Positions 1 through 38,208 of a DNA stretch of 38,208 bases are shown here, piece after piece. The stretch comes from a virus. Its lineage: Duplodnaviria > Heunggongvirae > Uroviricota > Caudoviricetes. Location of the stretch: the IMG/VR virus record IMGVR_UViG_3300048838_001248, positions 64,001-102,208 of that record. One strand, written 5' to 3'. The first letter of the stretch is position 1. The number at the start of each line of letters is the position of its first letter. A program made the position numbers and the translations under genes. The notes below the pieces were generated by a model. That model was not told where the DNA came from and did no database searches. It saw only the letters and a program-made list of their open reading frames with translations.

Positions 1-75
1 AATTGGACTATTATTTGCTTTGAAGAAAGTGGCTGATACTCAATTAAAAATTAGAAAAAATAAGAAAAAATAGTG

Positions 76-387
76 TTATTCGTTATAACTAAACACGTAT
101 TTTCCGTGTCTAATTGTTTCGATTGCAACTCCCGTCATTTCTTTAAACATTTCCACGATACCTTCATCCCCTCTTTTTCTAAATTGGTCTTGAAGTATAC
201 TTAAAATTGCGCTGTGGTCAACTCCTAATCTGGAAGCCATTTCTGCCAATTCTGGAATGCCCATAACACTTTGATTTTCATCGAGAATATTATGCTCATA
301 TCCCTGTGGCATATATGATATTTGATGATTAGGGTCTAAAAGACTCTGAAGTTCTTCTTTAATAATTGTATGTATTTTCTTTTTCAT
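76..387 (-). CDS. Hypothetical protein with N-terminal IIKEE motif
   Basis: 103-aa ORF, MKKKIHTIIKEELQSLL; tight packing with upstream gene. Confidence 0.8.
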   Translation of the reverse strand: MKKKIHTIIKEELQSLLDPNHQISYMPQGYEHNILDENQSVMGIPELAEMASRLGVDHSAILSILQDQFRKRGDEGIVEMFKEMTGVAIETIRHGKYVFSYNE

Positions 388-393
388 GATGAC

Positions 394-927
394 TTAATAT
401 GCGTAATGTGTAAATCCGTAAGGTTGTTTTTCTTCTCCGGTATCAAATATTTCAATATAATGATTTGGGAAGTAATCGTATGCGCTTGACTGACCGAAAG
501 TTTTTGTGTTTCCGGCACGAACCACTGCAACAAATTCTTTGGGAAAATTTTCGGCATAACCATATTTTGCACCATACGGCACAATATTTTTTTCAGATAA
601 CAAATCTAATATGTTATCATGAAGTGCATTATAAGATTGTGCAAGATATAAATCGCCAGTTCTTAATAAAATTCCTCTGGTATCAGAAGTAAAACCTTCA
701 AGCGATTTGGGGTTCTTATATACCGGAATTGGCTTATTTATGGGTTTATCGAATTGTTTATCTACGTAGCCAACTAACTCTGCCCTTATTTCTGGTGTAG
801 GGACATCTGCAGTTATACCGAGTCTACGTTCATAATATTTATCAGCAATACTTGGCTCAGTTTGCCAATCGCTATAAAAATCCTGAATTTCTTCTTTGAT
901 TAACTCAATTAATTTCAACAATTTCAT
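394..927 (-). CDS. Hypothetical protein with N-terminal LIKEE motif
   Basis: Start moved to MKLLKLIELIKEEIQ (927) because the GTATTTAT motif lies at 943-950. Confidence 0.8.
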   Translation of the reverse strand: MKLLKLIELIKEEIQDFYSDWQTEPSIADKYYERRLGITADVPTPEIRAELVGYVDKQFDKPINKPIPVYKNPKSLEGFTSDTRGILLRTGDLYLAQSYNALHDNILDLLSEKNIVPYGAKYGYAENFPKEFVAVVRAGNTKTFGQSSAYDYFPNHYIEIFDTGEEKQPYGFTHYAY

Positions 928-968
928 TGAAAAGTATTTTCCATAAATACTAATCAAAAAACAAATGT

Positions 969-1364
969 CTACTCTTGAGTTATATCACTTACCTCTGGAA
1001 TCGTTTTTGAACCATAACATAATGGACATAATTTAGTACCAGCACTTGAATTTGAATCCGGGATAGTACCAAATCCCTTGCACACATGACATTGAACCCA
1101 TTTTGTGTTGATTTTTAATATTGTGGGATTACCTGTGGTGGTTTGTAAATTACTTAACATAAAATCACTAATGTCTTCAACAACACTATAGTCATGAAAC
1201 ATTTTTTGTTTTAATTCCCAAGTATCGTTACCTTCCAGACCTCTGTTCCAACGAATATGATATGCCTTATCTGTTATAAGTAATACTGTGATGGAAGAGA
1301 TGATATCTGTATTTCCAAATTTTATTAAATATGTGTGGTTTAATTCTAAATTTTGTTCTTCCAT
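969..1364 (-). CDS. Hypothetical protein with C-terminal DnaJ-type zinc-finger repeat
   Basis: CHVCKGFG and CPLCYGSK (CxxCxGxG-like); TAG stop. Confidence 0.75.
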   Translation of the reverse strand: MEEQNLELNHTYLIKFGNTDIISSITVLLITDKAYHIRWNRGLEGNDTWELKQKMFHDYSVVEDISDFMLSNLQTTTGNPTILKINTKWVQCHVCKGFGTIPDSNSSAGTKLCPLCYGSKTIPEVSDITQE

Positions 1365-1368
1365 GATG

Positions 1369-1545
1369 TTAATCTATATATCCAATTATTTTTAATTTTT
1401 GTGGGTCACAAAGCATTTTAATTTCTTTGCCGTTTTCATCTATGATGTGAACTACTGTTTTTTTATTTACTCTACCTTCTCTATGATAGGTTCTTCCTTG
1501 TTTACCAGTTTTGGTTTCAACCAAATATCCAGCGTCTATGCTCAT
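1369..1545 (-). CDS. Small hypothetical protein (58 aa), not in ORF track
   Basis: Hand translation MSIDAGYLVETKTGKQGRTY...LKIIGYID; ATG overlaps TGA of upstream gene and fills the gap. Confidence 0.7.
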   Translation of the reverse strand: MSIDAGYLVETKTGKQGRTYHREGRVNKKTVVHIIDENGKEIKMLCDPQKLKIIGYID

Positions 1546-1733
1546 AAAATATTATTTTGTTTTTTTCCGGCAAGTATTATAACATCAAAAGAACGTTCTT
1601 TATGAACTTCGTTATAATTAATAATTTCCCAACCGTCAGTAACTAATTTATCCAGCCATTCCTGTAAATCTTTTTCAAAATCAGGATAGGGGAAGGAATT
1701 CAAGTGCCTTTTATATTTAATGTATCTTTCCAT
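1542..1733 (-). CDS. Small hypothetical protein, DUF4177-like
   Basis: LDKLVTDGWEII resembles the LnxlgxeGWEL motif. Confidence 0.6.
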   Translation of the reverse strand: MERYIKYKRHLNSFPYPDFEKDLQEWLDKLVTDGWEIINYNEVHKERSFDVIILAGKKQNNIL

Positions 1734-1828
1734 TTAAAAAGTTCACCAAATATATTAAATCTTGGGTTCAAAAGCAAGACTTTTAGTATTTATAGTAAAT
1801 AAATTTAAACAAGATAAAATTTACTGCC

Positions 1829-1993
1829 ATGAGCAAAGAAAGAGACATTCAGATTTTAGAACATAAAATTGCTGAACTTGAACAGAAAATACTTAAATTT
1901 CAAGAATTTGGAATTTCTGCGAAAAAGACCGAAAAACTTGAAATACTTAAACTGAAATACGAAGACCAGTTAGCCGAAATAGAATTAGGTTAA
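1829..1993 (+). CDS. Small coiled-coil protein (54 aa), lone plus-strand gene
   Basis: MSKERDIQILEHKIAELEQKILKFQEFG...EIELG; occupies a gap and ends at a bidirectional terminator. Confidence 0.65.
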   Translation: MSKERDIQILEHKIAELEQKILKFQEFGISAKKTEKLEILKLKYEDQLAEIELG

Positions 1994-2028
1994 AAAAATC
2001 GGTAGTTAAACGCTACCGATTTTTTTTT
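1992..2028. terminator. Bidirectional intrinsic terminator
   Basis: AAAAAAATCGGTAG-ttaaacg-CTACCGATTTTTTT between convergent genes. Confidence 0.85.
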
Positions 2029-2384
2029 GACAGATATCCATAAACAAATCCCCTATCCCTATCATACTCTGATGCAAACATTGCAAGATTATCACAATAA
2101 CTTTTGTAATTTTCTTTCCAGTACAGAATAAATTCATCAATTGTTTCTGTAACTTCCCTTTCATTTGTGATTTTCTTATTTAAAAATAGTTTTTTAATCA
2201 CAAAAACTGCCCATGCTTTCCAATCAACTGTTAATTCGTTATGTTTTTCCTTTATATGTGTTACGGCTATTTCAAACACTACAACAAGATATGGTAGTTG
2301 TTGTTTATGACCGACAATTAATTCAAGAACTGGTGTGTATTTTTGAACTAATAAATCGATATTTTTATTTGTTAAATCTATCAT
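2013..2384 (-). CDS. Hypothetical protein
   Basis: Start moved to MIDLTNKN to reduce overlap with the upstream gene; TAG stop. Confidence 0.7.
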   Translation of the reverse strand: MIDLTNKNIDLLVQKYTPVLELIVGHKQQLPYLVVVFEIAVTHIKEKHNELTVDWKAWAVFVIKKLFLNKKITNEREVTETIDEFILYWKENYKSYCDNLAMFASEYDRDRGFVYGYLSKKNR

Positions 2385-3468
2385 ATGCGTTTTTAGAAAT
2401 CTGACAAATCTTAACCTTGCCAACGAATTCCTCTAATGTTTTTGCATTTACGTAACTCATTAAATTACGTAGGTAATGTTCGAAATTTTCAACCCATCCA
2501 TCAAGGTAGTACTCAACTCGTCTGAACCTCACAACGCCCTCAGAAGTCTTAAAACTGGTCTTTCCCATTGCCTTTTGTGCTTCCTTGGTACTCATTCCCC
2601 TGAAATATTTCTTAATTGGATATCCCTTATCGAAAAATTTCTTTGCGAGTTTTCTATTTAATTTAATACCGTATAGATAATTATCGGCAGCACTTTCAAA
2701 TGCTTTATTGAATATTGACCCAATCATCACGTAGTCTGCACCAAGTGCTAACGACTTAATTATGTCTGAATAGTCTTTCATTCCACCATCAGCAACAATT
2801 GCAGGTGCTTTTCTTTGAACAAAATCGGGATTTTTTCTTTCCTCAAGAGTGCCTTTTTCGAAAGCATTTTTTATTGTACGTATTTCATGAATTAATGATG
2901 CCATAGGATATCCAATGCCTGATTGTTTTGTTGTTAAACATCCATTACCGTTTCCAATACCAATCCTGATATAATCAACACAACCATACTCTGCATACCA
3001 GCGATATGTTTCAGGATTGGCTATGTTACCCACCATGATAATAATATCCGGTCTTAGCCTTTTTATTTCACGGCAGTAGTCAACAATTTTCTGCATGTGA
3101 CCATTAGCTACATCAATAAGAATGTGTGCATTTTCATGCAATTCTTTGAAATTATTTTTATACAAAACGTCAAGGTCATTAAAACCAAAACTAAAGAATG
3201 TGTTTGTATAATCGGTTTCTCGAATGCTATGTTCTGTACAGAAATTTTTAAATTCCTGATATTTAATTGTTCTGGGTAGTGCAACACTAATTCCATTACT
3301 GAAAAAATAACCCATATTTTCAAGGTTCACAACAGTATCCATTGGTGCGGTAATAAGTGGTAATGGTTTTGTGAGTTTAATTCCATTATATCTACTGGAG
3401 ATATGTGTTTTTTTGGCGGGAACTATTAATATGTCGTCAAAATCAAATTTAAATTCTATATTTTTCAT
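2365..3468 (-). CDS. GMP reductase / IMP dehydrogenase family (TIM barrel, no CBS domains)
   Basis: FDDILIVP, APMDTV, IDVANGH, GIGNGNGCLT catalytic loop, ADGG, LALGADYVMIG, GMST, SEG. Confidence 0.92.
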   Translation of the reverse strand: MKNIEFKFDFDDILIVPAKKTHISSRYNGIKLTKPLPLITAPMDTVVNLENMGYFFSNGISVALPRTIKYQEFKNFCTEHSIRETDYTNTFFSFGFNDLDVLYKNNFKELHENAHILIDVANGHMQKIVDYCREIKRLRPDIIIMVGNIANPETYRWYAEYGCVDYIRIGIGNGNGCLTTKQSGIGYPMASLIHEIRTIKNAFEKGTLEERKNPDFVQRKAPAIVADGGMKDYSDIIKSLALGADYVMIGSIFNKAFESAADNYLYGIKLNRKLAKKFFDKGYPIKKYFRGMSTKEAQKAMGKTSFKTSEGVVRFRRVEYYLDGWVENFEHYLRNLMSYVNAKTLEEFVGKVKICQISKNAYDRFNK

Positions 3469-3487
3469 GTTTTCTTTTTACAAAAAA

Positions 3488-3660
3488 GAAGTGTGTGTTT
3501 TTCACAAAAATGAAATGAGATAATGAATTTTAAGTTTTAAACCTTGAGATTTAAGCGCATGAATACACTAATTTTGAACATTCGTTATCTCTATCATTAC
3601 CAAGTAGAACGTGTCTGACACGAACAATCATAACATTTAAGTTACTCAACAACACACCTC
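3488..3660 (-). ncRNA. Putative structured ncRNA downstream of the DIP1984-like gene
   Basis: Outer helix 3488-3496/3652-3660; inner 12-bp helix 3517-3528/3580-3591; four tandem heptamers 3528-3555; hairpin 3610-3622. Confidence 0.55.
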
Positions 3661-3676
3661 AATATTATTTTCAGCG

Positions 3677-4150
3677 TTATTCTGAAATATCTTCATTCAG
3701 ATTACCCCAAGGAACATCGGTTGTATAATTATACGTATCAATTTCTTCTTGAAGCGCATCAACCTTTTCTTGAAACTCTTTAATGTATGCGGTTTTTGTT
3801 TGTTCATCAATTTGAACTGCAAATTCTCGAAGCGTTTCTGAACCAAATCTTCCACCCTCCTGAGTTCCTTCTGCAACCGGAACACCATTCCAAAAGGTAA
3901 TCAATGCTTTATATTCAGAAAGAACATAAATCTTGGATTGAATTTCACGATTTGCCTCATTAATGACAAATTTTAATCCAGTAAGCTGGTCAATTTTATC
4001 CATAAGTTCCTTATATAAATTTGGAACATTATATTTCTTTGGATTCAAAGAACCAACCAAATATGAGTTTTTTACTTGGATTTGTGCTTTCAACTGTGCA
4101 ATTTCGCCAATTAATTTTTTTCTGAGTTTTAATGCTTTGTGTAGTTTCAT
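3677..4150 (-). CDS. DIP1984-like coiled-coil protein
   Basis: MKLHKALKLRKKL start, INEAN, and LQEEIDTYNYTT end match the pattern I recall for this family. Confidence 0.7.
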   Translation of the reverse strand: MKLHKALKLRKKLIGEIAQLKAQIQVKNSYLVGSLNPKKYNVPNLYKELMDKIDQLTGLKFVINEANREIQSKIYVLSEYKALITFWNGVPVAEGTQEGGRFGSETLREFAVQIDEQTKTAYIKEFQEKVDALQEEIDTYNYTTDVPWGNLNEDISE

Positions 4151-4207
4151 AATTATCTATATTTTAATACGCAATATTAACAATAAATATTGTAACATAC
4201 AAGGAAT

Positions 4208-5095
4208 TTATATTTTAGTTTTAATTCTGAAATCAATTGACCACCCATATGGCATAAATTGTGGTTGCATTGTATCAATAAAATGATTTCTCCAGAGTTT
4301 TACAAAATCTTCAATTTTTTCCTCGGTATCTAATTTTTGAACAACATGATATCCGTGGTCAAATTCTTGACGACAATGATTTTTAAAATCATTAGTCTCA
4401 TTAAGATGTACGTCCTTCAATAACAAATAATACTTATACAATTGAACATATGTCCAACCATTGACCACATCAATAGGTATTCCGGTTTTTTCTGAAATAG
4501 TTTTTAGTTTTTCTTCAGTCACCTCCGGTGTTACCCTACCATATGTTTTAAATATTGAATGTATGGTGTTTAATAAGATTGCATTTTCTTTCCCAATTTC
4601 CCTGAGTTTTTTTGTATACTCTAAATTGAGTTCACCAATTGTTTTGACATTAAACATTCTGGCAATTTCATCTTTATATAGATTTGCCATTTGTTCGTAC
4701 TCTGAATGTTTTTGTTGATTAATTAAAACCACATCATGATGATTCTTTGATTTATATTCTTCTGGAAAATATGTGCGGTAGCAATAAGGAACAATATGAT
4801 GACGTTGCAGGTCATCTTCCACTCCGCTTACAACACATTTGGTTTCTCTTATACCTCTACCAAACTCTTCATTATCCTCAAAACCGTTTCCTCGTGGAAT
4901 AAAAGTCAACATGATTTTCTTTTTGCCGAAATCTATTGCTAAATTACGCTCCAAGTACCATGCTGCCTTTTTTTCTCCACAAGTAAACATATGTCTTCCA
5001 GATGGATGATAAACCTTCCAATTTTCGATGTTCAGGTTTTTACTTCCAGCCTTTAATATGTTATTTTTTTCTCTACCCTTGCTAATCTTTTCCAT
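4208..5095 (-). CDS. HNH-like protein resembling the EXD2 C-terminal domain
   Basis: KAAWYLERNL, CVVSG, RHHIVPYCYRTYFPEEYKSKNHHDVVL; start moved to MEKISK. Confidence 0.75.
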   Translation of the reverse strand: MEKISKGREKNNILKAGSKNLNIENWKVYHPSGRHMFTCGEKKAAWYLERNLAIDFGKKKIMLTFIPRGNGFEDNEEFGRGIRETKCVVSGVEDDLQRHHIVPYCYRTYFPEEYKSKNHHDVVLINQQKHSEYEQMANLYKDEIARMFNVKTIGELNLEYTKKLREIGKENAILLNTIHSIFKTYGRVTPEVTEEKLKTISEKTGIPIDVVNGWTYVQLYKYYLLLKDVHLNETNDFKNHCRQEFDHGYHVVQKLDTEEKIEDFVKLWRNHFIDTMQPQFMPYGWSIDFRIKTKI

Positions 5096-6086
5096 TATAT
5101 ATCTCCATGAAATAATCACGAATAACATCATAATTATTTTTAAGAATAAAATTATCGTAATCATCTCCCAGAGCATTCTTGAACTTGCCGATTGCAGCAC
5201 CCAATTCTTTACCCATAAGATTGGGAAGCCAAGACATTACAATATCACCATTAAATTTTTGCGATAATATTTTGTCCTGAGTATCTTTCATTTTCAATTC
5301 ATACAATTGACCCAGCAAATCTGATTCTGGAAAAAATTCGTCAATCATCGGCAAATATAAGTCCTTGTCTTTGTGATACTCATATCTCATATTGATATCA
5401 TTGTCTTTAAGATAATTCAAAAATATATGATATGAGCCACGTTTACGATTTCTTTTCTTGTCGATGCTTTTAAGGTTTTCCATTTTAAAGATTTCAGAAT
5501 CGAAATACTTGGTGTTTATGGTGAATTTGAATATGTCTTCCAGAGTTTCAAATCCCTGTAAATATCTATCATAGTCATATCCACCAAATTCAAATATTCT
5601 TTTAGCGTCTGTCGTCAACAAAATGTCGGCAGAGTTTCTTCCGTTGAAATTCCTGAACTTATAGAACAAGCCTTCCCAGCCATACGACAAACCAAATTTA
5701 TGGTATGTTTTACCCATTATATTACCAAGCGGGTCATATGAAAAATATACCAGCGCAGTTTCCCATTTCGATTCTGGGATTGGGATGAAATCAACTTGAA
5801 AGTTTTTATAATCAAAAGAATATACCCCACCATTAGCATAAACGGCTTCCGGTTGGAATGTTTTACGTATGTAGTCAACCCAATTTATGTTGGCATCAGT
5901 ATCAACCTTTATAAGTAAATCCAAATCACCGTGGTCTGCTTTAGTGTGATAGCACTTTATAACCGAACTGAAAAATGTCAAATCAAAGAAAACACGAACA
6001 TTGAGTTCATATCCTATTTGATTGAATTCTTCGGTGTTTTTTCTTTCAGTATAAACACCATATCTATTTAACGCTTTTCCTCCCAT
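5082..6086 (-). CDS. Pol-beta superfamily nucleotidyltransferase, possible CCA-adding-like
   Basis: GDLDLLI (DxD) and QVDFI third Asp; C-terminal FNGDIVM...GKELGAAI; start moved to MGGKAL. Confidence 0.7.
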   Translation of the reverse strand: MGGKALNRYGVYTERKNTEEFNQIGYELNVRVFFDLTFFSSVIKCYHTKADHGDLDLLIKVDTDANINWVDYIRKTFQPEAVYANGGVYSFDYKNFQVDFIPIPESKWETALVYFSYDPLGNIMGKTYHKFGLSYGWEGLFYKFRNFNGRNSADILLTTDAKRIFEFGGYDYDRYLQGFETLEDIFKFTINTKYFDSEIFKMENLKSIDKKRNRKRGSYHIFLNYLKDNDINMRYEYHKDKDLYLPMIDEFFPESDLLGQLYELKMKDTQDKILSQKFNGDIVMSWLPNLMGKELGAAIGKFKNALGDDYDNFILKNNYDVIRDYFMEIYNGKD

Positions 6087-6112
6087 TTTGAATTCGATTT
6101 TTTCGTTATGCA

Positions 6113-6142
6113 ATTATACGAAAACAAATTCAAAATGTTACA
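6113..6142 (-). promoter_or_regulatory. Promoter motif TGTAACATTT-N12-CGTATAAT
   Basis: Same 30-nt architecture at 6113, 14191, 17038 and 17749. Confidence 0.75.
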
Positions 6143-6148
6143 CGTTTT

Positions 6149-6472
6149 TTAAAAAATTTTAAAAGAAATTATTGTGTCTGAACTTTCTGCTTCCGAAAAT
6201 GTCCAATTTTCGGTTTCCTCTATCTCATCAAGTAATGCTTCGACAAGTTCTAAGTCTTTTTCATAGGCTTCGTTAAGTAGTTCTTCAGGTGTTGTAGAGT
6301 CAAAACCAAAACTCATTTCGTCTTCATTGTCAGCAGGAATTGTAATTTCCTCGGAATCATCTTCAAGTTTATATGTCCAAACAATGCAATTGCCATGTAA
6401 TTGAAACTCACCATTTAACTCATCAGGAAAAAATTTATTTTGTATTTCTTCAAATAATTCGTTGATATTCAT
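6149..6472 (-). CDS. Acidic hypothetical protein
   Basis: 107-aa ORF, very rich in Asp and Glu. Confidence 0.8.
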   Translation of the reverse strand: MNINELFEEIQNKFFPDELNGEFQLHGNCIVWTYKLEDDSEEITIPADNEDEMSFGFDSTTPEELLNEAYEKDLELVEALLDEIEETENWTFSEAESSDTIISFKIF

Positions 6473-6598
6473 CTCTCTATGATATTAAATAATATTAATT
6501 TTTTTACCATAAATAGAAGATGTTCTCCGAAAAGTCAATATTGTTGGAATATATTTGCAAATAGTGGATAAATATGAGTTTTTAATGGAAAATATTTA

Positions 6599-7465
6599 CT
6601 AATAATCAGACATTCTATATGAACCGGAAATTTTACTATCTTCATCAGGACTACTGTATCCACTTAATTGAGATAAAGCACGTGAACCACCTTCAACAAA
6701 CCAAGAGGCAATATCTGAACGTTGATGAACGACATTTAACATTTTATCTATGGTGACAACATCCTGCTCGGCAGTTGTGTTTCTAACTAATTGACCAAGA
6801 AGTGTTACAAGTGGTTTTAATCCATAATCGCTAATAAATCCACCCATTTTATGTTCGGGGTCTTCCATATAATATTTAAAAAATCTTTCCTTCATTTCAT
6901 CATAAAGCATATTTCTAATGTCCTCTCTATCCATACTTTCTGGATTATAATTCTCATCGATAAATTTTTGTGCGAACTGATGAATTTGAGTATTACATTC
7001 TGAAGTGTTTTCTTTTTGTTTATAACCACCATTGGGATTATCGAAATATTTGTCAAAAATACAATTTAATTGTTCGTCAACCCAATATCCAATATTTTCC
7101 TGAAATGCTTCCTCGTCACCCCATTGGGTATGTCCTGCTAAATTGGTCATGATGTTGATTTTCATTGTATTATTTATCATGATTTCCTTAATCATTTCCA
7201 TACCACGTTCATCACGAACAATTCCTTTATACATATAATCTTCCCAAATTTTCTTTAATCTTGGAAATGGAATTACTTTCCAAGGAATGTGTTTTGTAAA
7301 TTCGGGGTTGTTTTTATAAAGAAAATCGGAAAACATGTTTCCCTTTAATTCGTCTTCTCTTTCAAAATATGAATAGTCAATATCGTCTTCATATTCTTTA
7401 ATAAAATTAAGATATTCTTCCTTTATTATTTTATAAACACCCTTCATTAAATAAACATTTTTCAT
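6599..7465 (-). CDS. Hypothetical protein with IIKEE motif
   Basis: 288-aa ORF; ATG abuts the GTATTTAT motif (7464-7471). Confidence 0.8.
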   Translation of the reverse strand: MKNVYLMKGVYKIIKEEYLNFIKEYEDDIDYSYFEREDELKGNMFSDFLYKNNPEFTKHIPWKVIPFPRLKKIWEDYMYKGIVRDERGMEMIKEIMINNTMKINIMTNLAGHTQWGDEEAFQENIGYWVDEQLNCIFDKYFDNPNGGYKQKENTSECNTQIHQFAQKFIDENYNPESMDREDIRNMLYDEMKERFFKYYMEDPEHKMGGFISDYGLKPLVTLLGQLVRNTTAEQDVVTIDKMLNVVHQRSDIASWFVEGGSRALSQLSGYSSPDEDSKISGSYRMSDY

Positions 7466-7471
7466 AAATAC

Positions 7472-7500
7472 AAAAAAAGCCGAAAAAATATTCGGCTTTT
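7472..7500 (-). terminator. Intrinsic terminator
   Basis: AAAAGCCGAA-tatttt-TTCGGCTTTT followed by a U tract. Confidence 0.85.
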
Positions 7501-7518
7501 CTATTACTAATAAACTAA

Positions 7519-8148
7519 TTATATTTCAATTAGAATTGGGTCATAAACACACATGTAGTCTTCATCGAGATTACTTGCATTTACAAATGTTGTATTTTCA
7601 ATCACCTTGATACCATGACCACTATGAATGTGTCCAAAACAATGAATTTTTGGTTTTATCCTTTCAACAACCTCTTTATATAGACTTGGTGAACCAGTGG
7701 CTTTCTTATCGTATACGCTCCAATCAAATATACTATAAGGCGGTTGGTGTGTTATAAGCACATCTGTATCATCTGGAATTGCTTGCCAGTGCTGCATTAA
7801 TTTTTCTTCTGGACGATTAAATGCCCAATTCATAAAAGGTAATGAAACTGGTGTTCCGTAAAATTTAATGCCATCAATAATTACTTCTTGGTCTTCCAAA
7901 TAAATTACATTTTCTGGAACTTTTTCACGTGCAATAATACCGTTGGTCTCAAATAACCAATCATGGTTTCCGGCAATAATAATTTTATGTTCGAAAGGTA
8001 GTTTTGAATACCAATCCATAAAATTCATAATTTCATGACTATAACCCATTGAAGTAAAATCACCACAATGAATAATTACATCTGCTTCTGGTAACTTACT
8101 AAGACGTTTATGCTTAGTATGTGTATCAGATATTATACAAATCTTCAT
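7519..8148 (-). CDS. Calcineurin-like metallophosphoesterase (MPPED/239FB-like)
   Basis: SDTH, HCGDF, AGNHD, ITHQPP, FGHIH motifs. Confidence 0.92.
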   Translation of the reverse strand: MKICIISDTHTKHKRLSKLPEADVIIHCGDFTSMGYSHEIMNFMDWYSKLPFEHKIIIAGNHDWLFETNGIIAREKVPENVIYLEDQEVIIDGIKFYGTPVSLPFMNWAFNRPEEKLMQHWQAIPDDTDVLITHQPPYSIFDWSVYDKKATGSPSLYKEVVERIKPKIHCFGHIHSGHGIKVIENTTFVNASNLDEDYMCVYDPILIEI

Positions 8149-8149
8149 A

Positions 8150-8467
8150 TTATTTTTTTCCTTTCATACAATTTATTCCGGCAATTTCACAAAGCATGTT
8201 ATTAATGCTTAATTCAATATCACCATACACCTTTAAAGGGAATAAATATTCAATTAATTCTTCAGAATAATAATTTATTTCAAATGCATAATGCGTGATT
8301 CCTACATTATACCAAATAACATTGATATCTAATTTGTATGTATTACCACTCCGTTCAATTTTTTCTGGTAATTCTTCAAACTTATTTATTACAGTATCAC
8401 TAACATTATATTTTATAAGAAATTTATTAAATTCTTTTTTATCATACTTTTTTGGAAAAGTTTTCAT
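8150..8467 (-). CDS. Hypothetical protein
   Basis: 105-aa ORF in a tight operon. Confidence 0.75.
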   Translation of the reverse strand: MKTFPKKYDKKEFNKFLIKYNVSDTVINKFEELPEKIERSGNTYKLDINVIWYNVGITHYAFEINYYSEELIEYLFPLKVYGDIELSINNMLCEIAGINCMKGKK

Positions 8468-8473
8468 TCAAAC

Positions 8474-9160
8474 TTATTTTCTTTTATATTCCACATCAAA
8501 CCTACCACTAACATTTTTATTTGGTGTTATTTCACCCAACTTATAGGTTTTCTTATTTAATTTATTTATGTATTCCATTGTTGCACCCGTCAAACTAAAG
8601 ATTGTGTCATTGTTTTCGACCTCAATCATATAAACTAAACCAATATAATCTTTATGTTCTGCAGGTTTTACCTTAATTGATAATTCCGGTTTTTCTGTTA
8701 AAGCCACTGGTTCGTCTTTTGCTTGCATCACTTGATTCTCAATATTTTTTGATTTTTCTTGCATATTAAGTTCAAGCATTTCCTTCAATAGTGCCTTATT
8801 GGTTTGACCGTAATCTAAAACCAATATTAATTGTTTTTTATTAAATTCTTGATAATCTTGCAACGTTGCCAAACCATCAATATAACTTTTATCAATTCTC
8901 GCATTAACTTCTTGAAAACCTGTATTCATTTCAGTTTTCATTTGTTCAATTGCAACAGTGTTTTCAATTATTGATTTTTCAAATTTATCCATTCTATTAA
9001 AGAACGATGCTTTAAATTGTCCAAAGACAAATGCAATAGTAATTAAACTACCCGCAATACTAATACCCCATTTAAGTAAAAGTTTAGTTTTATTCGGTTT
9101 GATGTTGACTTCCTCAACTATATCATTTAAAATATTTCCCATAGCTATTATATTATTCAA
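8474..9160 (-). CDS. Membrane-anchored coiled-coil protein
   Basis: One hydrophobic segment (WGISIAGSLITIAFVFG) followed by a coiled coil; GTATTTAT at 9163-9170. Confidence 0.75.
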   Translation of the reverse strand: MNNIIAMGNILNDIVEEVNIKPNKTKLLLKWGISIAGSLITIAFVFGQFKASFFNRMDKFEKSIIENTVAIEQMKTEMNTGFQEVNARIDKSYIDGLATLQDYQEFNKKQLILVLDYGQTNKALLKEMLELNMQEKSKNIENQVMQAKDEPVALTEKPELSIKVKPAEHKDYIGLVYMIEVENNDTIFSLTGATMEYINKLNKKTYKLGEITPNKNVSGRFDVEYKRK

Positions 9161-9219
9161 CTATAAATACTCAAAAATCGTGGTTAGTTGAATAACACAA
9201 CAAAAATAGTGCAAATATT

Positions 9220-10119
9220 TTATTTTAGTAATGGTATGTCTTTCAATACGTTAAGTCTCATGTGACCAACATCATATCTTGTATTCCAAGGTGCTGTGTA
9301 TAAGTATGTAAACACACCATTAAGGTTTAAATCGACAAAATTTTCATATGAATCATCAACAAACATGTCAATACCTGCTTCTTTAGCTGCCTCAACCTTA
9401 CTCTGTCTAATATCAATACTTATCACCTTTTTTCTTGGGAAATGATGCATATCCAACCATTCTTCGGTTATCTCTTTAGGTACTGGTCTTGAGGTTATGT
9501 AACAGTGTGGTTCGAATGGAATTTCTTCCGGTTTCATTAACGGCTGTATTCCAAGATAGAAATCGTTTAATGTGCCATTATTTCTCATTTCATCGAATCT
9601 CTGACCAATTTTTCTATCAAGATACCATGAATTAGGTTCTGCGCTGACTTCAGGATAAAGTTTATTCCATGCAGCAGTAAAATCAGCAAGAACACCATCA
9701 ACATCCAAACCAATTTTCGGTATTTTCATATACTTTTTAGGTCTGTCATCGCCCTGTGGAAATATATAATAAAACGCATTAAGAAAATGTACGTTACATG
9801 CCACGTGTGCAATGTGTAGTCTTCCACTTTCCGGGTCGTAATCTTCGCCTCTTTCAATTGCAGCAATATGCCTTTTCATTGATGCCAAAACGGAAGTCCA
9901 AGACAATCCATTTTCCCAATTACGGTCAAAGTATTTTTCAGCACCCATTGTAAGTACGTCAACCATATCTTCATGTGCTTTAGGGTGAACTAAGTCGTAT
10001 CTTAATTTACCTTTATTAAACCGGAGACCACCGCCTTTACCTGTGGTAGCAGTAACGTCTTTACCCTTTTTTTCTTTGTTTTCCATTATAACTTCTTTAA
10101 CTAAATTTTCGTTTTCCAT
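9220..10119 (-). CDS. DUF5664 dATP/dGTP diphosphohydrolase domain fused to HAD 5'(3')-deoxyribonucleotidase
   Basis: KLRYDL, GAEKY..RNW, DPESGRLHIAHVACN; then GLDVDGVLAD, ITSR, FVDD; start at 10119 abuts upstream stop. Confidence 0.85.
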   Translation of the reverse strand: MENENLVKEVIMENKEKKGKDVTATTGKGGGLRFNKGKLRYDLVHPKAHEDMVDVLTMGAEKYFDRNWENGLSWTSVLASMKRHIAAIERGEDYDPESGRLHIAHVACNVHFLNAFYYIFPQGDDRPKKYMKIPKIGLDVDGVLADFTAAWNKLYPEVSAEPNSWYLDRKIGQRFDEMRNNGTLNDFYLGIQPLMKPEEIPFEPHCYITSRPVPKEITEEWLDMHHFPRKKVISIDIRQSKVEAAKEAGIDMFVDDSYENFVDLNLNGVFTYLYTAPWNTRYDVGHMRLNVLKDIPLLK

Positions 10120-10120
10120 T

Positions 10121-10480
10121 TTATTCAAATATTTTAACTCCAAACATTTCCTGTAATTCTTTAAACGGTGCTTCGTGTGTTATGTCTTCAGTTTTAATAT
10201 CATCGGTAATAGAATACACCTCTAATTCCGTGATTTCCATCTGATATTCTTCAATTGTTTTAATTTTTTCTTCCCTACTTTTTGTGCGTATTGATGTTAC
10301 ATAGGTGAAGAAAGCACGAAGATATCCCGGTGGTAAATCTGGATGTGAAACAATTCTAAGTGAACCCAGAGGTTTTTCTGTATCATTATCTCGTAATATC
10401 CAACGTGCATCTACACGAAGTTCAGTTACATATCCTTTGAGTCTATCCCAGAAGGTGTTATTTAAGTCTATATTATCCAT
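10121..10480 (-). CDS. Hypothetical protein
   Basis: 119-aa ORF in operon. Confidence 0.75.
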   Translation of the reverse strand: MDNIDLNNTFWDRLKGYVTELRVDARWILRDNDTEKPLGSLRIVSHPDLPPGYLRAFFTYVTSIRTKSREEKIKTIEEYQMEITELEVYSITDDIKTEDITHEAPFKELQEMFGVKIFE

Positions 10481-10626
10481 AATAATACTATAACTAATGT
10501 AATTATTGAAATCAGTAATGCGACATTGCCAGTTCTTATTGTTTTACGTATTCGATATTCTTGTCCGAAAACAATATGCTCTGGATGATGTTCTTCAATG
10601 AAGAAATTAACAATTTTCCACCACAT
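10468..10626 (-). CDS. Small membrane protein (52 aa), not in ORF track
   Basis: MWWKIVNFF...ALLISIITLVIVLLWII; C-terminal hydrophobic helix; fills the gap. Confidence 0.65.
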   Translation of the reverse strand: MWWKIVNFFIEEHHPEHIVFGQEYRIRKTIRTGNVALLISIITLVIVLLWII

Positions 10627-10628
10627 AA

Positions 10629-11285
10629 TTATTCTCCCTTTTTACATTCACAGTCGGTGCAAGAACATCCACTTACTTCGTCTGGATTGTAATCTAATTT
10701 AATAATTCTTTCAGGACAACCATGAATTTCCATTGCTCTCACTGCAAGTGCTGCAACTTTCCTGAGTTCATGCGTTGCACCTTCTGTGTCAAGATGATAA
10801 ACCTTTTCTTTGGCTTTGCCTATATGGTATTCAATATAATTAATCCATTCAGCAACTGGTTTTTCTTCATCAGGAGTTCCATCCATTTGTCTGCGTGACC
10901 CCCAATTAGCATCTTGGTAATCTCTTTCACCATCAATGCGTGTATAAATTTCTTCTCTTTCCATAATTATTCCGTTTGTTAAGTTTAATCCAAAATGTAA
11001 TGTATCTTCGATTCTTGATTTTAAATCGAATAGGTTGAAATGTATAAAATCAACATAATTTATTATATCGTCAATTGAAGTAAATATAGTGAAACTATAA
11101 TTTTTCATATCTATATTTTTCACTTGCTTTAGTTCACATCCATTCTTTTTAGAATTATTTAATCCGATTTTTAGATATTCCGGTGTTAATTCTTCTGGAC
11201 ATTGCTCAATAGCTACCAATATTTGACTCAAATCAGTCCAAAAATGACTGTTTGGTTCTACATACATATAATAAGTATGTGTCAT
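10629..11285 (-). CDS. Unknown N-terminal domain fused to a MazG-like NTP pyrophosphohydrolase domain
   Basis: C-half ERDYQD..WG, EW..IEY, HELRKVAALAVRAME; possible internal start at 10964. Confidence 0.65.
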   Translation of the reverse strand: MTHTYYMYVEPNSHFWTDLSQILVAIEQCPEELTPEYLKIGLNNSKKNGCELKQVKNIDMKNYSFTIFTSIDDIINYVDFIHFNLFDLKSRIEDTLHFGLNLTNGIIMEREEIYTRIDGERDYQDANWGSRRQMDGTPDEEKPVAEWINYIEYHIGKAKEKVYHLDTEGATHELRKVAALAVRAMEIHGCPERIIKLDYNPDEVSGCSCTDCECKKGE

Positions 11286-11287
11286 AA

Positions 11288-11737
11288 CTATCTACGATTA
11301 GCCTTGCGACTGGCTTTTGCCTGTTTATTTTTTTTCTGACGATTTTTTCTATAGTCAGTACCGAATTTGGTAATGGTTTTATTGCCTTTGTGAATGGTAT
11401 TCTTAAATTTTATTTTAGAATCCTTGAGTTCTTTGACAACAATTTCATGCTTTTCGTCATCCGTCAATTCCCTTGTTTCAACAACACCGGACTTTGGGTC
11501 AAGGATTTTATATATTTCCTTTCCATCCTCACCTTCAACAGCAGGTTCTTGTGTTTCAACAAATTGAACATAGAATGTAGGGGATATTTTTATGTAATTT
11601 TTTTTGTTTAGGTCGTCTCCAACCAAAAGAAGTTCTTCATCAACTCCTTCCATTATTTTTTCTTCAATTTCAAGTTCATTGCTTAGATTTTCTGCTTCGG
11701 AAGTGAAAGTTACACCACGTTCTAATTCATCTGACAT
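11288..11737 (-). CDS. Hypothetical protein with acidic N-terminus and basic C-terminus
   Basis: 149-aa ORF; TAG stop. Confidence 0.8.
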   Translation of the reverse strand: MSDELERGVTFTSEAENLSNELEIEEKIMEGVDEELLLVGDDLNKKNYIKISPTFYVQFVETQEPAVEGEDGKEIYKILDPKSGVVETRELTDDEKHEIVVKELKDSKIKFKNTIHKGNKTITKFGTDYRKNRQKKNKQAKASRKANRR

Positions 11738-11802
11738 TTTAAATGTAAATTATATAAATGTTATTTTGGGTAAAACTAATCAATCTCCGGGATAAATGCA
11801 AG

Positions 11803-11828
11803 AAAAAAAGGGGCGAACCCCTTTTTTT
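11803..11828. terminator. Intrinsic terminator
   Basis: AAAAAAAGGGG-cgaa-CCCCTTTTTTT. Confidence 0.85.
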
Positions 11829-12147
11829 ATTTTTCATCCTTAATTTCATATTGCTTCAATAATTTATCAATATCGTATTGATATTTCTGAAGAGGATGGT
11901 TTTCTTCAGGATGGCAGTTTTCGATTTGTGAGAAACATTTACCTCTGGCAATACCATATGCTGCATACATGATGCGTAATTTATGACCATTTCTTTGATG
12001 CTCATATGTAGCCTCACTTGCTGGCATTATCCTATCACCTTTAATGTGAACGGTTTTTCTCTGATTTCTGTAAAATTTCTGAATTTCGGCTGCTTTTTTA
12101 ATTCCGTCTTTCATTTCTGCTATGTTTATATTAACTATTGTTTCCAT
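11827..12147 (-). CDS. Phage hypothetical protein downstream of the amber leader
   Basis: 106-aa ORF with LRIMYAAYGIARGKCFSQIE motif. Confidence 0.8.
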   Translation of the reverse strand: METIVNINIAEMKDGIKKAAEIQKFYRNQRKTVHIKGDRIMPASEATYEHQRNGHKLRIMYAAYGIARGKCFSQIENCHPEENHPLQKYQYDIDKLLKQYEIKDEK

Positions 12148-12185
12148 AATAATGTGTATTTAAATTTAAATTATTTTTATTTAAT

Positions 12186-12268
12186 ATCGCAAATTGCGAT
12201 ACGCAATATGCGAAATTTGATATCACATTTTGTGATTTCAAGTTCGCAATTCGCAAATCACGAACTTG
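12186..12268 (-). promoter_or_regulatory. Structured 5' leader of mutually competing hairpins and TTGCG repeats
   Basis: CAAGTTCG/CGAACTTG, ATCACA/TGTGAT, CGCA/TGCG, ATCGCAA/TTGCGAT; alternative pairs GTGATTT/AAATCAC and TGCGAA/TTCGCA. Confidence 0.65.
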
Positions 12269-12283
12269 GTCAGTATCACACTA

Positions 12284-12319
12284 TTATGGAGGTCTGATGT
12301 TTACCTATGTATCTTTCAT
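12284..12319 (-). CDS. Putative leader peptide MKDT(amber)VNIRPP
   Basis: ATG AAA GAT ACA TAG GTA AAC ATC AGA CCT CCA TAA TAG; starts 2 nt after the upstream stop. Confidence 0.6.
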
Positions 12320-12321
12320 AA

Positions 12322-12675
12322 TTATTCAAATTTAGATTTTAAATCGAGATAAAGATTATATTCCGCTTTTTTCTTTGCAGCTTCTTCTTCTTGTTTCCGG
12401 TCTTCAATGACCTTTTTACGTTCAGCCACCATGCGTTCAACTTCTTCTTCTCTTGGTTTAAATTGGTCTTGAATATCAACACCAATTTCTTTTTCGATAG
12501 ACTCAATACTTCTATCGTCAGCATCTTCCCATTTGGGAGATTTGTAGTCAGCATAAAGTTCATCAACCCATTGTTGAACTTCTTCCGGGGTTTCCACATC
12601 GTGCGTGCAGGTTTCTGTTCTTCTACAACATCCGCAACGATAACCATTACCTTGTTCATACGTAATTCTGTACAT
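12322..12675 (-). CDS. Hypothetical protein
   Basis: 117-aa ORF, CGCC motif, coiled-coil C-terminus. Confidence 0.8.
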   Translation of the reverse strand: MYRITYEQGNGYRCGCCRRTETCTHDVETPEEVQQWVDELYADYKSPKWEDADDRSIESIEKEIGVDIQDQFKPREEEVERMVAERKKVIEDRKQEEEAAKKKAEYNLYLDLKSKFE

Positions 12676-13009
12676 AGTCGTAATTTTTAAGTGCCAATTC
12701 TAATTTTTTTGTATGCATCTGCATTTCAGGAGTACCATAATAACAAATAGCAGTCATCTGGTTGTCGATGTCGGGTTCATAAAATGCCACAACATCAGCA
12801 CCATAGTACTGCAATCTATCATAAAGGTCTTTGAGTTTTTCCTCACCATCAATAGATAGTGATACGAGATATTGACTATCTCTCATCCAATCGTGGAATC
12901 GATTGGGAATTTTGTGTGCAAATTCTGCAATTGAATGACCTGTTTGTGCAATCTGTGCACCGGGTTTCAAGTCTGCCCTTACTACTGTTACTAATTTTAC
13001 CTACTTCAT
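12656..13009 (-). CDS. Pth2-like peptidyl-tRNA hydrolase with in-frame TAG at codon 3
   Basis: MK*VKLVTVVRADLKPGAQIAQTGHS and FYEPDIDNQMTAIC; the ORF-track TTG start omits the first beta-strand. Confidence 0.8.
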
Positions 13010-13068
13010 GATACTTGTTTTAATTGTTAATACTACTTGTTTTAGAACTATAAATACTTTTACATTTA

Positions 13069-13099
13069 CAAAGATACAAAAAAAATCTAATTTTGCAAA
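13069..13099 (-). promoter_or_regulatory. Bacteroidota primary-sigma promoter
   Basis: TTTG-N19-TATCTTTG upstream of the Pth2-like gene. Confidence 0.75.
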
Positions 13100-13362
13100 T
13101 TTTCTGCAACAAATTTTTCTGCATTGCTTCTTTTTCCAAAATATTTTAGTGTCCCACCGGGTTCATTCCACTTAGGATTGATGTACGGACCGGCTATTGT
13201 TCCTGCGGGATGCGTTTCCGGTACTTCATGTTTAAACCAACGCATAAAAAAATTACGAATGTCTTCACGAACTTTATGTTCGACCACATTTACGGTATAA
13301 TATTTATCACCTTTATAGATGTCAATACCGTCTTCAGTTGTAAACAATTTAACTTTTTCCAT
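13087..13362 (-). CDS. Hypothetical protein
   Basis: Start moved to MEKVKLFTTEDG; TAG stop. Confidence 0.7.
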   Translation of the reverse strand: MEKVKLFTTEDGIDIYKGDKYYTVNVVEHKVREDIRNFFMRWFKHEVPETHPAGTIAGPYINPKWNEPGGTLKYFGKRSNAEKFVAENLQN

Positions 13363-13501
13363 TTTCTTTGGATTTTTCAAATAATTCAATTTCTTCTCTG
13401 AATGGACATACCTGACAAATCTTAGCACCAACTTTTCTTTGTCTTTTACAGTTTTTGTAAAACCACGTCTCTTTTCCGTCTTTATAAAGTTTATCCTTCA
13501 T
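13349..13501 (-). CDS. Small Cys-containing protein (50 aa), not in ORF track
   Basis: MKDKLYKDGKETWFYKNCKR...ICQVCPFREEI. Confidence 0.65.
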   Translation of the reverse strand: MKDKLYKDGKETWFYKNCKRQRKVGAKICQVCPFREEIELFEKSKENGKS

Positions 13502-13514
13502 ATTATTTTATTTG

Positions 13515-13586
13515 AGGGCATAACGGGATTCGAACCCGTGGACATCGGTTTTAGAGACCGACTGGCGAACCAACCGTCATATGCCC
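13515..13586 (-). tRNA. Amber suppressor tRNA (anticodon CUA)
   Basis: Acceptor GGGCATA/TATGCCC; anticodon arm TCGGT-CTCTAAA-ACCGA; T-arm ACGGG-TTCGAAT-CCCGT; U73; weak D-arm. Confidence 0.85.
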
Positions 13587-13587
13587 G

Positions 13588-13857
13588 TTAATCATCTTCA
13601 AATTTAAATATTTTTTTTCTTATAATTGCATAATTTGTAAAACACAAGCACATTATTTTGAACTCTTTCCCTTCTTTTGCCACCTGATAAATATATTTCT
13701 CACCTTCTTTAATCACACGCTGCAGTTCATTCATATTAATTCCCCATTCCTCTCTTTCTTCTGGTGTACTATTCTGCATTATATAATCAAATCCATCACA
13801 ATTCCGGTCAAATTCCGAAACCGGATAGGTTCGTTTAAGTAGTTCAAAATCTTTCAT
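13588..13857 (-). CDS. Hypothetical protein
   Basis: 89-aa ORF. Confidence 0.75.
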   Translation of the reverse strand: MKDFELLKRTYPVSEFDRNCDGFDYIMQNSTPEEREEWGINMNELQRVIKEGEKYIYQVAKEGKEFKIMCLCFTNYAIIRKKIFKFEDD

Positions 13858-14178
13858 CTAATTTAAAAAGAATTTTGTTTCCCCAATCTTTTCTATTGCT
13901 GCTGGCATTTTGGTTAACCCACAATCAAGAATTAACTTAACGATTTCATCAAGCTGTTCACCTAACTGGTCTTGTAATTCTTTGGGGGTTTTATTTGGGT
14001 CAGAAACTCTGGCAAATATAACTTCATCAAACCTATCGGTTTTGACATAAATTTTGCTGCTCAAGACATGATTTTCTTTCTCATCTCTTTCCCTTTTAAT
14101 TGTTCCATGAAAGCATCTGCTCCAATCAGCTTTTGCCATGAACATTTCCGTTATCTCAACTTTCAATTTTTTCATCAC
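13858..14178 (-). CDS. Hypothetical protein
   Basis: 106-aa ORF; its TAG is directly followed in frame by the next ATG. Confidence 0.75.
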   Translation of the reverse strand: MMKKLKVEITEMFMAKADWSRCFHGTIKRERDEKENHVLSSKIYVKTDRFDEVIFARVSDPNKTPKELQDQLGEQLDEIVKLILDCGLTKMPAAIEKIGETKFFLN

Positions 14179-14190
14179 ATACTTTTTTTG

Positions 14191-14220
14191 ATTATACGGA
14201 GAAAATCTGAAAATGTTACA
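14191..14220 (-). promoter_or_regulatory. Promoter motif TGTAACATTT-N12-CGTATAAT
   Basis: Repeated 30-nt architecture. Confidence 0.75.
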
Positions 14221-14227
14221 AAAAGCA

Positions 14228-14638
14228 CTAATAAATTAATGCTCTATCAAATAAATTGTTCATGATTAGTATTTCAACATCATGAATATCTTCAATATTA
14301 CTGCTATGAACATAAAAACAAATAGCACCAAATTTTAATTTGATTTGATGTATTTCGAAATCCGGGTCAATCTCTGTACATATTTCAACTATTTCATCAA
14401 TAATTTCCATCCATTCTGGAACTATTGGTGTACCTATATCGAAACCATACCAGCCTTTAGGTATGTAATCACAATATTTTTTAAGAAAATAACTATCATT
14501 TTTTTCTGATTCGAATTTTTCTCTTTCTAAAGGATTCGCTCTGAGATAATCATATACACTTCTAAAACCTGTAGGCACTTCAATTGGTTTCAAATCGTAT
14601 TTTGCGAAAATTTCCTCTACGTTACTTAGTATTCTCAT
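14228..14638 (-). CDS. Phage hypothetical protein
   Basis: 136-aa ORF with IHQIKLKFGAICFY motif. Confidence 0.8.
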   Translation of the reverse strand: MRILSNVEEIFAKYDLKPIEVPTGFRSVYDYLRANPLEREKFESEKNDSYFLKKYCDYIPKGWYGFDIGTPIVPEWMEIIDEIVEICTEIDPDFEIHQIKLKFGAICFYVHSSNIEDIHDVEILIMNNLFDRALIY

Positions 14639-14847
14639 AATTGTTTAAGTATTTCTTTGAATTCCTCATCACCAACATTTAATTTAATTCTAAGGTCATC
14701 AATTCGTTCAATTGTCATGCGTGCTTCACCATAAGCATCCTCATGAATAACAAACAAATGATTTTGGTATTGTCCCGAAAAAGGTTTCAATAGTGTCATT
14801 GCACTATCGTCTTCACTGACTACAACTGCTTTTCTTAATGTGCTCAT
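14635..14847 (-). CDS. Hypothetical protein
   Basis: 70-aa ORF, stop overlaps next start. Confidence 0.7.
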   Translation of the reverse strand: MSTLRKAVVVSEDDSAMTLLKPFSGQYQNHLFVIHEDAYGEARMTIERIDDLRIKLNVGDEEFKEILKQL

Positions 14848-14848
14848 A

Positions 14849-15028
14849 TCATGCTGGTAATTTTAATCTTTTAAATAGTACTCTTGAAATATAATCGTCT
14901 CCAAATTTTTCAGGTTTTTCCTCGACATAATATGCAATTTCCCATTCTTCACTTCCTTCTTTATTTAATATATCTATTAGTTCAGAATATGTTCTGAATT
15001 TAATATCTGTTCTTTTATATTCCCACAT
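14849..15028 (-). CDS. DUF4177-like small protein
   Basis: MWEYK...LNKEGSEEWEI; start supported by GTATTTAT at 15042-15049. Confidence 0.7.
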   Translation of the reverse strand: MWEYKRTDIKFRTYSELIDILNKEGSEEWEIAYYVEEKPEKFGDDYISRVLFKRLKLPA

Positions 15029-15113
15029 AACCTTTTTTAATATAAATACAAAATTATGTGGTATACGCAAGATAAATCAAAATTATATAAATGTCAAGGA
15101 AATTTAAATTTTG

Positions 15114-15187
15114 TAGCGGAAGCAGGACTCGAACCTGCGACCTTCAGCCAATGAGACTGACGAGCCGACCAACTGCTCCATTCCGCA
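15114..15187 (-). tRNA. tRNA-Met(CAU), initiator-like with atypical anticodon arm
   Basis: U1:U72 mismatch; arm TCAGT-CTCATTG-GCTGA lacks three G-C pairs. Confidence 0.8.
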
Positions 15188-15192
15188 ATCTG

Positions 15193-15279
15193 CGGAGAGT
15201 AAGAGATTCGAACTCTTGGTACACTTTCATGTACGCCAGTTTAGCAAACTGGTGGTTTCAGCCACTCACCCAACTCTCC
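15193..15279 (-). tRNA. tRNA-Ser(GCU)
   Basis: CCAGT-TTGCTAA-ACTGG, long variable arm, G73. Confidence 0.95.
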
Positions 15280-15283
15280 CCGA

Positions 15284-16198
15284 TTATACTTTTGTTTTAT
15301 CAATAAAAGTCTTAACCGTTTTGTTATTAATTTGCAATACCTTGCCCTTTAAGATTTTGAACATTTCTTCCAGCGTCAGGTCACAATAATCATCTTTCCA
15401 ATCAGCAACATAATAGAGTTTTCTACTGTTTCTGATTACACCAAAAAGAATCGGGTCTTTCTTTTTTTCGATTTCTTCTTTTGTTAATTTTTCACCATTG
15501 TTTTCTGGGTCGTAGTGAAGAATAAGATAATTGTCAAAAATCTTTCTTTCATCAACATCTTTCTTAACCATATAAACTTCTTCGGGGATTATTCTGCCGA
15601 AGTTCTTTATCCAAGTAAGTTTCAAGTTCTTATCTTCTCCAACTTGTTCATAAAATTCAACAAGCTGTTTTTCAGTAACGTATTTTTTTAGTCCCATTGC
15701 AATTAAAATTGCCTCACCTTTAACTGTATCCATAAGGTCAGTTAGTTTTTGAAGGAGTGCCACCTGACCCATCGTTTTTGCCTGTACGAGTGCTTTCTCA
15801 TAATATTCTGCAATCTCGGCAATCGGTGTAAGTTCTTCGTAAGATTTTGACAATTCTGTGAAGAAATCAACAATTGAAATCAGTTTTACTGGTGGTTTTT
15901 CAATCTGAGTCGATTGGGTTTTTTGAATTTTTTTCAAAAGCCAACCAGCAAGTCTGGCTTTAAGTGGTGGTTTGACTTCGACACCATTAACCGATATCAT
16001 ATTATTACCACTATTCGTACCATTGGTTGGTACTGTCACCCACGCTTCATTACCATGTATACCCCATGATAATTTCGGTGTGCTGTCGTCAGCATTCTCA
16101 TTTTCTCTTTTGTGTTTTGGGAGATTTTCGTCTATTTCGAAATAGTCAAATATTGCTAATTCTTTAAGACCGACATTTTTTGCTCTTTGTGAAATCAT
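15284..16198 (-). CDS. Phage hypothetical protein
   Basis: 304-aa ORF with C-terminal KKDPILFG...LYYVADW. Confidence 0.85.
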   Translation of the reverse strand: MISQRAKNVGLKELAIFDYFEIDENLPKHKRENENADDSTPKLSWGIHGNEAWVTVPTNGTNSGNNMISVNGVEVKPPLKARLAGWLLKKIQKTQSTQIEKPPVKLISIVDFFTELSKSYEELTPIAEIAEYYEKALVQAKTMGQVALLQKLTDLMDTVKGEAILIAMGLKKYVTEKQLVEFYEQVGEDKNLKLTWIKNFGRIIPEEVYMVKKDVDERKIFDNYLILHYDPENNGEKLTKEEIEKKKDPILFGVIRNSRKLYYVADWKDDYCDLTLEEMFKILKGKVLQINNKTVKTFIDKTKV

Positions 16199-16200
16199 GA

Positions 16201-16518
16201 TTATTTGTTTTTATAACGTAAAATTACATTCGTTGAAATCCTGTATGCCAGAACTGCTTCCTGATTGTAATGGTCAAGAGTAAAATCAATTATCTCTGAC
16301 ATTTGTTCTTCAGTACAAACGATTCTGCAGGGTATCATTCTGTCAACATAAAGTTTTCCAGTGGGACTAAGCCATTCACCTTTTGCGGGTTTCATGATAG
16401 TTACACCGCCAGTTACTTTCTTCACAAAAGCATCCCACTGCTTATGGTGCTCATAAGTAAACTTCTGGTCTTTGTTATTGGATGCCGGAACTAATATTTC
16501 CCAAAGTTCAGTTTTCAT
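16201..16518 (-). CDS. Hypothetical protein
   Basis: 105-aa ORF, LWEILVP...GGVTIMKPAKGEW. Confidence 0.8.
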   Translation of the reverse strand: MKTELWEILVPASNNKDQKFTYEHHKQWDAFVKKVTGGVTIMKPAKGEWLSPTGKLYVDRMIPCRIVCTEEQMSEIIDFTLDHYNQEAVLAYRISTNVILRYKNK

Positions 16519-16678
16519 CGTTAATCCTTTTCAGTGTTTCTCTTTTTTCTTTCAGTCTTTGTGAGCCGTTGAAGAAATCCAGTCTTTTAATTCCAGCAAC
16601 TCTTGCTTTCAGGAAACCACCACCACGACCCCAATGAAGTCTTTTAGCTACTTTTCTCATTTTACTCTCTGCTGTCAT
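16508..16678 (-). CDS. Small basic protein (56 aa), not in ORF track
   Basis: MTAESKMRKVAKRLHWGRGGGFLKARV...; fills the gap downstream of bL12. Confidence 0.65.
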   Translation of the reverse strand: MTAESKMRKVAKRLHWGRGGGFLKARVAGIKRLDFFNGSQRLKEKRETLKRINDEN

Positions 16679-16680
16679 AT

Positions 16681-17031
16681 TTAATGTATTTCAATTGTTG
16701 CACCACATTCTTCTAATGCTTCTCCAAGTGCTTCAGCATTTTCAATTGAAGTATTTTCAATCACAACACATGGTGCACTATCAACAATATCCTTGGCTTC
16801 TCTAAGACCGATTCCCAGATATTCCTTAATTGTTTTAAGTAACATTAATTTTCTATCACCAGCGTTTCTTAGAAAAACAGTAGCTGTTGTATTAATTTCT
16901 GTTGATATTCCACCAAAATGATATATTGTTGCACTTATATTGTGTTCCAATAGTGCCGAAGTTAACATATCGATTTCAGGCGCACTTAGTTTCGATATTG
17001 TTCTTGCAATTTGTTTTATATTCTTTTCCAT
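16681..17031 (-). CDS. rplL: Ribosomal protein bL12 (L7/L12)-like
   Basis: KLMLLKTIKEYLGIGLREAKDIVDSAP...LEECGATIE matches the bL12 C-terminal domain. Confidence 0.85.
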   Translation of the reverse strand: MEKNIKQIARTISKLSAPEIDMLTSALLEHNISATIYHFGGISTEINTTATVFLRNAGDRKLMLLKTIKEYLGIGLREAKDIVDSAPCVVIENTSIENAEALGEALEECGATIEIH

Positions 17032-17037
17032 AGTGCA

Positions 17038-17067
17038 ATTATACGAAAAATTTTTGGAAATGTTACA
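17038..17067 (-). promoter_or_regulatory. Promoter motif TGTAACATTT-N12-CGTATAAT
   Basis: Directly upstream of the bL12-like ATG. Confidence 0.75.
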
Positions 17068-17080
17068 AATAAATATAAAA

Positions 17081-17391
17081 ATAGCGTGAGCGTACCCAGA
17101 ATTTTGTTTTATTTCATCATTTATCTAAGCACCAACCCGACTATCATAGAGTTGCTTTCCCTCTAAGTCTGTTTGGCTTGCACCACTCCGCAGTACTAAC
17201 GATAGCTTCGGGTCTTTCAGGGTTACAGGTTTATTGGCGGTACTATTAACCCTTATTCCCATTGTTTGCCAACCTAACTGCTTTCACTGACTATCTCCTG
17301 CGTCCAGCAACGGTGTTCTGAAGTTCCTCTATGCTGTTTGCCCGAAGGCATAATCCCGAAGGTCAGCATAGCGATGAATCCTCTGCGCTAT
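17081..17391 (-). ncRNA. rnpB: RNase P RNA
   Basis: P1 ATAGCG/CGCTAT; GAGGAACTTCAGAA pairs with ACAAAATTCTGGGT (P4 with bulged U); P3 CTATGCTG/CAGCATAG; AGATAAATGAT. Confidence 0.85.
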
Positions 17392-17483
17392 TTTTTGTGT
17401 GGCGGGGTAGGTCGCTTTAATGTATAACCACACTAATATTCTTCATCTTTCACTGGCATTGGAAGTTTTTTCTTTCTTTTTAA

Positions 17484-17741
17484 TTAAACTAACTTGGAAT
17501 AGTCTCTACCGCCAACATTATATCCAAGTTTAATGCCTTGATAGTATTTTTTACCGTCTTCTTCTTTGAGAAAGATACGAATTTCTTTCTGGTCAGAAAT
17601 AACCTCATGCACACCATTAAATTTAACATAATCGCTCCCCGGTCTGCAATGTAATACAATCAAATCACCTTTATTTATTGGTTTATTTGACCACCACATA
17701 CTTACTTTTTTGTATTTCTTACCTTTGTAGTTCATATTCAA
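17484..17741 (-). CDS. Hypothetical protein
   Basis: 85-aa ORF behind a promoter motif. Confidence 0.75.
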   Translation of the reverse strand: MNMNYKGKKYKKVSMWWSNKPINKGDLIVLHCRPGSDYVKFNGVHEVISDQKEIRIFLKEEDGKKYYQGIKLGYNVGGRDYSKLV

Positions 17742-17748
17742 TTTTTTT

Positions 17749-17778
17749 ATTATACGAAATAAATTTAAAAATGTTACA
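17749..17778 (-). promoter_or_regulatory. Promoter motif TGTAACATTT-N12-CGTATAAT
   Basis: Repeated 30-nt architecture. Confidence 0.75.
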
Positions 17779-18646
17779 AAATTGGGGGTGAAAATTCTGG
17801 ATTTTCTGTTTCAAAATTGAATGTGAAAAAATTGTTAGGGTTCGCTGGAATCATTTCATTTTTCCAAATTTTAATCAATTCTTGACGATGTTCCTTATTT
17901 AAACAGAACATTTTTATTGTTTTTATTATTTTTTTGTCTTTAGTTATATCTTCTCCAATATTATCATAAAAATCCCCATTAAAATAAAATCTTGAATTTA
18001 TTTTACCGTCCATTGTTTTGACATGAAAATGTGGATATCTTTTTTTAATTCCACCTACAGTTACCTCAAGTTCATGTTCACCATTAATTTCAACAGATAA
18101 AATATATTTAGTATGATGCCACGATTCTGGTTTTTTTCTTTCACAATAATAACAACCATTAATGATTTGTTCTTCACTAACTAATCCTCGTTCAATATAC
18201 TCAACCTGTGAAAGTATTAATGAAAATTTTAAATTTAATAAATCCATATTTTTGTCGTTAAAAATCACATGACAATCCTTACCTTGTTTACAAACACCCC
18301 CCATACTAAATCCAGATAAATTATTAGATGCGATAATATTATTATCAGTTAAATTAATATTAACTATTTTTATTAAAAGACTCCCATCGGGGATGTCAGG
18401 TTCTTTATTGAGAAGTTCACGATAATCAGAATCTTTCAATTTTTTTCTATTTAAAATTGTTGGTGAAATGATTTTTATTGAGGTCGATACACCTAATAAC
18501 CCGTGATTAAAATCAATGATTTTTGGTATACGATGCAATTGTTTATGAATAAATTCTTTAGTTATAAAACACTTAGCATTGGGGTAACACCCACATTCCA
18601 TTAATCTATTCGGTATTAATAAAGCACCTACCATTCTTTTCATCAT
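17774..18646 (-). CDS. Hypothetical protein, XkdF-like N-terminus and DUF4160-like C-terminus
   Basis: KRMVGALLIP...IDFNH...GFSMGG; later PHFHV. Confidence 0.5.
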   Translation of the reverse strand: MMKRMVGALLIPNRLMECGCYPNAKCFITKEFIHKQLHRIPKIIDFNHGLLGVSTSIKIISPTILNRKKLKDSDYRELLNKEPDIPDGSLLIKIVNINLTDNNIIASNNLSGFSMGGVCKQGKDCHVIFNDKNMDLLNLKFSLILSQVEYIERGLVSEEQIINGCYYCERKKPESWHHTKYILSVEINGEHELEVTVGGIKKRYPHFHVKTMDGKINSRFYFNGDFYDNIGEDITKDKKIIKTIKMFCLNKEHRQELIKIWKNEMIPANPNNFFTFNFETENPEFSPPIL

Positions 18647-18688
18647 TTCCCAAAAATATATAAAAAAATGGAAATTACAAGGAATTAT

Positions 18689-19363
18689 TTATTTTTTTAA
18701 TTTTCTTTTTAATCTTCTTTTCTTTCGACCATTCCCCTTATTTAATGCACCATATGTTGGTGTTAGTGAATGACAATTAGGACACAATAGTTCAAGATTA
18801 TTTAAATTATGATTTTCAGAATTACCGTCTTTGTGTTCTAATTGTATTGGTACTAAACCTGTTGTTGGATTAACTTCATGCCAACCACATTTCATGCATT
18901 TTTCACCATGTTTATAGATAAGATATCTTTTATATAATGTTGCTGAAAAGGAAATGTCACCATTTTCAATTTTCTTAAAATTTTCTTGTTGGTAGTGTGT
19001 TGAACTACACTCACGTGAACAGAATTTAATTTGGTTTGAATTTAATTTAACTCCACAATGTAAGCAATTCTTTAATTTATTAATGTTTGCTCTTTTTGGA
19101 TATTTTTTATTGTTATGTTTAGCACCACAAGACTGTGAACAAAATTTTCTTTTATCTTTTATTTTTCCAATAAATTCATTACCACATTCAGTACATATTA
19201 GTGTTTCAGTTGTTTTAGATTTATTTTGATAATATCCTAATTTATTTAATCTTACTTGAACACTACGAACGTCTCTATTAAGTATTAAGCCAATTTCTTC
19301 AAATCGCACTCCTGCTTGGTTTAAATCAATTGCTTTGTCGATATCATCTTGATTCCATTTCAT
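18689..19363 (-). CDS. Free-standing HNH endonuclease with zinc-finger repeats
   Basis: CxxC repeats, KFCSxxC twice, LEHKDGNSENHNLNNLELLCPNCH. Confidence 0.9.
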   Translation of the reverse strand: MKWNQDDIDKAIDLNQAGVRFEEIGLILNRDVRSVQVRLNKLGYYQNKSKTTETLICTECGNEFIGKIKDKRKFCSQSCGAKHNNKKYPKRANINKLKNCLHCGVKLNSNQIKFCSRECSSTHYQQENFKKIENGDISFSATLYKRYLIYKHGEKCMKCGWHEVNPTTGLVPIQLEHKDGNSENHNLNNLELLCPNCHSLTPTYGALNKGNGRKKRRLKRKLKK

Positions 19364-19395
19364 AATATTTACTTTTACATAAATACTATGAAATG
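19356..19395 (-). promoter_or_regulatory. Start-codon-sequestering hairpin containing GTATTTAT
   Basis: CATTTCATAGTATTT pairs with AAATATTATGAAATG (15 bp, one G-U). Confidence 0.75.
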
Positions 19396-19418
19396 CGAAA
19401 AAAGATTTTCGAAAACAT

Positions 19419-19495
19419 TGGAGCAGGTAATCGGAATCGAACCGACTCTATTCCACATTGGCAATGTGGTGCACCACCTTTCATGCGTTACCTGC
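19419..19495 (-). tRNA. tRNA-Gly(GCC)
   Basis: CCACA-TTGCCAA-TGTGG; U73; CCA encoded. Confidence 0.95.
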
Positions 19496-19533
19496 AAATC
19501 GGCAATGCCGTTTTTAATTGCATTGCCGTTTTT

Positions 19534-19746
19534 TTATGGCAACAGTTTAAATTTTCCTGTTGTCAAATCAAATAATTTTTCGTTTCCGGCAAGACCCGCA
19601 TAATAATCTGCTTTCTCATAGGCATCATGCTGATACCTTGCTTTGACGTAAAATGTTCGAACTCTGCCACTCGTAAGGGTGAGTTCAACCAACCAGTATT
19701 TCATGGGTGGTTTTTTGGATTTAGCTTTCGCCTTTTTAGTATCCAT
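19534..19746 (-). CDS. Hypothetical protein
   Basis: 70-aa ORF. Confidence 0.7.
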   Translation of the reverse strand: MDTKKAKAKSKKPPMKYWLVELTLTSGRVRTFYVKARYQHDAYEKADYYAGLAGNEKLFDLTTGKFKLLP

Positions 19747-19801
19747 AATCTTAACTAATCAGTATAACTGATTCAGCTAAGACGAGTCGAACATCGGTAT
19801 T

Positions 19802-20002
19802 TTATTCATTTTTATTTGGTTTATAAGGTTCGTCTTCTTCATAAAGAAAAACGTATTTAACGTTATTTTTTCTAAAATTTTTATATTTTTCCGGCAAGTC
19901 ATCACATGTGCCAGCATAAAAATGATGGCAGTGGTCATGATAAAAACCCATCATTTTCACTGTTAAACCATCCCAAGTATTTGCGTATAATGCTTTTATC
20001 AT
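19802..20002 (-). CDS. Hypothetical protein
   Basis: 66-aa ORF. Confidence 0.7.
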   Translation of the reverse strand: MIKALYANTWDGLTVKMMGFYHDHCHHFYAGTCDDLPEKYKNFRKNNVKYVFLYEEDEPYKPNKNE

Positions 20003-20003
20003 T

Positions 20004-20354
20004 TTATTTAAAAACTCTTTTTATCCAAATATAATGCTTTCTATTATCCAAGTACTTTAAATCATCATCATTGTCATACGCTTCTCTTTCAAACGAAAGA
20101 GATTTATATGCATTTCCGAAATTAGTAAAAATTTTAATAATCCATTCAATAAAATACCATAAATAAAAAAAAATTATCAACATTTCCATTTGTTGTTTCC
20201 AGTGAATTGTTTCGTGATTAATCATTCTGGTGTTTGTTAAATGTTTTTCCTTGACATAAATACCAAACGGTGCTAATGTTATTCCTGCTGCCCAGCCAAA
20301 TGTAATCAGGCTGACAAACCAGTTCATTTTTTTTACTTTTGGTTTTAAACACAT
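20004..20354 (-). CDS. Membrane-associated protein with zincin HExxH motif
   Basis: INHETIH and SFEREAY. Confidence 0.75.
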   Translation of the reverse strand: MCLKPKVKKMNWFVSLITFGWAAGITLAPFGIYVKEKHLTNTRMINHETIHWKQQMEMLIIFFYLWYFIEWIIKIFTNFGNAYKSLSFEREAYDNDDDLKYLDNRKHYIWIKRVFK

Positions 20355-20381
20355 AATTATACTTTATTATAAATACGTTTG

Positions 20382-20455
20382 TACGCCCAGAGGGAGTCGA
20401 ACCCCCACTCTCCACGTTCGTAGCGTGGTGCATTATCCAGTTATGCTATGGGCGC
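20382..20455 (-). tRNA. tRNA-Arg(ACG)
   Basis: CCACG-CTACGAA-CGTGG. Confidence 0.95.
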
Positions 20456-20545
20456 ATATCTTACTTCCTATTGTTTTTAAATGAACTACCTACTATTTTT
20501 TACTAAATGCTTCATTTTCAACATTAGATGCTCCTATTATTTTAG

Positions 20546-20617
20546 TACCCTCGGCAGGAGTCGAACCCGCATTCTAAGTTTCGAAGACTTCCGTTCTGTC
20601 CATTGAACTACGAAGGC
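20546..20617 (-). tRNA. tRNA-Arg(UCG)
   Basis: AAGT-CTTCGAA-ACTT with a top G:A mismatch. Confidence 0.9.
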
Positions 20618-20638
20618 AGTTGTTTATAAATACTTTAG

Positions 20639-20710
20639 TACTCCCAACAGGAATCGAACCTGTATCTAAAGTTTAGGAAACTCCAATTCTATCCGTTGAA
20701 CTATGGGAGC
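20639..20710 (-). tRNA. tRNA-Arg(CCU)
   Basis: GGAGT-TTCCTAA-ACTTT. Confidence 0.9.
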
Positions 20711-20919
20711 AAATTAACATATTGATATTTTATACCCAAAGGGTCACCATTATTTTTCAAATATTCAGAAAATGAATCACGTTTATTCTCACTATAAACA
20801 ATCATAATACAATGACCATATTCGTCAATGAATGCATATCCGTTTAACGATATCCATTCTTTATTTTCATTCTGAAACTTCAGAACTTGATTCATCTTTT
20901 GAATCGTATGTTTCATCAA
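20701..20919 (-). CDS. Hypothetical protein, start uncertain
   Basis: Overlaps both the tRNA and the zinc-ribbon ORF. Confidence 0.4.
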   Translation of the reverse strand: MMKHTIQKMNQVLKFQNENKEWISLNGYAFIDEYGHCIMIVYSENKRDSFSEYLKNNGDPLGIKYQYVNLLP

Positions 20920-21025
20920 AAATTGGTATTCTTGTTATGTGAATAACTTCATTGCATTTGGGACAAATAATGAAATCACTACTTGTTGGAACGCAAATTA
21001 CTTCTTTACATTTTGGACAAATCAT
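20867..21025 (-). CDS. Small zinc-ribbon protein (52 aa), not in ORF track
   Basis: MICPKCKEVI...IICPKCNEVI with an acidic tail. Confidence 0.7.
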   Translation of the reverse strand: MICPKCKEVICVPTSSDFIICPKCNEVIHITRIPIFDETYDSKDESSSEVSE

Positions 21026-21042
21026 TACTTTATCGTTTTTAG

Positions 21043-21114
21043 TACCCCCACGTGGAATCGAACCACGAACCTAACTTTAGAAGAGTTATGTTATATCCAT
21101 TTAACTATAGGGGC
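21043..21114 (-). tRNA. tRNA-Arg(UCU)
   Basis: TAACT-CTTCTAA-AGTTA. Confidence 0.95.
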
Positions 21115-21141
21115 AAATGTAAGAAAAAAGAACGAATATTC

Positions 21142-21372
21142 CTATTCGTTCCTCTTTCTTTTAAATATTTTAAGTGGATTTATCTTAGCCAAGTAAAAGT
21201 ATAAGATAAAACAAGACACTGAGACAAGGTAAAAAATTGAAATTGAAAACCAATAACTGCCTGTTGTATCCATTAACCACTTCAGTAGAGCATCGTATCC
21301 CAAGGGATTGAAAAAAGTCCCCAAGAATAGAAATAATGTTGCTGTTTTTTCTCTGTTTATGACCTTCATCAC
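21142..21372 (-). CDS. Small two-helix membrane protein
   Basis: Hydrophobic segments flanking NPLGYDAL. Confidence 0.7.
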   Translation of the reverse strand: MMKVINREKTATLFLFLGTFFNPLGYDALLKWLMDTTGSYWFSISIFYLVSVSCFILYFYLAKINPLKIFKRKRNE

Positions 21373-21420
21373 TTTCCATGTTAATAGATTTAATATTAGT
21401 TATTTTTTTCATAAATACTA

Positions 21421-21828
21421 CTATTTCGACAATAGTTCTCTGACAATTTGACTTGCGACCTTACCATCAATCTGAGCAGCAGTTGGAAGTTTCTTGATTT
21501 CAACCATTACTTTTCCCATGTCCTGAATGCCAGAAAAGCCGTGTTTATTTATTAATCCGGCAACAATGACCTTAATTTGGTTTTCGCCAAGCATTTGTGG
21601 TAAATACTTATTGAGAATTTCAACCTCACCAAGATTTCCTAATTCTTTGGCGTTCTCTGACATTTTTCTCAAAACTTTAAGTGCTTCTTCGTCACTTAAT
21701 TGTTTTGATACGTCTGTCATTACTCTTGCAAATTCTCCAGCAACTACTCTAAGCAAAGAAACTGTTTCAGTATCTCTACTTTTCATGGCATTCACCATGT
21801 CTTCCCTAATTTGTGCTTGTAAACTCAT
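21421..21828 (-). CDS. YqeY/GatB-domain protein
   Basis: MSLQAQIREDMVNAMKSRD...YLPQML...KDMGK-like QDMGKVM...IDGK. Confidence 0.9.
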   Translation of the reverse strand: MSLQAQIREDMVNAMKSRDTETVSLLRVVAGEFARVMTDVSKQLSDEEALKVLRKMSENAKELGNLGEVEILNKYLPQMLGENQIKVIVAGLINKHGFSGIQDMGKVMVEIKKLPTAAQIDGKVASQIVRELLSK

Positions 21829-21852
21829 GATAATTAATTTTAATTAAAAACT

Positions 21853-21892
21853 TGACCCAATTGTGAGCCAATTGAGCCGATTATGAGCCGAT
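21853..21892 (-). repeat. Four degenerate 9-nt copies of the tRNA-Thr 3' end
   Basis: tgacccaat, tgagccaat, tgagccgat, tgagccgat; the last is part of the tRNA. Confidence 0.7.
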
Positions 21893-21971
21893 GAAGGGAT
21901 TCGAACCCCCGTGGACTTTATGGGTCTCCTGATTACAAGTCAGGTGCAATCAACCACTATGCGACATCGGC
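21886..21971 (-). tRNA. tRNA-Thr(UGU) with long variable arm
   Basis: CCTGA-CTTGTAA-TCAGG; variable region AGACCCATAAAGTCCAC. Confidence 0.85.
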
Positions 21972-21982
21972 ATTCTTTTCTG

Positions 21983-22056
21983 AGCCAAAAGCAGGACTCG
22001 AACCCGCAACTTCCTCATTACAAGTGAGGCACTCTACCAATTAAAGTTATTCTGGC
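21983..22056 (-). tRNA. tRNA-Thr(UGU)
   Basis: CCTCA-CTTGTAA-TGAGG. Confidence 0.95.
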
Positions 22057-22057
22057 A

Positions 22058-22498
22058 TTATCTATAATCTTTCCAGTATCCAGTTATTTCATTTGTTTCA
22101 ACATTCAATTCTTTAAGAACTTGAATTTTAATAATCTCTGGAGTATCTGACCAATATAGTACACAATATTGTTTATCGTCAACATCAAATGCATCGTTTA
22201 TTTCACGAGTTCCCTTTTCAAAATTAAACAATGACACATATACTCTGCGTGCACATAATCCACCATTCTTTTCATCTTGCTTTGCACGTTCTGCTTTCAG
22301 ATAATCATAAGTAACTTCATCAGTTTCAACCCAAATCTTTTTAAATTTTTTGGGTACTAATTTCAGTGCTTTGTTGATGACAGCCTTACAGTCAGGACAA
22401 TATGTTTCATCATTTAGTTCGTGAAAACATCCATTACCACTTGCTTGCCAAGCATAGACAGTGTTGCAATGTCTACACCTTTTCATATAATGCATCAT
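22058..22498 (-). CDS. Hypothetical protein with two CxxC pairs
   Basis: CRHC and CPDC. Confidence 0.8.
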   Translation of the reverse strand: MMHYMKRCRHCNTVYAWQASGNGCFHELNDETYCPDCKAVINKALKLVPKKFKKIWVETDEVTYDYLKAERAKQDEKNGGLCARRVYVSLFNFEKGTREINDAFDVDDKQYCVLYWSDTPEIIKIQVLKELNVETNEITGYWKDYR

Positions 22499-22511
22499 AT
22501 TTTTAATTTAT

Positions 22512-22856
22512 TTAGATGATATGTCCAATTCTTTCTTTTACATGATTTTTATATTTTTCAATATTTCTCACCGCTCCACGTGTGGCTGGATGATAAATGA
22601 ATTCATGCTCAATTTGGTGCTTTTTAAGTTCTCTCTCGACCTTTCTACCCATTGCAATTACTATGCCACCAAATGATTTGATGTCCTCTATATCGTCCTC
22701 AAAAACGTTTTTAAAGCATAGTTTATCCCAATCAAGTCCAAGAGCATCGGTTGCTTTTGAAAGATGTGCTGCTGCAAGTCTCCGGTCTTTCCAAGTCCAA
22801 CCTTTTTTTATTGCAAGTTCACTGCGTTCTTCACCTACGAATAAGATTTTTTTCAT
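22512..22856 (-). CDS. Uracil-DNA-glycosylase-like fold protein
   Basis: ILFVGE, VIAMGRKV, IYHPA. Confidence 0.55.
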   Translation of the reverse strand: MKKILFVGEERSELAIKKGWTWKDRRLAAAHLSKATDALGLDWDKLCFKNVFEDDIEDIKSFGGIVIAMGRKVERELKKHQIEHEFIYHPATRGAVRNIEKYKNHVKERIGHII

Positions 22857-22857
22857 G

Positions 22858-23070
22858 TTACCATTCTATTGTTAAGTCAGTAACACTATTAATATCAATT
22901 TCGTAAACACCTTGGCGATGTTTTTTGTTAAAAAGTGTTGACCTAATGTTATTAAAACTACAATCTTCAGGACAATGAATTAATGCCATTCCCTCATTTC
23001 TATCGGCAGTTCCCTGACAATAGGTTGTGTAGATATAACCCAATAAAACGTATTTCCAATTTTCTTTCAT
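22858..23070 (-). CDS. Hypothetical protein
   Basis: Start moved to MKENWK; the upstream extension is tRNA sequence. Confidence 0.7.
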   Translation of the reverse strand: MKENWKYVLLGYIYTTYCQGTADRNEGMALIHCPEDCSFNNIRSTLFNKKHRQGVYEIDINSVTDLTIEW

Positions 23071-23123
23071 AATAAAAAATTTTATCAAAGATAATAAAAA
23101 AATTTTATCATGCAAACATTTTG

Positions 23124-23195
23124 CGCTCCGGGTAGGAGTCGAACCTACAACCTCTTGGTTAACAGCCAATTGCTCTGCCATTGAGCCACCGAAGC
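23124..23195 (-). tRNA. tRNA-Asn(GUU)
   Basis: TTGG-CTGTTAA-CCAA; G73. Confidence 0.95.
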
Positions 23196-23201
23196 ATTTT
23201 G

Positions 23202-23274
23202 TAGTGAAGGTGGGACTTGAACCCACAACCTTGACCTTATAAGAGTCCTGCGCTAACCATTGCGCCACATCACT
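23202..23274 (-). tRNA. tRNA-Ile(UAU)
   Basis: GACT-CTTATAA-GGTC; A73. Confidence 0.9.
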
Positions 23275-23328
23275 ATGGAGAGGGACAGGTTATTTATACC
23301 TTTAAGGGACTCCCTCAGACCCATTTTG

Positions 23329-23400
23329 AGCAGAATATGGGATTCGAACCCATTCCCGAAGTTTGGAAGACTCCCGTGCAACCATCAACACCTATTCTGC
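23329..23400 (-). tRNA. tRNA-Gly(UCC)
   Basis: GGAGT-CTTCCAA-ACTTC; U73. Confidence 0.95.
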
Positions 23401-23444
23401 ATTTGCACTTCCTGCTGCGTTTAGTGCTAACCGTAGGTGGGGTG

Positions 23445-23517
23445 TGGTACAGGTTGGAGTTGAACCAACATCTAAGGTTTTTCAGACCCCCGCATAGACC
23501 ACCTTTGCTACTGTACC
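23445..23517 (-). tRNA. tRNA-Phe(GAA)
   Basis: GGGGT-CTGAAAA-ACCTT. Confidence 0.9.
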
Positions 23518-24011
23518 ATAATTTTATAATTAAAAACCGCATTCATAAACTTTTCATCTTTACCGTATTTGGTATGCTCAATTTTATGACAATTTGAACA
23601 AAGTAATTCGCATTTTAACGCTTCCATTTTCATCACTTCCCATGACTTGTTCCACATTCTACCTAATTCAAATTCTTTATCATCATTAGGGTGATGAAAT
23701 TCAAAGGCAGCAATATTACCTGACCATCCACACTTATTACATTTACCACCTAATAGTTCAATTGCTTTTTGTTTCGTTCTATACCTTCTAATTCTTGTTG
23801 TACAACTTTGACATTTACTTCTATTCCTACTATTATCTTTAATGGGATTTCCGCAAAGAGCACAAAATTCAACTTTTTCTTTTACAATAGTTTTCAAATC
23901 AAATTTTTTCAACCAATATTTAATTGTTGTTTGTGAACAATTAAACTGTTTTGCAATTTTTCTGTGTGAATAACCTAAGTCAACACATTTTTTTAATTCA
24001 TCTAATTCCAT
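23508..24011 (-). CDS. Free-standing HNH endonuclease inside the tRNA array
   Basis: N-terminal HTH, CxxC pairs, FEFHHP...CELLCSNCHKIEH. Confidence 0.9.
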   Translation of the reverse strand: MELDELKKCVDLGYSHRKIAKQFNCSQTTIKYWLKKFDLKTIVKEKVEFCALCGNPIKDNSRNRSKCQSCTTRIRRYRTKQKAIELLGGKCNKCGWSGNIAAFEFHHPNDDKEFELGRMWNKSWEVMKMEALKCELLCSNCHKIEHTKYGKDEKFMNAVFNYKIMVQ

Positions 24012-24041
24012 AATATGTATATTTTTATATAAATACTATGG
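24008..24041 (-). promoter_or_regulatory. Start-codon-sequestering hairpin containing GTATTTAT
   Basis: CCATAGTAT pairs with ATATTATGG (one G-U). Confidence 0.65.
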
Positions 24042-24077
24042 TTTTCAACAAACGTACCACCATTGAGTTAGTATTTG

Positions 24078-24149
24078 TGTGGATTACAGGAATCGAACCT
24101 GTCTTTATGCCTTTTCAGAGCATCACTAAACCGTCTCAGTTAAATCCAC
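24078..24149 (-). tRNA. tRNA-Phe(GAA)
   Basis: ATGCT-CTGAAAA-GGCAT. Confidence 0.85.
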
Positions 24150-24154
24150 AGTTT

Positions 24155-24307
24155 GGTTCTGGCGTGAGCCTTATACTCACTCCCCCCGAATATCATTTCA
24201 AATATCTAAATGTCTCGGAGATTGTTGTCGTCCTATCCGCACTGCCAAATGCGAGTACAATAACTTTCTGCTGAACATTAGGGAAGCCTCTTATGCAAAC
24301 CAGAACC
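24155..24307 (-). ncRNA. Putative long-hairpin ncRNA (6S-like candidate)
   Basis: Closing stem GGTTCTGG/CCAGAACC, internal stem GCTTCCC/GGGGAGT, 3' hairpin GTGAG/CTCAC, apical CGCA/TGCG. Confidence 0.45.
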
Positions 24308-24385
24308 CTGACATCAATAAGGGTCATGACTCCTTTGTTGACGTGAAAATCGTGTGATGATAATCCAGTGCACACGACTTTATCT

Positions 24386-25036
24386 TCATGTAATACGACC
24401 TAATTTCCATTCAGAATTAACATATTTGGTAATATTACATTTTTTAATTTTTTTATTTGAGATACCATTTGTAATCCAGCAAGTGCCATATTGTGAATTA
24501 TTTTTACCCACACCCATTCCTTTATGTTTTTCACTCATAATTAATTTTGTTTTTTCAGAGTGACTTTTATTGGTGAATCTACTACTATTTGCGTGTGGAT
24601 ATATACCTTTCTCGAAAATTTTTTTCATTGTGTTTGACCTTATTATACTCATTTTATTTCGAAATTCGGTATCAATTTTCAATTTTTCAGCATATGCTTT
24701 TCCTGCACATGAAGAACGATATTTTTGCTGTTCTTCAGAAATAAATCCACCCTCACCACCAATCATTAAATTTAAACATTCATTTTTTACAATTTCATTT
24801 AAATTAACAATCTCTTTTTCACGTTCAATCAATGATTTACGGTTTGGTAGATATTCAACAATTTCAACTTTGTGATTTTCTTTACCATATTTATTCAAAG
24901 AACGTCTTAATCTTCTGCCCGACCCATAATATCCATCATTAGGATTATCAGTGGAATGCATCCCATAATAATACTTACCATTCAACAAACAAGTTGTTTT
25001 ATAAATGAAATGGTATTGTTTTTCTTTTCTTGCCAT
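24386..25036 (-). CDS. GIY-YIG (Seg-like) homing endonuclease with NUMOD3-like repeat
   Basis: FIYKTTCLLNGKYYYGMH...YYGSG...ERE; HSEKTKLIMSEKH. Confidence 0.9.
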   Translation of the reverse strand: MARKEKQYHFIYKTTCLLNGKYYYGMHSTDNPNDGYYGSGRRLRRSLNKYGKENHKVEIVEYLPNRKSLIEREKEIVNLNEIVKNECLNLMIGGEGGFISEEQQKYRSSCAGKAYAEKLKIDTEFRNKMSIIRSNTMKKIFEKGIYPHANSSRFTNKSHSEKTKLIMSEKHKGMGVGKNNSQYGTCWITNGISNKKIKKCNITKYVNSEWKLGRIT

Positions 25037-25039
25037 AAT

Positions 25040-25072
25040 CTGTACTTTTCAGATAAATACTGAAAAGTACAG
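25040..25072 (-). promoter_or_regulatory. 13-bp hairpin over the translation start region with TATTTAT as loop
   Basis: CTGTACTTTTCAG-TATTTAT-CTGAAAAGTACAG, 3 nt before the ATG. Confidence 0.85.
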
Positions 25073-25086
25073 AAAACGACTAAGGG

Positions 25087-25173
25087 CGGAGAAGGTAGGA
25101 TTCGAACCCACGGGACACTTGCATGTCCAACGGTTTTCAAGACCGCCTCCATAAGCCACTCGGACACTTCTCC
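25087..25173 (-). tRNA. tRNA-Ser(UGA)
   Basis: GCGGT-CTTGAAA-ACCGT, long variable arm, G73. Confidence 0.95.
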
Positions 25174-25230
25174 ATTTGCTGTCTCAAAAAGTACGCTACT
25201 TGAAACCAAGACAGCCAAGGTTTACTGTGG

Positions 25231-25303
25231 TTGGGACGGGTGGATTTGAACCACCGACTTTTCGGGTATCAGCCGAATACTCTAACCACTGAGTTACGCC
25301 CCA
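25231..25303 (-). tRNA. tRNA-Ile(GAU)
   Basis: TTCGG-CTGATAC-CCGAA. Confidence 0.95.
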
Positions 25304-25364
25304 ATATTGACTTTATTCATCGCAAACACGTTATATCAGTCAAACCAGTGTTGATTGGTCTTTG

Positions 25365-25439
25365 TTGTCTCGGTGAGATTTGAACTCACGACTTCCACAT
25401 TATCAGTGTGACACTCTGACCGGACTGAGTTACGAGACA
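25365..25439 (-). tRNA. tRNA-Ile(GAU)
   Basis: TCACA-CTGATAA-TGTGG. Confidence 0.95.
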
Positions 25440-25444
25440 ATTTG

Positions 25445-25520
25445 CGGGTCGGGTAGGAGTCGAACCTACATCTCGCTGGTTAACAGCCAGCCGTTTTAAC
25501 CATTATAGCACTACCAACCC
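25445..25520 (-). tRNA. tRNA-Asn(GUU)
   Basis: GCTGG-CTGTTAA-CCAGC; irregular D-arm. Confidence 0.85.
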
Positions 25521-25641
25521 ATTTGGCGTGTCAGAGCGGGTTGTACGATTAACACACCCAATGCATTTTGTCTGTCCATGTCTGTGTCTCTGGCACAACC
25601 GCCCAGAGTGCCTTTGGCTTACAACTACTTTGCATTGTTTG

Positions 25642-25716
25642 AGCATAGAGTGGGATTCGAACCCACGATTGTACGGTTTTGCAGACCGTTGCCTTTGACC
25701 ACTCGACCATCTATGC
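25642..25716 (-). tRNA. tRNA-Cys(GCA)
   Basis: ACGGT-CTGCAAA-ACCGT; U73. Confidence 0.95.
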
Positions 25717-25810
25717 ATATATAAAACTTTCAGTCAATCCTAAGATTGTGCGGTAATCACCACGAGCAGGTAGTTTTATTCGATTACCATACCAGCATGT
25801 CAAAGAACAC

Positions 25811-25862
25811 GATTATCGGTTTTTAAGCCGATAATCAGCATTTATCGGTTTTTAAGCCGATA
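25811..25862. repeat. Tandem duplicated 20-nt hairpin
   Basis: tatcggtttttaagccgata at 25814-25833 and 25843-25862. Confidence 0.9.
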
Positions 25863-25871
25863 TTTTATTTG

Positions 25872-25942
25872 AGCCAAGAACGGGAATCGAACCCGTATTG
25901 CTTGTATACCACACAAAAGTTCTACCTTTAAACTATCTCGGC
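25872..25942 (-). tRNA. tRNA-Thr(GGU)
   Basis: Acceptor GCCGAGA/TCTTGGC; arm TTTGT-GTGGTAT-ACAAG; U73. Confidence 0.85.
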
Positions 25943-25961
25943 TTATGTAAAGAACGTTAAA

Positions 25962-25995
25962 ATAAAAAACCCGGAACTTTGGATTCCGGGTTCTG
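25962..25995 (-). terminator. Attenuator terminator ahead of tRNA array 1
   Basis: AACCCGGAA-TCCAAAG-TTCCGGGTT then TTTTATTTT; CAGAACCCG is complementary to leader CGGGTTCTG (26045-26053). Confidence 0.85.
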
Positions 25996-26033
25996 TTTTT
26001 ATTCAGTTTTATTTTACTTCATATAATTTCGTA

Positions 26034-26156
26034 TTAATAAAACCCAGAACCCGTGTCCGCAATATTATTTCTGCCAAAATCTGAACAGAATGTACCTTCT
26101 CCAATACGACTGGTTGTCGTTAGACTCGATACTAATATGTAGGCTATTCGTTTCAT
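26034..26156 (-). CDS. Leader peptide 1 (40 aa)
   Basis: MKRIAYILVSSLTTTSRIGEGTFCSDFGRNNIADTGSGFY, between promoter and terminator. Confidence 0.75.
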   Translation of the reverse strand: MKRIAYILVSSLTTTSRIGEGTFCSDFGRNNIADTGSGFY

Positions 26157-26226
26157 CGTTTTATTTTTTACTTATTAATAATAAAATGGCTTCTTCATTT
26201 AAAATCATTTTTATCTAAATACGTTA

Positions 26227-26257
26227 CAAAGGTATAAAATGTTACAACAATTGCAAA
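26227..26257 (-). promoter_or_regulatory. Bacteroidota primary-sigma promoter for leader 1
   Basis: TTTG-N19-TACCTTTG. Confidence 0.8.
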
Positions 26258-26275
26258 CTTTTTTCAAATTATTTT

Positions 26276-26309
26276 CAAAAAAAATCCCGAATTTTTTTGA
26301 TTCGGGATT
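26276..26309 (-). terminator. Intrinsic terminator after the large vWA gene
   Basis: AATCCCGAA-N9-TTCGGGATT followed by a U tract. Confidence 0.8.
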
Positions 26310-26331
26310 CATTTATTTAAAAATCAGGTGT

Positions 26332-28608
26332 TTAGATTTTCACTTCCTTTTCATTCAAGTCAAAAGTAAATTCGACATTTTGACCATCAAGAACCACATT
26401 AAGTTTATTTTCGTCAAAGGATTTGAATTCGGTAAACCATTTTTTGCTAAGAATTAAAGCAAATTTGATTTCTGCAATTTCCTGTAATGCTTTTCTTCTT
26501 TGCTTATTAAGAATACCGGATTTGGTTTCAAGGTATGTTTTAAGTACACCTTTCTGTTGTTCTTCACTAAGCGACTTATACATATCAGAATCCAGTTGTG
26601 AGAGATACTTCTTGATTGCATCAGCCATCACCCACTCGCTGAGTTTCAATGCTGCACCGCTTTTTATTTTGGCGACAACATCTTCAACCTTTGGCAGTGA
26701 AGACAGACCTTTGATTTTGGTTTCAAGATTAACCGACATATAGAAGTCAGTTGATTCTGCGCTTGTCACCTTTGGTGCAAAACCGTTGAAGTCTGTGATA
26801 CCTACTTCTTTAAGCCAATCAGCAGCTTCTTGTCCAAGCAATTCAACAAATGATTTGCTGGTTTTAGGATACAGTGATTTCTTATAGAAGTCATAAACTT
26901 TCTTATCACCCTGTAATTTTACGAGTTCCCATTCCAGTTTAGCAAGTGACATTGCGGAAACTGCTTTAACCATTTTCTTGTTGACAAGTGGAAGACTGGT
27001 AAGGTCGATAACGATGAGTTGATAGGTATCACTTCCATCATATTTTTCGCTTGAAACATAGATTTCGTGTTTAACATCATTATTTTTTAATAATGCCTCT
27101 AATTCAATCGACCAATTTACTGGAAGTTTCTGCACATTAACAATACCGTCTTTGATAAGAGTGAAGGTATTGTATTTGAATGACGCAACCTTGTCAATTT
27201 TGAATTTATTTTCAGGAAGAATTGCTTCTCCTTCGATATAAATTCTCACACTGAGGTTAGCACGACTTTCGTTCCACACCAAGTCAGTAAGAGGATATCC
27301 CCTGTCAGGATTGGTATTGTGGAATTTTACCTCAACTTTACTTTCTTGAAGTTCAGAAGTTATTTTCGCCAGTTCTTCAACATTCTTTGCCTCTGCAAGT
27401 CTTTTCTTTTCGGCATCAGTAAGAACAGTTGCACTTGCAATTTTCTTTCTACCGATTCTGTTATATGAGAAAGATTCGTGACTTGGATAGAACAGACACC
27501 CTTCAGTATTTCCCAAATCTTCAATGAGATTCATGAGGCAGTATGCATCATCAGGAACGGGTTTAATTTGAACCTTTCCATTGTAAACCGGAAATCTCTT
27601 CGACACGTCAGCAATACATTCTTTAATTGCAGTCTTGAATGTGTTGAGTTTCTGTTTTCCGAAAGCATTGACAAGCATCTGATAATGAAATTGGTCACCA
27701 AGTGCATAGAATACCTTTTCAGCATCATCATTCAGAAGTTTGTCGGCAAGCACATAAATTGCTGCATATAGACTGGTGTCACTTCCAGAAGTACCTGCAT
27801 TAGTACCAACCTCTTTTGCAGAGAAGAAATGTACATCTTTCACATCACTACCTACCATAATTTTGCCGTCCTGAATATTGTAAAGCAAAACGCTTCCATT
27901 AGAAACGCTGAACGCAAAATCGTAAAGATATTTGTCGGTGATTTCAACAACGATTTTCTTCCCACCACGAGCACTTGTTGATATTTTTGCATCAAACATT
28001 GGCTCAAAGTCATCGAAACCATCGCAACTAATTTTTTCACCGCCAAGCACAGATGCCATTTCGGTTAGTCTTCGGGAATCGGCATAGTAACCATATTCAA
28101 CAAATGTTGAAGATGTGATGTCGGTTTCCAGAGTTTTGAGTGTGGAAATCACCTCATTCCAAGGACAGTCATTATTATAACCATCGGTAAGGAAAATCAT
28201 CGAGAAAACAGAATCTGGGCGATTTTTTTGGATTCTTCCAACCAATTCTTTAACCAATTGAAGTGGTTTAAGGAATGCAGTTAATCCAATTGGGCGAAGC
28301 CATTTATCAATTGCATCATTCAGGTCGCTGAGAGTCTTGAGTGATTTTACTTCAACCTCTTCTTTAAGAATTCCAGCTTCCCTACTACCGGAGAACCATA
28401 CAATAGAAATAGTATCACCTTCCTTCATGATGTTGGAAAGTTTGTTTTTCAATTGTGTTCTGATTAAAGGGAGTTCGTGATACATTGACCCTGATACGTC
28501 AACTACGAAGATGTGATTTGTTTTTTTTGCAACCTCTACGGTTACGTTACTATTAACACTCTGAGAAATGAGGTAATAGTTTTCATGGAGTTTTTCAAAA
28601 ATTTTCAT
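26332..28608 (-). CDS. Large protein with N-terminal vWA (MIDAS) domain
   Basis: FVVDVSGSM, GLTAF, IFLTDG; 758 aa. Confidence 0.85.
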   Translation of the reverse strand: MKIFEKLHENYYLISQSVNSNVTVEVAKKTNHIFVVDVSGSMYHELPLIRTQLKNKLSNIMKEGDTISIVWFSGSREAGILKEEVEVKSLKTLSDLNDAIDKWLRPIGLTAFLKPLQLVKELVGRIQKNRPDSVFSMIFLTDGYNNDCPWNEVISTLKTLETDITSSTFVEYGYYADSRRLTEMASVLGGEKISCDGFDDFEPMFDAKISTSARGGKKIVVEITDKYLYDFAFSVSNGSVLLYNIQDGKIMVGSDVKDVHFFSAKEVGTNAGTSGSDTSLYAAIYVLADKLLNDDAEKVFYALGDQFHYQMLVNAFGKQKLNTFKTAIKECIADVSKRFPVYNGKVQIKPVPDDAYCLMNLIEDLGNTEGCLFYPSHESFSYNRIGRKKIASATVLTDAEKKRLAEAKNVEELAKITSELQESKVEVKFHNTNPDRGYPLTDLVWNESRANLSVRIYIEGEAILPENKFKIDKVASFKYNTFTLIKDGIVNVQKLPVNWSIELEALLKNNDVKHEIYVSSEKYDGSDTYQLIVIDLTSLPLVNKKMVKAVSAMSLAKLEWELVKLQGDKKVYDFYKKSLYPKTSKSFVELLGQEAADWLKEVGITDFNGFAPKVTSAESTDFYMSVNLETKIKGLSSLPKVEDVVAKIKSGAALKLSEWVMADAIKKYLSQLDSDMYKSLSEEQQKGVLKTYLETKSGILNKQRRKALQEIAEIKFALILSKKWFTEFKSFDENKLNVVLDGQNVEFTFDLNEKEVKI

Positions 28609-28647
28609 ACAATATTTATTTAATTACAGTTTATTTCTGTTACAATA

Positions 28648-28678
28648 CAAAAGTATGTAAATTTATTTTAACTACAAA
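28648..28678 (-). promoter_or_regulatory. Bacteroidota primary-sigma promoter
   Basis: TTTG-N19-TACTTTTG. Confidence 0.75.
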
Positions 28679-28690
28679 ACAAATTACACA

Positions 28691-28885
28691 CTATTTTTCA
28701 ATCCTTTTGTGGTTTTTTAACCACTGTTCAATATAAGCATTGTCATTACTCACAAAACCATCATGACAATCGACCTGAAAATCTCTTACAAGTTTTTGTA
28801 AATCGTCAATAGTTAAAAAATAACCACTAACATATTTTTCATCTTTACCTTCTTCAACTACAATTTTACTCTCTAAAATAATCAT
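28691..28885 (-). CDS. Small hypothetical protein
   Basis: 64-aa ORF whose start lies in a hairpin. Confidence 0.7.
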   Translation of the reverse strand: MIILESKIVVEEGKDEKYVSGYFLTIDDLQKLVRDFQVDCHDGFVSNDNAYIEQWLKNHKRIEK

Positions 28886-28919
28886 GGTCAGTAAATTTTA
28901 CATAAATACTGACCATGAT
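28881..28919 (-). promoter_or_regulatory. 13-bp start-codon-sequestering hairpin containing GTATTTAT
   Basis: ATCATGGTCAGTA / TACTGACCATGAT perfect inverted repeat covering the ATG at 28885. Confidence 0.8.
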
Positions 28920-28944
28920 AAAAAAGATTATAATTTTTTATAAA

Positions 28945-31596
28945 TTATCCACATTTTCCATAACCACACGCCATACAGGTTAAACATCCTTCTTTATATT
29001 CAAGATGGTCACTACCACAAACCGGGCAAACACCTTTACCTTTTTCACCGTCTTTGATATATCTTTTAATGACACGTGCTACACCATTTTTCCACGTATT
29101 TAAGTGGTCGGTATTAAGGTTTAATGAGTCAATCAAATGATAAACATAAATTATTGGCATTCCGTGTCTTAATACACTTGAAAATAGTTTAGCGTAATTC
29201 CAGTACTCAGGATTGAATGCATGATTAAGACCAGTATGAACCTGCTTATCGCCATTACTGTCAATATATTCAATATCATATCGCTTCCTTTTATTACCGT
29301 CTTTATCCTCAATAATGTTTTTAACGACTTCACACTCTTTTACATTACTTGGAAGGTTGCTTAATCCATTTTCTAACTTTCCAGTGAAAATTTCGTATGG
29401 TTTTCCATCACGCATACCAACAACAGCAATCCATTTTTCCAAATTATTTTGGAATCTATGTATTTCACCCTTTAATCTCTTGGGACGTTTAGGTGCATGA
29501 TTTTCCTGAAACTCGGATTTGGTTTCCTTTTGTGAAACCAGCACACCGCTACGACTACCATCACGATAAACAGTAATGCCTTTACAACCACTTTGCCAAC
29601 CTGTTTCATATACTTTGGCTACGGTTTCTTCGGTAACGTCTTCAGGAAGATTAACGGTAACACTAATGCTGTGGTCAACATGTTTTTGAACCCTACCCTG
29701 CATTTCAACCTTTTTAACCCAATCAACATCATTTGAAGTTGCCTTATAATAAGGAGACTTTTTAACGATTTCATCAAGTTGTTGCTTTGACATGGATTTA
29801 ACCACATCAATACTATAACCATTAATTTCTAACCACATTTCGAATTTGTGATGAAATACTGGATATTCCATCCATGCAATGCCTTCATCATCAACGAAAT
29901 CAATTCTAACATCCTTTTCCTGTGGATTGATTTTACGTCTACGCATGTACACAGGTAAGAATGCTGGTTCAATACCTGATGTTGTTTGTGTCATTAAAGA
30001 GACTGTCCCGGTTGGTGCAATAGTAAGCAAGGCAATATTTCTACGACCATACTTAACCATATTTTTATACAATTCTTCGTCTTCATTGAATAATCTTTCA
30101 ATGAACGGGTTTTCCTTTTCCCTATCCCAATCATAAATTGGAAATGCACCACGTTCTTTTGCCATGATAACTGACGACCAATATGCTTGCAATTTCAGTG
30201 TCTTATGAACTTCCTCACTGAAATCAGTTGCTTTGTCAGTGCCATACCTAAGTCCCATTGCAGCAATCATATCACCTTCACCTGTAACACCCAAACCAGT
30301 TCTACGACCCTTTACGGTCATTTCTCTTATCTTTTCCCAGAGGTTAATTTCATATAACTTAATGAATTCGTCTTCCGGGTCTGATTTAATTTTATTGAGA
30401 ATAGCATCTATCTTTTCAAGTTCAAGGTCAATAATATCATCCATATATCGTTGCGCAATGACCACATCACTTTTAAATAAATCCCAATCAAAATAAGCAT
30501 CGGGAGTAAAGGGATTTACAACATATCCAAATAAGTTAAGAGCAAGTAATCTACAACTATCGTTTGGACACAAAGGTATTTCACCGCAAGGATTAGTTGA
30601 TGTTGTTCTGAAGCCTTCATGTGTATAACAATCGGGAATACTTTCATTCATAACCGCATCCCAAAAAAGAATACCGGGTTCTGCAGATTTCCAAGCGTTA
30701 AATATTATTTTTTTCCAAAGTTTTTTAGCATCGGTTTTTTTCACATATCCAATATTCTTACCGTATTTGTCTTGTACTGGATATATCTTATCATACTCAG
30801 CATTTAAATGAAATTCCTGCATAGAAAAAAGATACATTGTTGCATCTTCCTGCTCTGACATTATTTTAAATAAATCCAAGGGATATGTTTGCACAAAATG
30901 AGTTTCGTCTCTAACTGCTCTCATGAACTCATCTGTAATCTTTACCGAAACATTTGCACCAGTAACTTTACCAGCACTTAATTTAGCATCAATGAATGCT
31001 TCTGCATCTGGATGTTTTATTGAAATACTTTCCATTAACGCACCTCTTCTGCCGTCCTGTGCAACTTCTTTAGTACTATTTGAGTATCTTTCCATGAAAG
31101 GTACTACACCTGTACTTGTTATTGCACTATTTTTCACCGGACTTCCGGCAGGACGAATAAATGAAAGGTCTAATCCAACACCACCACGTCTTTTCTGTAG
31201 CTGAACCATTTCTTGGTCAAGTTTCATTATTCCACCATAGCTGTCACTATCCTTTGTGTTTCCAATAACAAAACAATTCGATAAAGACACTACTTGAAAA
31301 TCATTACCAATGCCAGACATCGGTGAACCTTGTGGTACAATTCTTTTAAAATTCTTTAGTGTTTGGTAAATTTCTTCTTCATTAAGAGGGTTGGGATATT
31401 TTGATTCGATTCTTGCAAGTTCTTTTGCAATTCTTCGATGCATGTCATCCGGGGTTAATTCGTAGTAATTTTTTTCATCTTTTAAGCAATACTTTTTCAT
31501 CCAAACATCGGCTGCTAAACCATCTCCTTTAAAATACAGAGAAGTAGCGTTTTCAACCTCTTGTCTGGAAAAACTTTTCAAATTTTTTTCCGTCAT
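28945..31596 (-). CDS. nrdJ: Class II (adenosylcobalamin) ribonucleotide reductase
   Basis: SLSNCFV, RRGGVG, TNPCGEIPL, TIAPTGT, SSG-like TSGIEP, KGITVYRDGSR; C-terminal Cys-rich domain. Confidence 0.92.
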   Translation of the reverse strand: MTEKNLKSFSRQEVENATSLYFKGDGLAADVWMKKYCLKDEKNYYELTPDDMHRRIAKELARIESKYPNPLNEEEIYQTLKNFKRIVPQGSPMSGIGNDFQVVSLSNCFVIGNTKDSDSYGGIMKLDQEMVQLQKRRGGVGLDLSFIRPAGSPVKNSAITSTGVVPFMERYSNSTKEVAQDGRRGALMESISIKHPDAEAFIDAKLSAGKVTGANVSVKITDEFMRAVRDETHFVQTYPLDLFKIMSEQEDATMYLFSMQEFHLNAEYDKIYPVQDKYGKNIGYVKKTDAKKLWKKIIFNAWKSAEPGILFWDAVMNESIPDCYTHEGFRTTSTNPCGEIPLCPNDSCRLLALNLFGYVVNPFTPDAYFDWDLFKSDVVIAQRYMDDIIDLELEKIDAILNKIKSDPEDEFIKLYEINLWEKIREMTVKGRRTGLGVTGEGDMIAAMGLRYGTDKATDFSEEVHKTLKLQAYWSSVIMAKERGAFPIYDWDREKENPFIERLFNEDEELYKNMVKYGRRNIALLTIAPTGTVSLMTQTTSGIEPAFLPVYMRRRKINPQEKDVRIDFVDDEGIAWMEYPVFHHKFEMWLEINGYSIDVVKSMSKQQLDEIVKKSPYYKATSNDVDWVKKVEMQGRVQKHVDHSISVTVNLPEDVTEETVAKVYETGWQSGCKGITVYRDGSRSGVLVSQKETKSEFQENHAPKRPKRLKGEIHRFQNNLEKWIAVVGMRDGKPYEIFTGKLENGLSNLPSNVKECEVVKNIIEDKDGNKRKRYDIEYIDSNGDKQVHTGLNHAFNPEYWNYAKLFSSVLRHGMPIIYVYHLIDSLNLNTDHLNTWKNGVARVIKRYIKDGEKGKGVCPVCGSDHLEYKEGCLTCMACGYGKCG

Positions 31597-31726
31597 AAAA
31601 TAATAATTTTTTATAAAATTTATGTTTACAAATATATGGATAGGTTACCATAAATACAAGGTTTTATAAAAAAACTGGAATAAACTTTTAATAAATTTTC
31701 AAGTCTTTAGTTCACATATTTTTACG

Positions 31727-31754
31727 AAAAAAGGGATGCTAATTAGCATCCCTT
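31727..31754 (-). terminator. Intrinsic terminator
   Basis: Palindrome AAGGGATGCTAATTAGCATCCCTT followed by a U tract. Confidence 0.8.
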
Positions 31755-31787
31755 AAAAAAACGGAAATAGATACGAAAACAGAAAAA

Positions 31788-32558
31788 TTATTGTTGATTT
31801 ATATTACTTGTTCCTGTGGTATATGTGATGTCAACTGAACCATTATCTTCGGGTTCATTATCATCCTTATCGTCAATAAGTTTTTTTGACATTTTCTTAA
31901 AATTGTCTGAAGTACTACTCATTGACCTATAACTCATGCTTGCATCATTTAATGTTGCAGTCATATTCATGACACCTACAGAGTCTGCGGTATAGGTGAA
32001 AGTATTCCCGGCACTAATTCCGAATGATGTCCCAACAGAAAATGCGTCTTGATTTGCAGCGAGATAAATGAAATTCCAATCATCTTCTTCACAACTCTTA
32101 ATAAGTTTTTTAATTGTTTCGAGATTGTATTCATGACTTGCATTTTCGTGACCATCGGTAACAACACAAACAAGCACTTTTGCTGGTGCTTCTTTTCCAA
32201 GTTTAATAAAATTTTGTTTCTCAGAATTAATTGTTTTACCAATTGCATCATAAAGTGCAGTAGTGCCCCTCGGATACCAATCTTTTTTTGTTAGTTCTTC
32301 TGCTTTTTTGATGTCTACATTATCATAAATCAATTCGTATTTGTCATCAAAAAGTGCAATAGTAATTGTAGCCTCATCAGGCAATTCTTTTTGTTTTTTC
32401 AGAAATGTATTAAAACCACCAATGCTGTCATCCATTATACTGGACATTGAGCCACTGCGGTCTAAAATACAAATGATGTGAGTTTTTTCATTTGAAGAAA
32501 CTATTTCTTCGGTAACTGTTGTTGTAACAGTAGTTGTTACTTTTTTCTTTTTAGCCAT
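31788..32558 (-). CDS. vWA-domain protein
   Basis: ILDRSGSM, GTTALYDAIG, VTDGHENAS. Confidence 0.9.
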   Translation of the reverse strand: MAKKKKVTTTVTTTVTEEIVSSNEKTHIICILDRSGSMSSIMDDSIGGFNTFLKKQKELPDEATITIALFDDKYELIYDNVDIKKAEELTKKDWYPRGTTALYDAIGKTINSEKQNFIKLGKEAPAKVLVCVVTDGHENASHEYNLETIKKLIKSCEEDDWNFIYLAANQDAFSVGTSFGISAGNTFTYTADSVGVMNMTATLNDASMSYRSMSSTSDNFKKMSKKLIDDKDDNEPEDNGSVDITYTTGTSNINQQ

Positions 32559-32686
32559 TTCTCATATACTTATGCTTTTAAAGTTATTTTGAACAAATAT
32601 ATATTATTTTTATTTAAAATGCAAGGTTATTTTTATTTAGACTAAATAAAAATAATATTACGTTGATTTTCAATAGAATATAAAAT

Positions 32687-32715
32687 AAAAAAACCGGGTG
32701 ATTTACCCGGTTTTT
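32687..32715. terminator. Intrinsic terminator
   Basis: AAAAACCGGG-tgattta-CCCGGTTTTT. Confidence 0.85.
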
Positions 32716-32735
32716 CAATATAAAATAACGATTAA

Positions 32736-34382
32736 CTATTCTTTGGAATTCAAATTTCTGCGTAGGAAATTACTCCAAGTACGAATTAATTCATCGATTT
32801 GATTTAGGTCATCAGTATATAATTCCTGACGAGATGCCAGAGCAAACGAGTGAAGCATATCAAGCATGAATTTTTGCCCCTGCCTATCAAGTCTCGCAAA
32901 TTCAAAGTAGAATCCGTGGTCAACATTGATACGCACCAAGAACTTACCATTACCCTGATGATGTGCATTGAAAAACGAAGCGTCTTCACCGAAGTTCACG
33001 AAATCCACGTCTATTTTATTAAACGTTTTTTTGTTTCGTGGTTTATCCTCTTTTTTTCTTTCCCTTTTATCTTTCTCAACTTCAGGTTCGTCTTCAACTC
33101 CTTCGATTTTTTCCTTTTTAATTGGGTTTCCGTTTTTATCGGTTAACACCGTAGGAGTATTTTTATTGTCGTTTTTCTGTTTGACAATACTTTTAATGTT
33201 TTTCAATACATCTTCATCAACTTCCTCAGAAGATTCAGGCATTGTTTTTCTCTTTTCTGATTTACAATATTTAACTGCTTCTGTGACATCATGCTGCATT
33301 AAATTAGTCAAACTTTGTGGTAATATGATTCTGTTTTTCATTACGTTTGTTTTGAAAACTTCGTCAAATTTACCGTCAAAAAGAAGTTCCGCACGGAAAT
33401 TTCCTTGCCAACTTGAATATTTATCGATACCACTAAAATCAAATCTTTCTGCTTCCATGATTTGTCTGTGATTACGCATCACATAAAAACCATTATTTCT
33501 ACCGTTAAGTTTTTCTGTGGGGTATAAGGTTTCGAGTGCTGGGTCAACATAATAATATCTCACCACAATCTCAGCAAGTTGACCATCAACATCAAATTGA
33601 TATTTTTGATTGGTGACATTGCTATTTAGAATGATTGTTCCTTTCAAATCAGCACCCATTGGGTCAATCATTTCTACTTTGGTGTCGTTCAGTACAAATG
33701 ATATTTTTTTCACACCGTTCTTTCCAGAAATGTACGAACGATAAGTTTTCCCAATCGCTTTCAACAGTTGGTTATCGAATTGTGTTTTATTTCGATTGGA
33801 AATTCTATCTAATTTATAGATTTCGAGAATTGTCCCGGTTGAATTACCAAGCATTTGTTTGAAATACCTGATTTCATCCTGATTTGCTTTTTCGATTGAA
33901 ACGAATTTCCACGATTTTTCTTTTATCGCAATATCTAAATCGAAAATACCACACACATAATTATCATCACTGTGTTTGGTTATGATTTTAAAACCACGAC
34001 CTAATGATATTGATGCAGAATTGAGACCTACACCGAAGTATCCTAATTCACCATCACGGATTTTGCTGGTTTCTGAACCGAGTTTAAGTGCCTCGGTTAG
34101 AATTTTTTCTGTCATACCAACACCATCATCAATAATGCAAATACGACCCTTACCATCGCTACCAAATTTTGTGGTAATAGTAATTTCGGGTTTTTTAGTG
34201 CCGTTGATAACAACAGCATCGACTGAATTATCGATAATATCAAGAATTGCCTGATAATTATCGTAACCCATGTCACGAAGAGATTCTAATAAACGTGGAT
34301 TTGGAGTTGCATCGACAAGATGCCTGTCTGTGGTAGTTGCGTACTGTTCTTCAGCAACGTTACCGTTTTCTGTTTTTAACAT
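32736..34382 (-). CDS. GHKL ATPase, prokaryotic MORC-like
   Basis: LRDMGY, DIIDNSVDA, IIDDGVGM, GYFGVGL, GT; S5-like domain; start moved to MLKTENG. Confidence 0.85.
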   Translation of the reverse strand: MLKTENGNVAEEQYATTTDRHLVDATPNPRLLESLRDMGYDNYQAILDIIDNSVDAVVINGTKKPEITITTKFGSDGKGRICIIDDGVGMTEKILTEALKLGSETSKIRDGELGYFGVGLNSASISLGRGFKIITKHSDDNYVCGIFDLDIAIKEKSWKFVSIEKANQDEIRYFKQMLGNSTGTILEIYKLDRISNRNKTQFDNQLLKAIGKTYRSYISGKNGVKKISFVLNDTKVEMIDPMGADLKGTIILNSNVTNQKYQFDVDGQLAEIVVRYYYVDPALETLYPTEKLNGRNNGFYVMRNHRQIMEAERFDFSGIDKYSSWQGNFRAELLFDGKFDEVFKTNVMKNRIILPQSLTNLMQHDVTEAVKYCKSEKRKTMPESSEEVDEDVLKNIKSIVKQKNDNKNTPTVLTDKNGNPIKKEKIEGVEDEPEVEKDKRERKKEDKPRNKKTFNKIDVDFVNFGEDASFFNAHHQGNGKFLVRINVDHGFYFEFARLDRQGQKFMLDMLHSFALASRQELYTDDLNQIDELIRTWSNFLRRNLNSKE

Positions 34383-34426
34383 ATATTGTTTATTTAATGT
34401 CCGAATACTATATTCGAACTTCTGTG

Positions 34427-34458
34427 CAAATATATAAACAATAAATGTAACCACCAAA
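34427..34458 (-). promoter_or_regulatory. Bacteroidota primary-sigma promoter
   Basis: TTTG-N20-TATATTTG. Confidence 0.7.
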
Positions 34459-34493
34459 TATTTAGGTGATTATTTTTAAAAAATTTTAAATTG

Positions 34494-34578
34494 TGAGGGT
34501 AGAGGGATTCGAACCCCCTGAGTATCAAAGTATTGGATTTACAGTCCAACGCCACTCCACCATCGTAGCCGTACCCTC
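34494..34578 (-). tRNA. tRNA-Tyr(GUA)
   Basis: TTGGA-CTGTAAA-TCCAA, long variable arm. Confidence 0.95.
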
Positions 34579-34582
34579 ATTG

Positions 34583-34653
34583 TGCATCCGACAGGGTTCG
34601 AACCTGTGTCACCTGATTAAGAGTCAGGAGCATAACCACTTTGCTACGGATGC
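34583..34653 (-). tRNA. tRNA-Lys(CUU)
   Basis: CCTGA-CTCTTAA-TCAGG. Confidence 0.95.
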
Positions 34654-34717
34654 AAGTTCCTCCTGTCCCTTCGGCAACGGTTATGTTGGTGCACCAACGC
34701 CCCTTTTCAGGAAGATG

Positions 34718-34796
34718 TGGAAATGGTAGGACTCGAACCTACATGCCGAAGCGGGAGTTTTACAGACTCTTGGGTATTCCAGCACCCAACATTTCC
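34718..34796 (-). tRNA. tRNA-Tyr(GUA)
   Basis: GAGT-CTGTAAA-ACTC; variable arm GC-TTCG-GC. Confidence 0.9.
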
Positions 34797-34802
34797 AATT
34801 TG

Positions 34803-34866
34803 TGCCCAAGGCAGGGGTCGAACCTACGACACAATTCCAAGACGGTTTGTGTCTCCAAACAAGGAC
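34803..34866 (-). ncRNA. D-armless tRNA-like RNA
   Basis: T-arm GTAGG-TTCGACC-CCTGC; imperfect acceptor; 7-bp stem GACACAA/TTGTGTC with a 12-nt loop. Confidence 0.6.
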
Positions 34867-34869
34867 ATT

Positions 34870-34955
34870 TGGTGGGATTGGTGGGATTCGAACCCACTCA
34901 GCCGATGGCACTTGTTTTACAGACAAGCCTAACTCTCCAACGTTAGCGCACTCCC
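34870..34955 (-). tRNA. tRNA-Tyr(GUA)
   Basis: CTTGT-CTGTAAA-ACAAG; CCA encoded. Confidence 0.92.
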
Positions 34956-34962
34956 AAATTTG

Positions 34963-35044
34963 TGTATTCGGTGGGATTCGAACCCACGTTGTACTTTCGT
35001 ACCCTGATTAAAAGTCAGGAGCATAACCACTTTGCTACGAATAC
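34963..35044 (-). tRNA. tRNA-Lys(UUU) with long variable arm
   Basis: CCTGA-CTTTTAA-TCAGG; variable arm GTAC-GAAA-GTAC. Confidence 0.9.
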
Positions 35045-35097
35045 GTTTGGATATTTCAGTTATCTTGGATACAGAAAATTCCTAAACTCTACCTCAG

Positions 35098-35168
35098 TGC
35101 ACCCGGTAGGAATCGAACCTACGTCATCTGGTTAAAAGCCAGAGGCATATCCCCTTTGCTACGAGTAC
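35098..35168 (-). tRNA. tRNA-Lys(UUU)
   Basis: TCTGG-CTTTTAA-CCAGA. Confidence 0.95.
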
Positions 35169-35220
35169 ATGTCTACTTTTTTTGGGACATTGGACTAAAA
35201 AGTAGTAAAAACCCTAAAAG

Positions 35221-35293
35221 TGCGCCCGATGGGACTCGAACCCATAACTCCCACATTAAAAGTGTGGTACTCTACCAATTGAGTTACGAGCGC
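35221..35293 (-). tRNA. tRNA-Lys(UUU)
   Basis: CCACA-CTTTTAA-TGTGG. Confidence 0.95.
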
Positions 35294-35309
35294 AATTACA
35301 TATCGACAG

Positions 35310-35396
35310 TGGTTCACCTGACGGGATTCGAACCCGCACACAGGGATTAAGATAGCATGTGCACTTCCCTTGCTCTCTCCATTGAGCCACAAGTGC
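35310..35396 (-). ncRNA. tRNA-like RNA with 19-nt anticodon loop and encoded CCA
   Basis: Normal D- and T-arms; AGGGA-[AGTGCACATGCTATCTTAA]-TCCCT; G1:A72 mismatch. Confidence 0.75.
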
Positions 35397-35612
35397 TGCC
35401 GATATGTCTACTAACATCATTACTCACCTCAACTACTAATTTACTTTACTAATGTGTTTCCAGTTCTCATGCCTGTCAGAACCTTCCTCTGCTCATGTTT
35501 TTTTGGTTGCCCATGCTATCGTTACACTTAAACCTTTCACACACTTTCCAATAACATTTCATATTGGTTTTCACTCTGCTTTCAAATTTTAAATATTTTT
35601 CAAAGAACATAT

Positions 35613-35646
35613 AAAACAAAAAACCCGACTCTTACGAATCGGGTTT
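35613..35646 (-). terminator. Attenuator terminator ahead of the Tyr/Lys tRNA array
   Basis: AAACCCGATTC-GTAA-GAGTCGGGTTT then TTTGTTTT; CCCGATTC is complementary to leader GAATCGGG (35698-35705). Confidence 0.85.
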
Positions 35647-35670
35647 CTGTCTGGTATAAAGTCATTACTT

Positions 35671-35760
35671 TTATATATCACTATTAGACATACCATTCCC
35701 GATTCTCATAAGAGTTTTCTTATAAGTTTTATAAAGATAATATGTGCTAAAAGTTCTCAT
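35671..35760 (-). CDS. Leader peptide 2 (29 aa), Tyr/Lys-rich
   Basis: MRTFSTYYLYKTYKKTLMRIGNGMSNSDI, between promoter and terminator. Confidence 0.8.
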   Translation of the reverse strand: MRTFSTYYLYKTYKKTLMRIGNGMSNSDI

Positions 35761-35789
35761 TGTCTTTTTCTATTAAATTTTTCAGTTTA

Positions 35790-35821
35790 CAAATGTATGA
35801 TATAAATACGAATAAAACAAA
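35790..35821 (-). promoter_or_regulatory. Bacteroidota primary-sigma promoter for leader 2
   Basis: TTTG-N20-TACATTTG, with GTATTTAT in the spacer. Confidence 0.8.
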
Positions 35822-35849
35822 TAAATGTTGCAAAAAGTTTAAATTATTT

Positions 35850-36368
35850 TTATTTCACAAAATCTTCGTAATATTGAATTAATTGGTTTTCGTTTTCAAA
35901 GTATCTTATTTTATCTTCATTAGGACTGTAATTAACCATTTCTCTCCCCTTAATGACCAACCCATCATATCCTAATCTTAACATCTCATCTCTAACATTT
36001 GTCTTTGAATCAAATTCTCTTTTAGCATTAAAATAATCATTAATGCCTTTTTCTCTACCATAATTCACTGCTACTTGTTGTAAATATATTTCAGCATCGT
36101 TCCAACTATTAACAATTTTTGGATGTTTTGGTATTGCGCCCACAACAAAATAGACCTTACCATATTTCCTTGCCAATTCTTTATTTCCTAATGCTGCTGT
36201 ATATAAACCCTGACCAAAAGAAGCCATTCCATTATTTTCTTTACCTACTTCTTGCATACCCCTAAGTGTTACGTTTTGTCGTTTCCACTTTAAGTAATCT
36301 GCACGATTGTAGTCTTCGTTCAGAATATTTGAAATTTCTTCGTTAATTATATTCAGTATTTTGCTCAT
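35850..36368 (-). CDS. IINEE-motif protein, possible ADP-ribosyltransferase-like fold
   Basis: MSKILNIINEEI; FGQGLYT, YGKV, LGYDGLVI, EMVNY. Confidence 0.6.
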   Translation of the reverse strand: MSKILNIINEEISNILNEDYNRADYLKWKRQNVTLRGMQEVGKENNGMASFGQGLYTAALGNKELARKYGKVYFVVGAIPKHPKIVNSWNDAEIYLQQVAVNYGREKGINDYFNAKREFDSKTNVRDEMLRLGYDGLVIKGREMVNYSPNEDKIRYFENENQLIQYYEDFVK

Positions 36369-36376
36369 ATTAATTA

Positions 36377-37189
36377 CTATTCAACAAGTCTGATTGTCCA
36401 GAAGTCTGCAGCTAAGTTTGCGGTTGTAATATATTCATAAGGTAAATAGAAATAACCTCTATCTCCCCATTCTGTACCCCAGCTATTTCTCATAATCAAA
36501 TGTTTTTTAGTTTCATCGTATCCAACCGCTACCACAGCATGTCCACCAATATTACCCTCATTTGCTTGGGGCATAACAACATAACCCGAACGTGCGGTAT
36601 CATCACTCATAAACGAATGAAACAACATCATACCAAATGCCACCGGATGTCCTTCTGCAAGACATTCTTTAATTTCTTGTATTGAATGTGTAACCCTGAG
36701 ATATTCTAATACCTGATTTTTTTCACCCTCTACATAACATTCATTACTTGGTTTTGTTTTGAATTTACAGGTATTGTATTTCCACATTGATTCGGGACAT
36801 ACACCTTTATCTACCATTGTTTTCATCGTATTTCTCATTGTAGCACCAGCATCTGAATTCACAGTACCTTCAATTACTCTTGTGTTATAATAAACAAATA
36901 ATCTTGAAGGCGTGAAGTTACTTCTTTGCTGTCTCATTTGTTCAAATTGAAATACCGCACCCATTGCGTTGGCTGTACAACTACCAAGAGTACCCTGATT
37001 ATATATAGGTGGGCACAATGGTCTTAAATCTACCTTTTCTGGTACTGCTTTAGGAGCACCTATTTTAAATTTAAAGTCTCTGGGGTCAGGTAAATCACGT
37101 TTCCATCCAAGACCTAATTTAATTGTCTGTTGTTCCGGTTTTTTAAACCAGTTGAATAATTTTCCGATTTTCATAATATAGCGTTTCAC
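36377..37189 (-). CDS. Papain-like (C1A) cysteine protease
   Basis: QGTLGSCTANA, GGHAVVAVGY, RNSWGTEWGDRGYF. Confidence 0.95.
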   Translation of the reverse strand: MKRYIMKIGKLFNWFKKPEQQTIKLGLGWKRDLPDPRDFKFKIGAPKAVPEKVDLRPLCPPIYNQGTLGSCTANAMGAVFQFEQMRQQRSNFTPSRLFVYYNTRVIEGTVNSDAGATMRNTMKTMVDKGVCPESMWKYNTCKFKTKPSNECYVEGEKNQVLEYLRVTHSIQEIKECLAEGHPVAFGMMLFHSFMSDDTARSGYVVMPQANEGNIGGHAVVAVGYDETKKHLIMRNSWGTEWGDRGYFYLPYEYITTANLAADFWTIRLVE

Positions 37190-37198
37190 TATAAATAC

Positions 37199-37226
37199 AA
37201 AAAAAGCGGAGAAATTCTCCGCTTTT
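37199..37226 (-). terminator. Intrinsic terminator
   Basis: AAAAGCGGAG-aattt-CTCCGCTTTT followed by a U tract. Confidence 0.85.
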
Positions 37227-38208
37227 AAATGCTATAATCATATCCATCTCGGAAAGGTTTGCTGTAATCCGGTCTAACCAATTTCCAAATTATTTCATCG
37301 TATGGTCTTTTATCGTACAATTTAAAGAGGATTGAACGATATTCGGATTTCAATGCTTCTGCAGCAAATTCCTTACGGTCTGAAACGTTATTTATGTGAT
37401 AAATTCTAACAAACTCTTTCAATGTTTCCCTTTCGATTTCATTATATGCCAACTGTAGCGAGTTGCTAACCCTTTTCAGCCAATCATAGAATTCATCTGG
37501 TACTCTATCAAGCAATTCATCAAAATCATACCCGTTCATCATGTGTTCCCACACAACAACATTTGAAACATTTGTCAATATACCATGAAGTCTAACGTAT
37601 TCAGCAAATTTAACCTTAACCCTAAATCCATTCTTGAATTTAACCACAAATCCCTCACTATTATCTTTTTCAAGTTTTTTAAGGTCAATTAAGTCATTAA
37701 TTTTTACGTTGAATTTTTTAACAACAGTAAAATATTTAGAGTATTGCTCAACCAATTCTTCATAGAGTGCTTCAACACCTGTTTCGGTTACAATTCTTGT
37801 AAGTAAAACAAGTTCCCTTCTATTGCCGTAGTCAACAACAATACGATTTTCAGGATATAGAACCTCAAATAAAAAGGTACATTCAGTATTTAATTTATCA
37901 AGAACAGATGCTTTTAGCATTTTTTGTGCTTCTAACGCTTGTTCTGAAATAAATGAACCCCTTGAAGCCACAATCCATTCCATACGTGGTTTGTAGTAAA
38001 ACACAATAATTAATGAGCCGTCCATTTTTTCGAAAATATCATATTCTTCCGACATATCGATTTCAGATGGGTCATATTCTTCGTAGTTCATGAACTTCTG
38101 AAATGGACGTGCAATTATATTACCCTCAATATCAATAACAAGACCACGACAAGAAAGAGTATATTCATCCCAAACTCTTTTTGACTGAACTCTTGGTGAA
38201 TAATTGAG
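37225..38208 (-). CDS. T4 Rnl1-type RNA ligase, 5' end beyond the window
   Basis: CRGLVID..G..IARPFQKF, EKMDGS, EGFVV, RVKVK; frame stays open to the window edge. Confidence 0.9.
   Translation of the reverse strand, partial: LNYSPRVQSKRVWDEYTLSCRGLVIDIEGNIIARPFQKFMNYEEYDPSEIDMSEEYDIFEKMDGSLIIVFYYKPRMEWIVASRGSFISEQALEAQKMLKASVLDKLNTECTFLFEVLYPENRIVVDYGNRRELVLLTRIVTETGVEALYEELVEQYSKYFTVVKKFNVKINDLIDLKKLEKDNSEGFVVKFKNGFRVKVKFAEYVRLHGILTNVSNVVVWEHMMNGYDFDELLDRVPDEFYDWLKRVSNSLQLAYNEIERETLKEFVRIYHINNVSDRKEFAAEALKSEYRSILFKLYDKRPYDEIIWKLVRPDYSKPFRDGYDYSI

What the first reader, a model, noticed from the sequence alone, without database searches (positions are those of the whole stretch)
3488..4150. 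DIP1984-like protein followed by a folded RNA displaying tandem 7-nt repeats
Seen: the ~200-nt gap after the gene has an outer helix closing the whole region and a 12-bp inner helix. The inner helix encloses four exact-period heptamers on the transcript (CTTAAAT, CTCAAGG, TTTAAAA, CTTAAAA); similar units lie at 3572-3578 and 3636-3642. There is no ORF and no terminator U tract. Inference: an ncRNA that is the ligand or scaffold for an oligomeric coiled-coil protein, one repeat per subunit, i.e. a protein-RNA two-part system.
Basis: partly seen in the sequence, partly recalled or inferred. Interest (0 to 1): 0.7.

Follow-up and report, generated by a model that had tools for sequence, protein, structure and literature searches.

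The report
Phage heptad-repeat RNA with partner protein
Directly after a small helical phage gene of unknown function lies a real, conserved 184-base folded RNA that displays four to five evenly spaced 7-base units; the gene and RNA always travel together, match no catalogued RNA family, and probably form an undescribed protein-RNA pair.

Summary
Window 3481-3664 (minus strand) encodes a 184-nt structured RNA just 3' of a 157-aa DIP1984-like gene (3677-4150). A covariance model found it, full length and on the gene's strand, in 72-74 of about 80 non-redundant homologous loci from large uncultured phages.

- **Closing helices:** P1 (11 bp) and P2 (6 bp) show compensatory changes at every pair.
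- **Heptads:** (U-N-A-A-R-N-N)x4 plus UCAUUUA is strictly in phase, with no indels.
- **Strand:** 82 G.U against 6 A.C cells in P1 place the fold on the sense strand.

Its 12-bp inner helix is lineage-specific (54% paired across the family). A conserved U tract does follow P1.

A conserved Bacteroidota-type promoter precedes the gene. The protein model matches PDB 3KDQ and is predicted to self-associate.

I found no Rfam family and no paper. This scan had already noted the same kind of gene-plus-heptad-RNA pair on other DNA, with longer RNAs. This is a compact variant with a defined transcription unit.

Best reading: a dedicated protein-RNA pair. A HutP-like read-through control is a serious rival.

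The parts
4172..4202 (-). Bacteroidota-type promoter-like motif (TTG, 20 nt, TAATATTG), ending about 20 nt before the start codon
   Evidence: A TTG-N17-23-T[AT]NNNTTG motif lies within 90 nt upstream of the gene in 53 of 61 homologous loci, against 70 of 1220 control windows. That it is a -33/-7 promoter is inferred from the published Bacteroidota consensus (TTTG / TAnnTTTG, from memory).
3677..4150 (-). DIP1984-like protein gene, 157 aa, TAA stop
   Evidence: ORF. NF038048 DIP1984_fam E 5.9e-8, 33 bits, below the 70-bit cut-off, aligned over 1-148 of 149 profile positions. AF2 model pLDDT 91. Best PDB fold match 3KDQ chain C, TM 0.72/0.74. A profile of the subfamily finds 2350 clusters.
3481..3664 (-). 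The whole structured RNA as matched by the covariance models (184 nt)
   Evidence: R1 153 bits, R2 139 bits, full length. It is the only copy in the 102-kb virus record.
3648..3660 (-). P1 5' strand (GAGGUGUGUUGUU)
   Evidence: Pairs with 3488-3499. 11 pairs, 95.2% of cells paired, and every pair has compensatory changes.
3642..3647 (-). Conserved junction GAGUAA, the 5' side of the internal loop between P1 and P2
   Evidence: Conserved in alignments A5 and A7. It lies opposite nnAAAGr, window UGAAA at 3500-3504.
3634..3641 (-). P2 5' strand (C-UU-AAAUG)
   Evidence: Pairs with 3505-3512 (CAUUU-UU-G). C3641-G3505 plus 5 further pairs, with two U.U mismatches. All 6 pairs covary and 83-88% of cells are paired. 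Cognate strands pair better than non-cognate ones in all 2000 permutations.
3601..3633 (-). Variable region. In this window it holds the hairpin CGUGUC/GACACG (3617-3622 with 3610-3615).
   Evidence: Length and sequence vary between loci. Many loci have a hairpin here, but the family-wide median z-score is about 0.
3560..3600 (-). Conserved core: AAyGAUAGnG, then the hairpin P4 (GAAU / AUUC) with loop GUUCAAnAnUCnUGn
   Evidence: Nearly invariant sequence. P4 is 80-92% paired but hardly varies, so covariation neither supports nor contradicts it.
3520..3554 (-). Heptad rail: UUAAAUC UCAAGGU UUAAAAC UUAAAAU UCAUUAU
   Evidence: Family consensus is (U-N-A-A-R-N-N)x4 plus UCAUUUA. Positions 1, 3 and 4 carry 1.4-2.0 bits in each unit and positions 2, 6 and 7 carry little. 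The 35 columns are essentially gap-free.
3505..3512 (-). P2 3' strand (CAUUUUUG)
   Evidence: See the P2 5' strand entry.
3488..3499 (-). P1 3' strand (AACACACACUUC)
   Evidence: See the P1 5' strand entry.
3481..3487 (-). U tract directly after P1 (UUUUUUG), 12 nt before the next start codon
   Evidence: The 9 nt after P1 average 73% U against a 30% background, and 61 of 74 loci have at least 6 of 9 U. The next ORF starts 7-14 nt after the modelled RNA in most loci.
2365..3468 (-). Downstream GMP reductase / IMP dehydrogenase-like gene. It is a neighbour, not part of the pair.
   Evidence: PF00478 E 8.8e-34; NCBIfam GMP reductase models match below their cut-offs. About 13 of the 72 loci lack it downstream: nine have another gene and four have no ORF in range. 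All still have the RNA.

Best explanation
The gene and the RNA form one transcription unit: a host-type promoter, the DIP1984-like ORF, then a 184-nt RNA. The RNA's 5' and 3' ends are clamped by helices P1 and P2, and it ends in a U tract. Inside the clamp a 35-nt single-stranded rail of four to five in-phase U-N-A-A-R units is displayed next to a conserved hairpin core.

I think the protein docks on this rail and forms a dedicated protein-RNA particle on the 3' part of its own transcript. The protein is a 3KDQ-fold helical bundle with a strongly basic first helix and is predicted to pair with itself.

Shown: the RNA fold, the phased rail, its strand, and the tight two-way genetic linkage. Inferred: protein-RNA binding, the stoichiometry, and what the particle does. 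The closing helix plus U tract most likely sets or protects the RNA's 3' end.
For: **The RNA is real and is on the sense strand**
- P1 and P2 covary at all 17 pairs. Overall, 83.7% of cells are paired against 72.3% in shuffles, 0 of 500 shuffles reach the observed values, and slid controls give 42-53%.
- P1 has 82 G.U cells against 6 A.C cells.

**The rail is conserved in phase**
- It has a period-7 conservation pattern and no indels.

**Linkage to the gene**
- The RNA is present in 72 of 78 loci with R1 and 74 of 83 with R2, always directly 3' of the gene and on its strand.
- It persists in about 13 loci that lack the usual downstream gene.
- All 9 true RNA hits from RNA-motif scans have the gene upstream.
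- More distant relatives (L128, L129, L034/L012) and a bona fide DIP1984 gene (L125) are also followed by non-coding stretches in which I read, by eye, a closing helix (not in L125) and 7-nt units. L127 matched model R2 only weakly (37.6 bits), and in L126 I saw no clear rail.

**Transcription unit**
- A promoter-like motif is present in 53 of 61 loci against 6% of control windows, and a conserved U tract follows P1.

**Protein**
- AF2 pLDDT is 91. The best fold match is 3KDQ, TM 0.72/0.74.
- Helix 1 has net charge +7, with K2, K5, K8, R10, K11, K21 and K27 basic in at least 89% of sequences.
- Self-association model: score 0.69, best of 3 controls 0.32. In the tool's calibration this mark was reached by 20 of 30 proteins solved as pairs and 1 of 23 solved as single chains. 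Runs agree in at least 92% of contacts and partner pLDDT is at least 88.
- Caveats on that model: I used my own alignment and four copies, unlike the calibration, and a related crystal structure (3KDQ) exists, so the pass may reflect memory of it.
Against: - No binding, transcript or processing data exist.
- Co-location could reflect shared transcription only.
- A symmetric dimer does not obviously match a directional rail of 4-5 direct repeats. Identity covariation between units is weak (unit 1 against unit 3 at position 2: 47% identical, 28% expected).
- The next gene starts only 7-14 nt after the RNA. That fits a cis-regulatory leader at least as well as a free particle.
Confidence: 0.5

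Rival explanations
1. HutP-like cis control. The RNA is a regulatory terminator or leader between the regulator gene and the next gene. P1 plus the U tract stops transcription, or masks the next start site 7-14 nt away. The protein binds the 7-nt-period rail that abuts the P2 3' strand, opens or locks P2/P1, and so sets read-through into the downstream gene.
For: - The layout matches the hut operon: promoter, hutP, a terminator RNA with UAGNNNNUAGNNNNUAG, then the structural genes (PMC2425495).
- Here the order is promoter, gene, RNA with a period-7 motif, a conserved U tract directly after P1, and the next ORF 7-14 nt later with no room for its own promoter.
- The last heptad lies 7 nt from the P2 3' strand.
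Against: - The 'terminator' would have a loop of about 160 nt, which is atypical.
- The RNA carries far more conserved sequence than a terminator needs: GAGUAA, GAUAGnG and the GAAUGUUCAA...AUUCAUG core.
- The downstream gene is not constant.
- The protein fold is unrelated to HutP.
- I found no conserved alternative pairing.
Confidence: 0.27
2. The RNA acts without the neighbouring protein. It would be a stable small RNA or a 3'-UTR stabiliser/terminator that simply shares the promoter, with the heptads binding a host factor or another RNA.
For: - Clamped ends and a U tail are typical of stable small RNAs.
- No direct evidence links the protein to the RNA physically.
- The region is rich in other phage RNAs, including 28 tRNAs in the window.
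Against: - The linkage is very strict and runs both ways, over protein identities from 85% down to about 30% and in quite different gene neighbourhoods.
- In the few divergent relatives I read by eye, the unit sequence differs with the lineage: UNAAR here, UCAnGG in L129, CAC-N4 in L125. That fits a co-evolving partner better than a universal host factor.
Confidence: 0.15
3. A DNA-level element: iterons, a recombination site, or a miniature transposon with inverted ends.
For: P1 is an inverted repeat that flanks short direct repeats.
Against: - P1 has 82 G.U against 6 A.C cells, so it pairs on one strand only.
- A 7-bp spacing is out of phase with the DNA helix.
- The element sits at a fixed position and orientation after one gene, with a single copy per record.
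Confidence: 0.03

Closest known systems
HutP with the hut terminator RNA of Bacillus subtilis (PMC2425495)
   Same: A promoter-proximal small protein gene is followed by a structured RNA ending in a U tract and then further genes. The RNA motif repeats with a 7-nt period (UAGNNNN in hut, UNAARNN here) and is read by an oligomeric protein.
   Different: - HutP is a hexamer with a different fold and needs histidine and Mg2+.
- Its RNA is an ordinary terminator hairpin with two sites of three units.
- Here the RNA is a 184-nt multi-helix fold with 4-5 contiguous units, the protein has the 3KDQ fold, and no ligand or regulation is known.
TRAP with the trp leader (Bacillus); from memory
   Same: Many short single-stranded repeats are wrapped on a protein oligomer, one unit per subunit.
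   Different: TRAP uses 11 (G/U)AG triplets with 2-3 nt spacers on an 11-mer beta-ring. Here the period is a strict 7 nt, there are few units, and the protein is helical.
DIP1984 family / DUF6847 / PDB 3KDQ (Corynebacterium diphtheriae protein of unknown function)
   Same: Same fold (TM 0.72/0.74). The family HMM aligns over its full length.
   Different: The match is below the curated cut-offs (33 against 70 bits; Pfam 18.9 against 27). This is a divergent phage subfamily. I found no published function or RNA partner for the family.
Gene-plus-heptad-RNA pairs noted earlier in this scan on other genomes (AI notes, unpublished)
   Same: A DIP1984-like gene is directly followed by a closed RNA with in-phase 7-nt units, often beside tRNA genes.
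   Different: Those RNAs are reported as 230-375 nt, with about 10-12 units and pseudoknots. This one is 184 nt with 4-5 units, I could not establish a pseudoknot, and RAGATH-27 does not match here.
Y RNA (YrlA) with Ro60/Rsr; from memory
   Same: A small RNA with a clamped stem is encoded next to its protein partner, also in phages.
   Different: There is no sequence, fold or Rfam match, the protein family differs, and Y RNAs have no heptad array.

Membership tests
DIP1984 family protein (NCBIfam NF038048) | HMM score at or above the curated cut-off (70 bits) | tested here: not met
   33 bits, E 5.9e-8, aligned over 1-148 of 149 positions. Genome search gave 29.1 bits.
DIP1984 family protein (NCBIfam NF038048) | Fold of the family's solved member (PDB 3KDQ) | tested here: met
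   The AF2 model (pLDDT 91) has 3KDQ as its best PDB match: chain C TM 0.72/0.74, chain A 0.61/0.63, Foldseek probability 1.00 but E only 0.02-0.07. That 3KDQ is DIP1984 itself rests on its title and on my memory.
Pfam DUF6847 (PF20935) | Score at or above the gathering threshold (27 bits) | tested here: not met
   18.9 bits, E 0.0015, residues 10-72 only.
DIP1984-associated heptad-repeat RNA (class noted by this scan, not published) | Lies directly 3' of a DIP1984-like gene on the same strand | tested here: met
   Window hit at 3481-3664 (-), 12 nt after the stop codon. The same holds in 72-74 loci.
DIP1984-associated heptad-repeat RNA (class noted by this scan, not published) | Closing helix supported by covariation | tested here: met
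   P1 and P2: 17 pairs, all with compensatory changes.
DIP1984-associated heptad-repeat RNA (class noted by this scan, not published) | Array of in-phase 7-nt units | tested here: met
   4 units plus a degenerate fifth, with period-7 information content and no indels. This is fewer than the roughly 10-12 units reported elsewhere.
DIP1984-associated heptad-repeat RNA (class noted by this scan, not published) | Pseudoknots | tested here: inconclusive
   A candidate crossing pair (AAyGAUA with UAUCGU) is seen in some lineages only (60 of 2000 permutations as good). It was not modelled further.
HutP-type anti-termination | Regulator gene first after the promoter, then an RNA element, then the regulated genes | tested here: met
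   Promoter motif, gene, RNA, and the next ORF 7-14 nt later. The hut layout is from PMC2425495.
HutP-type anti-termination | Intrinsic terminator hairpin with a U tract in the element | tested here: inconclusive
HutP-type anti-termination | HutP protein fold and the UAG-N4 motif | tested here: not met
   The fold is 3KDQ-like and HutP is not among the listed best 50 PDB matches. The motif is UNAAR, not UAG.
Any Rfam 15 family (including RAGATH-27, RF03100) | Covariance-model match | tested here: not met
   No hit in the region at gathering score. At E up to 10 only chance-level hits appear, and RF03100 is not among them. Five related loci give nothing at E up to 0.1.
Type III toxin-antitoxin (ToxIN-like) | Tandem repeats of about 34-36 nt upstream of an endoribonuclease toxin gene | tested here: not met
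   The repeats are 7 nt and lie downstream of the gene. PADLOC gives only weak coiled-coil hits.

The most novel reading that the evidence does not exclude
DIP1984-family proteins (2350 sequence clusters in phages, bacteria and other microbes) are the protein half of a widespread, undescribed ribonucleoprotein. Dimers would dock side by side on a single-stranded 'rail' of 7-nt units held out by a clamped RNA scaffold, and the number of units would set how many copies bind. In large phages the particle would work in RNA or tRNA metabolism, or against host defence. The 184-nt RNA here would be its minimal natural form.
Probability: 0.4. Interest if true: 0.85.

Novelty: categorically new. Interest (0 to 1): 0.72.

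Why it matters
If the pairing is physical, a large protein family of unknown function gains an RNA partner, and a new class of structured RNA enters the catalogue. The family has a crystal structure from 2009 but no assigned role.

This compact 184-nt form suits EMSA, structure work and mutational tests. It has only four to five units, two well-defined clamping helices, and a mapped promoter and U tract. It also offers a second natural example, after HutP, of a 7-nt-period RNA code read by a protein. That makes 'how do oligomeric proteins measure RNA' directly testable.

The finding is not unique to this window. The scan had already noted the same kind of pair on other DNA.

Tried and rejected
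- **Single-sequence folding:** z -1.55 on the sense strand and -2.01 on the antisense strand, so it is not informative alone.
- **Hidden ORF under recoding:** the phage carries a CTA-anticodon suppressor tRNA. With TAG read as Gln the gap still holds only 24-41-aa ORFs, and the conservation period is 7, not 3.
only 54% of cells are paired. A cognate against non-cognate test shows some lineage-specific GnGAU/AUCnC pairing.
- **A variable hairpin P3 as a family feature:** median z is about 0.
- **P5 pseudoknot candidate:** weak.
- **Riboswitch for the GMP-reductase-like gene:** rejected, because about 13 of 72 loci lack that gene yet keep the RNA.
- **GenBank phages:** only one distant protein hit, LR756500.1, so I could not test the link to named phages such as T5 claimed in earlier notes.
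- **Genome collection:** only phage contigs binned in MAGs.
- **Degenerate DNA pattern scan:** mostly chance hits. Only 3 of 77 new loci passed the model.
- **Neighbouring genes:** a nucleotidyltransferase-like gene and a 295-aa protein gave no informative family.
- **Literature:** no hits for DUF6847 or RAGATH-27, and one irrelevant hit for DIP1984.

Full report
**Setting.** The window is part of a 102-kb fragment of a large uncultured phage. It has 34% GC, and nearly all genes are on the minus strand. It carries 28 tRNA genes, including one with a CTA anticodon, and shows faint DNA similarity to Prevotella Lak phages. The finding covers the minus-strand gene 3677-4150 (157 aa) and the 208-nt gap before the next gene (2365-3468, GMP reductase/IMPDH-like).

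- The gap has no credible ORF, even with TAG read as Gln.
- On this sequence alone the fold is unremarkable (z -1.55). The case therefore rests on relatives.
- Protein-guided searches gave 12, then 23 viral loci and 80 metagenomic loci. All have a non-coding gap of about 180-260 nt after the gene, even where the downstream gene differs.
- A covariance model built from 8 sequences found the element in 72 of 78 non-redundant loci. It is always full length, on the gene's strand, and starts a few bases after the stop codon.
- A second model with more helices found 74.
- The window has one copy, at 3481-3664 (-), and so does the whole record.

**Structure.**
- P1 (3648-3660 with 3488-3499) has 11 pairs, 95% of cells paired, and compensatory changes at every pair.
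- P2 (3634-3641 with 3505-3512) has a Y-R closing pair, two U.U mismatches and five further pairs. It is 83-88% paired and also covaries throughout.
- No shuffle of 500 reaches the observed values, and sliding the partners drops pairing to 42-53%. An alignment-free test of cognate against non-cognate strands confirms P2 (0 of 2000 permutations).
- P1 contains 82 G.U cells against 6 A.C cells, so the fold belongs to the sense strand, that is to the transcript.
- Between P1 and P2 lies a conserved internal loop, GAGUAA opposite nnAAAGr.
- Inside P2 come a variable stretch (a hairpin in this window but not family-wide), then a nearly invariant core: AAyGAUAGnG, followed by GAAUGUUCAAnAnUCnUGnAUUCAUG. 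The core's short hairpin P4 is conserved but does not vary enough to test.

**The heptads.**
- Window 3520-3554 reads UUAAAUC UCAAGGU UUAAAAC UUAAAAU UCAUUAU.
- Across 72 sequences the 35 columns are essentially gap-free. Information content repeats every 7 nt: U at position 1, A at 3 and 4, purine at 5, and little at 2, 6 and 7.
- Units 2 and 4 prefer U at position 2 while units 1 and 3 do not, which hints at a 14-nt super-period.
- Identity covariation between equivalent units is only modest.
- The rail is unpaired in the supported structure and ends 7 nt before the P2 3' strand.

**Transcription unit.**
- A TTG-N17-23-T[AT]NNNTTG motif ends about 20 nt before the start codon in 53 of 61 loci, against 6% of control windows. 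In the window it reads TTG, 20 nt, TAATATTG. It resembles the Bacteroidota -33/-7 promoter (consensus from memory).
- Directly after P1 the sequence is U-rich: 73% against a 30% background.
- The next ORF starts 7-14 nt later in most loci. It must be reached by read-through, which keeps a cis-regulatory reading alive.

**Linkage to the protein.**
- Most of the 72 loci (59) have the GMP-reductase-like gene downstream. Nine have another gene, often a gene of about 125 aa like window 2013-2423. Four have no ORF within range. All still have the RNA.
- Scanning the viral collection for RNA motifs, then scoring with the model, gave 9 true RNA hits. All have the gene upstream.
- A profile of the protein subfamily finds 2350 clusters in 1.84 billion representatives.
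- I looked up three distant representatives. All are followed by gaps of 176-257 nt. In L128 and the GC-rich L129 I read a closing helix and 7-nt units by eye; L127 matched model R2 only weakly at 37.6 bits.
- Two bona fide DIP1984 genes in Bacteroidota genomes were also inspected by eye. L125 (168 bits) is followed by about 300 nt holding CAC-N4 heptads and a T-arm-like hairpin. In L126 I saw no clear rail.
- The most divergent viral relative (L012/L034) also shows a closing helix and about 8 units by eye.

**The protein.**
- The HMM matches are below the curated cut-offs.
- The AF2 model is confident (pLDDT 91). Its best PDB match is 3KDQ, a Corynebacterium diphtheriae protein of unknown function, over the full length (TM 0.72/0.74).
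- Helix 1 is strongly basic (+7) with conserved Lys/Arg.
- A four-copy co-fold supports self-association through a symmetric two-copy interface. The score is 0.69 and the best of 3 controls is 0.32. In the tool's calibration the mark was reached by 20 of 30 solved pairs and 1 of 23 single chains. Runs agree in at least 92% of contacts and partner pLDDT is at least 88.
- That job differs from the calibration (own alignment, four copies), and the existing crystal structure may be remembered.
- Protein-RNA binding itself was not and could not be tested here.

**What it most likely is.** The best-supported reading (about 0.5) is a dedicated protein-RNA pair. The RNA is made as the 3' part of the protein's own transcript, clamped by P1/P2 and ended or protected at the U tract. 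It offers a single-stranded rail of UNAAR units to the self-associating, basic-helix protein.

**Rivals.**
- The main rival (about 0.27) is a HutP-like switch. In the hut operon the regulator gene is promoter-proximal and is followed by a terminator RNA with UAG every 7 nt, then the regulated genes (PMC2425495). The layout here is the same, but the RNA is much more elaborate, the downstream gene varies, and the protein fold is unrelated.
- An RNA that works without the protein (about 0.15) and a DNA-level element (about 0.03) are less likely, for the reasons above.

**Novelty.**
- No Rfam family matches, and I found no paper on the protein family or the RNA.
- Earlier AI notes of this scan describe the same kind of pair on other genomes with longer RNAs. 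I treated them as leads.
- I confirmed independently that more distant family members carry heptad arrays. I did not find the RAGATH-27 match here that one note reports for a different genome. I could not test the claimed presence in phage T5.

**Limits.**
- P4 and possible pseudoknots are unresolved.
- The alignments used for pair counts were fitted to the model's structure.
- E-values from the home-built models are rough.

Noticed in passing
window 4172-4202 (-): A conserved Bacteroidota-type promoter-like motif (TTG, 20 nt, TAATATTG) lies upstream of the DIP1984-like gene in 53 of 61 related loci. This suggests a Bacteroidota host and an independently transcribed unit.
   Followed up: partly
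L125:1211-2260 (Bacteroidota genome): A bona fide DIP1984_fam gene (168 bits) has two tRNA genes just upstream. After it comes about 300 nt of non-coding DNA with a perfect T-arm-like hairpin (GTGGGTTCGATCCCCAC) and CAC-N4 heptads, ending in a terminator.
   Followed up: partly
window 3565-3579 (-), P4 loop: The invariant loop UGUUCAAnA looks like both a heptad unit and a tRNA T-loop (UUCAAAU). Whether it mimics a tRNA elbow or is an extra protein site is untested.
   Followed up: no
window 2013-2423 (-): Relatives of this 136-aa gene directly follow the RNA in loci that lack the GMP-reductase-like gene (for example L027, L031, L088, L111). The reductase-like gene therefore looks like an insertion into, or loss from, a conserved order.
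   Followed up: partly
window 4208-6113 (-): Two upstream genes keep their order before the pair in the related large-phage loci: a pol-beta-type nucleotidyltransferase-like gene (343 aa) and a 295-aa protein. Neither matched an informative family.
   Followed up: partly
window 13514-13586 (-): A tRNA with a CTA anticodon (amber suppressor) lies among 28 tRNA genes. Long ORFs gain little from recoding TAG, so the phage mostly uses the standard code.
   Followed up: partly
L118-L121 (genome contigs): Large-phage contigs carrying this pair sit in MAGs labelled Paceibacterota, Ignavibacteriales, Bacteroidetes and Omnitrophota. One is the same 362,763-bp contig as an IMG/VR virus record, so this is probably phage DNA binned with cells.
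   Followed up: no

What the first reader, a model, noticed from the sequence alone, without database searches (positions are those of the whole stretch)
11827..12319. Amber-containing leader peptide ending in R-P-P-stop ahead of a multistable RNA and an unknown gene
Seen: a mini-ORF MKDT-TAG-VNIRPP-TAA-TAG, translationally coupled to the upstream gene. About 80 nt of competing hairpins with repeated TTGCG units follow, then a 106-aa ORF. The TAG context (TAG GTA AA) is identical to that in the Pth2-like gene 700 nt upstream. Established: Pro-Pro before a stop and RAPP/RGPP-type motifs stall ribosomes. Inference: amber readthrough moves the ribosome six codons to a stall site and refolds the leader, gating the 106-aa gene on suppression or release-factor status.
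Basis: partly seen in the sequence, partly recalled or inferred. Interest (0 to 1): 0.8.

Follow-up and report, generated by a model that had tools for sequence, protein, structure and literature searches.

The report
Stop-codon-readthrough sensor gating a phage gene
A large uncultured phage places an 11-codon test gene with a UAG stop in its middle ahead of an unknown gene, so that this gene can probably be translated only when the phage's own UAG-reading tRNA is working; I found no published natural switch of this kind.

Summary
The mini-ORF M-K-D-T-TAG-V-N-I-R-P-P-TAA (12319..12284, minus strand) recurs ahead of homologues of the 106-aa gene in 81 of 89 distinct metagenomic phage loci. Among 84 distinct leaders the internal stop is TAG in 81 and TAA in 3, and the ORF ends in Pro-TAA in 83.

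A suppressor tRNA lies within about 3 kb on the same strand. It has anticodon CUA wherever the leader has TAG. It has UUA in exactly the three loci where the leader and the neighbouring Pth2-like gene have TAA.

The last Pro codon, the stop and the next 7 nt pair with the start-codon region of the 106-aa gene (13-14 bp, with covariation). It is the only helix RNAalifold predicts on 65 leaders.

A ribosome ending at UAG leaves this helix intact. A ribosome held at R-P-P-UAA sits on it and frees the AUG: modelled opening cost falls from 8.6 to 2.9 kcal/mol (median), and from 14.8 to 2.7 in the window.

This is erm/cat-type translational attenuation with a new input, stop-codon suppression. Readthrough, stalling and induction are inferred, not shown. 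The 106-aa protein's function is unknown.

The scan has noted the same kind of switch in other genomes.

The parts
13514..13586 (-). Phage tRNA with anticodon CUA (amber suppressor), the presumed trans-acting input of the switch
   Evidence: ARAGORN; Rfam tRNA 46.7 bits. A suppressor tRNA lies within about 3 kb on the same strand in 44 of 48 distinct relatives with enough flank.
12656..13009 (-). Pth2-like gene with in-frame TAG at codon 3 (13001..13003): a second gene gated directly by the same tRNA
   Evidence: Pfam PF01981 scores 28.6 bits (cut-off 23) and the match starts at residue 4. TAG is conserved at this position in 48 of 51 distinct relatives. It is TAA in all three tRNA-UUA loci.
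12322..12675 (-). 117-aa gene of unknown function, an optional insert between the Pth2-like gene and the leader
   Evidence: Present in only 8 of the 88 loci (L001-L088) that carry the 106-aa gene. No family match.
12284..12319 (-). Leader ORF M-K-D-T-TAG-V-N-I-R-P-P-TAA. The internal TAG is at 12305..12307; R-P-P is at 12287..12295; the terminal TAA is at 12284..12286; a second stop (TAG) follows at 12281..12283
   Evidence: Sequence. Conserved in 81 of 89 distinct loci. Codon statistics.
12277..12290 (-). 5' strand of the closing (anti-start) helix: last base of the first Pro codon, CCA, UAA, UAG, UGUG
   Evidence: MFE and centroid fold. Duplex -17.6 kcal/mol against -3.3 +/- 1.9 for shuffles. 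Covariation.
12157..12276 (-). Spacer enclosed by the closing helix. It holds a 13-bp hairpin (12239..12268), a 6-bp hairpin (12222..12236) and a composite CGCA/TGCG hairpin (12183..12217). In relatives these modules vary in number, identity and orientation
   Evidence: The motifs are unique to this spot in the 102-kb genome.
12143..12156 (-). 3' strand of the closing helix: CACAUUAUU-AUG-GA, which contains the start codon of the 106-aa gene (12145..12147)
   Evidence: The last 35 nt before the AUG are almost free of G, with A at -3 in 60 of 63 sequences.
11827..12147 (-). Regulated gene: 106-aa helical protein of unknown function (at least 194 homologues, all unannotated)
   Evidence: AlphaFold2 pLDDT 91 with three long helices. 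No family or informative fold match.
11803..11828 (-). Intrinsic terminator closing the transcription unit
   Evidence: 11-bp stem followed by a T run.

Best explanation
The leader is a translational attenuator that reports whether the phage's suppressor tRNA is decoding UAG. In the resting mRNA, the last Pro codon, the UAA and the next 7 nt of the leader pair with the start-codon region of the 106-aa gene. This hides the AUG in a host that appears to have no Shine-Dalgarno-guided initiation. A ribosome that starts on the leader and is released at the UAG (codon 5) covers only about 10 nt beyond that codon and does not reach the helix, which begins 15 nt further on, so the gene stays off. If tRNA-CUA inserts an amino acid at UAG, the ribosome goes on for six codons. 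It is then held at R-P-P-UAA, because a peptidyl-tRNA ending in Pro-Pro is released slowly. In that position it occupies the whole 5' strand of the helix, so the AUG is free for a second ribosome. The 106-aa protein, like the Pth2-like protein with UAG at codon 3, would therefore be made only when suppression works. Shown here: the conservation, the covariation and the folding energetics. Inferred: the readthrough, the stall and the induction. What the 106-aa protein does is unknown.
For: (1) The leader occurs in 81 of 89 distinct loci that have at least 220 nt upstream. The strict pattern occurs in 76/84 leaders against 1/3651 random windows. (2) In 84 distinct leaders the internal stop is TAG in 81 and TAA in 3; the terminal stop is TAA in 83. 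The frame is always kept, with spacing of 9, 12, 15 or 18 nt. Arg is encoded by AGA, CGA, AGG or CGC, and the third position of the first Pro codon varies freely, which points to selection on the peptide. (3) The stop codon matches the tRNA: 53 leaders with TAG lie next to tRNA-CUA and 3 with TAA lie next to tRNA-UUA, with no mismatch. In those three loci the Pth2-like gate is also TAA. (4) Closing helix: duplex energies are typically -10 to -18 kcal/mol against -3.3 +/- 1.8 for shuffles. In a fixed register, 58 of 84 leaders have at least 8 contiguous pairs. The paired fraction is 0.83, against 0.28-0.53 when the register is slid by 1-3 nt. Compensatory changes are seen (for example AU 46, GU 11, GC 5, UA 2 at one pair), and a distant clade uses different sequences with the same logic. 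RNAalifold on 65 leaders predicts this helix and nothing else. (5) Constrained partition-function folds give a median cost of opening the start region of 8.3 kcal/mol (free RNA), 8.6 (ribosome at the internal stop) and 2.9 (ribosome at the terminal stop). The window values are 13.0, 14.8 and 2.7. (6) Context fits the roles: +4 after the gated stop is a purine in 80/84 leaders, whereas TAGs that end genes in this genome are mostly followed by T or C. (7) Established knowledge: Pro-Pro before UAA silences termination in hCMV uORF2 (PMC4605324). Initiation in Bacteroidetes is tuned by mRNA structure and A at -3 (PMC6847099).
Against: Nothing has been measured: there is no evidence that the leader is translated, that the tRNA is charged, or that R-P-P-UAA stalls this host's ribosome. 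An 11-residue peptide is short for an arrest peptide. The last Pro codon (CCA) is itself part of the helix, pairing with UGG of AUG-G, so its invariance may be partly an RNA constraint. The three TAA/UUA loci share the tail I-K-x-R-S-P and may represent a single evolutionary event. In those loci the terminal stop is also TAA and could itself be suppressed. About 8 leaders have ATG directly after the TAG, so reinitiation could bypass the gate there. The promoter is not mapped, so co-transcription of leader and gene is assumed. The role of the variable inner hairpins is not explained.
Confidence: 0.78

Rival explanations
1. The leader controls transcription rather than translation. The position of the ribosome (UAG against UAA) decides whether Rho or a terminator stops RNA polymerase before the 106-aa gene, as in tna or trp leaders.
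For: An engineered TnaC leader with an inserted UAG works this way (Liu et al. 2011, as summarised in PMC6412442). An earlier scan note (not checked here) proposes another leader-peptide attenuator in the same genome. An untranslated spacer of 58-214 nt lies between the leader and the gene.
Against: No hairpin-plus-U-tract terminator lies in the spacer. The spacer is poor in C and highly structured, which makes it a poor Rho loading site. The one universally conserved and covarying helix contains the AUG itself, which is the signature of translational control. The two modes could coexist.
Confidence: 0.08
2. Readthrough matters but stalling does not. Any ribosome that reaches the UAA opens the helix in passing, and R-P-P is conserved for another reason, such as the released peptide or RNA pairing.
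For: The last Pro codon is part of the helix. The tails RSP, RAP, RGP, KPP, LPP, NPP, WPP and VPP are tolerated.
Against: The first Pro and the Arg lie outside the helix yet are kept through synonymous codon changes. The last residue is Pro in 84 of 84 leaders, including the clade whose helix starts after the stop. A ribosome in transit would give only a very short open window.
Confidence: 0.08
3. The mini-ORF is not translated as one unit. The TAG ends a 4-codon ORF, and the rest is conserved as RNA or DNA sequence, for example as operator sites for a regulator or as a homing-endonuclease target.
For: The spacer is full of palindromes, and some modules occur in either orientation in different loci. 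HNH-like genes insert exactly at this spot.
Against: This does not explain the strict frame conservation, the synonymous Arg and Pro codon changes, or the change from TAG to TAA together with the tRNA anticodon.
Confidence: 0.04

Closest known systems
ermC/ermB, cat and cmlA leader-peptide translational attenuation
   Same: A short leader ORF comes first. A helix hides the initiation region of the next gene. A ribosome held in the leader sits on the 5' strand of that helix and unmasks the start.
   Different: The trigger is decoding of an in-frame stop codon by a suppressor tRNA, not an antibiotic. The stall is at a stop codon after Pro-Pro. The helix hides the AUG itself rather than a Shine-Dalgarno sequence.
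Termination-arrest peptides ending in Pro: TnaC (R-P-stop) and hCMV gp48 uORF2 (P-P-UAA; PMC4605324)
   Same: The peptide ends in Pro (Pro-Pro) directly before the stop. In the known cases this holds the ribosome with peptidyl-tRNA(Pro) in the P site.
   Different: The peptide is only 11 residues, with no Trp/Asp sensor residues and no small-molecule inducer. The output here is activation by RNA refolding, not Rho antitermination or a scanning block.
RAPP/RGPP arrest peptides (ApdA, ApdP; PMC10951233, PMC7897499)
   Same: There is an Arg-x-Pro C-terminal motif next to the peptidyl-transferase centre (R-P-P, with R-S-P, R-A-P and R-G-P variants), and it regulates the next gene.
   Different: The A site holds a stop codon, not a Pro codon. 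The leader is not associated with Sec/YidC genes and lacks the long N-terminal sensing part.
Readthrough-coupled stalls: AMD1 C-tail (PMC13025110) and E. coli PepNL (PMC11890864)
   Same: Stop-codon readthrough and a termination stall are combined into one regulatory device.
   Different: In AMD1, readthrough leads to a stall that represses the same mRNA in a eukaryote. In PepNL, readthrough cancels the stall. Here readthrough is needed to reach the stall, the stall activates a downstream gene, and the reading tRNA is encoded next door.
Engineered amber-codon leader switch (Liu, Qi, Yanofsky and Arkin 2011, summarised in PMC6412442)
   Same: A UAG placed in a leader peptide makes expression of the downstream gene depend on an amber suppressor tRNA.
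   Different: That switch is synthetic and acts on transcription through the tna leader. The present one is natural, widespread in phages and, on the evidence here, translational.
Phage stop-codon recoding with suppressor tRNAs (code 15; bioRxiv 10.1101/2021.08.26.457843)
   Same: A phage-encoded tRNA-CUA makes the expression of some genes depend on suppression.
   Different: There is no genome-wide recoding: TAG ends 19 of 131 long ORFs. Only two gated sites were found, one of them a leader rather than a coding sequence.

Membership tests
erm/cat-type translational attenuators | Short leader ORF directly upstream of the regulated gene | tested here: met
   An 11-codon ORF lies 136 nt upstream, and it is conserved in 81 of 89 distinct loci.
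erm/cat-type translational attenuators | Helix that sequesters the initiation region, with its 5' strand at the leader's stall site | tested here: met
   A 13-14 bp helix joins 12277..12290 and 12143..12156. Covariation supports it, and it is the only RNAalifold helix. Opening cost is 14.8 kcal/mol with the ribosome at the internal stop and 2.7 with the ribosome at the terminal stop.
erm/cat-type translational attenuators | Ribosome stall in the leader induced by an antibiotic | not testable with these tools
   No antibiotic-type motif is evident. The proposed trigger is suppression of UAG.
RAPP-like arrest peptides | R-A/G-P-P motif with the last Pro codon in the A site | tested here: not met
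   The motif is R-P-P followed by TAA, so the A site holds a stop codon.
RAPP-like arrest peptides | Encoded upstream of Sec/YidC pathway genes | tested here: not met
   The downstream gene is an unannotated 106-aa helical protein.
Termination-arrest peptides (TnaC, hCMV uORF2) | Pro (Pro-Pro) as the last residue(s) before the stop codon | tested here: met
   The last residue is Pro in 84 of 84 leaders, and the tail is Pro-Pro in 76 of 84.
Termination-arrest peptides (TnaC, hCMV uORF2) | Release-factor-mediated hydrolysis is blocked | not testable with these tools
   Needs toeprinting or peptidyl-tRNA assays.
Genome-wide TAG recoding (code 15 phages) | Phage-encoded tRNA-CUA | tested here: met
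Genome-wide TAG recoding (code 15 phages) | Many in-frame TAGs in genes, with TAG not used as a terminator | tested here: not met
   TAG ends 19 of 131 long ORFs. Reading TAG as sense adds little coding coverage. Only the Pth2-like gene is a convincing gated coding sequence.
trp/his-type transcription attenuators | Terminator hairpin with a U tract between leader and gene | tested here: not met
   The only terminator-like site on this strand in 11700..13700 lies after the 106-aa gene.
Pth2 peptidyl-tRNA hydrolase (the upstream gated gene) | Match to the family profile over its full length | tested here: inconclusive
   Pfam PF01981 scores 28.6 bits (cut-off 23) but covers only profile positions 1-79 of 115. 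NCBIfam scores 22.8 bits against a cut-off of 82.

The most novel reading that the evidence does not exclude
The phage does not use its suppressor tRNA to recode its genome. It uses it as a private, orthogonal regulatory signal. One tRNA switches on a tiny regulon by two routes: a stop codon at codon 3 of a Pth2-like hydrolase, and a stop-codon-gated arrest leader ahead of an unknown helical protein. The leader would then be a natural sensor of the genetic-code state, that is, of the balance between suppressor tRNA and release factor. The two proteins it admits would handle, or exploit, the consequences of readthrough.
Probability: 0.6. Interest if true: 0.9.

Novelty: new variant of a known kind. 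Interest (0 to 1): 0.85.

Why it matters
Many phages carry suppressor tRNAs without being recoded, and their purpose is unclear. This locus gives such a tRNA a specific, testable job. It also gives the first natural example I could find of a leader peptide that senses stop-codon suppression; the design had so far been built only by synthetic biologists. The family is large, with at least 84 distinct leaders, and offers a ready set of natural variants for studying R-x-P-stop stalling, UAG context effects and start-codon masking in hosts that lack Shine-Dalgarno sequences. It points to the 106-aa protein and the Pth2-like protein as candidate factors that act when stop codons are being read through. 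It could also supply compact parts for circuits that depend on suppressor tRNAs.

Tried and rejected
- blastn of 11000..14000 against 50,697 phage records gave no match.
- Rfam found only the tRNA; there was no known leader, riboswitch or ribozyme.
- Pfam, PHROGs and NCBIfam found nothing for the 106-aa protein or most neighbours.
- Foldseek against PDB and AFDB clusters, VIA-align wide and the ESM Atlas gave only generic helical-hairpin matches (best Z 6.3; E above 0.2), so no function can be read from the fold.
- Genome-wide TAG or TGA recoding is rejected.
- The shared context TAGGTAAA is probably chance.
- The apparent 196-aa ORF with an in-frame TAG (13588..14178) is two adjacent genes joined by TAG-ATG.
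- The other ATG-x-TAG starts in the genome are not convincing.
- The motif AACAATTAAA before the start is not a genome-wide signal.
- The sigma-70 promoter scan did no better than shuffles, so the promoter is unassigned.
- Pairing of the Pro-codon region with the GAGGUC arms of inner hairpins was considered and dropped, because it fails for the commonest codons.
- The count of structure pairs was not run on the 433-column alignment because it needs a long typed structure string. Pair counts come instead from RNAalifold and my own script.
- Seven literature searches found no natural precedent.

Full report
**What is there.** The window is the last 38 kb of a 102,208-bp phage-like contig (34.6% GC). 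Nearly all genes lie on the minus strand, and there are 28 tRNA genes, one with anticodon CUA at 13514..13586. On the minus strand the finding reads ATG AAA GAT ACA TAG GTA AAC ATC AGA CCT CCA TAA TAG (12319..12281). It starts 2 nt after the stop of a 117-aa gene. A 136-nt spacer follows, then a 106-aa ORF (12147..11827), then a canonical terminator.

**The genome is not recoded.** TAG ends 19 of 131 long ORFs, and reading TAG as sense adds little coding coverage. The only convincing coding sequence with an early in-frame TAG on the contig is the Pth2-like gene at 12656..13009. Its Pfam PTH2 match starts at residue 4, just after a TAG at codon 3.

**Conservation.** The 106-aa protein has at least 194 unannotated homologues, on contigs of up to 372 kb from sludge, sediment and wetland samples. 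I fetched 134 related loci.
- Of 89 distinct loci with at least 220 nt upstream, 81 carry the mini-ORF.
- Four exceptions have an HNH-like gene inserted at that spot, one is rearranged, and three carry a variant TAG leader with R-G-S-P.
- In 84 distinct leaders the internal stop is TAG in 81 and TAA in 3, and the terminal stop is TAA in 83.
- The distance from the internal stop to the last Pro codon is always a multiple of three (15 nt in 65 leaders).
- The tail is R-P-P in 68 leaders, and the last residue is Pro in all 84.
- Arg is encoded by AGA, CGA, AGG or CGC, and the first Pro codon varies freely at its third position.
- The strict pattern occurs in 1 of 3651 random windows of the same loci.

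This is selection on a translated frame that contains a stop codon.

**Link to the suppressor tRNA.** Gene order is conserved: suppressor tRNA, Pth2-like gene, an optional insert, leader, 106-aa gene, then three further unknown genes. A suppressor tRNA lies within about 3 kb in 44 of 48 distinct loci with enough flank, always on the same strand. Three loci (L068, L111, L127) carry a tRNA with anticodon UUA instead of CUA. In exactly these three, the internal stop of the leader is TAA, and so is the stop at codon 3 of the Pth2-like gene. The table is 53 TAG/CUA, 3 TAA/UUA and no mismatch. The three may form one clade, so this may be a single event. Even then, three sites changed together.

**The structure that does the work.** Comparison showed something else. 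The last Pro codon, the UAA and the next bases (CCAUAAUAGUGUG) are complementary to the start region of the 106-aa gene (CACAUUAUU-AUG-G). This explains three otherwise odd features:
- a second in-frame stop follows the first in 50 of the first 62 distinct leaders;
- the last Pro codon is nearly always CCA or CCG;
- the bases before the AUG are conserved.

The evidence across the 84 leaders is as follows.
- The duplex is typically -10 to -18 kcal/mol, against -3.3 +/- 1.8 for shuffles.
- In a fixed register, 58 leaders have at least 8 contiguous pairs. The paired fraction is 0.83, against 0.28-0.53 when the register is slid.
- Several columns show compensatory changes.
- A distant clade (35-55% protein identity) has a different pair of sequences with the same logic. 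For example, GAUUAUUUCUUUU after the stop faces AAAAGAAAUAAUC before the AUG, and GAUUAUUUCUUA faces UAAGAAAUAAUC.
- The window's MFE and centroid folds contain the helix (z = -6.95).
- RNAalifold on 65 leaders predicts this helix and no other.

**Mechanism.** I modelled a ribosome as making nt -12 to +15 around the first base of its P-site codon unavailable for pairing. The median cost of opening the start region (-12 to +8) is 8.3 kcal/mol in free RNA, 8.6 with a ribosome at the internal stop, and 2.9 with a ribosome at the terminal stop. In the window the values are 13.0, 14.8 and 2.7.

So termination at UAG leaves the gene masked. Reaching R-P-P-UAA unmasks it. A slow release after Pro-Pro would keep it unmasked long enough for initiation. 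Pro-Pro before UAA is a known termination-silencing tail (hCMV uORF2, PMC4605324). R-x-P next to the catalytic centre is the core of the RAPP/RGPP arrest peptides (PMC10951233).

The host probably lacks Shine-Dalgarno-guided initiation. Genes here have no SD, and the start region is free of G with A at -3. In such bacteria, initiation is tuned by mRNA structure (PMC6847099), which fits a helix that hides the AUG itself.

Context also fits. A purine follows the gated stop in 80 of 84 leaders, while TAGs that end genes are mostly followed by T or C. From general knowledge of E. coli suppressors, a 3' purine favours suppression.

**What is not shown.** No experiment supports translation of the leader, charging of the tRNA, the stall or the induction. 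The promoter is unassigned. The inner hairpins vary in number, identity and even orientation between loci, and their role is open. They may only bring the two strands of the closing helix together, or they may bind a factor. The last Pro codon is partly constrained by pairing. The function of the 106-aa protein is unknown.

**Comparison and novelty.** In its working principle this is erm/cat-type translational attenuation. Its stall site resembles TnaC, hCMV uORF2 and the RAPP peptides. It is not a member of any of those families (see the membership test). Combining readthrough with a stall has precedents in AMD1 and PepNL, but with different logic. An engineered leader with a UAG was built in 2011. 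Seven literature searches found no natural counterpart. Notes from this scan describe the same kind of switch in other phage genomes, including one with the same trio of suppressor tRNA, gated Pth2-like gene and R-P-P-stop leader. I read those notes only after reaching the reading above, and they are unpublished AI notes. I rate the finding as a new variant of a known kind, of high interest.

Noticed in passing
window 12656-13009 (TAG at 13001-13003); relatives L001-L134: The Pth2-like gene keeps an in-frame TAG at codon 2-3 in 48 of 51 distinct relatives, and TAA in the three tRNA-UUA loci. In some relatives the start codon is followed directly by TAG. The most distant clade (L129-L133) has an ungated Pth2-like gene downstream of the 106-aa gene.
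   Followed up: partly
L001-L004, L011-L013, L017 (about 2500-2830 in L001); L038, L051, L055, L105: An HNH/homing-endonuclease-like gene is inserted exactly at the leader. In the L001 group it runs in frame into the leader and ends at the leader's TAG. In L038, L051, L055 and L105 the leader is lost and the start region of the 106-aa gene is unmasked.
   Followed up: partly
L106, L116, L007 (about 100 nt upstream of the gene): Variant leaders have M-K-x-x-TAG followed by R-G-S-P with no stop directly after the Pro (L106, L116), or have a TGA where Arg is expected (L007). They may be elongation-arrest versions or decayed copies.
   Followed up: no
window 12157-12276 and the same spacer in relatives: The spacer is a mosaic of short palindromic modules (TTCGCAA/TTGCGAA, ACGTAA-N-TTACGT, ACAAAATGT repeats, and UUGAGGUCAC-N5-GUGAUGUCAA). 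These are shuffled, repeated or inverted between loci and occur nowhere else in the 102-kb genome.
   Followed up: partly
window 13514-13586; L048, L061: The suppressor tRNAs of this phage family are very diverse (43 distinct sequences of several body types). The window's copy has a weak D arm, and two loci carry two tRNA-CUA genes.
   Followed up: no
window 13588-14178: Two small genes are joined in frame by TAG-ATG. The junction is conserved in 23 distinct relatives, so amber suppression would fuse them.
   Followed up: partly
whole genome (G000): TAG codons that end genes are followed by T or C in 15 of 19 cases and never by G. The gated TAGs are followed by A or G.
   Followed up: partly
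window 13060-13090: A TTTG ... TAnnTTTG motif of the Bacteroidota promoter type lies upstream of the Pth2-like gene. It was seen by eye and may be the promoter of the operon that contains the leader.
   Followed up: no

Follow-up and report, generated by a model that had tools for sequence, protein, structure and literature searches.

The gated gene and its neighbourhood

The window, that is, the whole stretch of 38,208 nt analysed here, represents the final 38 kb of one phage contig of 102,208 bp with 34.6% GC; this genome encodes ribonucleotide reductase and RNA ligase and carries 29 tRNA genes. On the minus strand of the window we located a small gene interrupted by an in-frame amber codon (hereafter the gate) and, upstream of it, a tRNA gene with the anticodon CUA (Table 1). 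The gene opens with the codons ATG AAG TAG GTA AAA TTA GTA ACA GTA GTA AGG GCA GAC TTG, and this string, as quoted in a preliminary description of the DNA, is an exact match to the minus strand from position 13009 onward. Reading through TAG yields an open frame of 117 codons with its stop at 12656-12658, and no canonical start codon is present in the post-TAG sequence ahead of the first beta-strand of the encoded protein. The tRNA, which the same description had placed about 500 nt upstream, was recovered by ARAGORN and Rfam at 13514-13586 of the minus strand, 505 nt before the ATG.

Table 1. Features of the gated gene and of its suppressor tRNA, in positions of the window
Feature	Position	Strand	Basis
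Leader ATG AAG (Met-Lys), two codons	ATG 13009-13007, AAG 13006-13004	minus	Direct sequence reading
In-frame TAG gate, codon 3, next base G	13001..13003	minus	Sequence and relatives
Pth2-fold protein body, residues 4-117, and stop codon	12656..13000	minus	Pfam PF01981, AlphaFold, Foldseek
GTATTTATA box, candidate phage promoter element	13049..13057	minus	Kept in most of the 21 relatives aligned
Amber suppressor tRNA, anticodon CUA	13514..13586	minus	ARAGORN; Rfam RF00005

Two small ORFs separate the tRNA-CUA from the gated gene in the window; both are absent in one related strain, so the tRNA and the gated gene lie much closer to each other there. No terminator-like site was found on the minus strand between the two. 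The GTATTTATA box, some 45 nt ahead of the ATG, is conserved and may be a promoter element; GTATTTAT occurs in 25 copies in the genome, of which 22 are on the strand of the gated gene.

The preliminary description had considered that the TAG could be a sequencing error. It proved to be unchanged in contigs from four public runs belonging to three studies, one of these contigs having an extra in-frame AAA codon ahead of the TAG. It should also be added that a single contig from an RNA library spans the gate with the TAG intact, for which DNA carry-over could account. A megablast search with 4 kb of sequence against the phage collection returned no near-identical phage records.

Fold and catalytic residues of the encoded protein

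The protein read through the gate matches Pfam PF01981 with 28.6 bits (cut-off 23; E = 1.7e-6) over profile positions 1-79 of 115 only, the first profile position falling on residue 4, immediately past the TAG. The chains of Pth2 in the PDB were aligned from their second residue onward with residue 5 of the phage protein, and the family profile matched these chains with E = 5.8e-10. An AlphaFold model calculated with 11 relatives as input reached a pLDDT of 91.3. In this model, beta-strand 1 is formed by residues 5-11 and residues 1-4, the gate included, form a free tail. Since residue 3 is placed in the unstructured tail ahead of beta-strand 1, the identity of the amino acid put in at the gate probably does not matter. 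The top 13 Foldseek matches in the PDB consisted exclusively of archaeal Pth2, human Bit1 and their homologues from structural genomics, Ta0108 (1rlk) among them; the TM-scores ranged from 0.65 to 0.74, those for archaeal Pth2 and human Bit1 being about 0.73.

The phage protein thus shares with archaeal and eukaryotic Pth2 (PDB 2zv3, 1wn2, 1q7s and 1xty) the fold (TM 0.70-0.74), the N-terminal strand and the AQxxH helix motif, and differs from them in catalytic positions. The catalytic lysine of Pth2, located in the GKGK loop (Lys18 of Sulfolobus Pth2), falls in profile alignments on a column that is not conserved in the phage family, being Ala18 here and Tyr, Leu or Ala in the relatives. The catalytic Asp in the DAG motif of Pth2 corresponds to Glu78, which is invariant and belongs to an equally invariant E-P-D motif; an acidic residue is kept and the motif is different. 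The Pth2-type assignment of the preliminary description therefore stands with respect to fold and Pfam match and fails with respect to the canonical catalytic lysine. Fold and profile assign the protein to the Pth2 superfamily, with peptidyl-tRNA, N-acyl-aminoacyl-tRNA or another tRNA ester as candidate substrates. We label it ‘Pth2-like’, because the column of the GKGK lysine is variable and the DAG Asp is replaced by Glu.

Distribution of the gate among relatives

Relatives were collected by scans with three family alignments on viral contigs and by one metagenome scan, altogether 161 distinct genes. Among them, 144 were TAG-gated, four TAA-gated and 12 ungated, and one had a doubtful TGA; as the family sequences share ancestry, independent cases are fewer than these counts suggest. 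The TAG-gated genes consist of ATG with 0-8 further codons, followed by an in-frame TAG directly before the first beta-strand, and a canonical start after the stop is usually absent. In 148 of the 161 relatives, therefore, conserved coding sequence continues in frame behind a conserved stop, and the protein sequence of the gated family is under clear constraint. The preliminary description had also allowed for the TAG being absent in homologues; it is present at the gate in about 150 distinct relatives. All 79 scorable close relatives from metagenomes (56-73% identity) were gated, and none of these 79 had a sense codon at the gate site.

Seven loci from IMG/VR (39-73% identity, contigs of up to 359 kb) carry an in-frame TAG 1-5 codons ahead of the conserved strand; an ATG precedes the TAG in 7/7, and a tRNA-CUA lies within about 1.2 kb in 7/7. 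Furthermore, tblastn against annotated phages detected the family in 206 records of cluster C mycobacteriophages, as well as in huge phages, Lak phages and two phages of Tenacibaculum. The gate reads GTG TAG GTG in the actinophage Myrna and ATG TAG GTG in Catera, each with a tRNA-CUA 130-250 nt past the gated gene, which their records label as Ser or Arg. The 12 ungated or fused members, among them the copy of Xanthomonas phage Xoo-sp13 that is fused to another domain, indicate that the enzyme does not need the gate.

Cellular homologues were sought in one genome per prokaryote species (185,579 genomes), which resulted in two matches, one on a contig of 362,763 bp (L097) that IMG/VR lists as viral, and the other on a 5.9-kb MAG contig. 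The Pth2-like family is therefore almost confined to phage contigs. Five scans of viral sequences for TGA gates paired with a tRNA-UCA revealed no convincing case.

Linkage of the gate with tRNA-CUA and covariation of stop and anticodon

The linkage was counted on TAG-gated genes with at least 1.5 kb of flank on both sides (n = 103), using ARAGORN together with a structure-aware pattern search. In agreement with the pairing of gate and suppressor put forward in the preliminary description, a same-strand CUA tRNA or tRNA-like gene was detected at 90 of these 103 genes; the same pattern search on the opposite strand gave no matches. ARAGORN by itself reported a same-strand tRNA-CUA at most gated loci and undercounts the suppressors, because the CUA tRNAs of huge phages have expanded D regions. 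In a group of huge phages that seemed devoid of a tRNA-CUA, a covariance model built from 32 suppressors revealed such CUA tRNA-like genes 50-2400 nt upstream of the gated genes. Thirteen of the 103 genes had no CUA tRNA in the fetched DNA, L215/L041 and L240/L053 among them. When whole contigs were searched beyond the 4-kb flank, a tRNA-CUA was found 4.6 kb away for L045 and 46 kb away for L215/L041. In some relatives on contigs of 267-359 kb, two tandem tRNA-CUA genes adjoin the gated gene.

Two of the TAA-gated genes had enough flank for the analysis, L029 (ATG ACT TAA ATT) and L180 (ATG ACG TAA ATT), and both have an upstream tRNA-UUA and no tRNA-CUA. The association between gate stop and anticodon is significant (Fisher p of about 1.4e-4, uncorrected for relatedness). 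The acceptor stem of the tRNA-UUA of L029 is that of the suppressor in the window, and the tRNA-UUA of L180 is of a different suppressor lineage; protein identity between L029 and L180 is 66%. These different tRNA lineages and the 66% protein identity point to the gate stop and the anticodon having switched together at least twice, independently. Such covariation is, in our opinion, the strongest argument for the tRNA reading the gate.

Between distant clades, synteny is limited to the tRNA and the Pth2-like gene. A third conserved component was sought among the neighbouring ORFs; they were conserved only within the close clade and had no Pfam matches, and one had a marginal match to a PHROG (phrog_11079, E = 2.6e-4). 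In the reverse direction, we inspected 66 viral loci with a tRNA-CUA of one common anticodon arm. A Pth2-like gene was present in the fetched DNA of 17, and 13 of these were TAG-gated and derived from new lineages; 11 loci with 3 kb or more of flank on each side lacked a Pth2-like gene, and 38 loci had too little flank. Not every phage suppressor, therefore, adjoins such a gene, as the 11 well-flanked loci demonstrate.

The tRNA-CUA of the window scored 46.7 bits with RF00005 (gathering score 29) and has a seven-nucleotide anticodon loop, C-U-CUA-A-A, in which position 33 is U and position 37 a purine, as well as a G1-C72 pair, U73 and a weak D arm. Its closest matches among 421 other tRNAs were of mixed isotypes. 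An anticodon arm resembling that of tRNA-Trp is common to many suppressors of the relatives, and the discriminator base varies by lineage (U, A, G). Since the discriminator bases differ and there is no consistent isotype neighbour, the inserted amino acid probably varies among the gated phages.

Proposed reading of the gate

We consider it probable that the neighbouring tRNA-CUA overrides the TAG of the gate and thereby enables synthesis of the Pth2-like enzyme. The proposal of the preliminary description that the enzyme is made when UAG is read through is thus upheld as the most likely one, considering that the gate is kept, a CUA tRNA is linked to it, and stop and anticodon covary. That readthrough actually occurs we infer from this comparative evidence.

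The proposed two-part translational module would sit in the phage tRNA island. Ribosomes would initiate at the ATG at 13009, make Met-Lys and reach UAG at codon 3, where the host RF1 would terminate translation and no enzyme would be formed. Once the phage tRNA-CUA is made and charged, UAG would be decoded and the 117-aa protein with the Pth2 fold would be completed, so that the enzyme output would depend on how active the suppressor is in comparison with RF1.

The codon context of the gate appears to favour readthrough. All 65 distinct gate contexts have a purine at +4, directly behind the stop, against 6 of the 23 TAG terminators of the genome itself (T 14, C 3, A 5, G 1; p = 1.6e-13), and a purine at +4 favours amber suppression according to older work in E. 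coli. Stimulatory RNA structure at the gate was looked for as well, with no consensus pairs in 21 relatives and z = +1.0 for the gate sequence of the window; a downstream structure of this kind would be unneeded if a cognate suppressor is supplied.

As to the purpose of the coupling, we suggest with modest confidence that suppression raises the load of tRNA-ester by-products, for example peptidyl-tRNAs from drop-off or non-stop translation, and that the hydrolase removes these and is therefore dosed in proportion to the suppressor. A timer or an AND gate would suit the coupling equally well as by-product clearance. An active suppressor should be costly, as it would also read through the 23 phage genes that end in TAG and many TAG-ending host genes. 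More tentatively, and with some doubt on our side, the gated gene could be a conserved, perhaps the main, target of ‘orphan’ suppressor tRNAs, and gene and tRNA together could act as a self-contained sensor of the balance between suppressor and RF1 which doses the hydrolase.

Such a role, if it exists, would concern large phages with the standard code, including cluster C mycobacteriophages and jumbo phages. The module would then be a natural genetic AND gate and, possibly, a first step to full recoding of a stop codon.

Leader, initiation and genetic code

The leader itself might be the functional element, as the preliminary description had it. The Met-Lys-stop minigene could sense a shortage of Pth or RF1 through peptidyl-tRNA drop-off or slow termination and so establish a feedback similar to that of prfB. 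Drop-off-prone minigenes such as lambda bar are very short ORFs like the leader ATG AAG TAG, the likeness being one of form only, and the leader is very short in the family in general, with ATG and 0-3 codons in 60 of 65 contexts and Lys as the commonest last residue. An early stop is, however, equally expected of a plain gate, where little is spent on the aborted product and any residue is tolerated in the tail, and the enzyme itself is devoid of the Pth2 catalytic lysine, its Pth activity being only putative. We regard a minigene sensor as unlikely.

Alternatively, the mini-ORF could be an upstream ORF ending at TAG, with the enzyme produced independently of suppression, by re-initiation or by a direct start after the stop or at the TTG. 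The codon following the stop is of importance here. It is ATT, ATA, GTG or ATG in 39 of the 65 contexts, which would allow such a start, and a non-start codon (GTA, GTT, AAC, ACA or GAG) in the remaining 26, with GTA in the window; GTA is not a start codon. Initiation at the TTG, which the preliminary description had named as a possible source of active protein, could not yield the whole protein, for beta-strand 1 would be lost, and relatives do not conserve the TTG. Shine-Dalgarno sequences, where visible (L004, L005 and L010), are spaced for the leader ATG and not for the post-stop codon. In Myrna and Catera, on the other hand, the gene is annotated from the GTG just past the TAG and the Shine-Dalgarno spacing suits that GTG, on account of which the gate may be leaky or bypassed in actinophage members. 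Re-initiation would moreover tolerate any stop, yet TAG occupies 144 of the 148 gates although TAA makes up 70% of the stops in the genome, and the two TAA-gated genes with enough flank have a neighbouring tRNA with the anticodon for TAA. Taken over the family, a suppression-independent start therefore seems quite improbable to us, and decoding by the neighbouring tRNA remains the preferred reading.

A further explanation would be that TAG is a sense codon, as in code 15, in at least part of the genome. In favour of it, the suppressor tRNA is phage-encoded, as in recoded phages, and some relatives may indeed be recoded: Lak-A2 gains much ORF coverage under TAG readthrough, and a second internal TAG occurs in L010. 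We assessed the code on the whole genome of 102,208 bp, with 185 ORFs picked by a simple codon score as the gene set. Standard-code ORFs cover the genome well, and the 185 genes end in TAA (129), TGA (33) or TAG (23). Twenty genes have TAG as the upstream in-frame stop, and only the Pth2-like gene among them shows a conserved, start-less stretch past it; no other gene that needs TAG readthrough was found in the set. Code 15 is marked by many in-frame TAG codons and no TAG terminators, and here one gene is interrupted and 23 of 185 end in TAG. Besides, in a recoded genome drift to synonymous sense codons would be expected at the gate site, yet the close relatives have none there. The phage uses the standard code, with the reading of TAG confined to one gene, in line with the preliminary description, where TAG was said to end other genes normally and the recoding to be local. 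Recoding is accordingly highly improbable as an explanation for the gate in the window.

The stops behind the TAG terminators were also surveyed. The next in-frame stop lies at a median of 4 codons after TAG terminators, compared with 6-7 for other stops; as a sign of back-up stops, this signal is too weak for use.

Finally, a pseudogene, a sequencing error or a ribosome hop over TAG are hardly credible, the former two being ruled out by the conservation of the gate (pseudogenes are usually marked by one in-frame stop, but this one is kept in about 150 distinct genes, with the protein constrained and the TAG seen in independent runs), and the hop, which AAG TAG GTA AAA in the window could permit by moving Lys-tRNA from AAG to AAA, being dropped as most relatives have no matched take-off and landing codons (e.g., ACG TAG GTT AAA and TCG TAG ATT TAC).

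Comparison with known systems

Recoding of stop codons with phage suppressor tRNAs is known from crAss-like, Lak and further phages, in which TAG is read as Gln (code 15) or TGA as Trp (code 4) (bioRxiv 10.1101/2021.08.26.457843, PMC9523058). The gated gene resembles these in that a stop-reading phage tRNA would permit genes with in-frame stops in a standard-code host, and the idea of timed expression is common to both. It is distinct from them in that the genome keeps its TAG terminators and in that one small gene is concerned, with one stop shortly after the start and beside the tRNA. The word ‘hydrolase’ does not occur in the preprint on recoding (bioRxiv 10.1101/2021.08.26.457843). Jumbo phages such as XacN1 combine the standard code with tRNA-CUA genes. 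For this Xanthomonas phage, which has two tRNA-CUA, the authors extended the annotated genes past their stops without identifying a target, and did not settle on a role for the tRNAs (PMC5852040).

As in prfB, encoding RF2, an early in-frame stop is placed in a gene of a translation factor, the synthesis of which would depend on how efficiently that stop is terminated. prfB differs in that it uses a +1 frameshift at UGA and its product acts on the stop, whereas in the gated gene the frame is kept and a tRNA would read the stop. The readthrough of Q-beta A1 and of MuLV gag-pol is similar with regard to a conserved stop that is read through into a longer product in a favourable 3' context. There, host near-cognate tRNAs act at low efficiency and a functional protein is extended; unlike these cases, the phage gene has a dipeptide as its pre-stop product, a virus-supplied cognate suppressor and no stimulatory structure found.

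A synthetic counterpart exists in the feed-forward gate, in which an amber codon in the target and a co-regulated suppressor tRNA provide tight, AND-type control (PMC7969014). That gate was engineered, whereas the phage module would be its natural and widely conserved counterpart. Our full-text search of the literature retrieved no publication in which a Pth2-like gene with a stop gate is connected to a phage suppressor tRNA. If the proposed reading is true, the suppressor tRNAs of many standard-code phages would have a first conserved target in the gated gene, which would also be a natural single-gene amber switch comparable to the circuits of synthetic biology, and a plausible intermediate on the way to recoding of stop codons in phages. 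It should also be added, with respect to annotation, that gene callers truncate the gated genes, begin them after the stop or render the TAG as Gln.

A second candidate readthrough site

The two small ORFs listed in the table, encoding 106 and 89 aa, share the same frame and meet at AAT TAG ATG on the minus strand of the window, so that suppression would yield a 196-aa fusion. Of 31 distinct cases among relatives, 25 have the two ORFs directly adjoining and in the same frame, and TAG was the junction stop in 22 of these 25, as compared with a share of only 12% among the stops of the window's phage genome. The junction TAG may represent another conserved site of readthrough. No Pfam or PHROG match was obtained for either ORF.

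Features of the window and of two related phages
Feature	Location	Strand	Remark
ORF pair, 106 aa + 89 aa	window 13588-14178	-	directly upstream of tRNA-CUA, the putative amber suppressor
Junction TAG of ORF pair	window 13858-13860	-	
Mini-ORF	window 12284-12319	-	ATG AAA GAT ACA TAG GTA AAC ATC AGA CCT CCA TAA
GTATTTAT motif	window 13049-13057	-	24 further genome sites
tRNA island	window 34493-35293 and 20381-21114 (-)		
tRNA, ARAGORN anticodon CUA	L013 (Myrna) 5463-5534		
tRNA, ARAGORN anticodon CUA	L014 (Catera) 5602-5675		

Surroundings of the Pth2-like gene

Past the Pth2-like gene and the next gene after it, a mini-ORF was located, the first five codons of which match the MKDT-TAG-GTA leader that serves as the Pth2-like gate in some relatives; this mini-ORF may be a fossil or a second amber-dependent leader. 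The motif GTATTTAT occurs 25 times in the genome versus approx. 14 expected, with 22 of the 25 sites on the minus strand. Because relatives keep it approx. 45 nt ahead of the ATG of the Pth2-like gene, we consider it a candidate promoter element of this phage group.

Putative suppressor tRNAs and gates in relatives

In Myrna and Catera, the genes annotated as 'peptidyl tRNA hydrolase' adjoin the tRNAs listed in the table, and their annotated start is a GTG placed directly after an ATG/GTG-TAG start-stop. GenBank labels these tRNAs as tRNA-Ser and tRNA-Arg, respectively; the anticodon assigned by ARAGORN is CUA in both.

Suppressor numbers are underestimated by standard tRNA finders. In five huge-phage contigs (L072, L075, L079, L222 and L231), tRNA-like genes that have a CUA anticodon and a D region of 14-18 nt are situated 50-2400 nt upstream of gated genes, i.e. 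those with an in-frame stop just after the leader start codon, and none of the five loci received an ARAGORN call for them. It should be added that one neighbour has a 46-nt insert in its anticodon loop.

The N-terminal gate is absent from the family members of L015 (Lak-A2), L086, L087 and L089, yet an ochre-reading tRNA-UUA is found within approx. 0.6-0.8 kb; the Lak-A2 gene is without canonical start and has TAA TAA ahead of it.

The tRNA island of the window carries four Lys, three Tyr and four Arg copies, some with long variable arms; these isotypes are known targets of host anticodon nucleases.

Follow-up and report, generated by a model that had tools for sequence, protein, structure and literature searches.

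Several well-studied systems couple the decoding of a short leader peptide to the transcription of the genes behind it. In enterobacteria, such leader attenuators include multivalent examples like thrL (Thr and Ile) or ilvL/ivbL (Ile, Leu, and Val) as well as trpL, hisL, leuL, and pheL. The E. coli pheM-pheST attenuator has a Phe-rich leader and controls phenylalanyl-tRNA synthetase, and T-box elements sense tRNA and use terminator/antiterminator switching. As far as we found, leader-peptide attenuation is otherwise described for amino-acid, synthetase, and resistance genes, and our search of the literature returned no description of attenuators before tRNA genes. The tRNA arrays of phages have been viewed as codon compensation or counter-defense (PMC10264068; PMC11464382), e.g., for the tRNA-Lys of phage T5 that neutralizes PARIS (PMC11464382). 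Why phages carry tRNAs has been debated for decades, though this debate has been about their function and not about the control of their supply.

Here we describe a locus that is likely to be a ribosome-mediated (i.e., leader-peptide) transcription attenuator controlling a phage's own tRNA genes. It lies in a 38,208 nt stretch of DNA from a tailed phage (Caudoviricetes; positions 64,001 to 102,208 of IMG/VR record IMGVR_UViG_3300048838_001248) that we analyzed as a whole and refer to as the window; all coordinates below are positions in this window. The anatomy of the element, its conservation, the covariation of its pairing strands, and the agreement between leader codons and tRNAs in four paralogous cassettes are shown by our data. 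Translation of the leader, the link from ribosome stalling to readthrough, and the trigger are inferred, and there are no expression data.

Like the enterobacterial leaders, the locus combines a short and presumably translated leader with clustered regulatory codons and an intrinsic terminator just before the genes to be regulated. The 5' strand of an antiterminator at the end of the ORF likewise competes for the 5' arm of the terminator, and several amino acids would be sensed per leader in a kinetic, co-transcriptional switch. However, the enterobacterial leaders regulate biosynthetic enzymes, whereas the phage element would regulate tRNA genes with the loop closing on tRNA supply itself. 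Instead of runs of one codon, the phage leader samples eight isotypes and ca. 14 anticodons with one or two codons each. Unlike its enterobacterial counterparts, the element is phage-encoded, has a Bacteroidota-type promoter, would initiate translation without a Shine-Dalgarno (SD) sequence, and lacks any 1:2 hairpin that we could find. Searches with Rfam gave scores below threshold for Thr_leader (RF00506; 19.5-25.8 bits, where 55 are required) and His_leader (RF00514; 18.9 bits, where 49 are required). Only tRNAs passed the gathering scores, and the Thr/His leader and sRNA matches seen at permissive thresholds were sub-threshold and driven by the terminator. The element is thus not homologous to the Rfam leader families and resembles them in mechanism only. 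The pheM-pheST attenuator is alike in that leader attenuation acts on a part of the translation machinery that serves the sensed amino acid rather than on biosynthesis. Its target, however, is the synthetase of a single amino acid, encoded in a cellular genome, whereas the phage element would control the tRNAs themselves, for many amino acids, and in a virus. T-box riboswitches (RF00230) similarly sense a specific tRNA state and operate a terminator/antiterminator switch in the 5' leader of translation-related genes. Yet their contact with uncharged tRNA is direct, made by a specifier codon and the T-box bulge; it requires no translation, and each element handles a single tRNA. The phage element, in contrast, has no T-box match in Rfam and carries a signal that is legible only as an ORF. 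The tRNAs studied in the work on phage arrays cited above replace or supplement host tRNAs just as those described here would, but judged from their titles and abstracts these studies address tRNA function and mention no sensor acting on tRNA transcription, which the phage element would be.

The leader unit lies on the minus strand in the order promoter, 40-codon ORF, intrinsic terminator, and tRNA-Thr. Upstream of it, the terminator scan detected an intrinsic terminator (26282..26310, minus strand; 11-bp stem and U tract) that belongs to the gene of a 758-aa vWA-like protein (28608..26332). A counterpart is also found in relatives, and we infer that this terminator shields the leader unit from transcription arriving from upstream. 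The promoter (26227..26257, minus strand) is of the Bacteroidota type with a -33 TTTG (26257..26254), a 19-nt spacer, and a -7 TAccTTTG (26234..26227), and this block is nearly invariant in the alignment of relatives. Strict matches to the motif occur eight times in the window, all on the minus strand, compared to 1.6 expected from shuffles. Judged from sequence alone and without mapping, transcription would start near 26220. The leader ORF (26034..26156, minus strand; 40 codons plus TAA in the ORF list) has no family match in Pfam or PHROG and is preceded by an A-rich region without SD sequence, which is normal here because only 1 of the 93 long ORFs of this genome has an SD core. Codons 13-32 form the putative regulatory core (26061..26120, minus strand; TTTSRIGEGTFCSDFGRNNI), of which 18 of 20 codons are readable by array tRNAs, and codons 35-38 hold the 5' strand of the antiterminator (CGGGTTCTG; 26045..26053, minus strand). 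The attenuator terminator follows (25958..25995, minus strand) with its 5' arm (25995..25983), loop (25982..25978), 3' arm (25977..25966), and U tract; the terminator scan reports it at 25994..25966 as a 12-bp stem and U tract, and the hairpin has an energy of -16.3 kcal/mol. Our motif scan found no strict promoter between this terminator and tRNA-Thr, and the gap is too short for one.

The first gene of the array, tRNA-Thr(GGU) (25871..25942, minus strand; detected by ARAGORN and at 58.1 bits by the Rfam tRNA model), begins ca. 16-23 nt past the U tract of the attenuator terminator. It opens a proximal array (21885..25942, minus strand) in which ARAGORN identified tRNAs for Thr, Cys, Asn, Ile, Ile, Ser, Phe, Phe, Gly, Ile, Asn, Thr, and Thr, with GIY-YIG and HNH endonuclease ORFs scattered among them. 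We found no strong intrinsic terminator in this region, and we infer from sequence alone that the proximal array is co-transcribed. One extra strict promoter match (at 23116) is a point against the attenuator reading. The spacer before tRNA-Cys yielded no shared structure in a consensus fold and is heterogeneous in sequence. Further downstream, ARAGORN identified distal tRNAs of the same isotype set (13514..21114, minus strand), i.e., four for Arg, Gly(GCC), Ser(GCU), a CAU tRNA, and an amber suppressor (CUA).

The leader is rich in the amino acids that these tRNAs carry. Its residues include Thr (5), Ser (5), Gly (5), Ile (4), Arg (3), Phe (3), Asn (2), and Cys (1), together 28 of 40, and Pro, Gln, His, and Trp are absent. 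The synonymous codons are broadly sampled (ACG, ACA, and ACC; CGA, CGT, and AGA; ATA and ATT; all four for Gly; TCN and AGT), with both codon families kept for Arg, Gly, Ser, and Ile. Compared to the phage proteome, this composition is unusual (binomial P = 1.5e-4), but the match of 70% is also reached by 6 of 274 random small ORFs (ca. 2%), and the composition of a single leader is only modest and merely suggestive evidence; the comparison with relatives is the strong evidence. At the codon level, array anticodons can read 27 of 39 leader codons, and for 14 of the 16 distinct anticodons the leader contains a cognate codon. Within the best stretch of 20 codons, 18 are readable by the array, a score not reached in 20,000 segments drawn at random from phage ORFs. 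A 2x2 test of composition with only the two leaders found in the window was not significant (Fisher P = 0.08), and it is therefore the windowed codon statistics and the relatives that carry the argument.

The antiterminator strand (26053..26045) is the exact reverse complement, over 9 nt, of CAGAACCCG in the 5' arm of the terminator (25995..25987), and this pairing is present in the minimum-free-energy fold of the leader. Folding of the whole leader slightly prefers the antiterminator state (-49.1 kcal/mol) over the terminator state (-46.4 kcal/mol), and the ribosome-free RNA also folds as antiterminator. Masking a ribosome footprint at codons 17, 24, 29, or 31 kept the antiterminator, while masking it at the stop codon gave the terminator, with the antiterminator strand ending 7 nt before the stop. 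These observations bear out a first-pass annotation of the sequence, which had proposed a promoter, a 40-codon leader, and a terminator at 25872-26257 that are indeed present on the minus strand; the promoter is of the Bacteroidota type and not a sigma-70 promoter. The perfect 9-nt complementarity of the terminator's 5' arm to codons 35-38 held as well, and the tally of 28 of 40 residues, the absence of Pro, Gln, His, and Trp from the leader, and the broad sampling of synonymous codons held exactly; the composition match that the annotation had built on these is, as described above, modest on its own when compared to random small ORFs.

In 35/35 of the leaders that we analyzed, the tail of the ORF is able to form 7-16 bp with the terminator's 5' arm. 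Equilibrium folds with the complete terminator give the terminator for most leaders with or without a ribosome mask, so that the switch, like that of trp, has to be kinetic. We dropped such folds as the relevant test and, with the decision being co-transcriptional, used truncated transcripts instead in which the 3' arm is not yet transcribed. When the stalled ribosome was placed 30-45% of the way through the ORF, these formed the antiterminator in 35/35 leaders, compared to 20% for controls with shuffled ORF tails in the same setup. A simple 27-nt footprint at the stop codon removes the antiterminator in just 15/35 leaders and leaves the strand uncovered in 20/35. For the latter, masking alone does not account for termination under full translation; contributions might come from trailing ribosomes, from steric exclusion, or from kinetics. 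We found no clear anti-antiterminator (1:2) hairpin in this class of leaders, and untranslated leader RNA would therefore be expected to read through. In leaders of the Pro/His/Gln class, the free RNA hides the antiterminator strand in a manner resembling 1:2 behavior. Two small conserved hairpins lie inside the core and could serve as pause hairpins.

The cassette is kept in ca. 35 contigs of uncultured jumbo phages, and in every relative examined a mini-ORF with promoter and terminator precedes the first tRNA of the homologous array. A strict DNA pattern scan of IMG/VR matched 26 stretches, the homologous ORFs are open in 26 distinct class E sequences, and the terminator is found at the same position in 35/35 leaders analyzed. 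Among 45 distinct leaders, all have the frame open and started with ATG, while the two other frames are open in 0 and 3. The core has the family consensus T-S-S-R-N-G-N-G-I-F-C-S-x-F-(T)-G-R-N with invariant S16, R17, G19, and C24. Column by column, the codons AGT, CGY, AAY, GGR, ATA, TTC, TGT, TCA, GGC, AGA, and AAT are conserved, with only wobble changes at the invariant Arg, Asn, and Gly codons (CGT/CGC, AAT/AAC, and GGA/GGG). In the nearest relative (L039), all 5 substitutions in the 38 shared codons are synonymous. Together with the open frame and the wobble changes, this points to selection on the reading frame. Many third codon positions of the core are conserved too, and given these and the two hairpins it is conceivable that part of the conservation acts at the RNA level. 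Leader segment and terminator 5' arm co-vary, e.g., as CGAGTCTTT with AAAGACTCG in L012, GATACGGG with CCCGTATC in L007, and CGGGTTTTG with CAAAACCCG in L018, and several antiterminator positions have changed the type of base pair on both sides. Pairing is stronger within phages (-15.45 kcal/mol) than between them (-12.93 kcal/mol; permutation P = 5e-5, n = 26 distinct sequences), though the compared sequences are related and permutation P-values thus overstate their independence. It is the pairing that is conserved and not the perfect 9-mer itself, as L039 has an antiterminator of only 7+3 bp. A DNA search of GenBank phages with 25800..26400 gave no match, and we found no cultured relative carrying the element; among cultured T4-like phages, the relatives of the upstream vWA-like protein are only ca. 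32% identical.

A second putative attenuator in the window (35620..35821, minus strand), identified from its sequence and the promoter scan, precedes an array of Lys and Tyr tRNAs. It consists of a promoter (35821..35790), a leader ORF of 29 codons (35760..35671, minus strand) with YYLYKTYKK at codons 7-15, an antiterminator strand (35705..35698, minus strand), and a terminator (35647..35620). In this motif, 7/9 codons are for Lys or Tyr (P ~0.001 compared to random ORF segments), and Lys/Tyr leaders of the type TYYYGKKSYKK are conserved in nine relatives. Lys and Tyr tRNAs are known targets of defenses, and they form a separate array in this phage. Elsewhere in the clade, leaders with PQPQQHPQ lie before Pro/His/Gln arrays and leaders with VLLWDDAEE before Asp/Glu/Val/Leu/Ala/Trp arrays; the fourth class, for Thr/Ser/Arg/Asn/Gly/Ile/Phe/Cys, is that of the leader at 26156..26034. 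Each of the four classes is enriched 2.0-4.2 fold for the amino acids of its own array, compared to mostly 0.1-0.8 off the diagonal with the exception of Tyr/Lys leaders and the Thr/Ser/... set (1.3). When the leaders and arrays of one complete genome were set out in a 4x4 table, the chi-square P was 1e-12, and the true assignment ranked 1/24. Nearly all cassettes of classes A, B, and E that we measured have 14-49 nt and no promoter between the terminator and the first tRNA, and several Tyr/Lys cassettes including the one in the window have longer gaps. In the relatives, the Leu(UAA)/Leu(CAA)/Met array has no leader that we could find.

In the mechanism that we propose, RNA polymerase would start from the Bacteroidota-type promoter, and the 40-codon leader would be translated while being made. 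Its core would serve as a list of codons for the downstream tRNAs (Thr, Ser, Arg, Asn, Gly, Ile, Phe, and Cys), and scarcity of any listed aminoacyl-tRNA would stall the ribosome there. Codons 35-38 would then be exposed and could base-pair with the terminator's 5' arm just as this leaves the polymerase, the hairpin would be kept from forming, and transcription would continue into tRNA-Thr and the array. Under fast decoding, ribosomes would instead cover codons 35-38 up to the stop, the terminator hairpin would form, and transcription would stop ca. 20 nt short of the first tRNA. The predicted outcome is a negative feedback that supplies the tRNA set on demand, and this demand could arise from the AT-rich codon load of the phage, a decaying host tRNA pool, or tRNA-cleaving host defenses.

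An alternative view accepts the attenuator as real but holds that it reports general translation status, amino-acid starvation, or the timing of infection, with the isotype match as a by-product or coarse tuning. Readthrough would then follow whenever ribosomes slow down on the leader or are missing from it. In its favor, the ribosome-free leader RNA folds into the antiterminator, meaning that a general loss of translation would switch the element on, and no 1:2 hairpin forces termination without translation. Stalling is also blind to whether a tRNA or an amino acid is lacking, a limitation known from the trp and his attenuators. We nevertheless consider this explanation unlikely because four paralogous leaders with disjoint amino-acid sets, each corresponding to the tRNAs of its own array, would be needless for a general sensor, and the leader retains two codon families for each of Arg, Gly, Ser, and Ile in a way that mirrors the isoacceptors. 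Furthermore, extra tRNA would be useless when the amino acid is missing, and we infer that the output fits only a signal of tRNA supply.

Two other explanations dispense with leader-peptide attenuation altogether, and we regard both as very unlikely. The ORF could encode a functional protein of ca. 40 aa followed by an ordinary terminator, with the tRNAs transcribed by leak or from elsewhere and with incidental complementarity and composition. The good conservation of the peptide core including the invariant residues, the exclusively synonymous differences in L039 that would be expected of any selected protein, and the large number of small ORFs in phage genomes would agree with this. However, the C-terminal third changes in sequence and length yet stays complementary to its own terminator, and three other unrelated "small proteins" precede other arrays, each spelling out the isotypes of that array. 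The absence of Pfam or PHROG matches and the short, promoterless gap (14-49 nt in nearly all measured cassettes of classes A, B, and E) that separates the terminator from the first tRNA also argue against it. Alternatively, the region could be an untranslated structured RNA, i.e., a riboswitch or T-box-like element binding tRNAs or another ligand, or an sRNA that ends at the terminator. High nucleotide conservation including third positions, the two small core hairpins, and the precedent of T-box elements, which likewise sense tRNA via terminator/antiterminator switching, could be taken as support. Against this stand the ATG-started frame that is open in every distinct sequence with the other two closed (open in 0 and 3), class signals such as PQPQQHPQ, YYYGKKSYKK, or LLWDDAEE that exist in this frame only, and synonymous changes at conserved codons. 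Rfam gave no T-box or riboswitch match but only the sub-threshold, terminator-driven ones, and a single RNA would need to recognize at least eight different tRNAs. We also rejected the idea that the ORF region is a decayed tRNA, suggested by the resemblance of ACGGGTTC to a T-arm; there is no Rfam tRNA match at this site, and the conserved ORF argues against it.

If the attenuator reading is true, the virus would gauge the speed of decoding codon by codon and tune its tRNA supply through feedback. This would widen the known range of leader-peptide attenuation to include expression signals of the Bacteroidota type and genes with RNA products, and it would offer a directly testable link between tRNA-targeting defenses and the phage response. 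It would also provide a natural and modular device that senses translation speed with codon specificity and could be put to use as a reporter. A bolder reading, which we raise only as a possibility, is that the four attenuators form a complete closed-loop controller of decoding that doubles as a sensor of damage by tRNA-cleaving host defenses. The sets P/H/Q, D/E/V/L/A/W, K/Y, and T/S/R/N/G/I/F/C cover nearly all amino acids and would each drive their own array upon slow decoding of the listed codons, and a depleted set might be resupplied after the action of anticodon nucleases or of PARIS-like or retron-linked tRNases.

The first-pass annotation had already read the locus as a leader-peptide attenuator, and this reading is supported in that each of its predictions testable in relatives was met, with translation and stalling-responsive readthrough remaining inferred. 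The correlation of leader codons with array content across phages that it had suggested was run, and the four classes match their own arrays (P = 1e-12 in the one genome noted above). Its further claim that the phage monitors host tRNAs is an inference only, and the signal may instead be the total supply of charged tRNAs. Its statement that replacements are transcribed "only when decoding fails" is probably too absolute, and we think it likely that the response is graded rather than all-or-none. It had also raised the question whether the distal tRNAs are on the same transcript. A terminator (21157..21130) follows a small ORF immediately before tRNA-Arg(UCU) and precedes the distal Arg tRNAs, and the link of the distal tRNAs to this leader is uncertain in this phage because another gene and this terminator intervene. 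Before the distal Arg block, we found no Arg-rich mini-ORF but only an ORF of ca. 85 aa with its own terminator. In the relative L005, the Arg tRNAs come directly after Thr.

The vWA-like gene (758 aa) upstream of the cassette ends at 26332 on the minus strand, on which the entire arrangement lies, and is closed by its own terminator (26310..26282). There follow a Bacteroidota-type promoter (TTTG at 26257..26254, 19 nt, then TAccTTTG at 26234..26227), an A-rich untranslated stretch, the leader ORF of 40 codons (26156..26034), a 39-nt spacer and an intrinsic terminator with a 12-bp stem and U tract (25994..25958). The array opens ca. 20 nt past this terminator with tRNA-Thr(GGU) (25942..25871) and continues, in order, with Cys, Asn, Ile, Ile, Ser, Phe, Phe, Gly, Ile, Asn, Thr, Thr, four Arg, Gly, Ser, a CAU tRNA and an amber suppressor. 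The strict promoter motif has eight matches in the window, all of them on the minus strand, compared to 1.6 matches expected, and a Shine-Dalgarno core was found for just 1 of 93 long ORFs on the 102-kb contig. A leader ORF without such a core is therefore normal for this genome, and the type and strand bias of the promoters together with the near-absence of Shine-Dalgarno cores suggest, from sequence alone, that the host is probably a member of the Bacteroidota. The 5' untranslated region also holds a 15-codon mini-ORF (MILNEEAILLLISKK; 26161-26208, minus strand) that stops 4 nt ahead of the leader ATG. It is likely incidental because it sits within an insertion missing from more distant relatives (the closest ones were not in the alignment).

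The first-pass annotation had interpreted this region as a multi-codon leader-peptide attenuator matched to the tRNA array behind it. Its residue counts and codon lists held exactly, as did the claimed perfect complementarity, i.e., CGGGTTCTG at codons 35-38 (26053..26045) is the reverse complement of CAGAACCCG in the terminator 5' arm (25995..25987). Regarding composition, 28 of 40 leader residues belong to the eight isotypes of the array compared to 40.5% in the phage proteome (binomial P = 1.5e-4), a share equaled by 6 of 274 small ORFs picked at random from the contig. The array's anticodons can read 27 of 39 leader codons, the leader contains a cognate codon for 14 of the 16 distinct anticodons, and the best 20-codon stretch is array-readable at 18 positions, a score not reached in any of 20,000 segments drawn at random from phage ORFs. 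For the window leader alone, the claimed match thus stands only moderately above chance.

The window derives from a 102-kb IMG/VR contig with an estimated completeness of 31%, and with the vWA-like protein as query we recovered 25 related loci (designated by L numbers) in uncultured phages whose genomes reach ca. 365 kb. Every locus that reaches the homologous array carries a promoter, an ORF of 39-45 codons and a terminator directly ahead of the first tRNA, and this position is kept even where extra genes are inserted downstream of the vWA-like gene. A strict DNA pattern of the ORF core matched 26 stretches in IMG/VR and added more distinct versions. The peptide consensus, MKT..I.S.(S/T)T.SRNGNGIFCS.F(T)GRN..D.G.GF, has a core composed almost wholly of Thr, Ser, Arg, Asn, Gly, Ile, Phe and Cys in which both codon families are retained for Arg (CGY, AGA), Gly (GGR, GGC/GGT), Ser (AGT, TCA) and Ile (ATA, ATT); no Pfam or PHROG family matched the peptide. 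The leader frame is open in all 45 distinct leaders, compared to 0 and 3 leaders for the two alternative frames. Where Arg, Asn or Gly is invariant, only wobble changes are seen, and all five differences between the window leader and its nearest relative, L039, are synonymous across the 38 shared codons. The conserved core also contains two small hairpins, which may account for some of the third-position conservation and may act as pause signals. In L047, two copies of the 5' half of the leader are present (299-326 and 1177-1204, minus strand), one of them cut off after FCSF by inserted DNA, and this may reflect mobile insertion into an attenuator followed by duplication.

Comparative evidence also supports the interpretation as an attenuator, with translation, termination and regulation in vivo remaining inferences. 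In all 35 leaders analyzed, the ORF tail can pair with the 5' arm of its own terminator over 7-16 bp, forming the antiterminator. Duplexes with the own terminator average -15.45 kcal/mol compared to -12.93 kcal/mol with the terminator of another phage (26 distinct sequences of the window's class; permutation P = 5e-5), a significance inflated by relatedness. Despite this relatedness, double changes on both strands are direct evidence of co-change: the leader and terminator strands have changed together in L007 (GATACGGG with CCCGTATC), L018 (CGGGTTTTG with CAAAACCCG), L005 (GGCATCGGG with CCCGGTGT) and L012 (CGAGTCTTT with AAAGACTCG), the last of which has a different terminator stem.

Folded in full, the window leader has a minimum-free-energy structure that includes the antiterminator (-49.1 kcal/mol vs -46.4 kcal/mol when the terminator is imposed). 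A ribosome footprint masked at the stop codon results in the terminator fold, while the antiterminator is retained when the mask is placed at codon 17, 24, 29 or 31. We also folded the co-transcriptional state in which the terminator 3' arm is not yet made. For ribosomes stalled 30-45% of the way through the ORF, the antiterminator formed in 35 of 35 leaders but only in 20% of controls with shuffled ORF tails. Equilibrium folds with the complete terminator mostly favor the terminator, and the switch must therefore be kinetic. A simple stop-codon footprint fails to reach the antiterminator strand in 20 of the 35 leaders, and we infer that termination under fast translation would there rest on trailing ribosomes, steric exclusion or kinetics. 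No 1:2 hairpin is evident in the window leader's class, so untranslated RNA would read through, while 1:2-like sequestration is present in the Pro/His/Gln class of leaders.

The matching of leaders to arrays extends beyond this cassette. The window's second array (four Lys and three Tyr tRNAs) lies behind the same kind of cassette, with a promoter at 35821..35790, a 29-codon ORF at 35760..35671 whose codons 7-15 read YYLYKTYKK, and a terminator at 35647..35620. Codons 19-21 of this ORF pair with the terminator 5' arm, and the stretch corresponding to codons 7-15 reads TYYYGKKSYKK in nine relatives. Complete relatives encode 42-65 tRNAs and two further arrays, one for Pro/His/Gln with leader cores such as HIQPQHQPPQ, QHQPVQHPQ or PQPQQHPQ, and one for Asp/Glu/Val/Leu/Ala/Trp with leaders such as DILVVLSVAVLLWDDAAEE. 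The cross-phage comparison of leader codons with array content proposed in the first-pass annotation thus showed that each class matches its own array. Amino acids of the own array are enriched 2.0-4.2 fold in each class and those of other arrays are depleted (0.1-0.8 fold), except that Tyr/Lys leaders show 1.3 fold for the Thr/Ser/Arg/Asn/Gly/Ile/Phe/Cys set. A 4x4 table of leaders and arrays, limited to one complete genome so that relatives were not counted repeatedly, gave a chi-square P = 1e-12 with the true assignment as the best of 24. Given a shared N-terminus, MK(N/T)L..I, and similar promoters, the four classes are paralogues that diverged in their sensor codons. The only explanation that we could conceive of for the matching is that codon-specific stalling of ribosomes is read out at the terminator; we consider this likely, though translation and regulation are inferred. 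The Leu(UAA)/Leu(CAA)/Met array of relatives is the only one for which we found no leader cassette; upstream of it lies a tmRNA- or tRNA-like 3' end (GGGGTTCGACTCCCC...CTCCAC; L028 ca. 13062-13120, L030 ca. 12330-12370). The first RNA past the Tyr/Lys attenuator is a tRNA-like gene (35313-35396, minus strand) that ARAGORN missed and that scores 42.3 bits with the Rfam tRNA model.

The cassette therefore likely applies the classical logic of leader-peptide attenuation to tRNA genes, as inferred from comparative sequence evidence without direct demonstration of translation, termination or regulation in vivo. If any core codon is decoded slowly, the ribosome would be held upstream, and the antiterminator strand would capture the terminator 5' arm before the 3' arm is made, letting the polymerase enter the array. 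Under fast decoding, ribosomes would move over the antiterminator strand as far as the stop codon, and transcription would end at the local hairpin. The distance from stop codon to terminator arm, fairly constant at 19-27 nt in relatives and 39 nt in the window, fits a ribosome parked at the stop while the polymerase completes the hairpin. Since the product is the very set of tRNAs being sensed, this loop would constitute negative feedback on tRNA supply.

By mechanism, the multivalent thr and ilv leaders come closest, yet the window leader shows no homology to Rfam leader families (19-26 bits vs thresholds of 49-55) and no T-box match in Rfam. Unlike known attenuators, it would regulate tRNAs, it has no single-codon run but samples ca. 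14 anticodons, each by one or two codons, and it is viral with Bacteroidota-type expression signals. The full-text literature that we searched held no account of attenuators controlling tRNA genes, and work on phage tRNAs as codon compensation or counter-defense (PMC10264068, PMC11464382) concerns, going by titles and abstracts, what these tRNAs do and mentions no sensor.

How far control by the cassette would extend is less clear. The first-pass annotation had left open whether the distal tRNAs share the leader's transcript, and this is uncertain in this phage: a strict promoter at 23116 within the array and a terminator (21157..21130, minus strand) after a small ORF just ahead of the Arg tRNAs mean that distal tRNAs may not depend on the leader. 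In relatives such as L005, the distal tRNAs follow directly. The small ORF (ca. 85 aa; 21130-21410, minus strand), apparently encoding a membrane protein, immediately precedes tRNA-Arg(UCU) and, in this phage, stands between the Arg block and the proximal part of the array.

Several other elements lie in or next to the array, all on the minus strand. Between the attenuator terminator and the first tRNA, all four cassette classes share a motif, GTTCTTTACATA or TCTTTGACATGYTGG (window 25943-25957; also L028, L030, L031 and L003), that is too near the tRNA to be its promoter and may be a processing or pause signal. Two near-identical hairpins directly after tRNA-Thr (ATCGGCTTAAAAACCGAT, twice; 25810-25862) could likewise be processing or pause sites. 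An element of ca. 70 nt between these hairpins and tRNA-Cys (25721-25788) matched the HDV-like ribozyme family RF02682 below threshold (28.9 bits vs a cut-off of 44, E = 0.008) and is possibly a self-cleaving processing element; a homologous sequence lies ahead of tRNA-Cys in L002 and L006, while most relatives lack one there. ORFs for GIY-YIG and HNH homing endonucleases (24386-25036, PHROG 314, E = 2e-34; 23508-24011, PHROG 2255, E = 2e-21) lie between tRNA genes, resembling segB in the tRNA region of T4. The amber-suppressor tRNA (anticodon CUA) occupies the far end of the array (13514-13586), and one is also present in L015, L017, L018 and L029.

Follow-up and report, generated by a model that had tools for sequence, protein, structure and literature searches.

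A predicted leader-peptide attenuator upstream of tyrosine and lysine tRNA genes in a giant uncultured phage

Why phages carry tRNAs is a 50-year-old question. A tRNA array in a giant uncultured phage raises it in a specific form: what do a short open reading frame and a terminator-like hairpin do between a promoter and a set of tRNA genes? We analysed the surrounding DNA in a stretch of 38,208 nucleotides (the window; positions 64,001 to 102,208 of IMG/VR record IMGVR_UViG_3300048838_001248). Attenuation by leader peptides has belonged to the textbooks since the 1970s. To our knowledge every described case concerns genes for amino-acid biosynthesis or transport, synthetases or resistance, and none concerns tRNA genes. 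We consider it likely that this locus controls a tRNA operon by ribosome-mediated (leader-peptide) attenuation of transcription, in the manner of trp and his. The phage probably makes its Tyr and Lys tRNAs only when the corresponding codons are read slowly. If the unit works as its sequence implies, these tRNAs are expressed on demand and are not just constitutive supplements, and the sensor would measure the very activity that its tRNAs provide.

Layout of the leader and its tRNA array

An earlier note on this DNA had described a promoter, a leader, an 11-bp terminator with a GNRA loop, and an 8-bp pairing between the terminator arm and leader codons 19-21. Each element was located in the sequence, on the minus strand and where the note had placed it. 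The features are listed below in order of transcription.

35822..35850, minus strand: conserved A/T-rich block (AAAATAATT...TTTGYAAC) upstream of the promoter (alignment A1 and motif listing)
35790..35821, minus strand: promoter match, Bacteroidota-type TTTG-N20-TAcaTTTG, with TTTG at -33, a 20-nt spacer and TACATTTG at -7
35671..35760, minus strand: leader ORF, 35760->35671, 29 codons and TAA
35734..35754, minus strand: 5' strand of helix P1 (anti-antiterminator), codons 3-9 including the first Tyr codons, from MFE folds
35716..35742, minus strand: regulatory codons 7-15 (Y Y L Y K T Y K K), four TAT with AAA, AAG and AAA
35705..35726, minus strand: hairpin P2, whose 5' strand is formed by T-Y-K codons, from the RNAalifold consensus
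35698..35705, minus strand: antiterminator GAAUCGGG, codon 19 position 2 to codon 21 position 3
35680..35700, minus strand: 3' strand of P1, overlapping the antiterminator GGG and continuing through the codons after it
35618..35646, minus strand: intrinsic terminator by sequence form, 35646->35636 pairing with 35631->35621, 11 bp with one G.U, loop GUAA, followed by U6-G-U4
35643->35636, minus strand: terminator 5' arm CCCGAUUC, the exact 8-bp complement of GAAUCGGG
35397..35617, minus strand: 221-nt spacer from the U-tract to the first tRNA-like gene, conserved with locus L018
35310..35396, minus strand: tRNA-like gene with encoded CCA, Rfam tRNA match of 42 bits (35313-35396)
35293-35220, minus strand: Lys(ttt), first of seven tRNA genes in transcription order
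35168-35097, minus strand: Lys(ttt), second
35044-34962, minus strand: Lys(ttt) with a long variable arm, third
34955-34870, minus strand: Tyr(gta), fourth
34796-34717, minus strand: Tyr(gta), fifth
34653-34582, minus strand: Lys(ctt), sixth
34578-34493, minus strand: Tyr(gta), seventh

The promoter match would place the transcription start at about 35785 and leave a 5' UTR of about 25 nt. Its consensus is of the Bacteroidota type, and the pattern occurs eight times in the window, always on the minus strand, with 2.9 matches expected. Among 90 leaders, 48 have an exact match upstream. The A/T-rich block recurs at 26275, at a second predicted attenuator described below, and might act as an UP-like element or as a promoter element specific to the phage. 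The leader itself is compact. TAT stands at codons 7, 8, 10 and 13, and AAA, AAG and AAA at codons 11, 14 and 15. The distance from the leader ATG to the U-tract is only about 145 nt, and the whole element is a modular unit of ~200 nt.

The array proper (34493-35293, ARAGORN) contains three Tyr(gta), three Lys(ttt) and one Lys(ctt) gene. The tRNA-like gene ahead of it has the body of a Lys(ctt) tRNA, and 12 nt are inserted in its anticodon loop (ARAGORN, introns allowed). Two tRNA-like RNAs had been noted earlier in the array; Rfam recovers this one (35313-35396), and the other would lie at about 34797-34869.

Conservation of the unit and coding of its leader

Pattern scans in which tRNAs were not specified yielded 97 distinct versions of the promoter-leader ORF-antiterminator-terminator unit in phage contigs. 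A tRNA array starts within 450 nt of the unit in 73 of 76 evaluable cases, and 93% of the tRNAs in the linked arrays are for Tyr or Lys (Lys(ttt) 122, Tyr(gta) 104, Lys(ctt) 41, others 20). The contigs come from freshwater-sediment and activated-sludge sites. One outcome that the earlier note had named as refuting its reading, a leader ORF that is not conserved, is not seen: all 97 versions keep the ORF, the Tyr/Lys codons, the antiterminator and the terminator.

Eight relatives found through their neighbouring genes share a leader region of ~240 nt at 71-76% identity. This region always lies directly upstream of a Tyr/Lys array and in the orientation of the array, and the linkage is kept even where the array is inverted relative to an upstream 172-aa gene. 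The idea that the terminator is the 3' end of the 172-aa gene is ruled out because the unit follows the array on inversion. A scan of 185,579 cellular species genomes returned one true copy of the unit, and the 11 other hits are chance matches in coding DNA. The true copy (L103) lies on a 362,763-nt contig that was binned as 'Ca. Paceibacterota' and has the same length as a phage contig of IMG/VR. In the GenBank phage collection, a DNA search matched tRNA bodies only. Among the sequencing runs listed for the locus none was of RNA, and the DNA runs had small word shares.

No second promoter was recognised between the unit and the tRNAs. The first tRNA begins no more than 40 nt past the U-tract in 32 of 75 loci, and no more than 15 nt past it in 18. 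The promoter pattern is found in none of the longer spacers (42), and has no match in the 221-nt spacer of the window (35397..35617). A non-consensus promoter is possible in that 221-nt spacer.

The leader ORF behaves as a coding sequence by comparison across the family. One frame begins with ATG and is open for 26-32 codons up to its stop in all 97 versions, and each of the other two frames has stops in 97 of 97. Indels in the ORF comprise whole codons; those in the spacer are of arbitrary length. Variation at Gly, Thr, Ser, Lys and Gln codons is synonymous. Every leader has 3-5 Tyr residues, and 2-5 Lys residues within the first 20, both near-invariant, so that a cluster of codons cognate to the downstream genes is present throughout. 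Lys and Tyr make up 16.1% and 13.8% of leader residues, compared with 9.1% and 5.0% of the phage proteome, in which Lys is the most used amino acid. Given this usage, Tyr or Lys at seven of nine consecutive codons (7-15) has p ~3e-5. The phage genome has a G+C content of 35%, at which TAT and AAA are common, and this composition bias bears on the Tyr/Lys codon signal.

These properties also speak to whether translation is involved at all. The element might be a translation-independent riboregulator, either a T-box-like sensor of uncharged tRNA or a protein-binding attenuator, with the open frame as a by-product of constraints on the RNA. Strong conservation at the RNA level and alternative helices would suit such an element, and tRNA status would again be the sensed quantity. 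T-box riboswitches likewise sense the state of a specific tRNA and control translation-related genes by a choice between terminator and antiterminator. They bind tRNA directly and without translation, however, whereas the phage unit has a conserved ORF. Its ATG never varies, its indels comprise whole codons, and synonymous changes occur in the one frame that is always open. The short span from ATG to U-tract also argues against a riboregulator, as does the absence of a T-box or specifier architecture. The leader (35600-35830) has no Rfam match at an E value of 1 or less, including to the specifier loop, T-box sequence and stem I of the T-box family (RF00230). We regard a translation-independent element as highly improbable.

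Alternative helices and the proposed switch

The antiterminator GAAUCGGG can pair either within the leader or with the terminator 5' arm, and its pairing with that arm and the terminator are mutually exclusive. An exact 8-nt complement of the arm would be expected ~0.001 times by chance in a 90-nt ORF. GAAUCGGG is invariant, third codon positions (ATC, GGG) included, in eight versions found by BLAST and in two from a scan that did not require it. That second scan left both antiterminator and terminator out of its pattern; it gave two new members (L060 and L072), both with GAAUCGGG, and its remaining hits are chance coding matches. Since the scan for variants yielded only GAAUCGGG members, the Tyr/Lys family is without antiterminator covariation. 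The proposed pairing is backed by its conservation and by a sibling family, not by covariation within the Tyr/Lys family. The terminator 3' arm has G.U or U.U at one position, and the pairing of GAAUCGGG with the 5' arm is perfect. In L060, a compensatory change in the terminator keeps the antiterminator pairing through a U.G wobble.

The sibling family is represented in the window by a second candidate attenuator, with the following features.

25966..26257, minus strand: sibling attenuator, with promoter 26257->26227 and leader 26156->26034 of 40 codons
26053->26045, minus strand: sibling antiterminator CGGGUUCUG, which would pair with terminator 5' arm CAGAACCCG
25994->25966, minus strand: sibling terminator, with 5' arm CAGAACCCG at 25995->25987

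The array that follows it reads Thr/Cys/Asn/Ile/Ile/Ser... Leaders of this second family are rich in S, I, T, G, N and F and have an invariant Cys, with K at 3.0% and Y at 1.1%; the family's arrays encode Ile, Ser, Thr, Cys, Phe, Asn and Gly tRNAs. Here the antiterminator covaries with the terminator (CGAGUCUUU/AAAGACUCG, GUGUCGGG/CCCGACAC and a 12-bp case). In a swap control the mean best helix was 7.8 bp with a member's own terminator versus 6.6 bp with that of another member, a margin that is modest because most members share a CCCG core. The argument for covariation in the second family rests on the individual covarying cases, not on the swap control. An R-I-G-x-G motif gives no peptide-level link between the two kinds of leader, in our view: in the Tyr/Lys family its codons form the antiterminator, and the second family has the consensus S-R-N-G-N-G.

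Two helices with regulatory codons in their 5' strands could act as anti-antiterminators. For P1, 82% of cells are paired across the family, compared with 42-50% in slid controls, and one pair alternates between A-U (45) and G-C (33). For P2, AAG/CUU versus AAA/UUU covaries strictly across the 97 versions. The 3' strand of P2 abuts the antiterminator with an overlap of 1-2 nt, and the RNAalifold consensus stacks P2 on the antiterminator. Folding of the leader region beats all 200 shuffles (z = -4.6).

These helices help to weigh another explanation of the leader, as the gene of a small functional protein followed by a leaky constitutive terminator. Expression of the array would then depend on readthrough without regulation or on a promoter that has escaped recognition, with the Tyr and Lys codons incidental to A/T richness. 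Some features would suit a protein: conservation of the peptide, for example at F-G-T, I-G-N and M-S-K, exceeds that of many classical leader peptides; this phage uses Lys and Tyr often; and the 221-nt spacer of the window sets off its first tRNA-like gene. The conserved residues other than Tyr and Lys, however, coincide with the strands of P1, P2 and the antiterminator, and covariation is seen at the RNA level. Even the synonymous sites of GAAUCGGG are fixed, and it is the complement of the terminator arm. The 18 loci with a tRNA within 15 nt of the U-tract leave little spacer, and the second family repeats the design with other amino acids matched to other tRNAs. On this evidence a small protein with a leaky terminator is very unlikely.

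Across the family the terminator stems are GC-rich, with 8-11 bp and 6-8 U, and hairpin energies range from -10 to -19 kcal/mol. By sequence form, an intrinsic terminator would thus lie between the leader ORF and the genes that it regulates. Alternatively, the hairpin and U-tract might serve RNA processing or stability, or mark where a small leader transcript of its own ends. The competing helices would then play no part in regulation, and tRNA levels would be set by promoter strength or processing. Arrays of tRNAs do need much processing, and hairpins at operon starts can stabilise transcripts. The form is nevertheless that of a canonical intrinsic terminator, like those after the neighbouring protein genes, and a processing role would account neither for the exact 8-nt antiterminator nor for the codons carried by P1 and P2. 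We give this possibility very little weight.

For the attenuator, we propose the following mechanism, which would require close enough coupling of transcription and translation in the host. Transcription would start from the promoter at 35821-35790 (minus strand), and the 90-nt ORF would be translated into a 29-codon peptide in which codons 7-15 are mostly Tyr and Lys. Segment 1 would be the Tyr/Lys-codon region, which provides the 5' strands of P1 and P2. Segment 2, GAAUCGGG and the bases following it, could pair back with segment 1 (P1) or forward with segment 3, the terminator 5' arm CCCGAUUC. Segment 4 would be the terminator 3' arm, followed by the U-tract. Fast decoding of the Tyr and Lys codons would let the ribosome reach the stop codon, and P1 and P2 would re-form behind it and sequester GAAUCGGG. 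Segments 3 and 4 would then fold, and RNA polymerase would halt ahead of the tRNA genes. A shortage of charged tRNA-Tyr or tRNA-Lys would stall the ribosome at codons 7-15, where it would cover segment 1. The freed GAAUCGGG would pair with nascent segment 3, the terminator would not form, and the Lys and Tyr tRNAs would be transcribed. By relieving the stall, these tRNAs would close a negative feedback loop.

We compared this scheme with folding predictions. The terminator is present in the MFE structure of 94 of 95 naked full leaders, and the antiterminator state averages 13 kcal/mol less stable than the terminator state. With a ribosome footprint masked at any Tyr/Lys codon, at least six of the eight antiterminator pairs form in 28 of 28 leaders, with 0-24 nt between the footprint edge and the antiterminator. 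With the ribosome placed at the stop codon, equilibrium folding still predicts the antiterminator in 22 of 28. In trpL the stop codon comes before segment 2, whereas in the phage leader it comes after, 12-30 nt (mostly 24) beyond GAAUCGGG. Unlike in trpL, a ribosome that terminates therefore leaves the antiterminator uncovered, and the off-state cannot rely on masking of this kind. In a partial transcript, P1 and the antiterminator are nearly iso-energetic (+0.7 +/- 4 kcal/mol), so the switch decision must be kinetic. Equilibrium folding, as modelled, does not cleanly explain the off-state.

Relation to known attenuators and possible purposes

The proposed unit most resembles the E. coli trp attenuator (trpL; RF00513) and the his, phe, leu and thr leaders, in which a short ORF carries clustered regulatory codons. 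It has the same four segments, in which 1:2 is the anti-antiterminator, 2:3 the antiterminator and 3:4 the terminator, and stalling would free segment 2. The spacing also fits, as the phage antiterminator starts 13 nt downstream of the last Lys codon's first base. The two differ in that trp-type leaders control amino-acid biosynthesis and the phage-encoded unit would control tRNA genes, and they share no sequence similarity. None of the known Rfam leader families (trp, his, thr, leu, phe and Bacteroid-trp, RF01692) matches the phage leader at an E value of 1 or less. The phage leader is, by its predicted mode of action, like the amino-acid leader families of Rfam and a member of none of them.

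Another parallel is E. coli pheST, which encodes phenylalanyl-tRNA synthetase and has an attenuator with the pheM leader. In both cases a component of the decoding machinery would be tuned by the reading of its own codons. The product of pheST is a synthetase that charges tRNA, whereas that of the phage unit is the tRNAs themselves, and the sensor would therefore read its own output directly. Multivalent attenuators are known from ilvGMEDA (Ile/Leu/Val) and the thr operon (Thr/Ile). The phage leaders similarly mix codons, with Tyr and Lys here and at least seven isotypes in the sibling at 26156 (minus strand). In ilvGMEDA and thr the mixture reflects end products of a shared pathway, whereas the phage mixture mirrors the tRNA isotypes downstream. 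Full-text literature searches found no published description of attenuation of tRNA genes, in agreement with the earlier note, which knew of none for phage tRNA genes. The core of its reading, a Tyr/Lys-sensing attenuator that gates a dedicated Tyr/Lys array, is strongly supported by sequence comparison.

What such a switch would be for can be read in two ways. One is demand-driven supply, a homeostasis of codon demand. The other is a damage alarm, in which anticodon nucleases that cut tRNA-Lys or tRNA-Tyr would cause stalling in the leader and release a burst of sequence-diverse replacement tRNAs. Attenuator, array and an Rnl1-type ligase would then form one counter-defence module, and together with their siblings these units would be closed-loop sensors of decoding capacity for each codon class. 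The ligase gene lies upstream of the leader.

37225..38208, minus strand: T4 Rnl1-family RNA ligase gene (Pfam PF09511, 3.6e-19), 5' end cut by the window edge

It has its own terminator (37226->37202). The ligase is syntenic with the leader-array module; it is also present in 89 leader loci, listed at 0.1-5 kb from the leader, and is upstream and co-oriented wherever coordinates were compared. This synteny and the sequence-diverse tRNA copies would fit a counter-defence purpose.

Phage tRNA-Tyr and tRNA-Lys from T5, T1 and T7 rescue infection from retron-Eco7 PtuAB and PrrC, according to PMC11555353, and T4 Rnl1 repairs PrrC-cut tRNA-Lys (as summarised in PMC10264068). The phage studied here resembles these systems in its Tyr and Lys isotypes, its multiple divergent tRNA copies and its syntenic Rnl1-family ligase. 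As far as the account in PMC11555353 goes, the T5 tRNA-Tyr is driven by a strong promoter and T5 is without a described sensing element; in the present phage a leader attenuator is predicted. The supply reading accounts for the data equally well, because Lys is the most used amino acid and the sibling gates seven other isotypes. We hold the damage alarm only as a tentative and rather doubtful proposal. It would connect the unit to recent findings that bacterial defence systems target tRNA-Lys and tRNA-Tyr.

If the unit works as predicted, the locus would offer a direct experimental handle, because the leader codons would state which shortage the phage expects. Small and modular, the element might be used to report codon-specific decoding capacity in hosts of the Bacteroidota type. 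Among its neighbours, a 758-aa gene has its best protein match in the phage collection at 32% identity, to T4-like phages.

Layout of the Tyr/Lys unit

All parts of the Tyr/Lys unit in the window lie on the minus strand. The elements described in the earlier note (leader codons, antiterminator/terminator complement, promoter and Tyr/Lys tRNAs) were each recovered where it had placed them:

35821→35790, minus: Bacteroidota-type promoter match (TTTG, 17-21 nt, TAnnTTTG)
35760→35671, minus: leader ORF of 29 codons, upstream of the array
35705→35698, minus: antiterminator GAAUCGGG, within leader codons 19-21
35646→35618, minus: predicted intrinsic terminator (11-bp stem, GUAA loop, U-tract)
35643→35636, minus: terminator 5' arm CCCGAUUC, exact complement of GAAUCGGG
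35396-35310, minus: tRNA-like RNA (Rfam tRNA match at 35396-35313; by ARAGORN with introns allowed, a Lys(ctt) body with a 12-nt anticodon-loop insert and encoded CCA)
35293-34493, minus: seven tRNA genes (ARAGORN), Lys(ttt) x3, Tyr(gta) x3 and Lys(ctt) x1

Leader codons 7-15 encode Y Y L Y K T Y K K, all four Tyr as TAT and the Lys as AAA/AAG/AAA, and the leader region folds better than 200 of 200 shuffles (z = -4.6). Sequence comparison establishes the unit's architecture and conservation, its link to the array, its helices and the lack of a further promoter; on that basis we consider it likely that the unit is a ribosome-mediated attenuator gating the Tyr/Lys tRNA genes. In the mechanism that we infer, the leader would be translated, and slow decoding of its Tyr/Lys codons would stall the ribosome and open transcription of the tRNA genes. 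Their output, acting back on the decoding sensor, would complete a negative feedback loop.

The first gene past the terminator is the tRNA-like gene. Its 12-nt insert could be intron-like or a decoy, or the gene could be a pseudogene; the equivalent position in the related locus L021 has a Leu(cag) call instead. At 83 nt and with an extended variable arm, the Lys(ttt) tRNA at 34962-35044 (minus) is atypical of Lys tRNAs. Stems diverge widely among the array copies, and all have canonical CU-NNN-AA anticodon loops.

The Bacteroidota pattern TTTG-N17-21-TAnnTTTG has eight exact matches in the window (8469, 13069, 15049, 23086, 26227, 28648, 34427 and 35790), all on the coding (minus) strand, against 2.9 expected, which supports a Bacteroidota-type host RNA polymerase. 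Two of them (26227 and 35790) head this unit and the sibling attenuator described below, and an exact match lies upstream of 48 of 90 leaders. The distance from U-tract to first tRNA is at most 40 nt in 32 of 75 loci and at most 15 nt in 18, and the promoter pattern is absent from all 42 longer spacers; transcription of the arrays must therefore traverse the terminator. The window's own spacer (35397-35617, minus) runs 221 nt from the terminator to the tRNA-like gene, has no ORF call or Rfam match, and may contain a non-consensus promoter. It is kept in the related locus L018 (73% identity across the whole 556-nt query) and absent from many relatives, in which a tRNA begins at most 15 nt past the U-tract.

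Conservation of the leader and its array

The window is the final 38 kb of a 102-kb viral contig with a CheckV completeness of about 31%. Related contigs are 320-365 kb in length, and the phage is therefore a jumbo phage; its closest cultured relatives are T4-like phages, through one protein at only 32% identity. Loci from eight relatives were retrieved via two neighbouring genes. A stretch of about 240 nt, from a conserved upstream block through the U-tract, is 71-76% identical in these relatives and in all eight lies directly upstream of the Tyr/Lys tRNA array, in the array's orientation. The arrangement persists in the four relatives whose array is inverted with respect to the neighbouring 172-aa gene. 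The hairpin is thus part of the array unit, and we rejected the alternative that it terminates the upstream gene.

The earlier note had proposed looking in other jumbo phages for leader-terminator units ahead of tRNA arrays, and pattern scans returned such units in number. The scans specified one Tyr-Lys codon pair, GAAUCGGG and the terminator arm, leaving tRNAs unspecified, and gave 35 viral and at least 120 metagenomic loci. Removal of duplicates and chance matches left 97 distinct DNA versions (91 peptides). A tRNA array starts within 450 nt downstream in 73 of the 76 versions with at least 500 nt of downstream sequence, and the arrays comprise Lys(ttt) 122, Tyr(gta) 104, Lys(ctt) 41 and others 20. 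Among 185,579 species genomes, the single true leader copy is L103 (JBAZIW010000001.1, 362,763 nt), filed as a 'Candidatus Paceibacterota' MAG and carrying both the Tyr/Lys leader and an Rnl1 gene. Since one IMG/VR phage contig is also 362,763 nt long, L103 is most likely a jumbo-phage genome wrongly binned as a bacterium. In the related contig L046 (IMGVR_UViG_3300001765_000089), which has a single Tyr/Lys leader, the Tyr/Lys array continues directly with Met, Cys, Asn, Ile and Ser tRNAs.

A leader ORF that was not conserved would, according to the earlier note, have counted against its proposal. The frame is open in all 97 versions (26-32 codons), and over that span both remaining frames are interrupted by one or more stops in every version. 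Indels in the ORF are whole codons, either an added Met codon or one codon lost between the Tyr and Lys runs, unlike those in the spacer past the stop codon, which are of any length. Synonymous variation is seen at Gly (GGA/GGT/GGC), Thr (ACA/ACT), Ser (TCC/TCT), Lys (AAA/AAG) and Gln (CAG/CAA). In consensus, the core reads Y-Y-Y-G-K-K-S-Y-K-K; every leader has 3-5 Tyr in all, and 2-5 Lys among its first 20 residues. The leaders' content of Lys (16.1%) and Tyr (13.8%) exceeds that of the phage's long ORFs (9.1% and 5.0%).

Conserved helices and the two proposed states of the switch

The terminator is found in all versions of the Tyr/Lys leader. GAAUCGGG is invariant in eight BLAST-derived versions and in two from a scan that did not require it; the invariance extends to the third positions of ATC and GGG, while adjacent codons vary. 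The antiterminator pairs perfectly with the terminator 5' arm, whereas the terminator 3' arm is in most versions GAGUCGGG (one G.U) or GAUUCGGG (one U.U), an asymmetry that would help the antiterminator compete. The terminator of the related locus L060 has a compensatory change, CCCGGUUC with GACCGGG, and pairing with GAAUCGGG is still possible there via a U.G wobble. The L046 antiterminator is extended by one base, through a matching change ahead of the terminator arm.

Two upstream helices hold the Tyr/Lys codons. The 5' strand of the P2 hairpin consists of the S/T-Y-K codons and its 3' strand extends into the antiterminator; an RNAalifold consensus of 28 sequences stacks P2 on the antiterminator helix. 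Across the 97 versions, AAG is matched by CUU and AAA by UUU with hardly an exception. The 5' strand of P1 consists of the F-G codons, the Tyr run and a Gly codon, and its partner is AUCG of the antiterminator plus about 17 nt following. P1 cells are paired in 82% of cases, and displacing the partner by 1-3 nt lowers this to 42-50%; at one base pair, 45 versions have A-U and 33 have G-C. P1 accounts for the apparent peptide-level conservation of residues such as F-G, I-G-N and M-S-K, since their codons are RNA strands.

Folding predicts termination as the default state, since the terminator is in the minimum-energy structure of 94 of 95 naked full-length leaders and forcing the antiterminator costs a mean of 13 kcal/mol. 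We modelled stalling by masking a ribosome footprint (P site +15 nt) with the A site at Tyr/Lys codons, in a transcript ending at the terminator 5' arm. At any Tyr/Lys codon the antiterminator forms at least six of its eight pairs in 28/28 sequences, and the footprint edge lies 0-24 nt upstream of GAAUCGGG. In the partial transcript, P1 and the antiterminator are close to equal in energy (+0.7 +/- 4 kcal/mol), and with the ribosome at the leader stop codon, 12-30 nt (mostly 24) beyond GAAUCGGG, equilibrium folding keeps the antiterminator in 22/28. An off-state would thus have to be decided kinetically, perhaps by P1 re-forming in the ribosome's wake before the terminator 5' arm becomes available, or perhaps by the ribosome sitting between the antiterminator and that arm.

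A sibling family, known attenuators and possible purpose

The window contains a second proposed attenuator with the same kind of promoter, a leader, antiterminator, terminator and tRNAs:

26257-25966, minus: sibling attenuator
26156→26034, minus: leader of 40 codons, rich in Ser/Ile/Thr/Gly/Asn/Phe/Arg, with one Cys
26053→26045, minus: antiterminator CGGGUUCUG, 9 nt
25995→25987, minus: terminator arm CAGAACCCG, exact complement of CGGGUUCUG

tRNA-Thr(ggt) follows 24 nt past the terminator, then Cys, Asn, Ile, Ile, Ser and more. The long tRNA-bearing region has at its far end (13514-13586, minus) a tRNA with anticodon CUA (amber suppressor; labelled Pyl by ARAGORN).

Relatives contain 26 distinct sibling versions. 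Their leaders are rich in Ser (15.5%), Ile (13.5%), Thr (12.1%), Gly (12.1%), Asn (10.6%) and Phe (7.2%); one Cys is invariant, and Lys (3.0%) and Tyr (1.1%) are scarce. Downstream of these leaders, the arrays encode tRNAs for Ile, Ser, Thr, Cys, Phe, Asn and Gly. The best case for the codons being the sensor is this reciprocal match between leader composition and array content in both families. The sibling antiterminator also covaries with its terminator arm (CGAGUCUUU/AAAGACUCG in locus L087, GUGUCGGG/CCCGACAC in L044; the match reaches 12 bp in L082), which supplies the antiterminator covariation absent from the Tyr/Lys family. Three rival readings of the Tyr/Lys unit, namely a gene for a small protein followed by a leaky terminator, a riboregulator that needs no translation, and a processing hairpin, are improbable even taken jointly.

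As an attenuator, the unit would work like those of trp, his and phe, differing in that its target is tRNA genes; the closest likeness is the pheM-pheST attenuator, which regulates the decoding apparatus. The Tyr/Lys leader matches no Rfam family, and a full-text literature search returned no description of attenuation ahead of tRNA genes, phage or cellular. The unit would thus apply a known mechanism to a new class of regulated product, with the new logic that the sensor reads its own output.

The earlier note saw the unit as an inducible counter-defence against tRNA-cleaving systems. Upstream of the leader lies a further gene:

37225-38208, minus: T4 Rnl1-family RNA ligase gene (PF09511)

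An Rnl1-type gene was found at 89 of 151 leader loci, at listed distances of about 0.1-5 kb, and it is upstream of the leader and co-oriented in every coordinate pair compared, including loci with the whole block inverted. It has its own terminator (37226→37202) and so is not under the attenuator. T4 Rnl1 is described as repairing PrrC-cut tRNA-Lys (summarised in PMC10264068), and phage tRNA-Tyr and tRNA-Lys as rescuing infection in the presence of retron-Eco7 PtuAB and PrrC (PMC11555353). The synteny and these precedents fit a possible counter-defence purpose. Given that this 35% G+C phage uses Lys more than any other amino acid, and that the isotypes behind the sibling leader have no known defence link, demand-matched tRNA supply is at least as likely.
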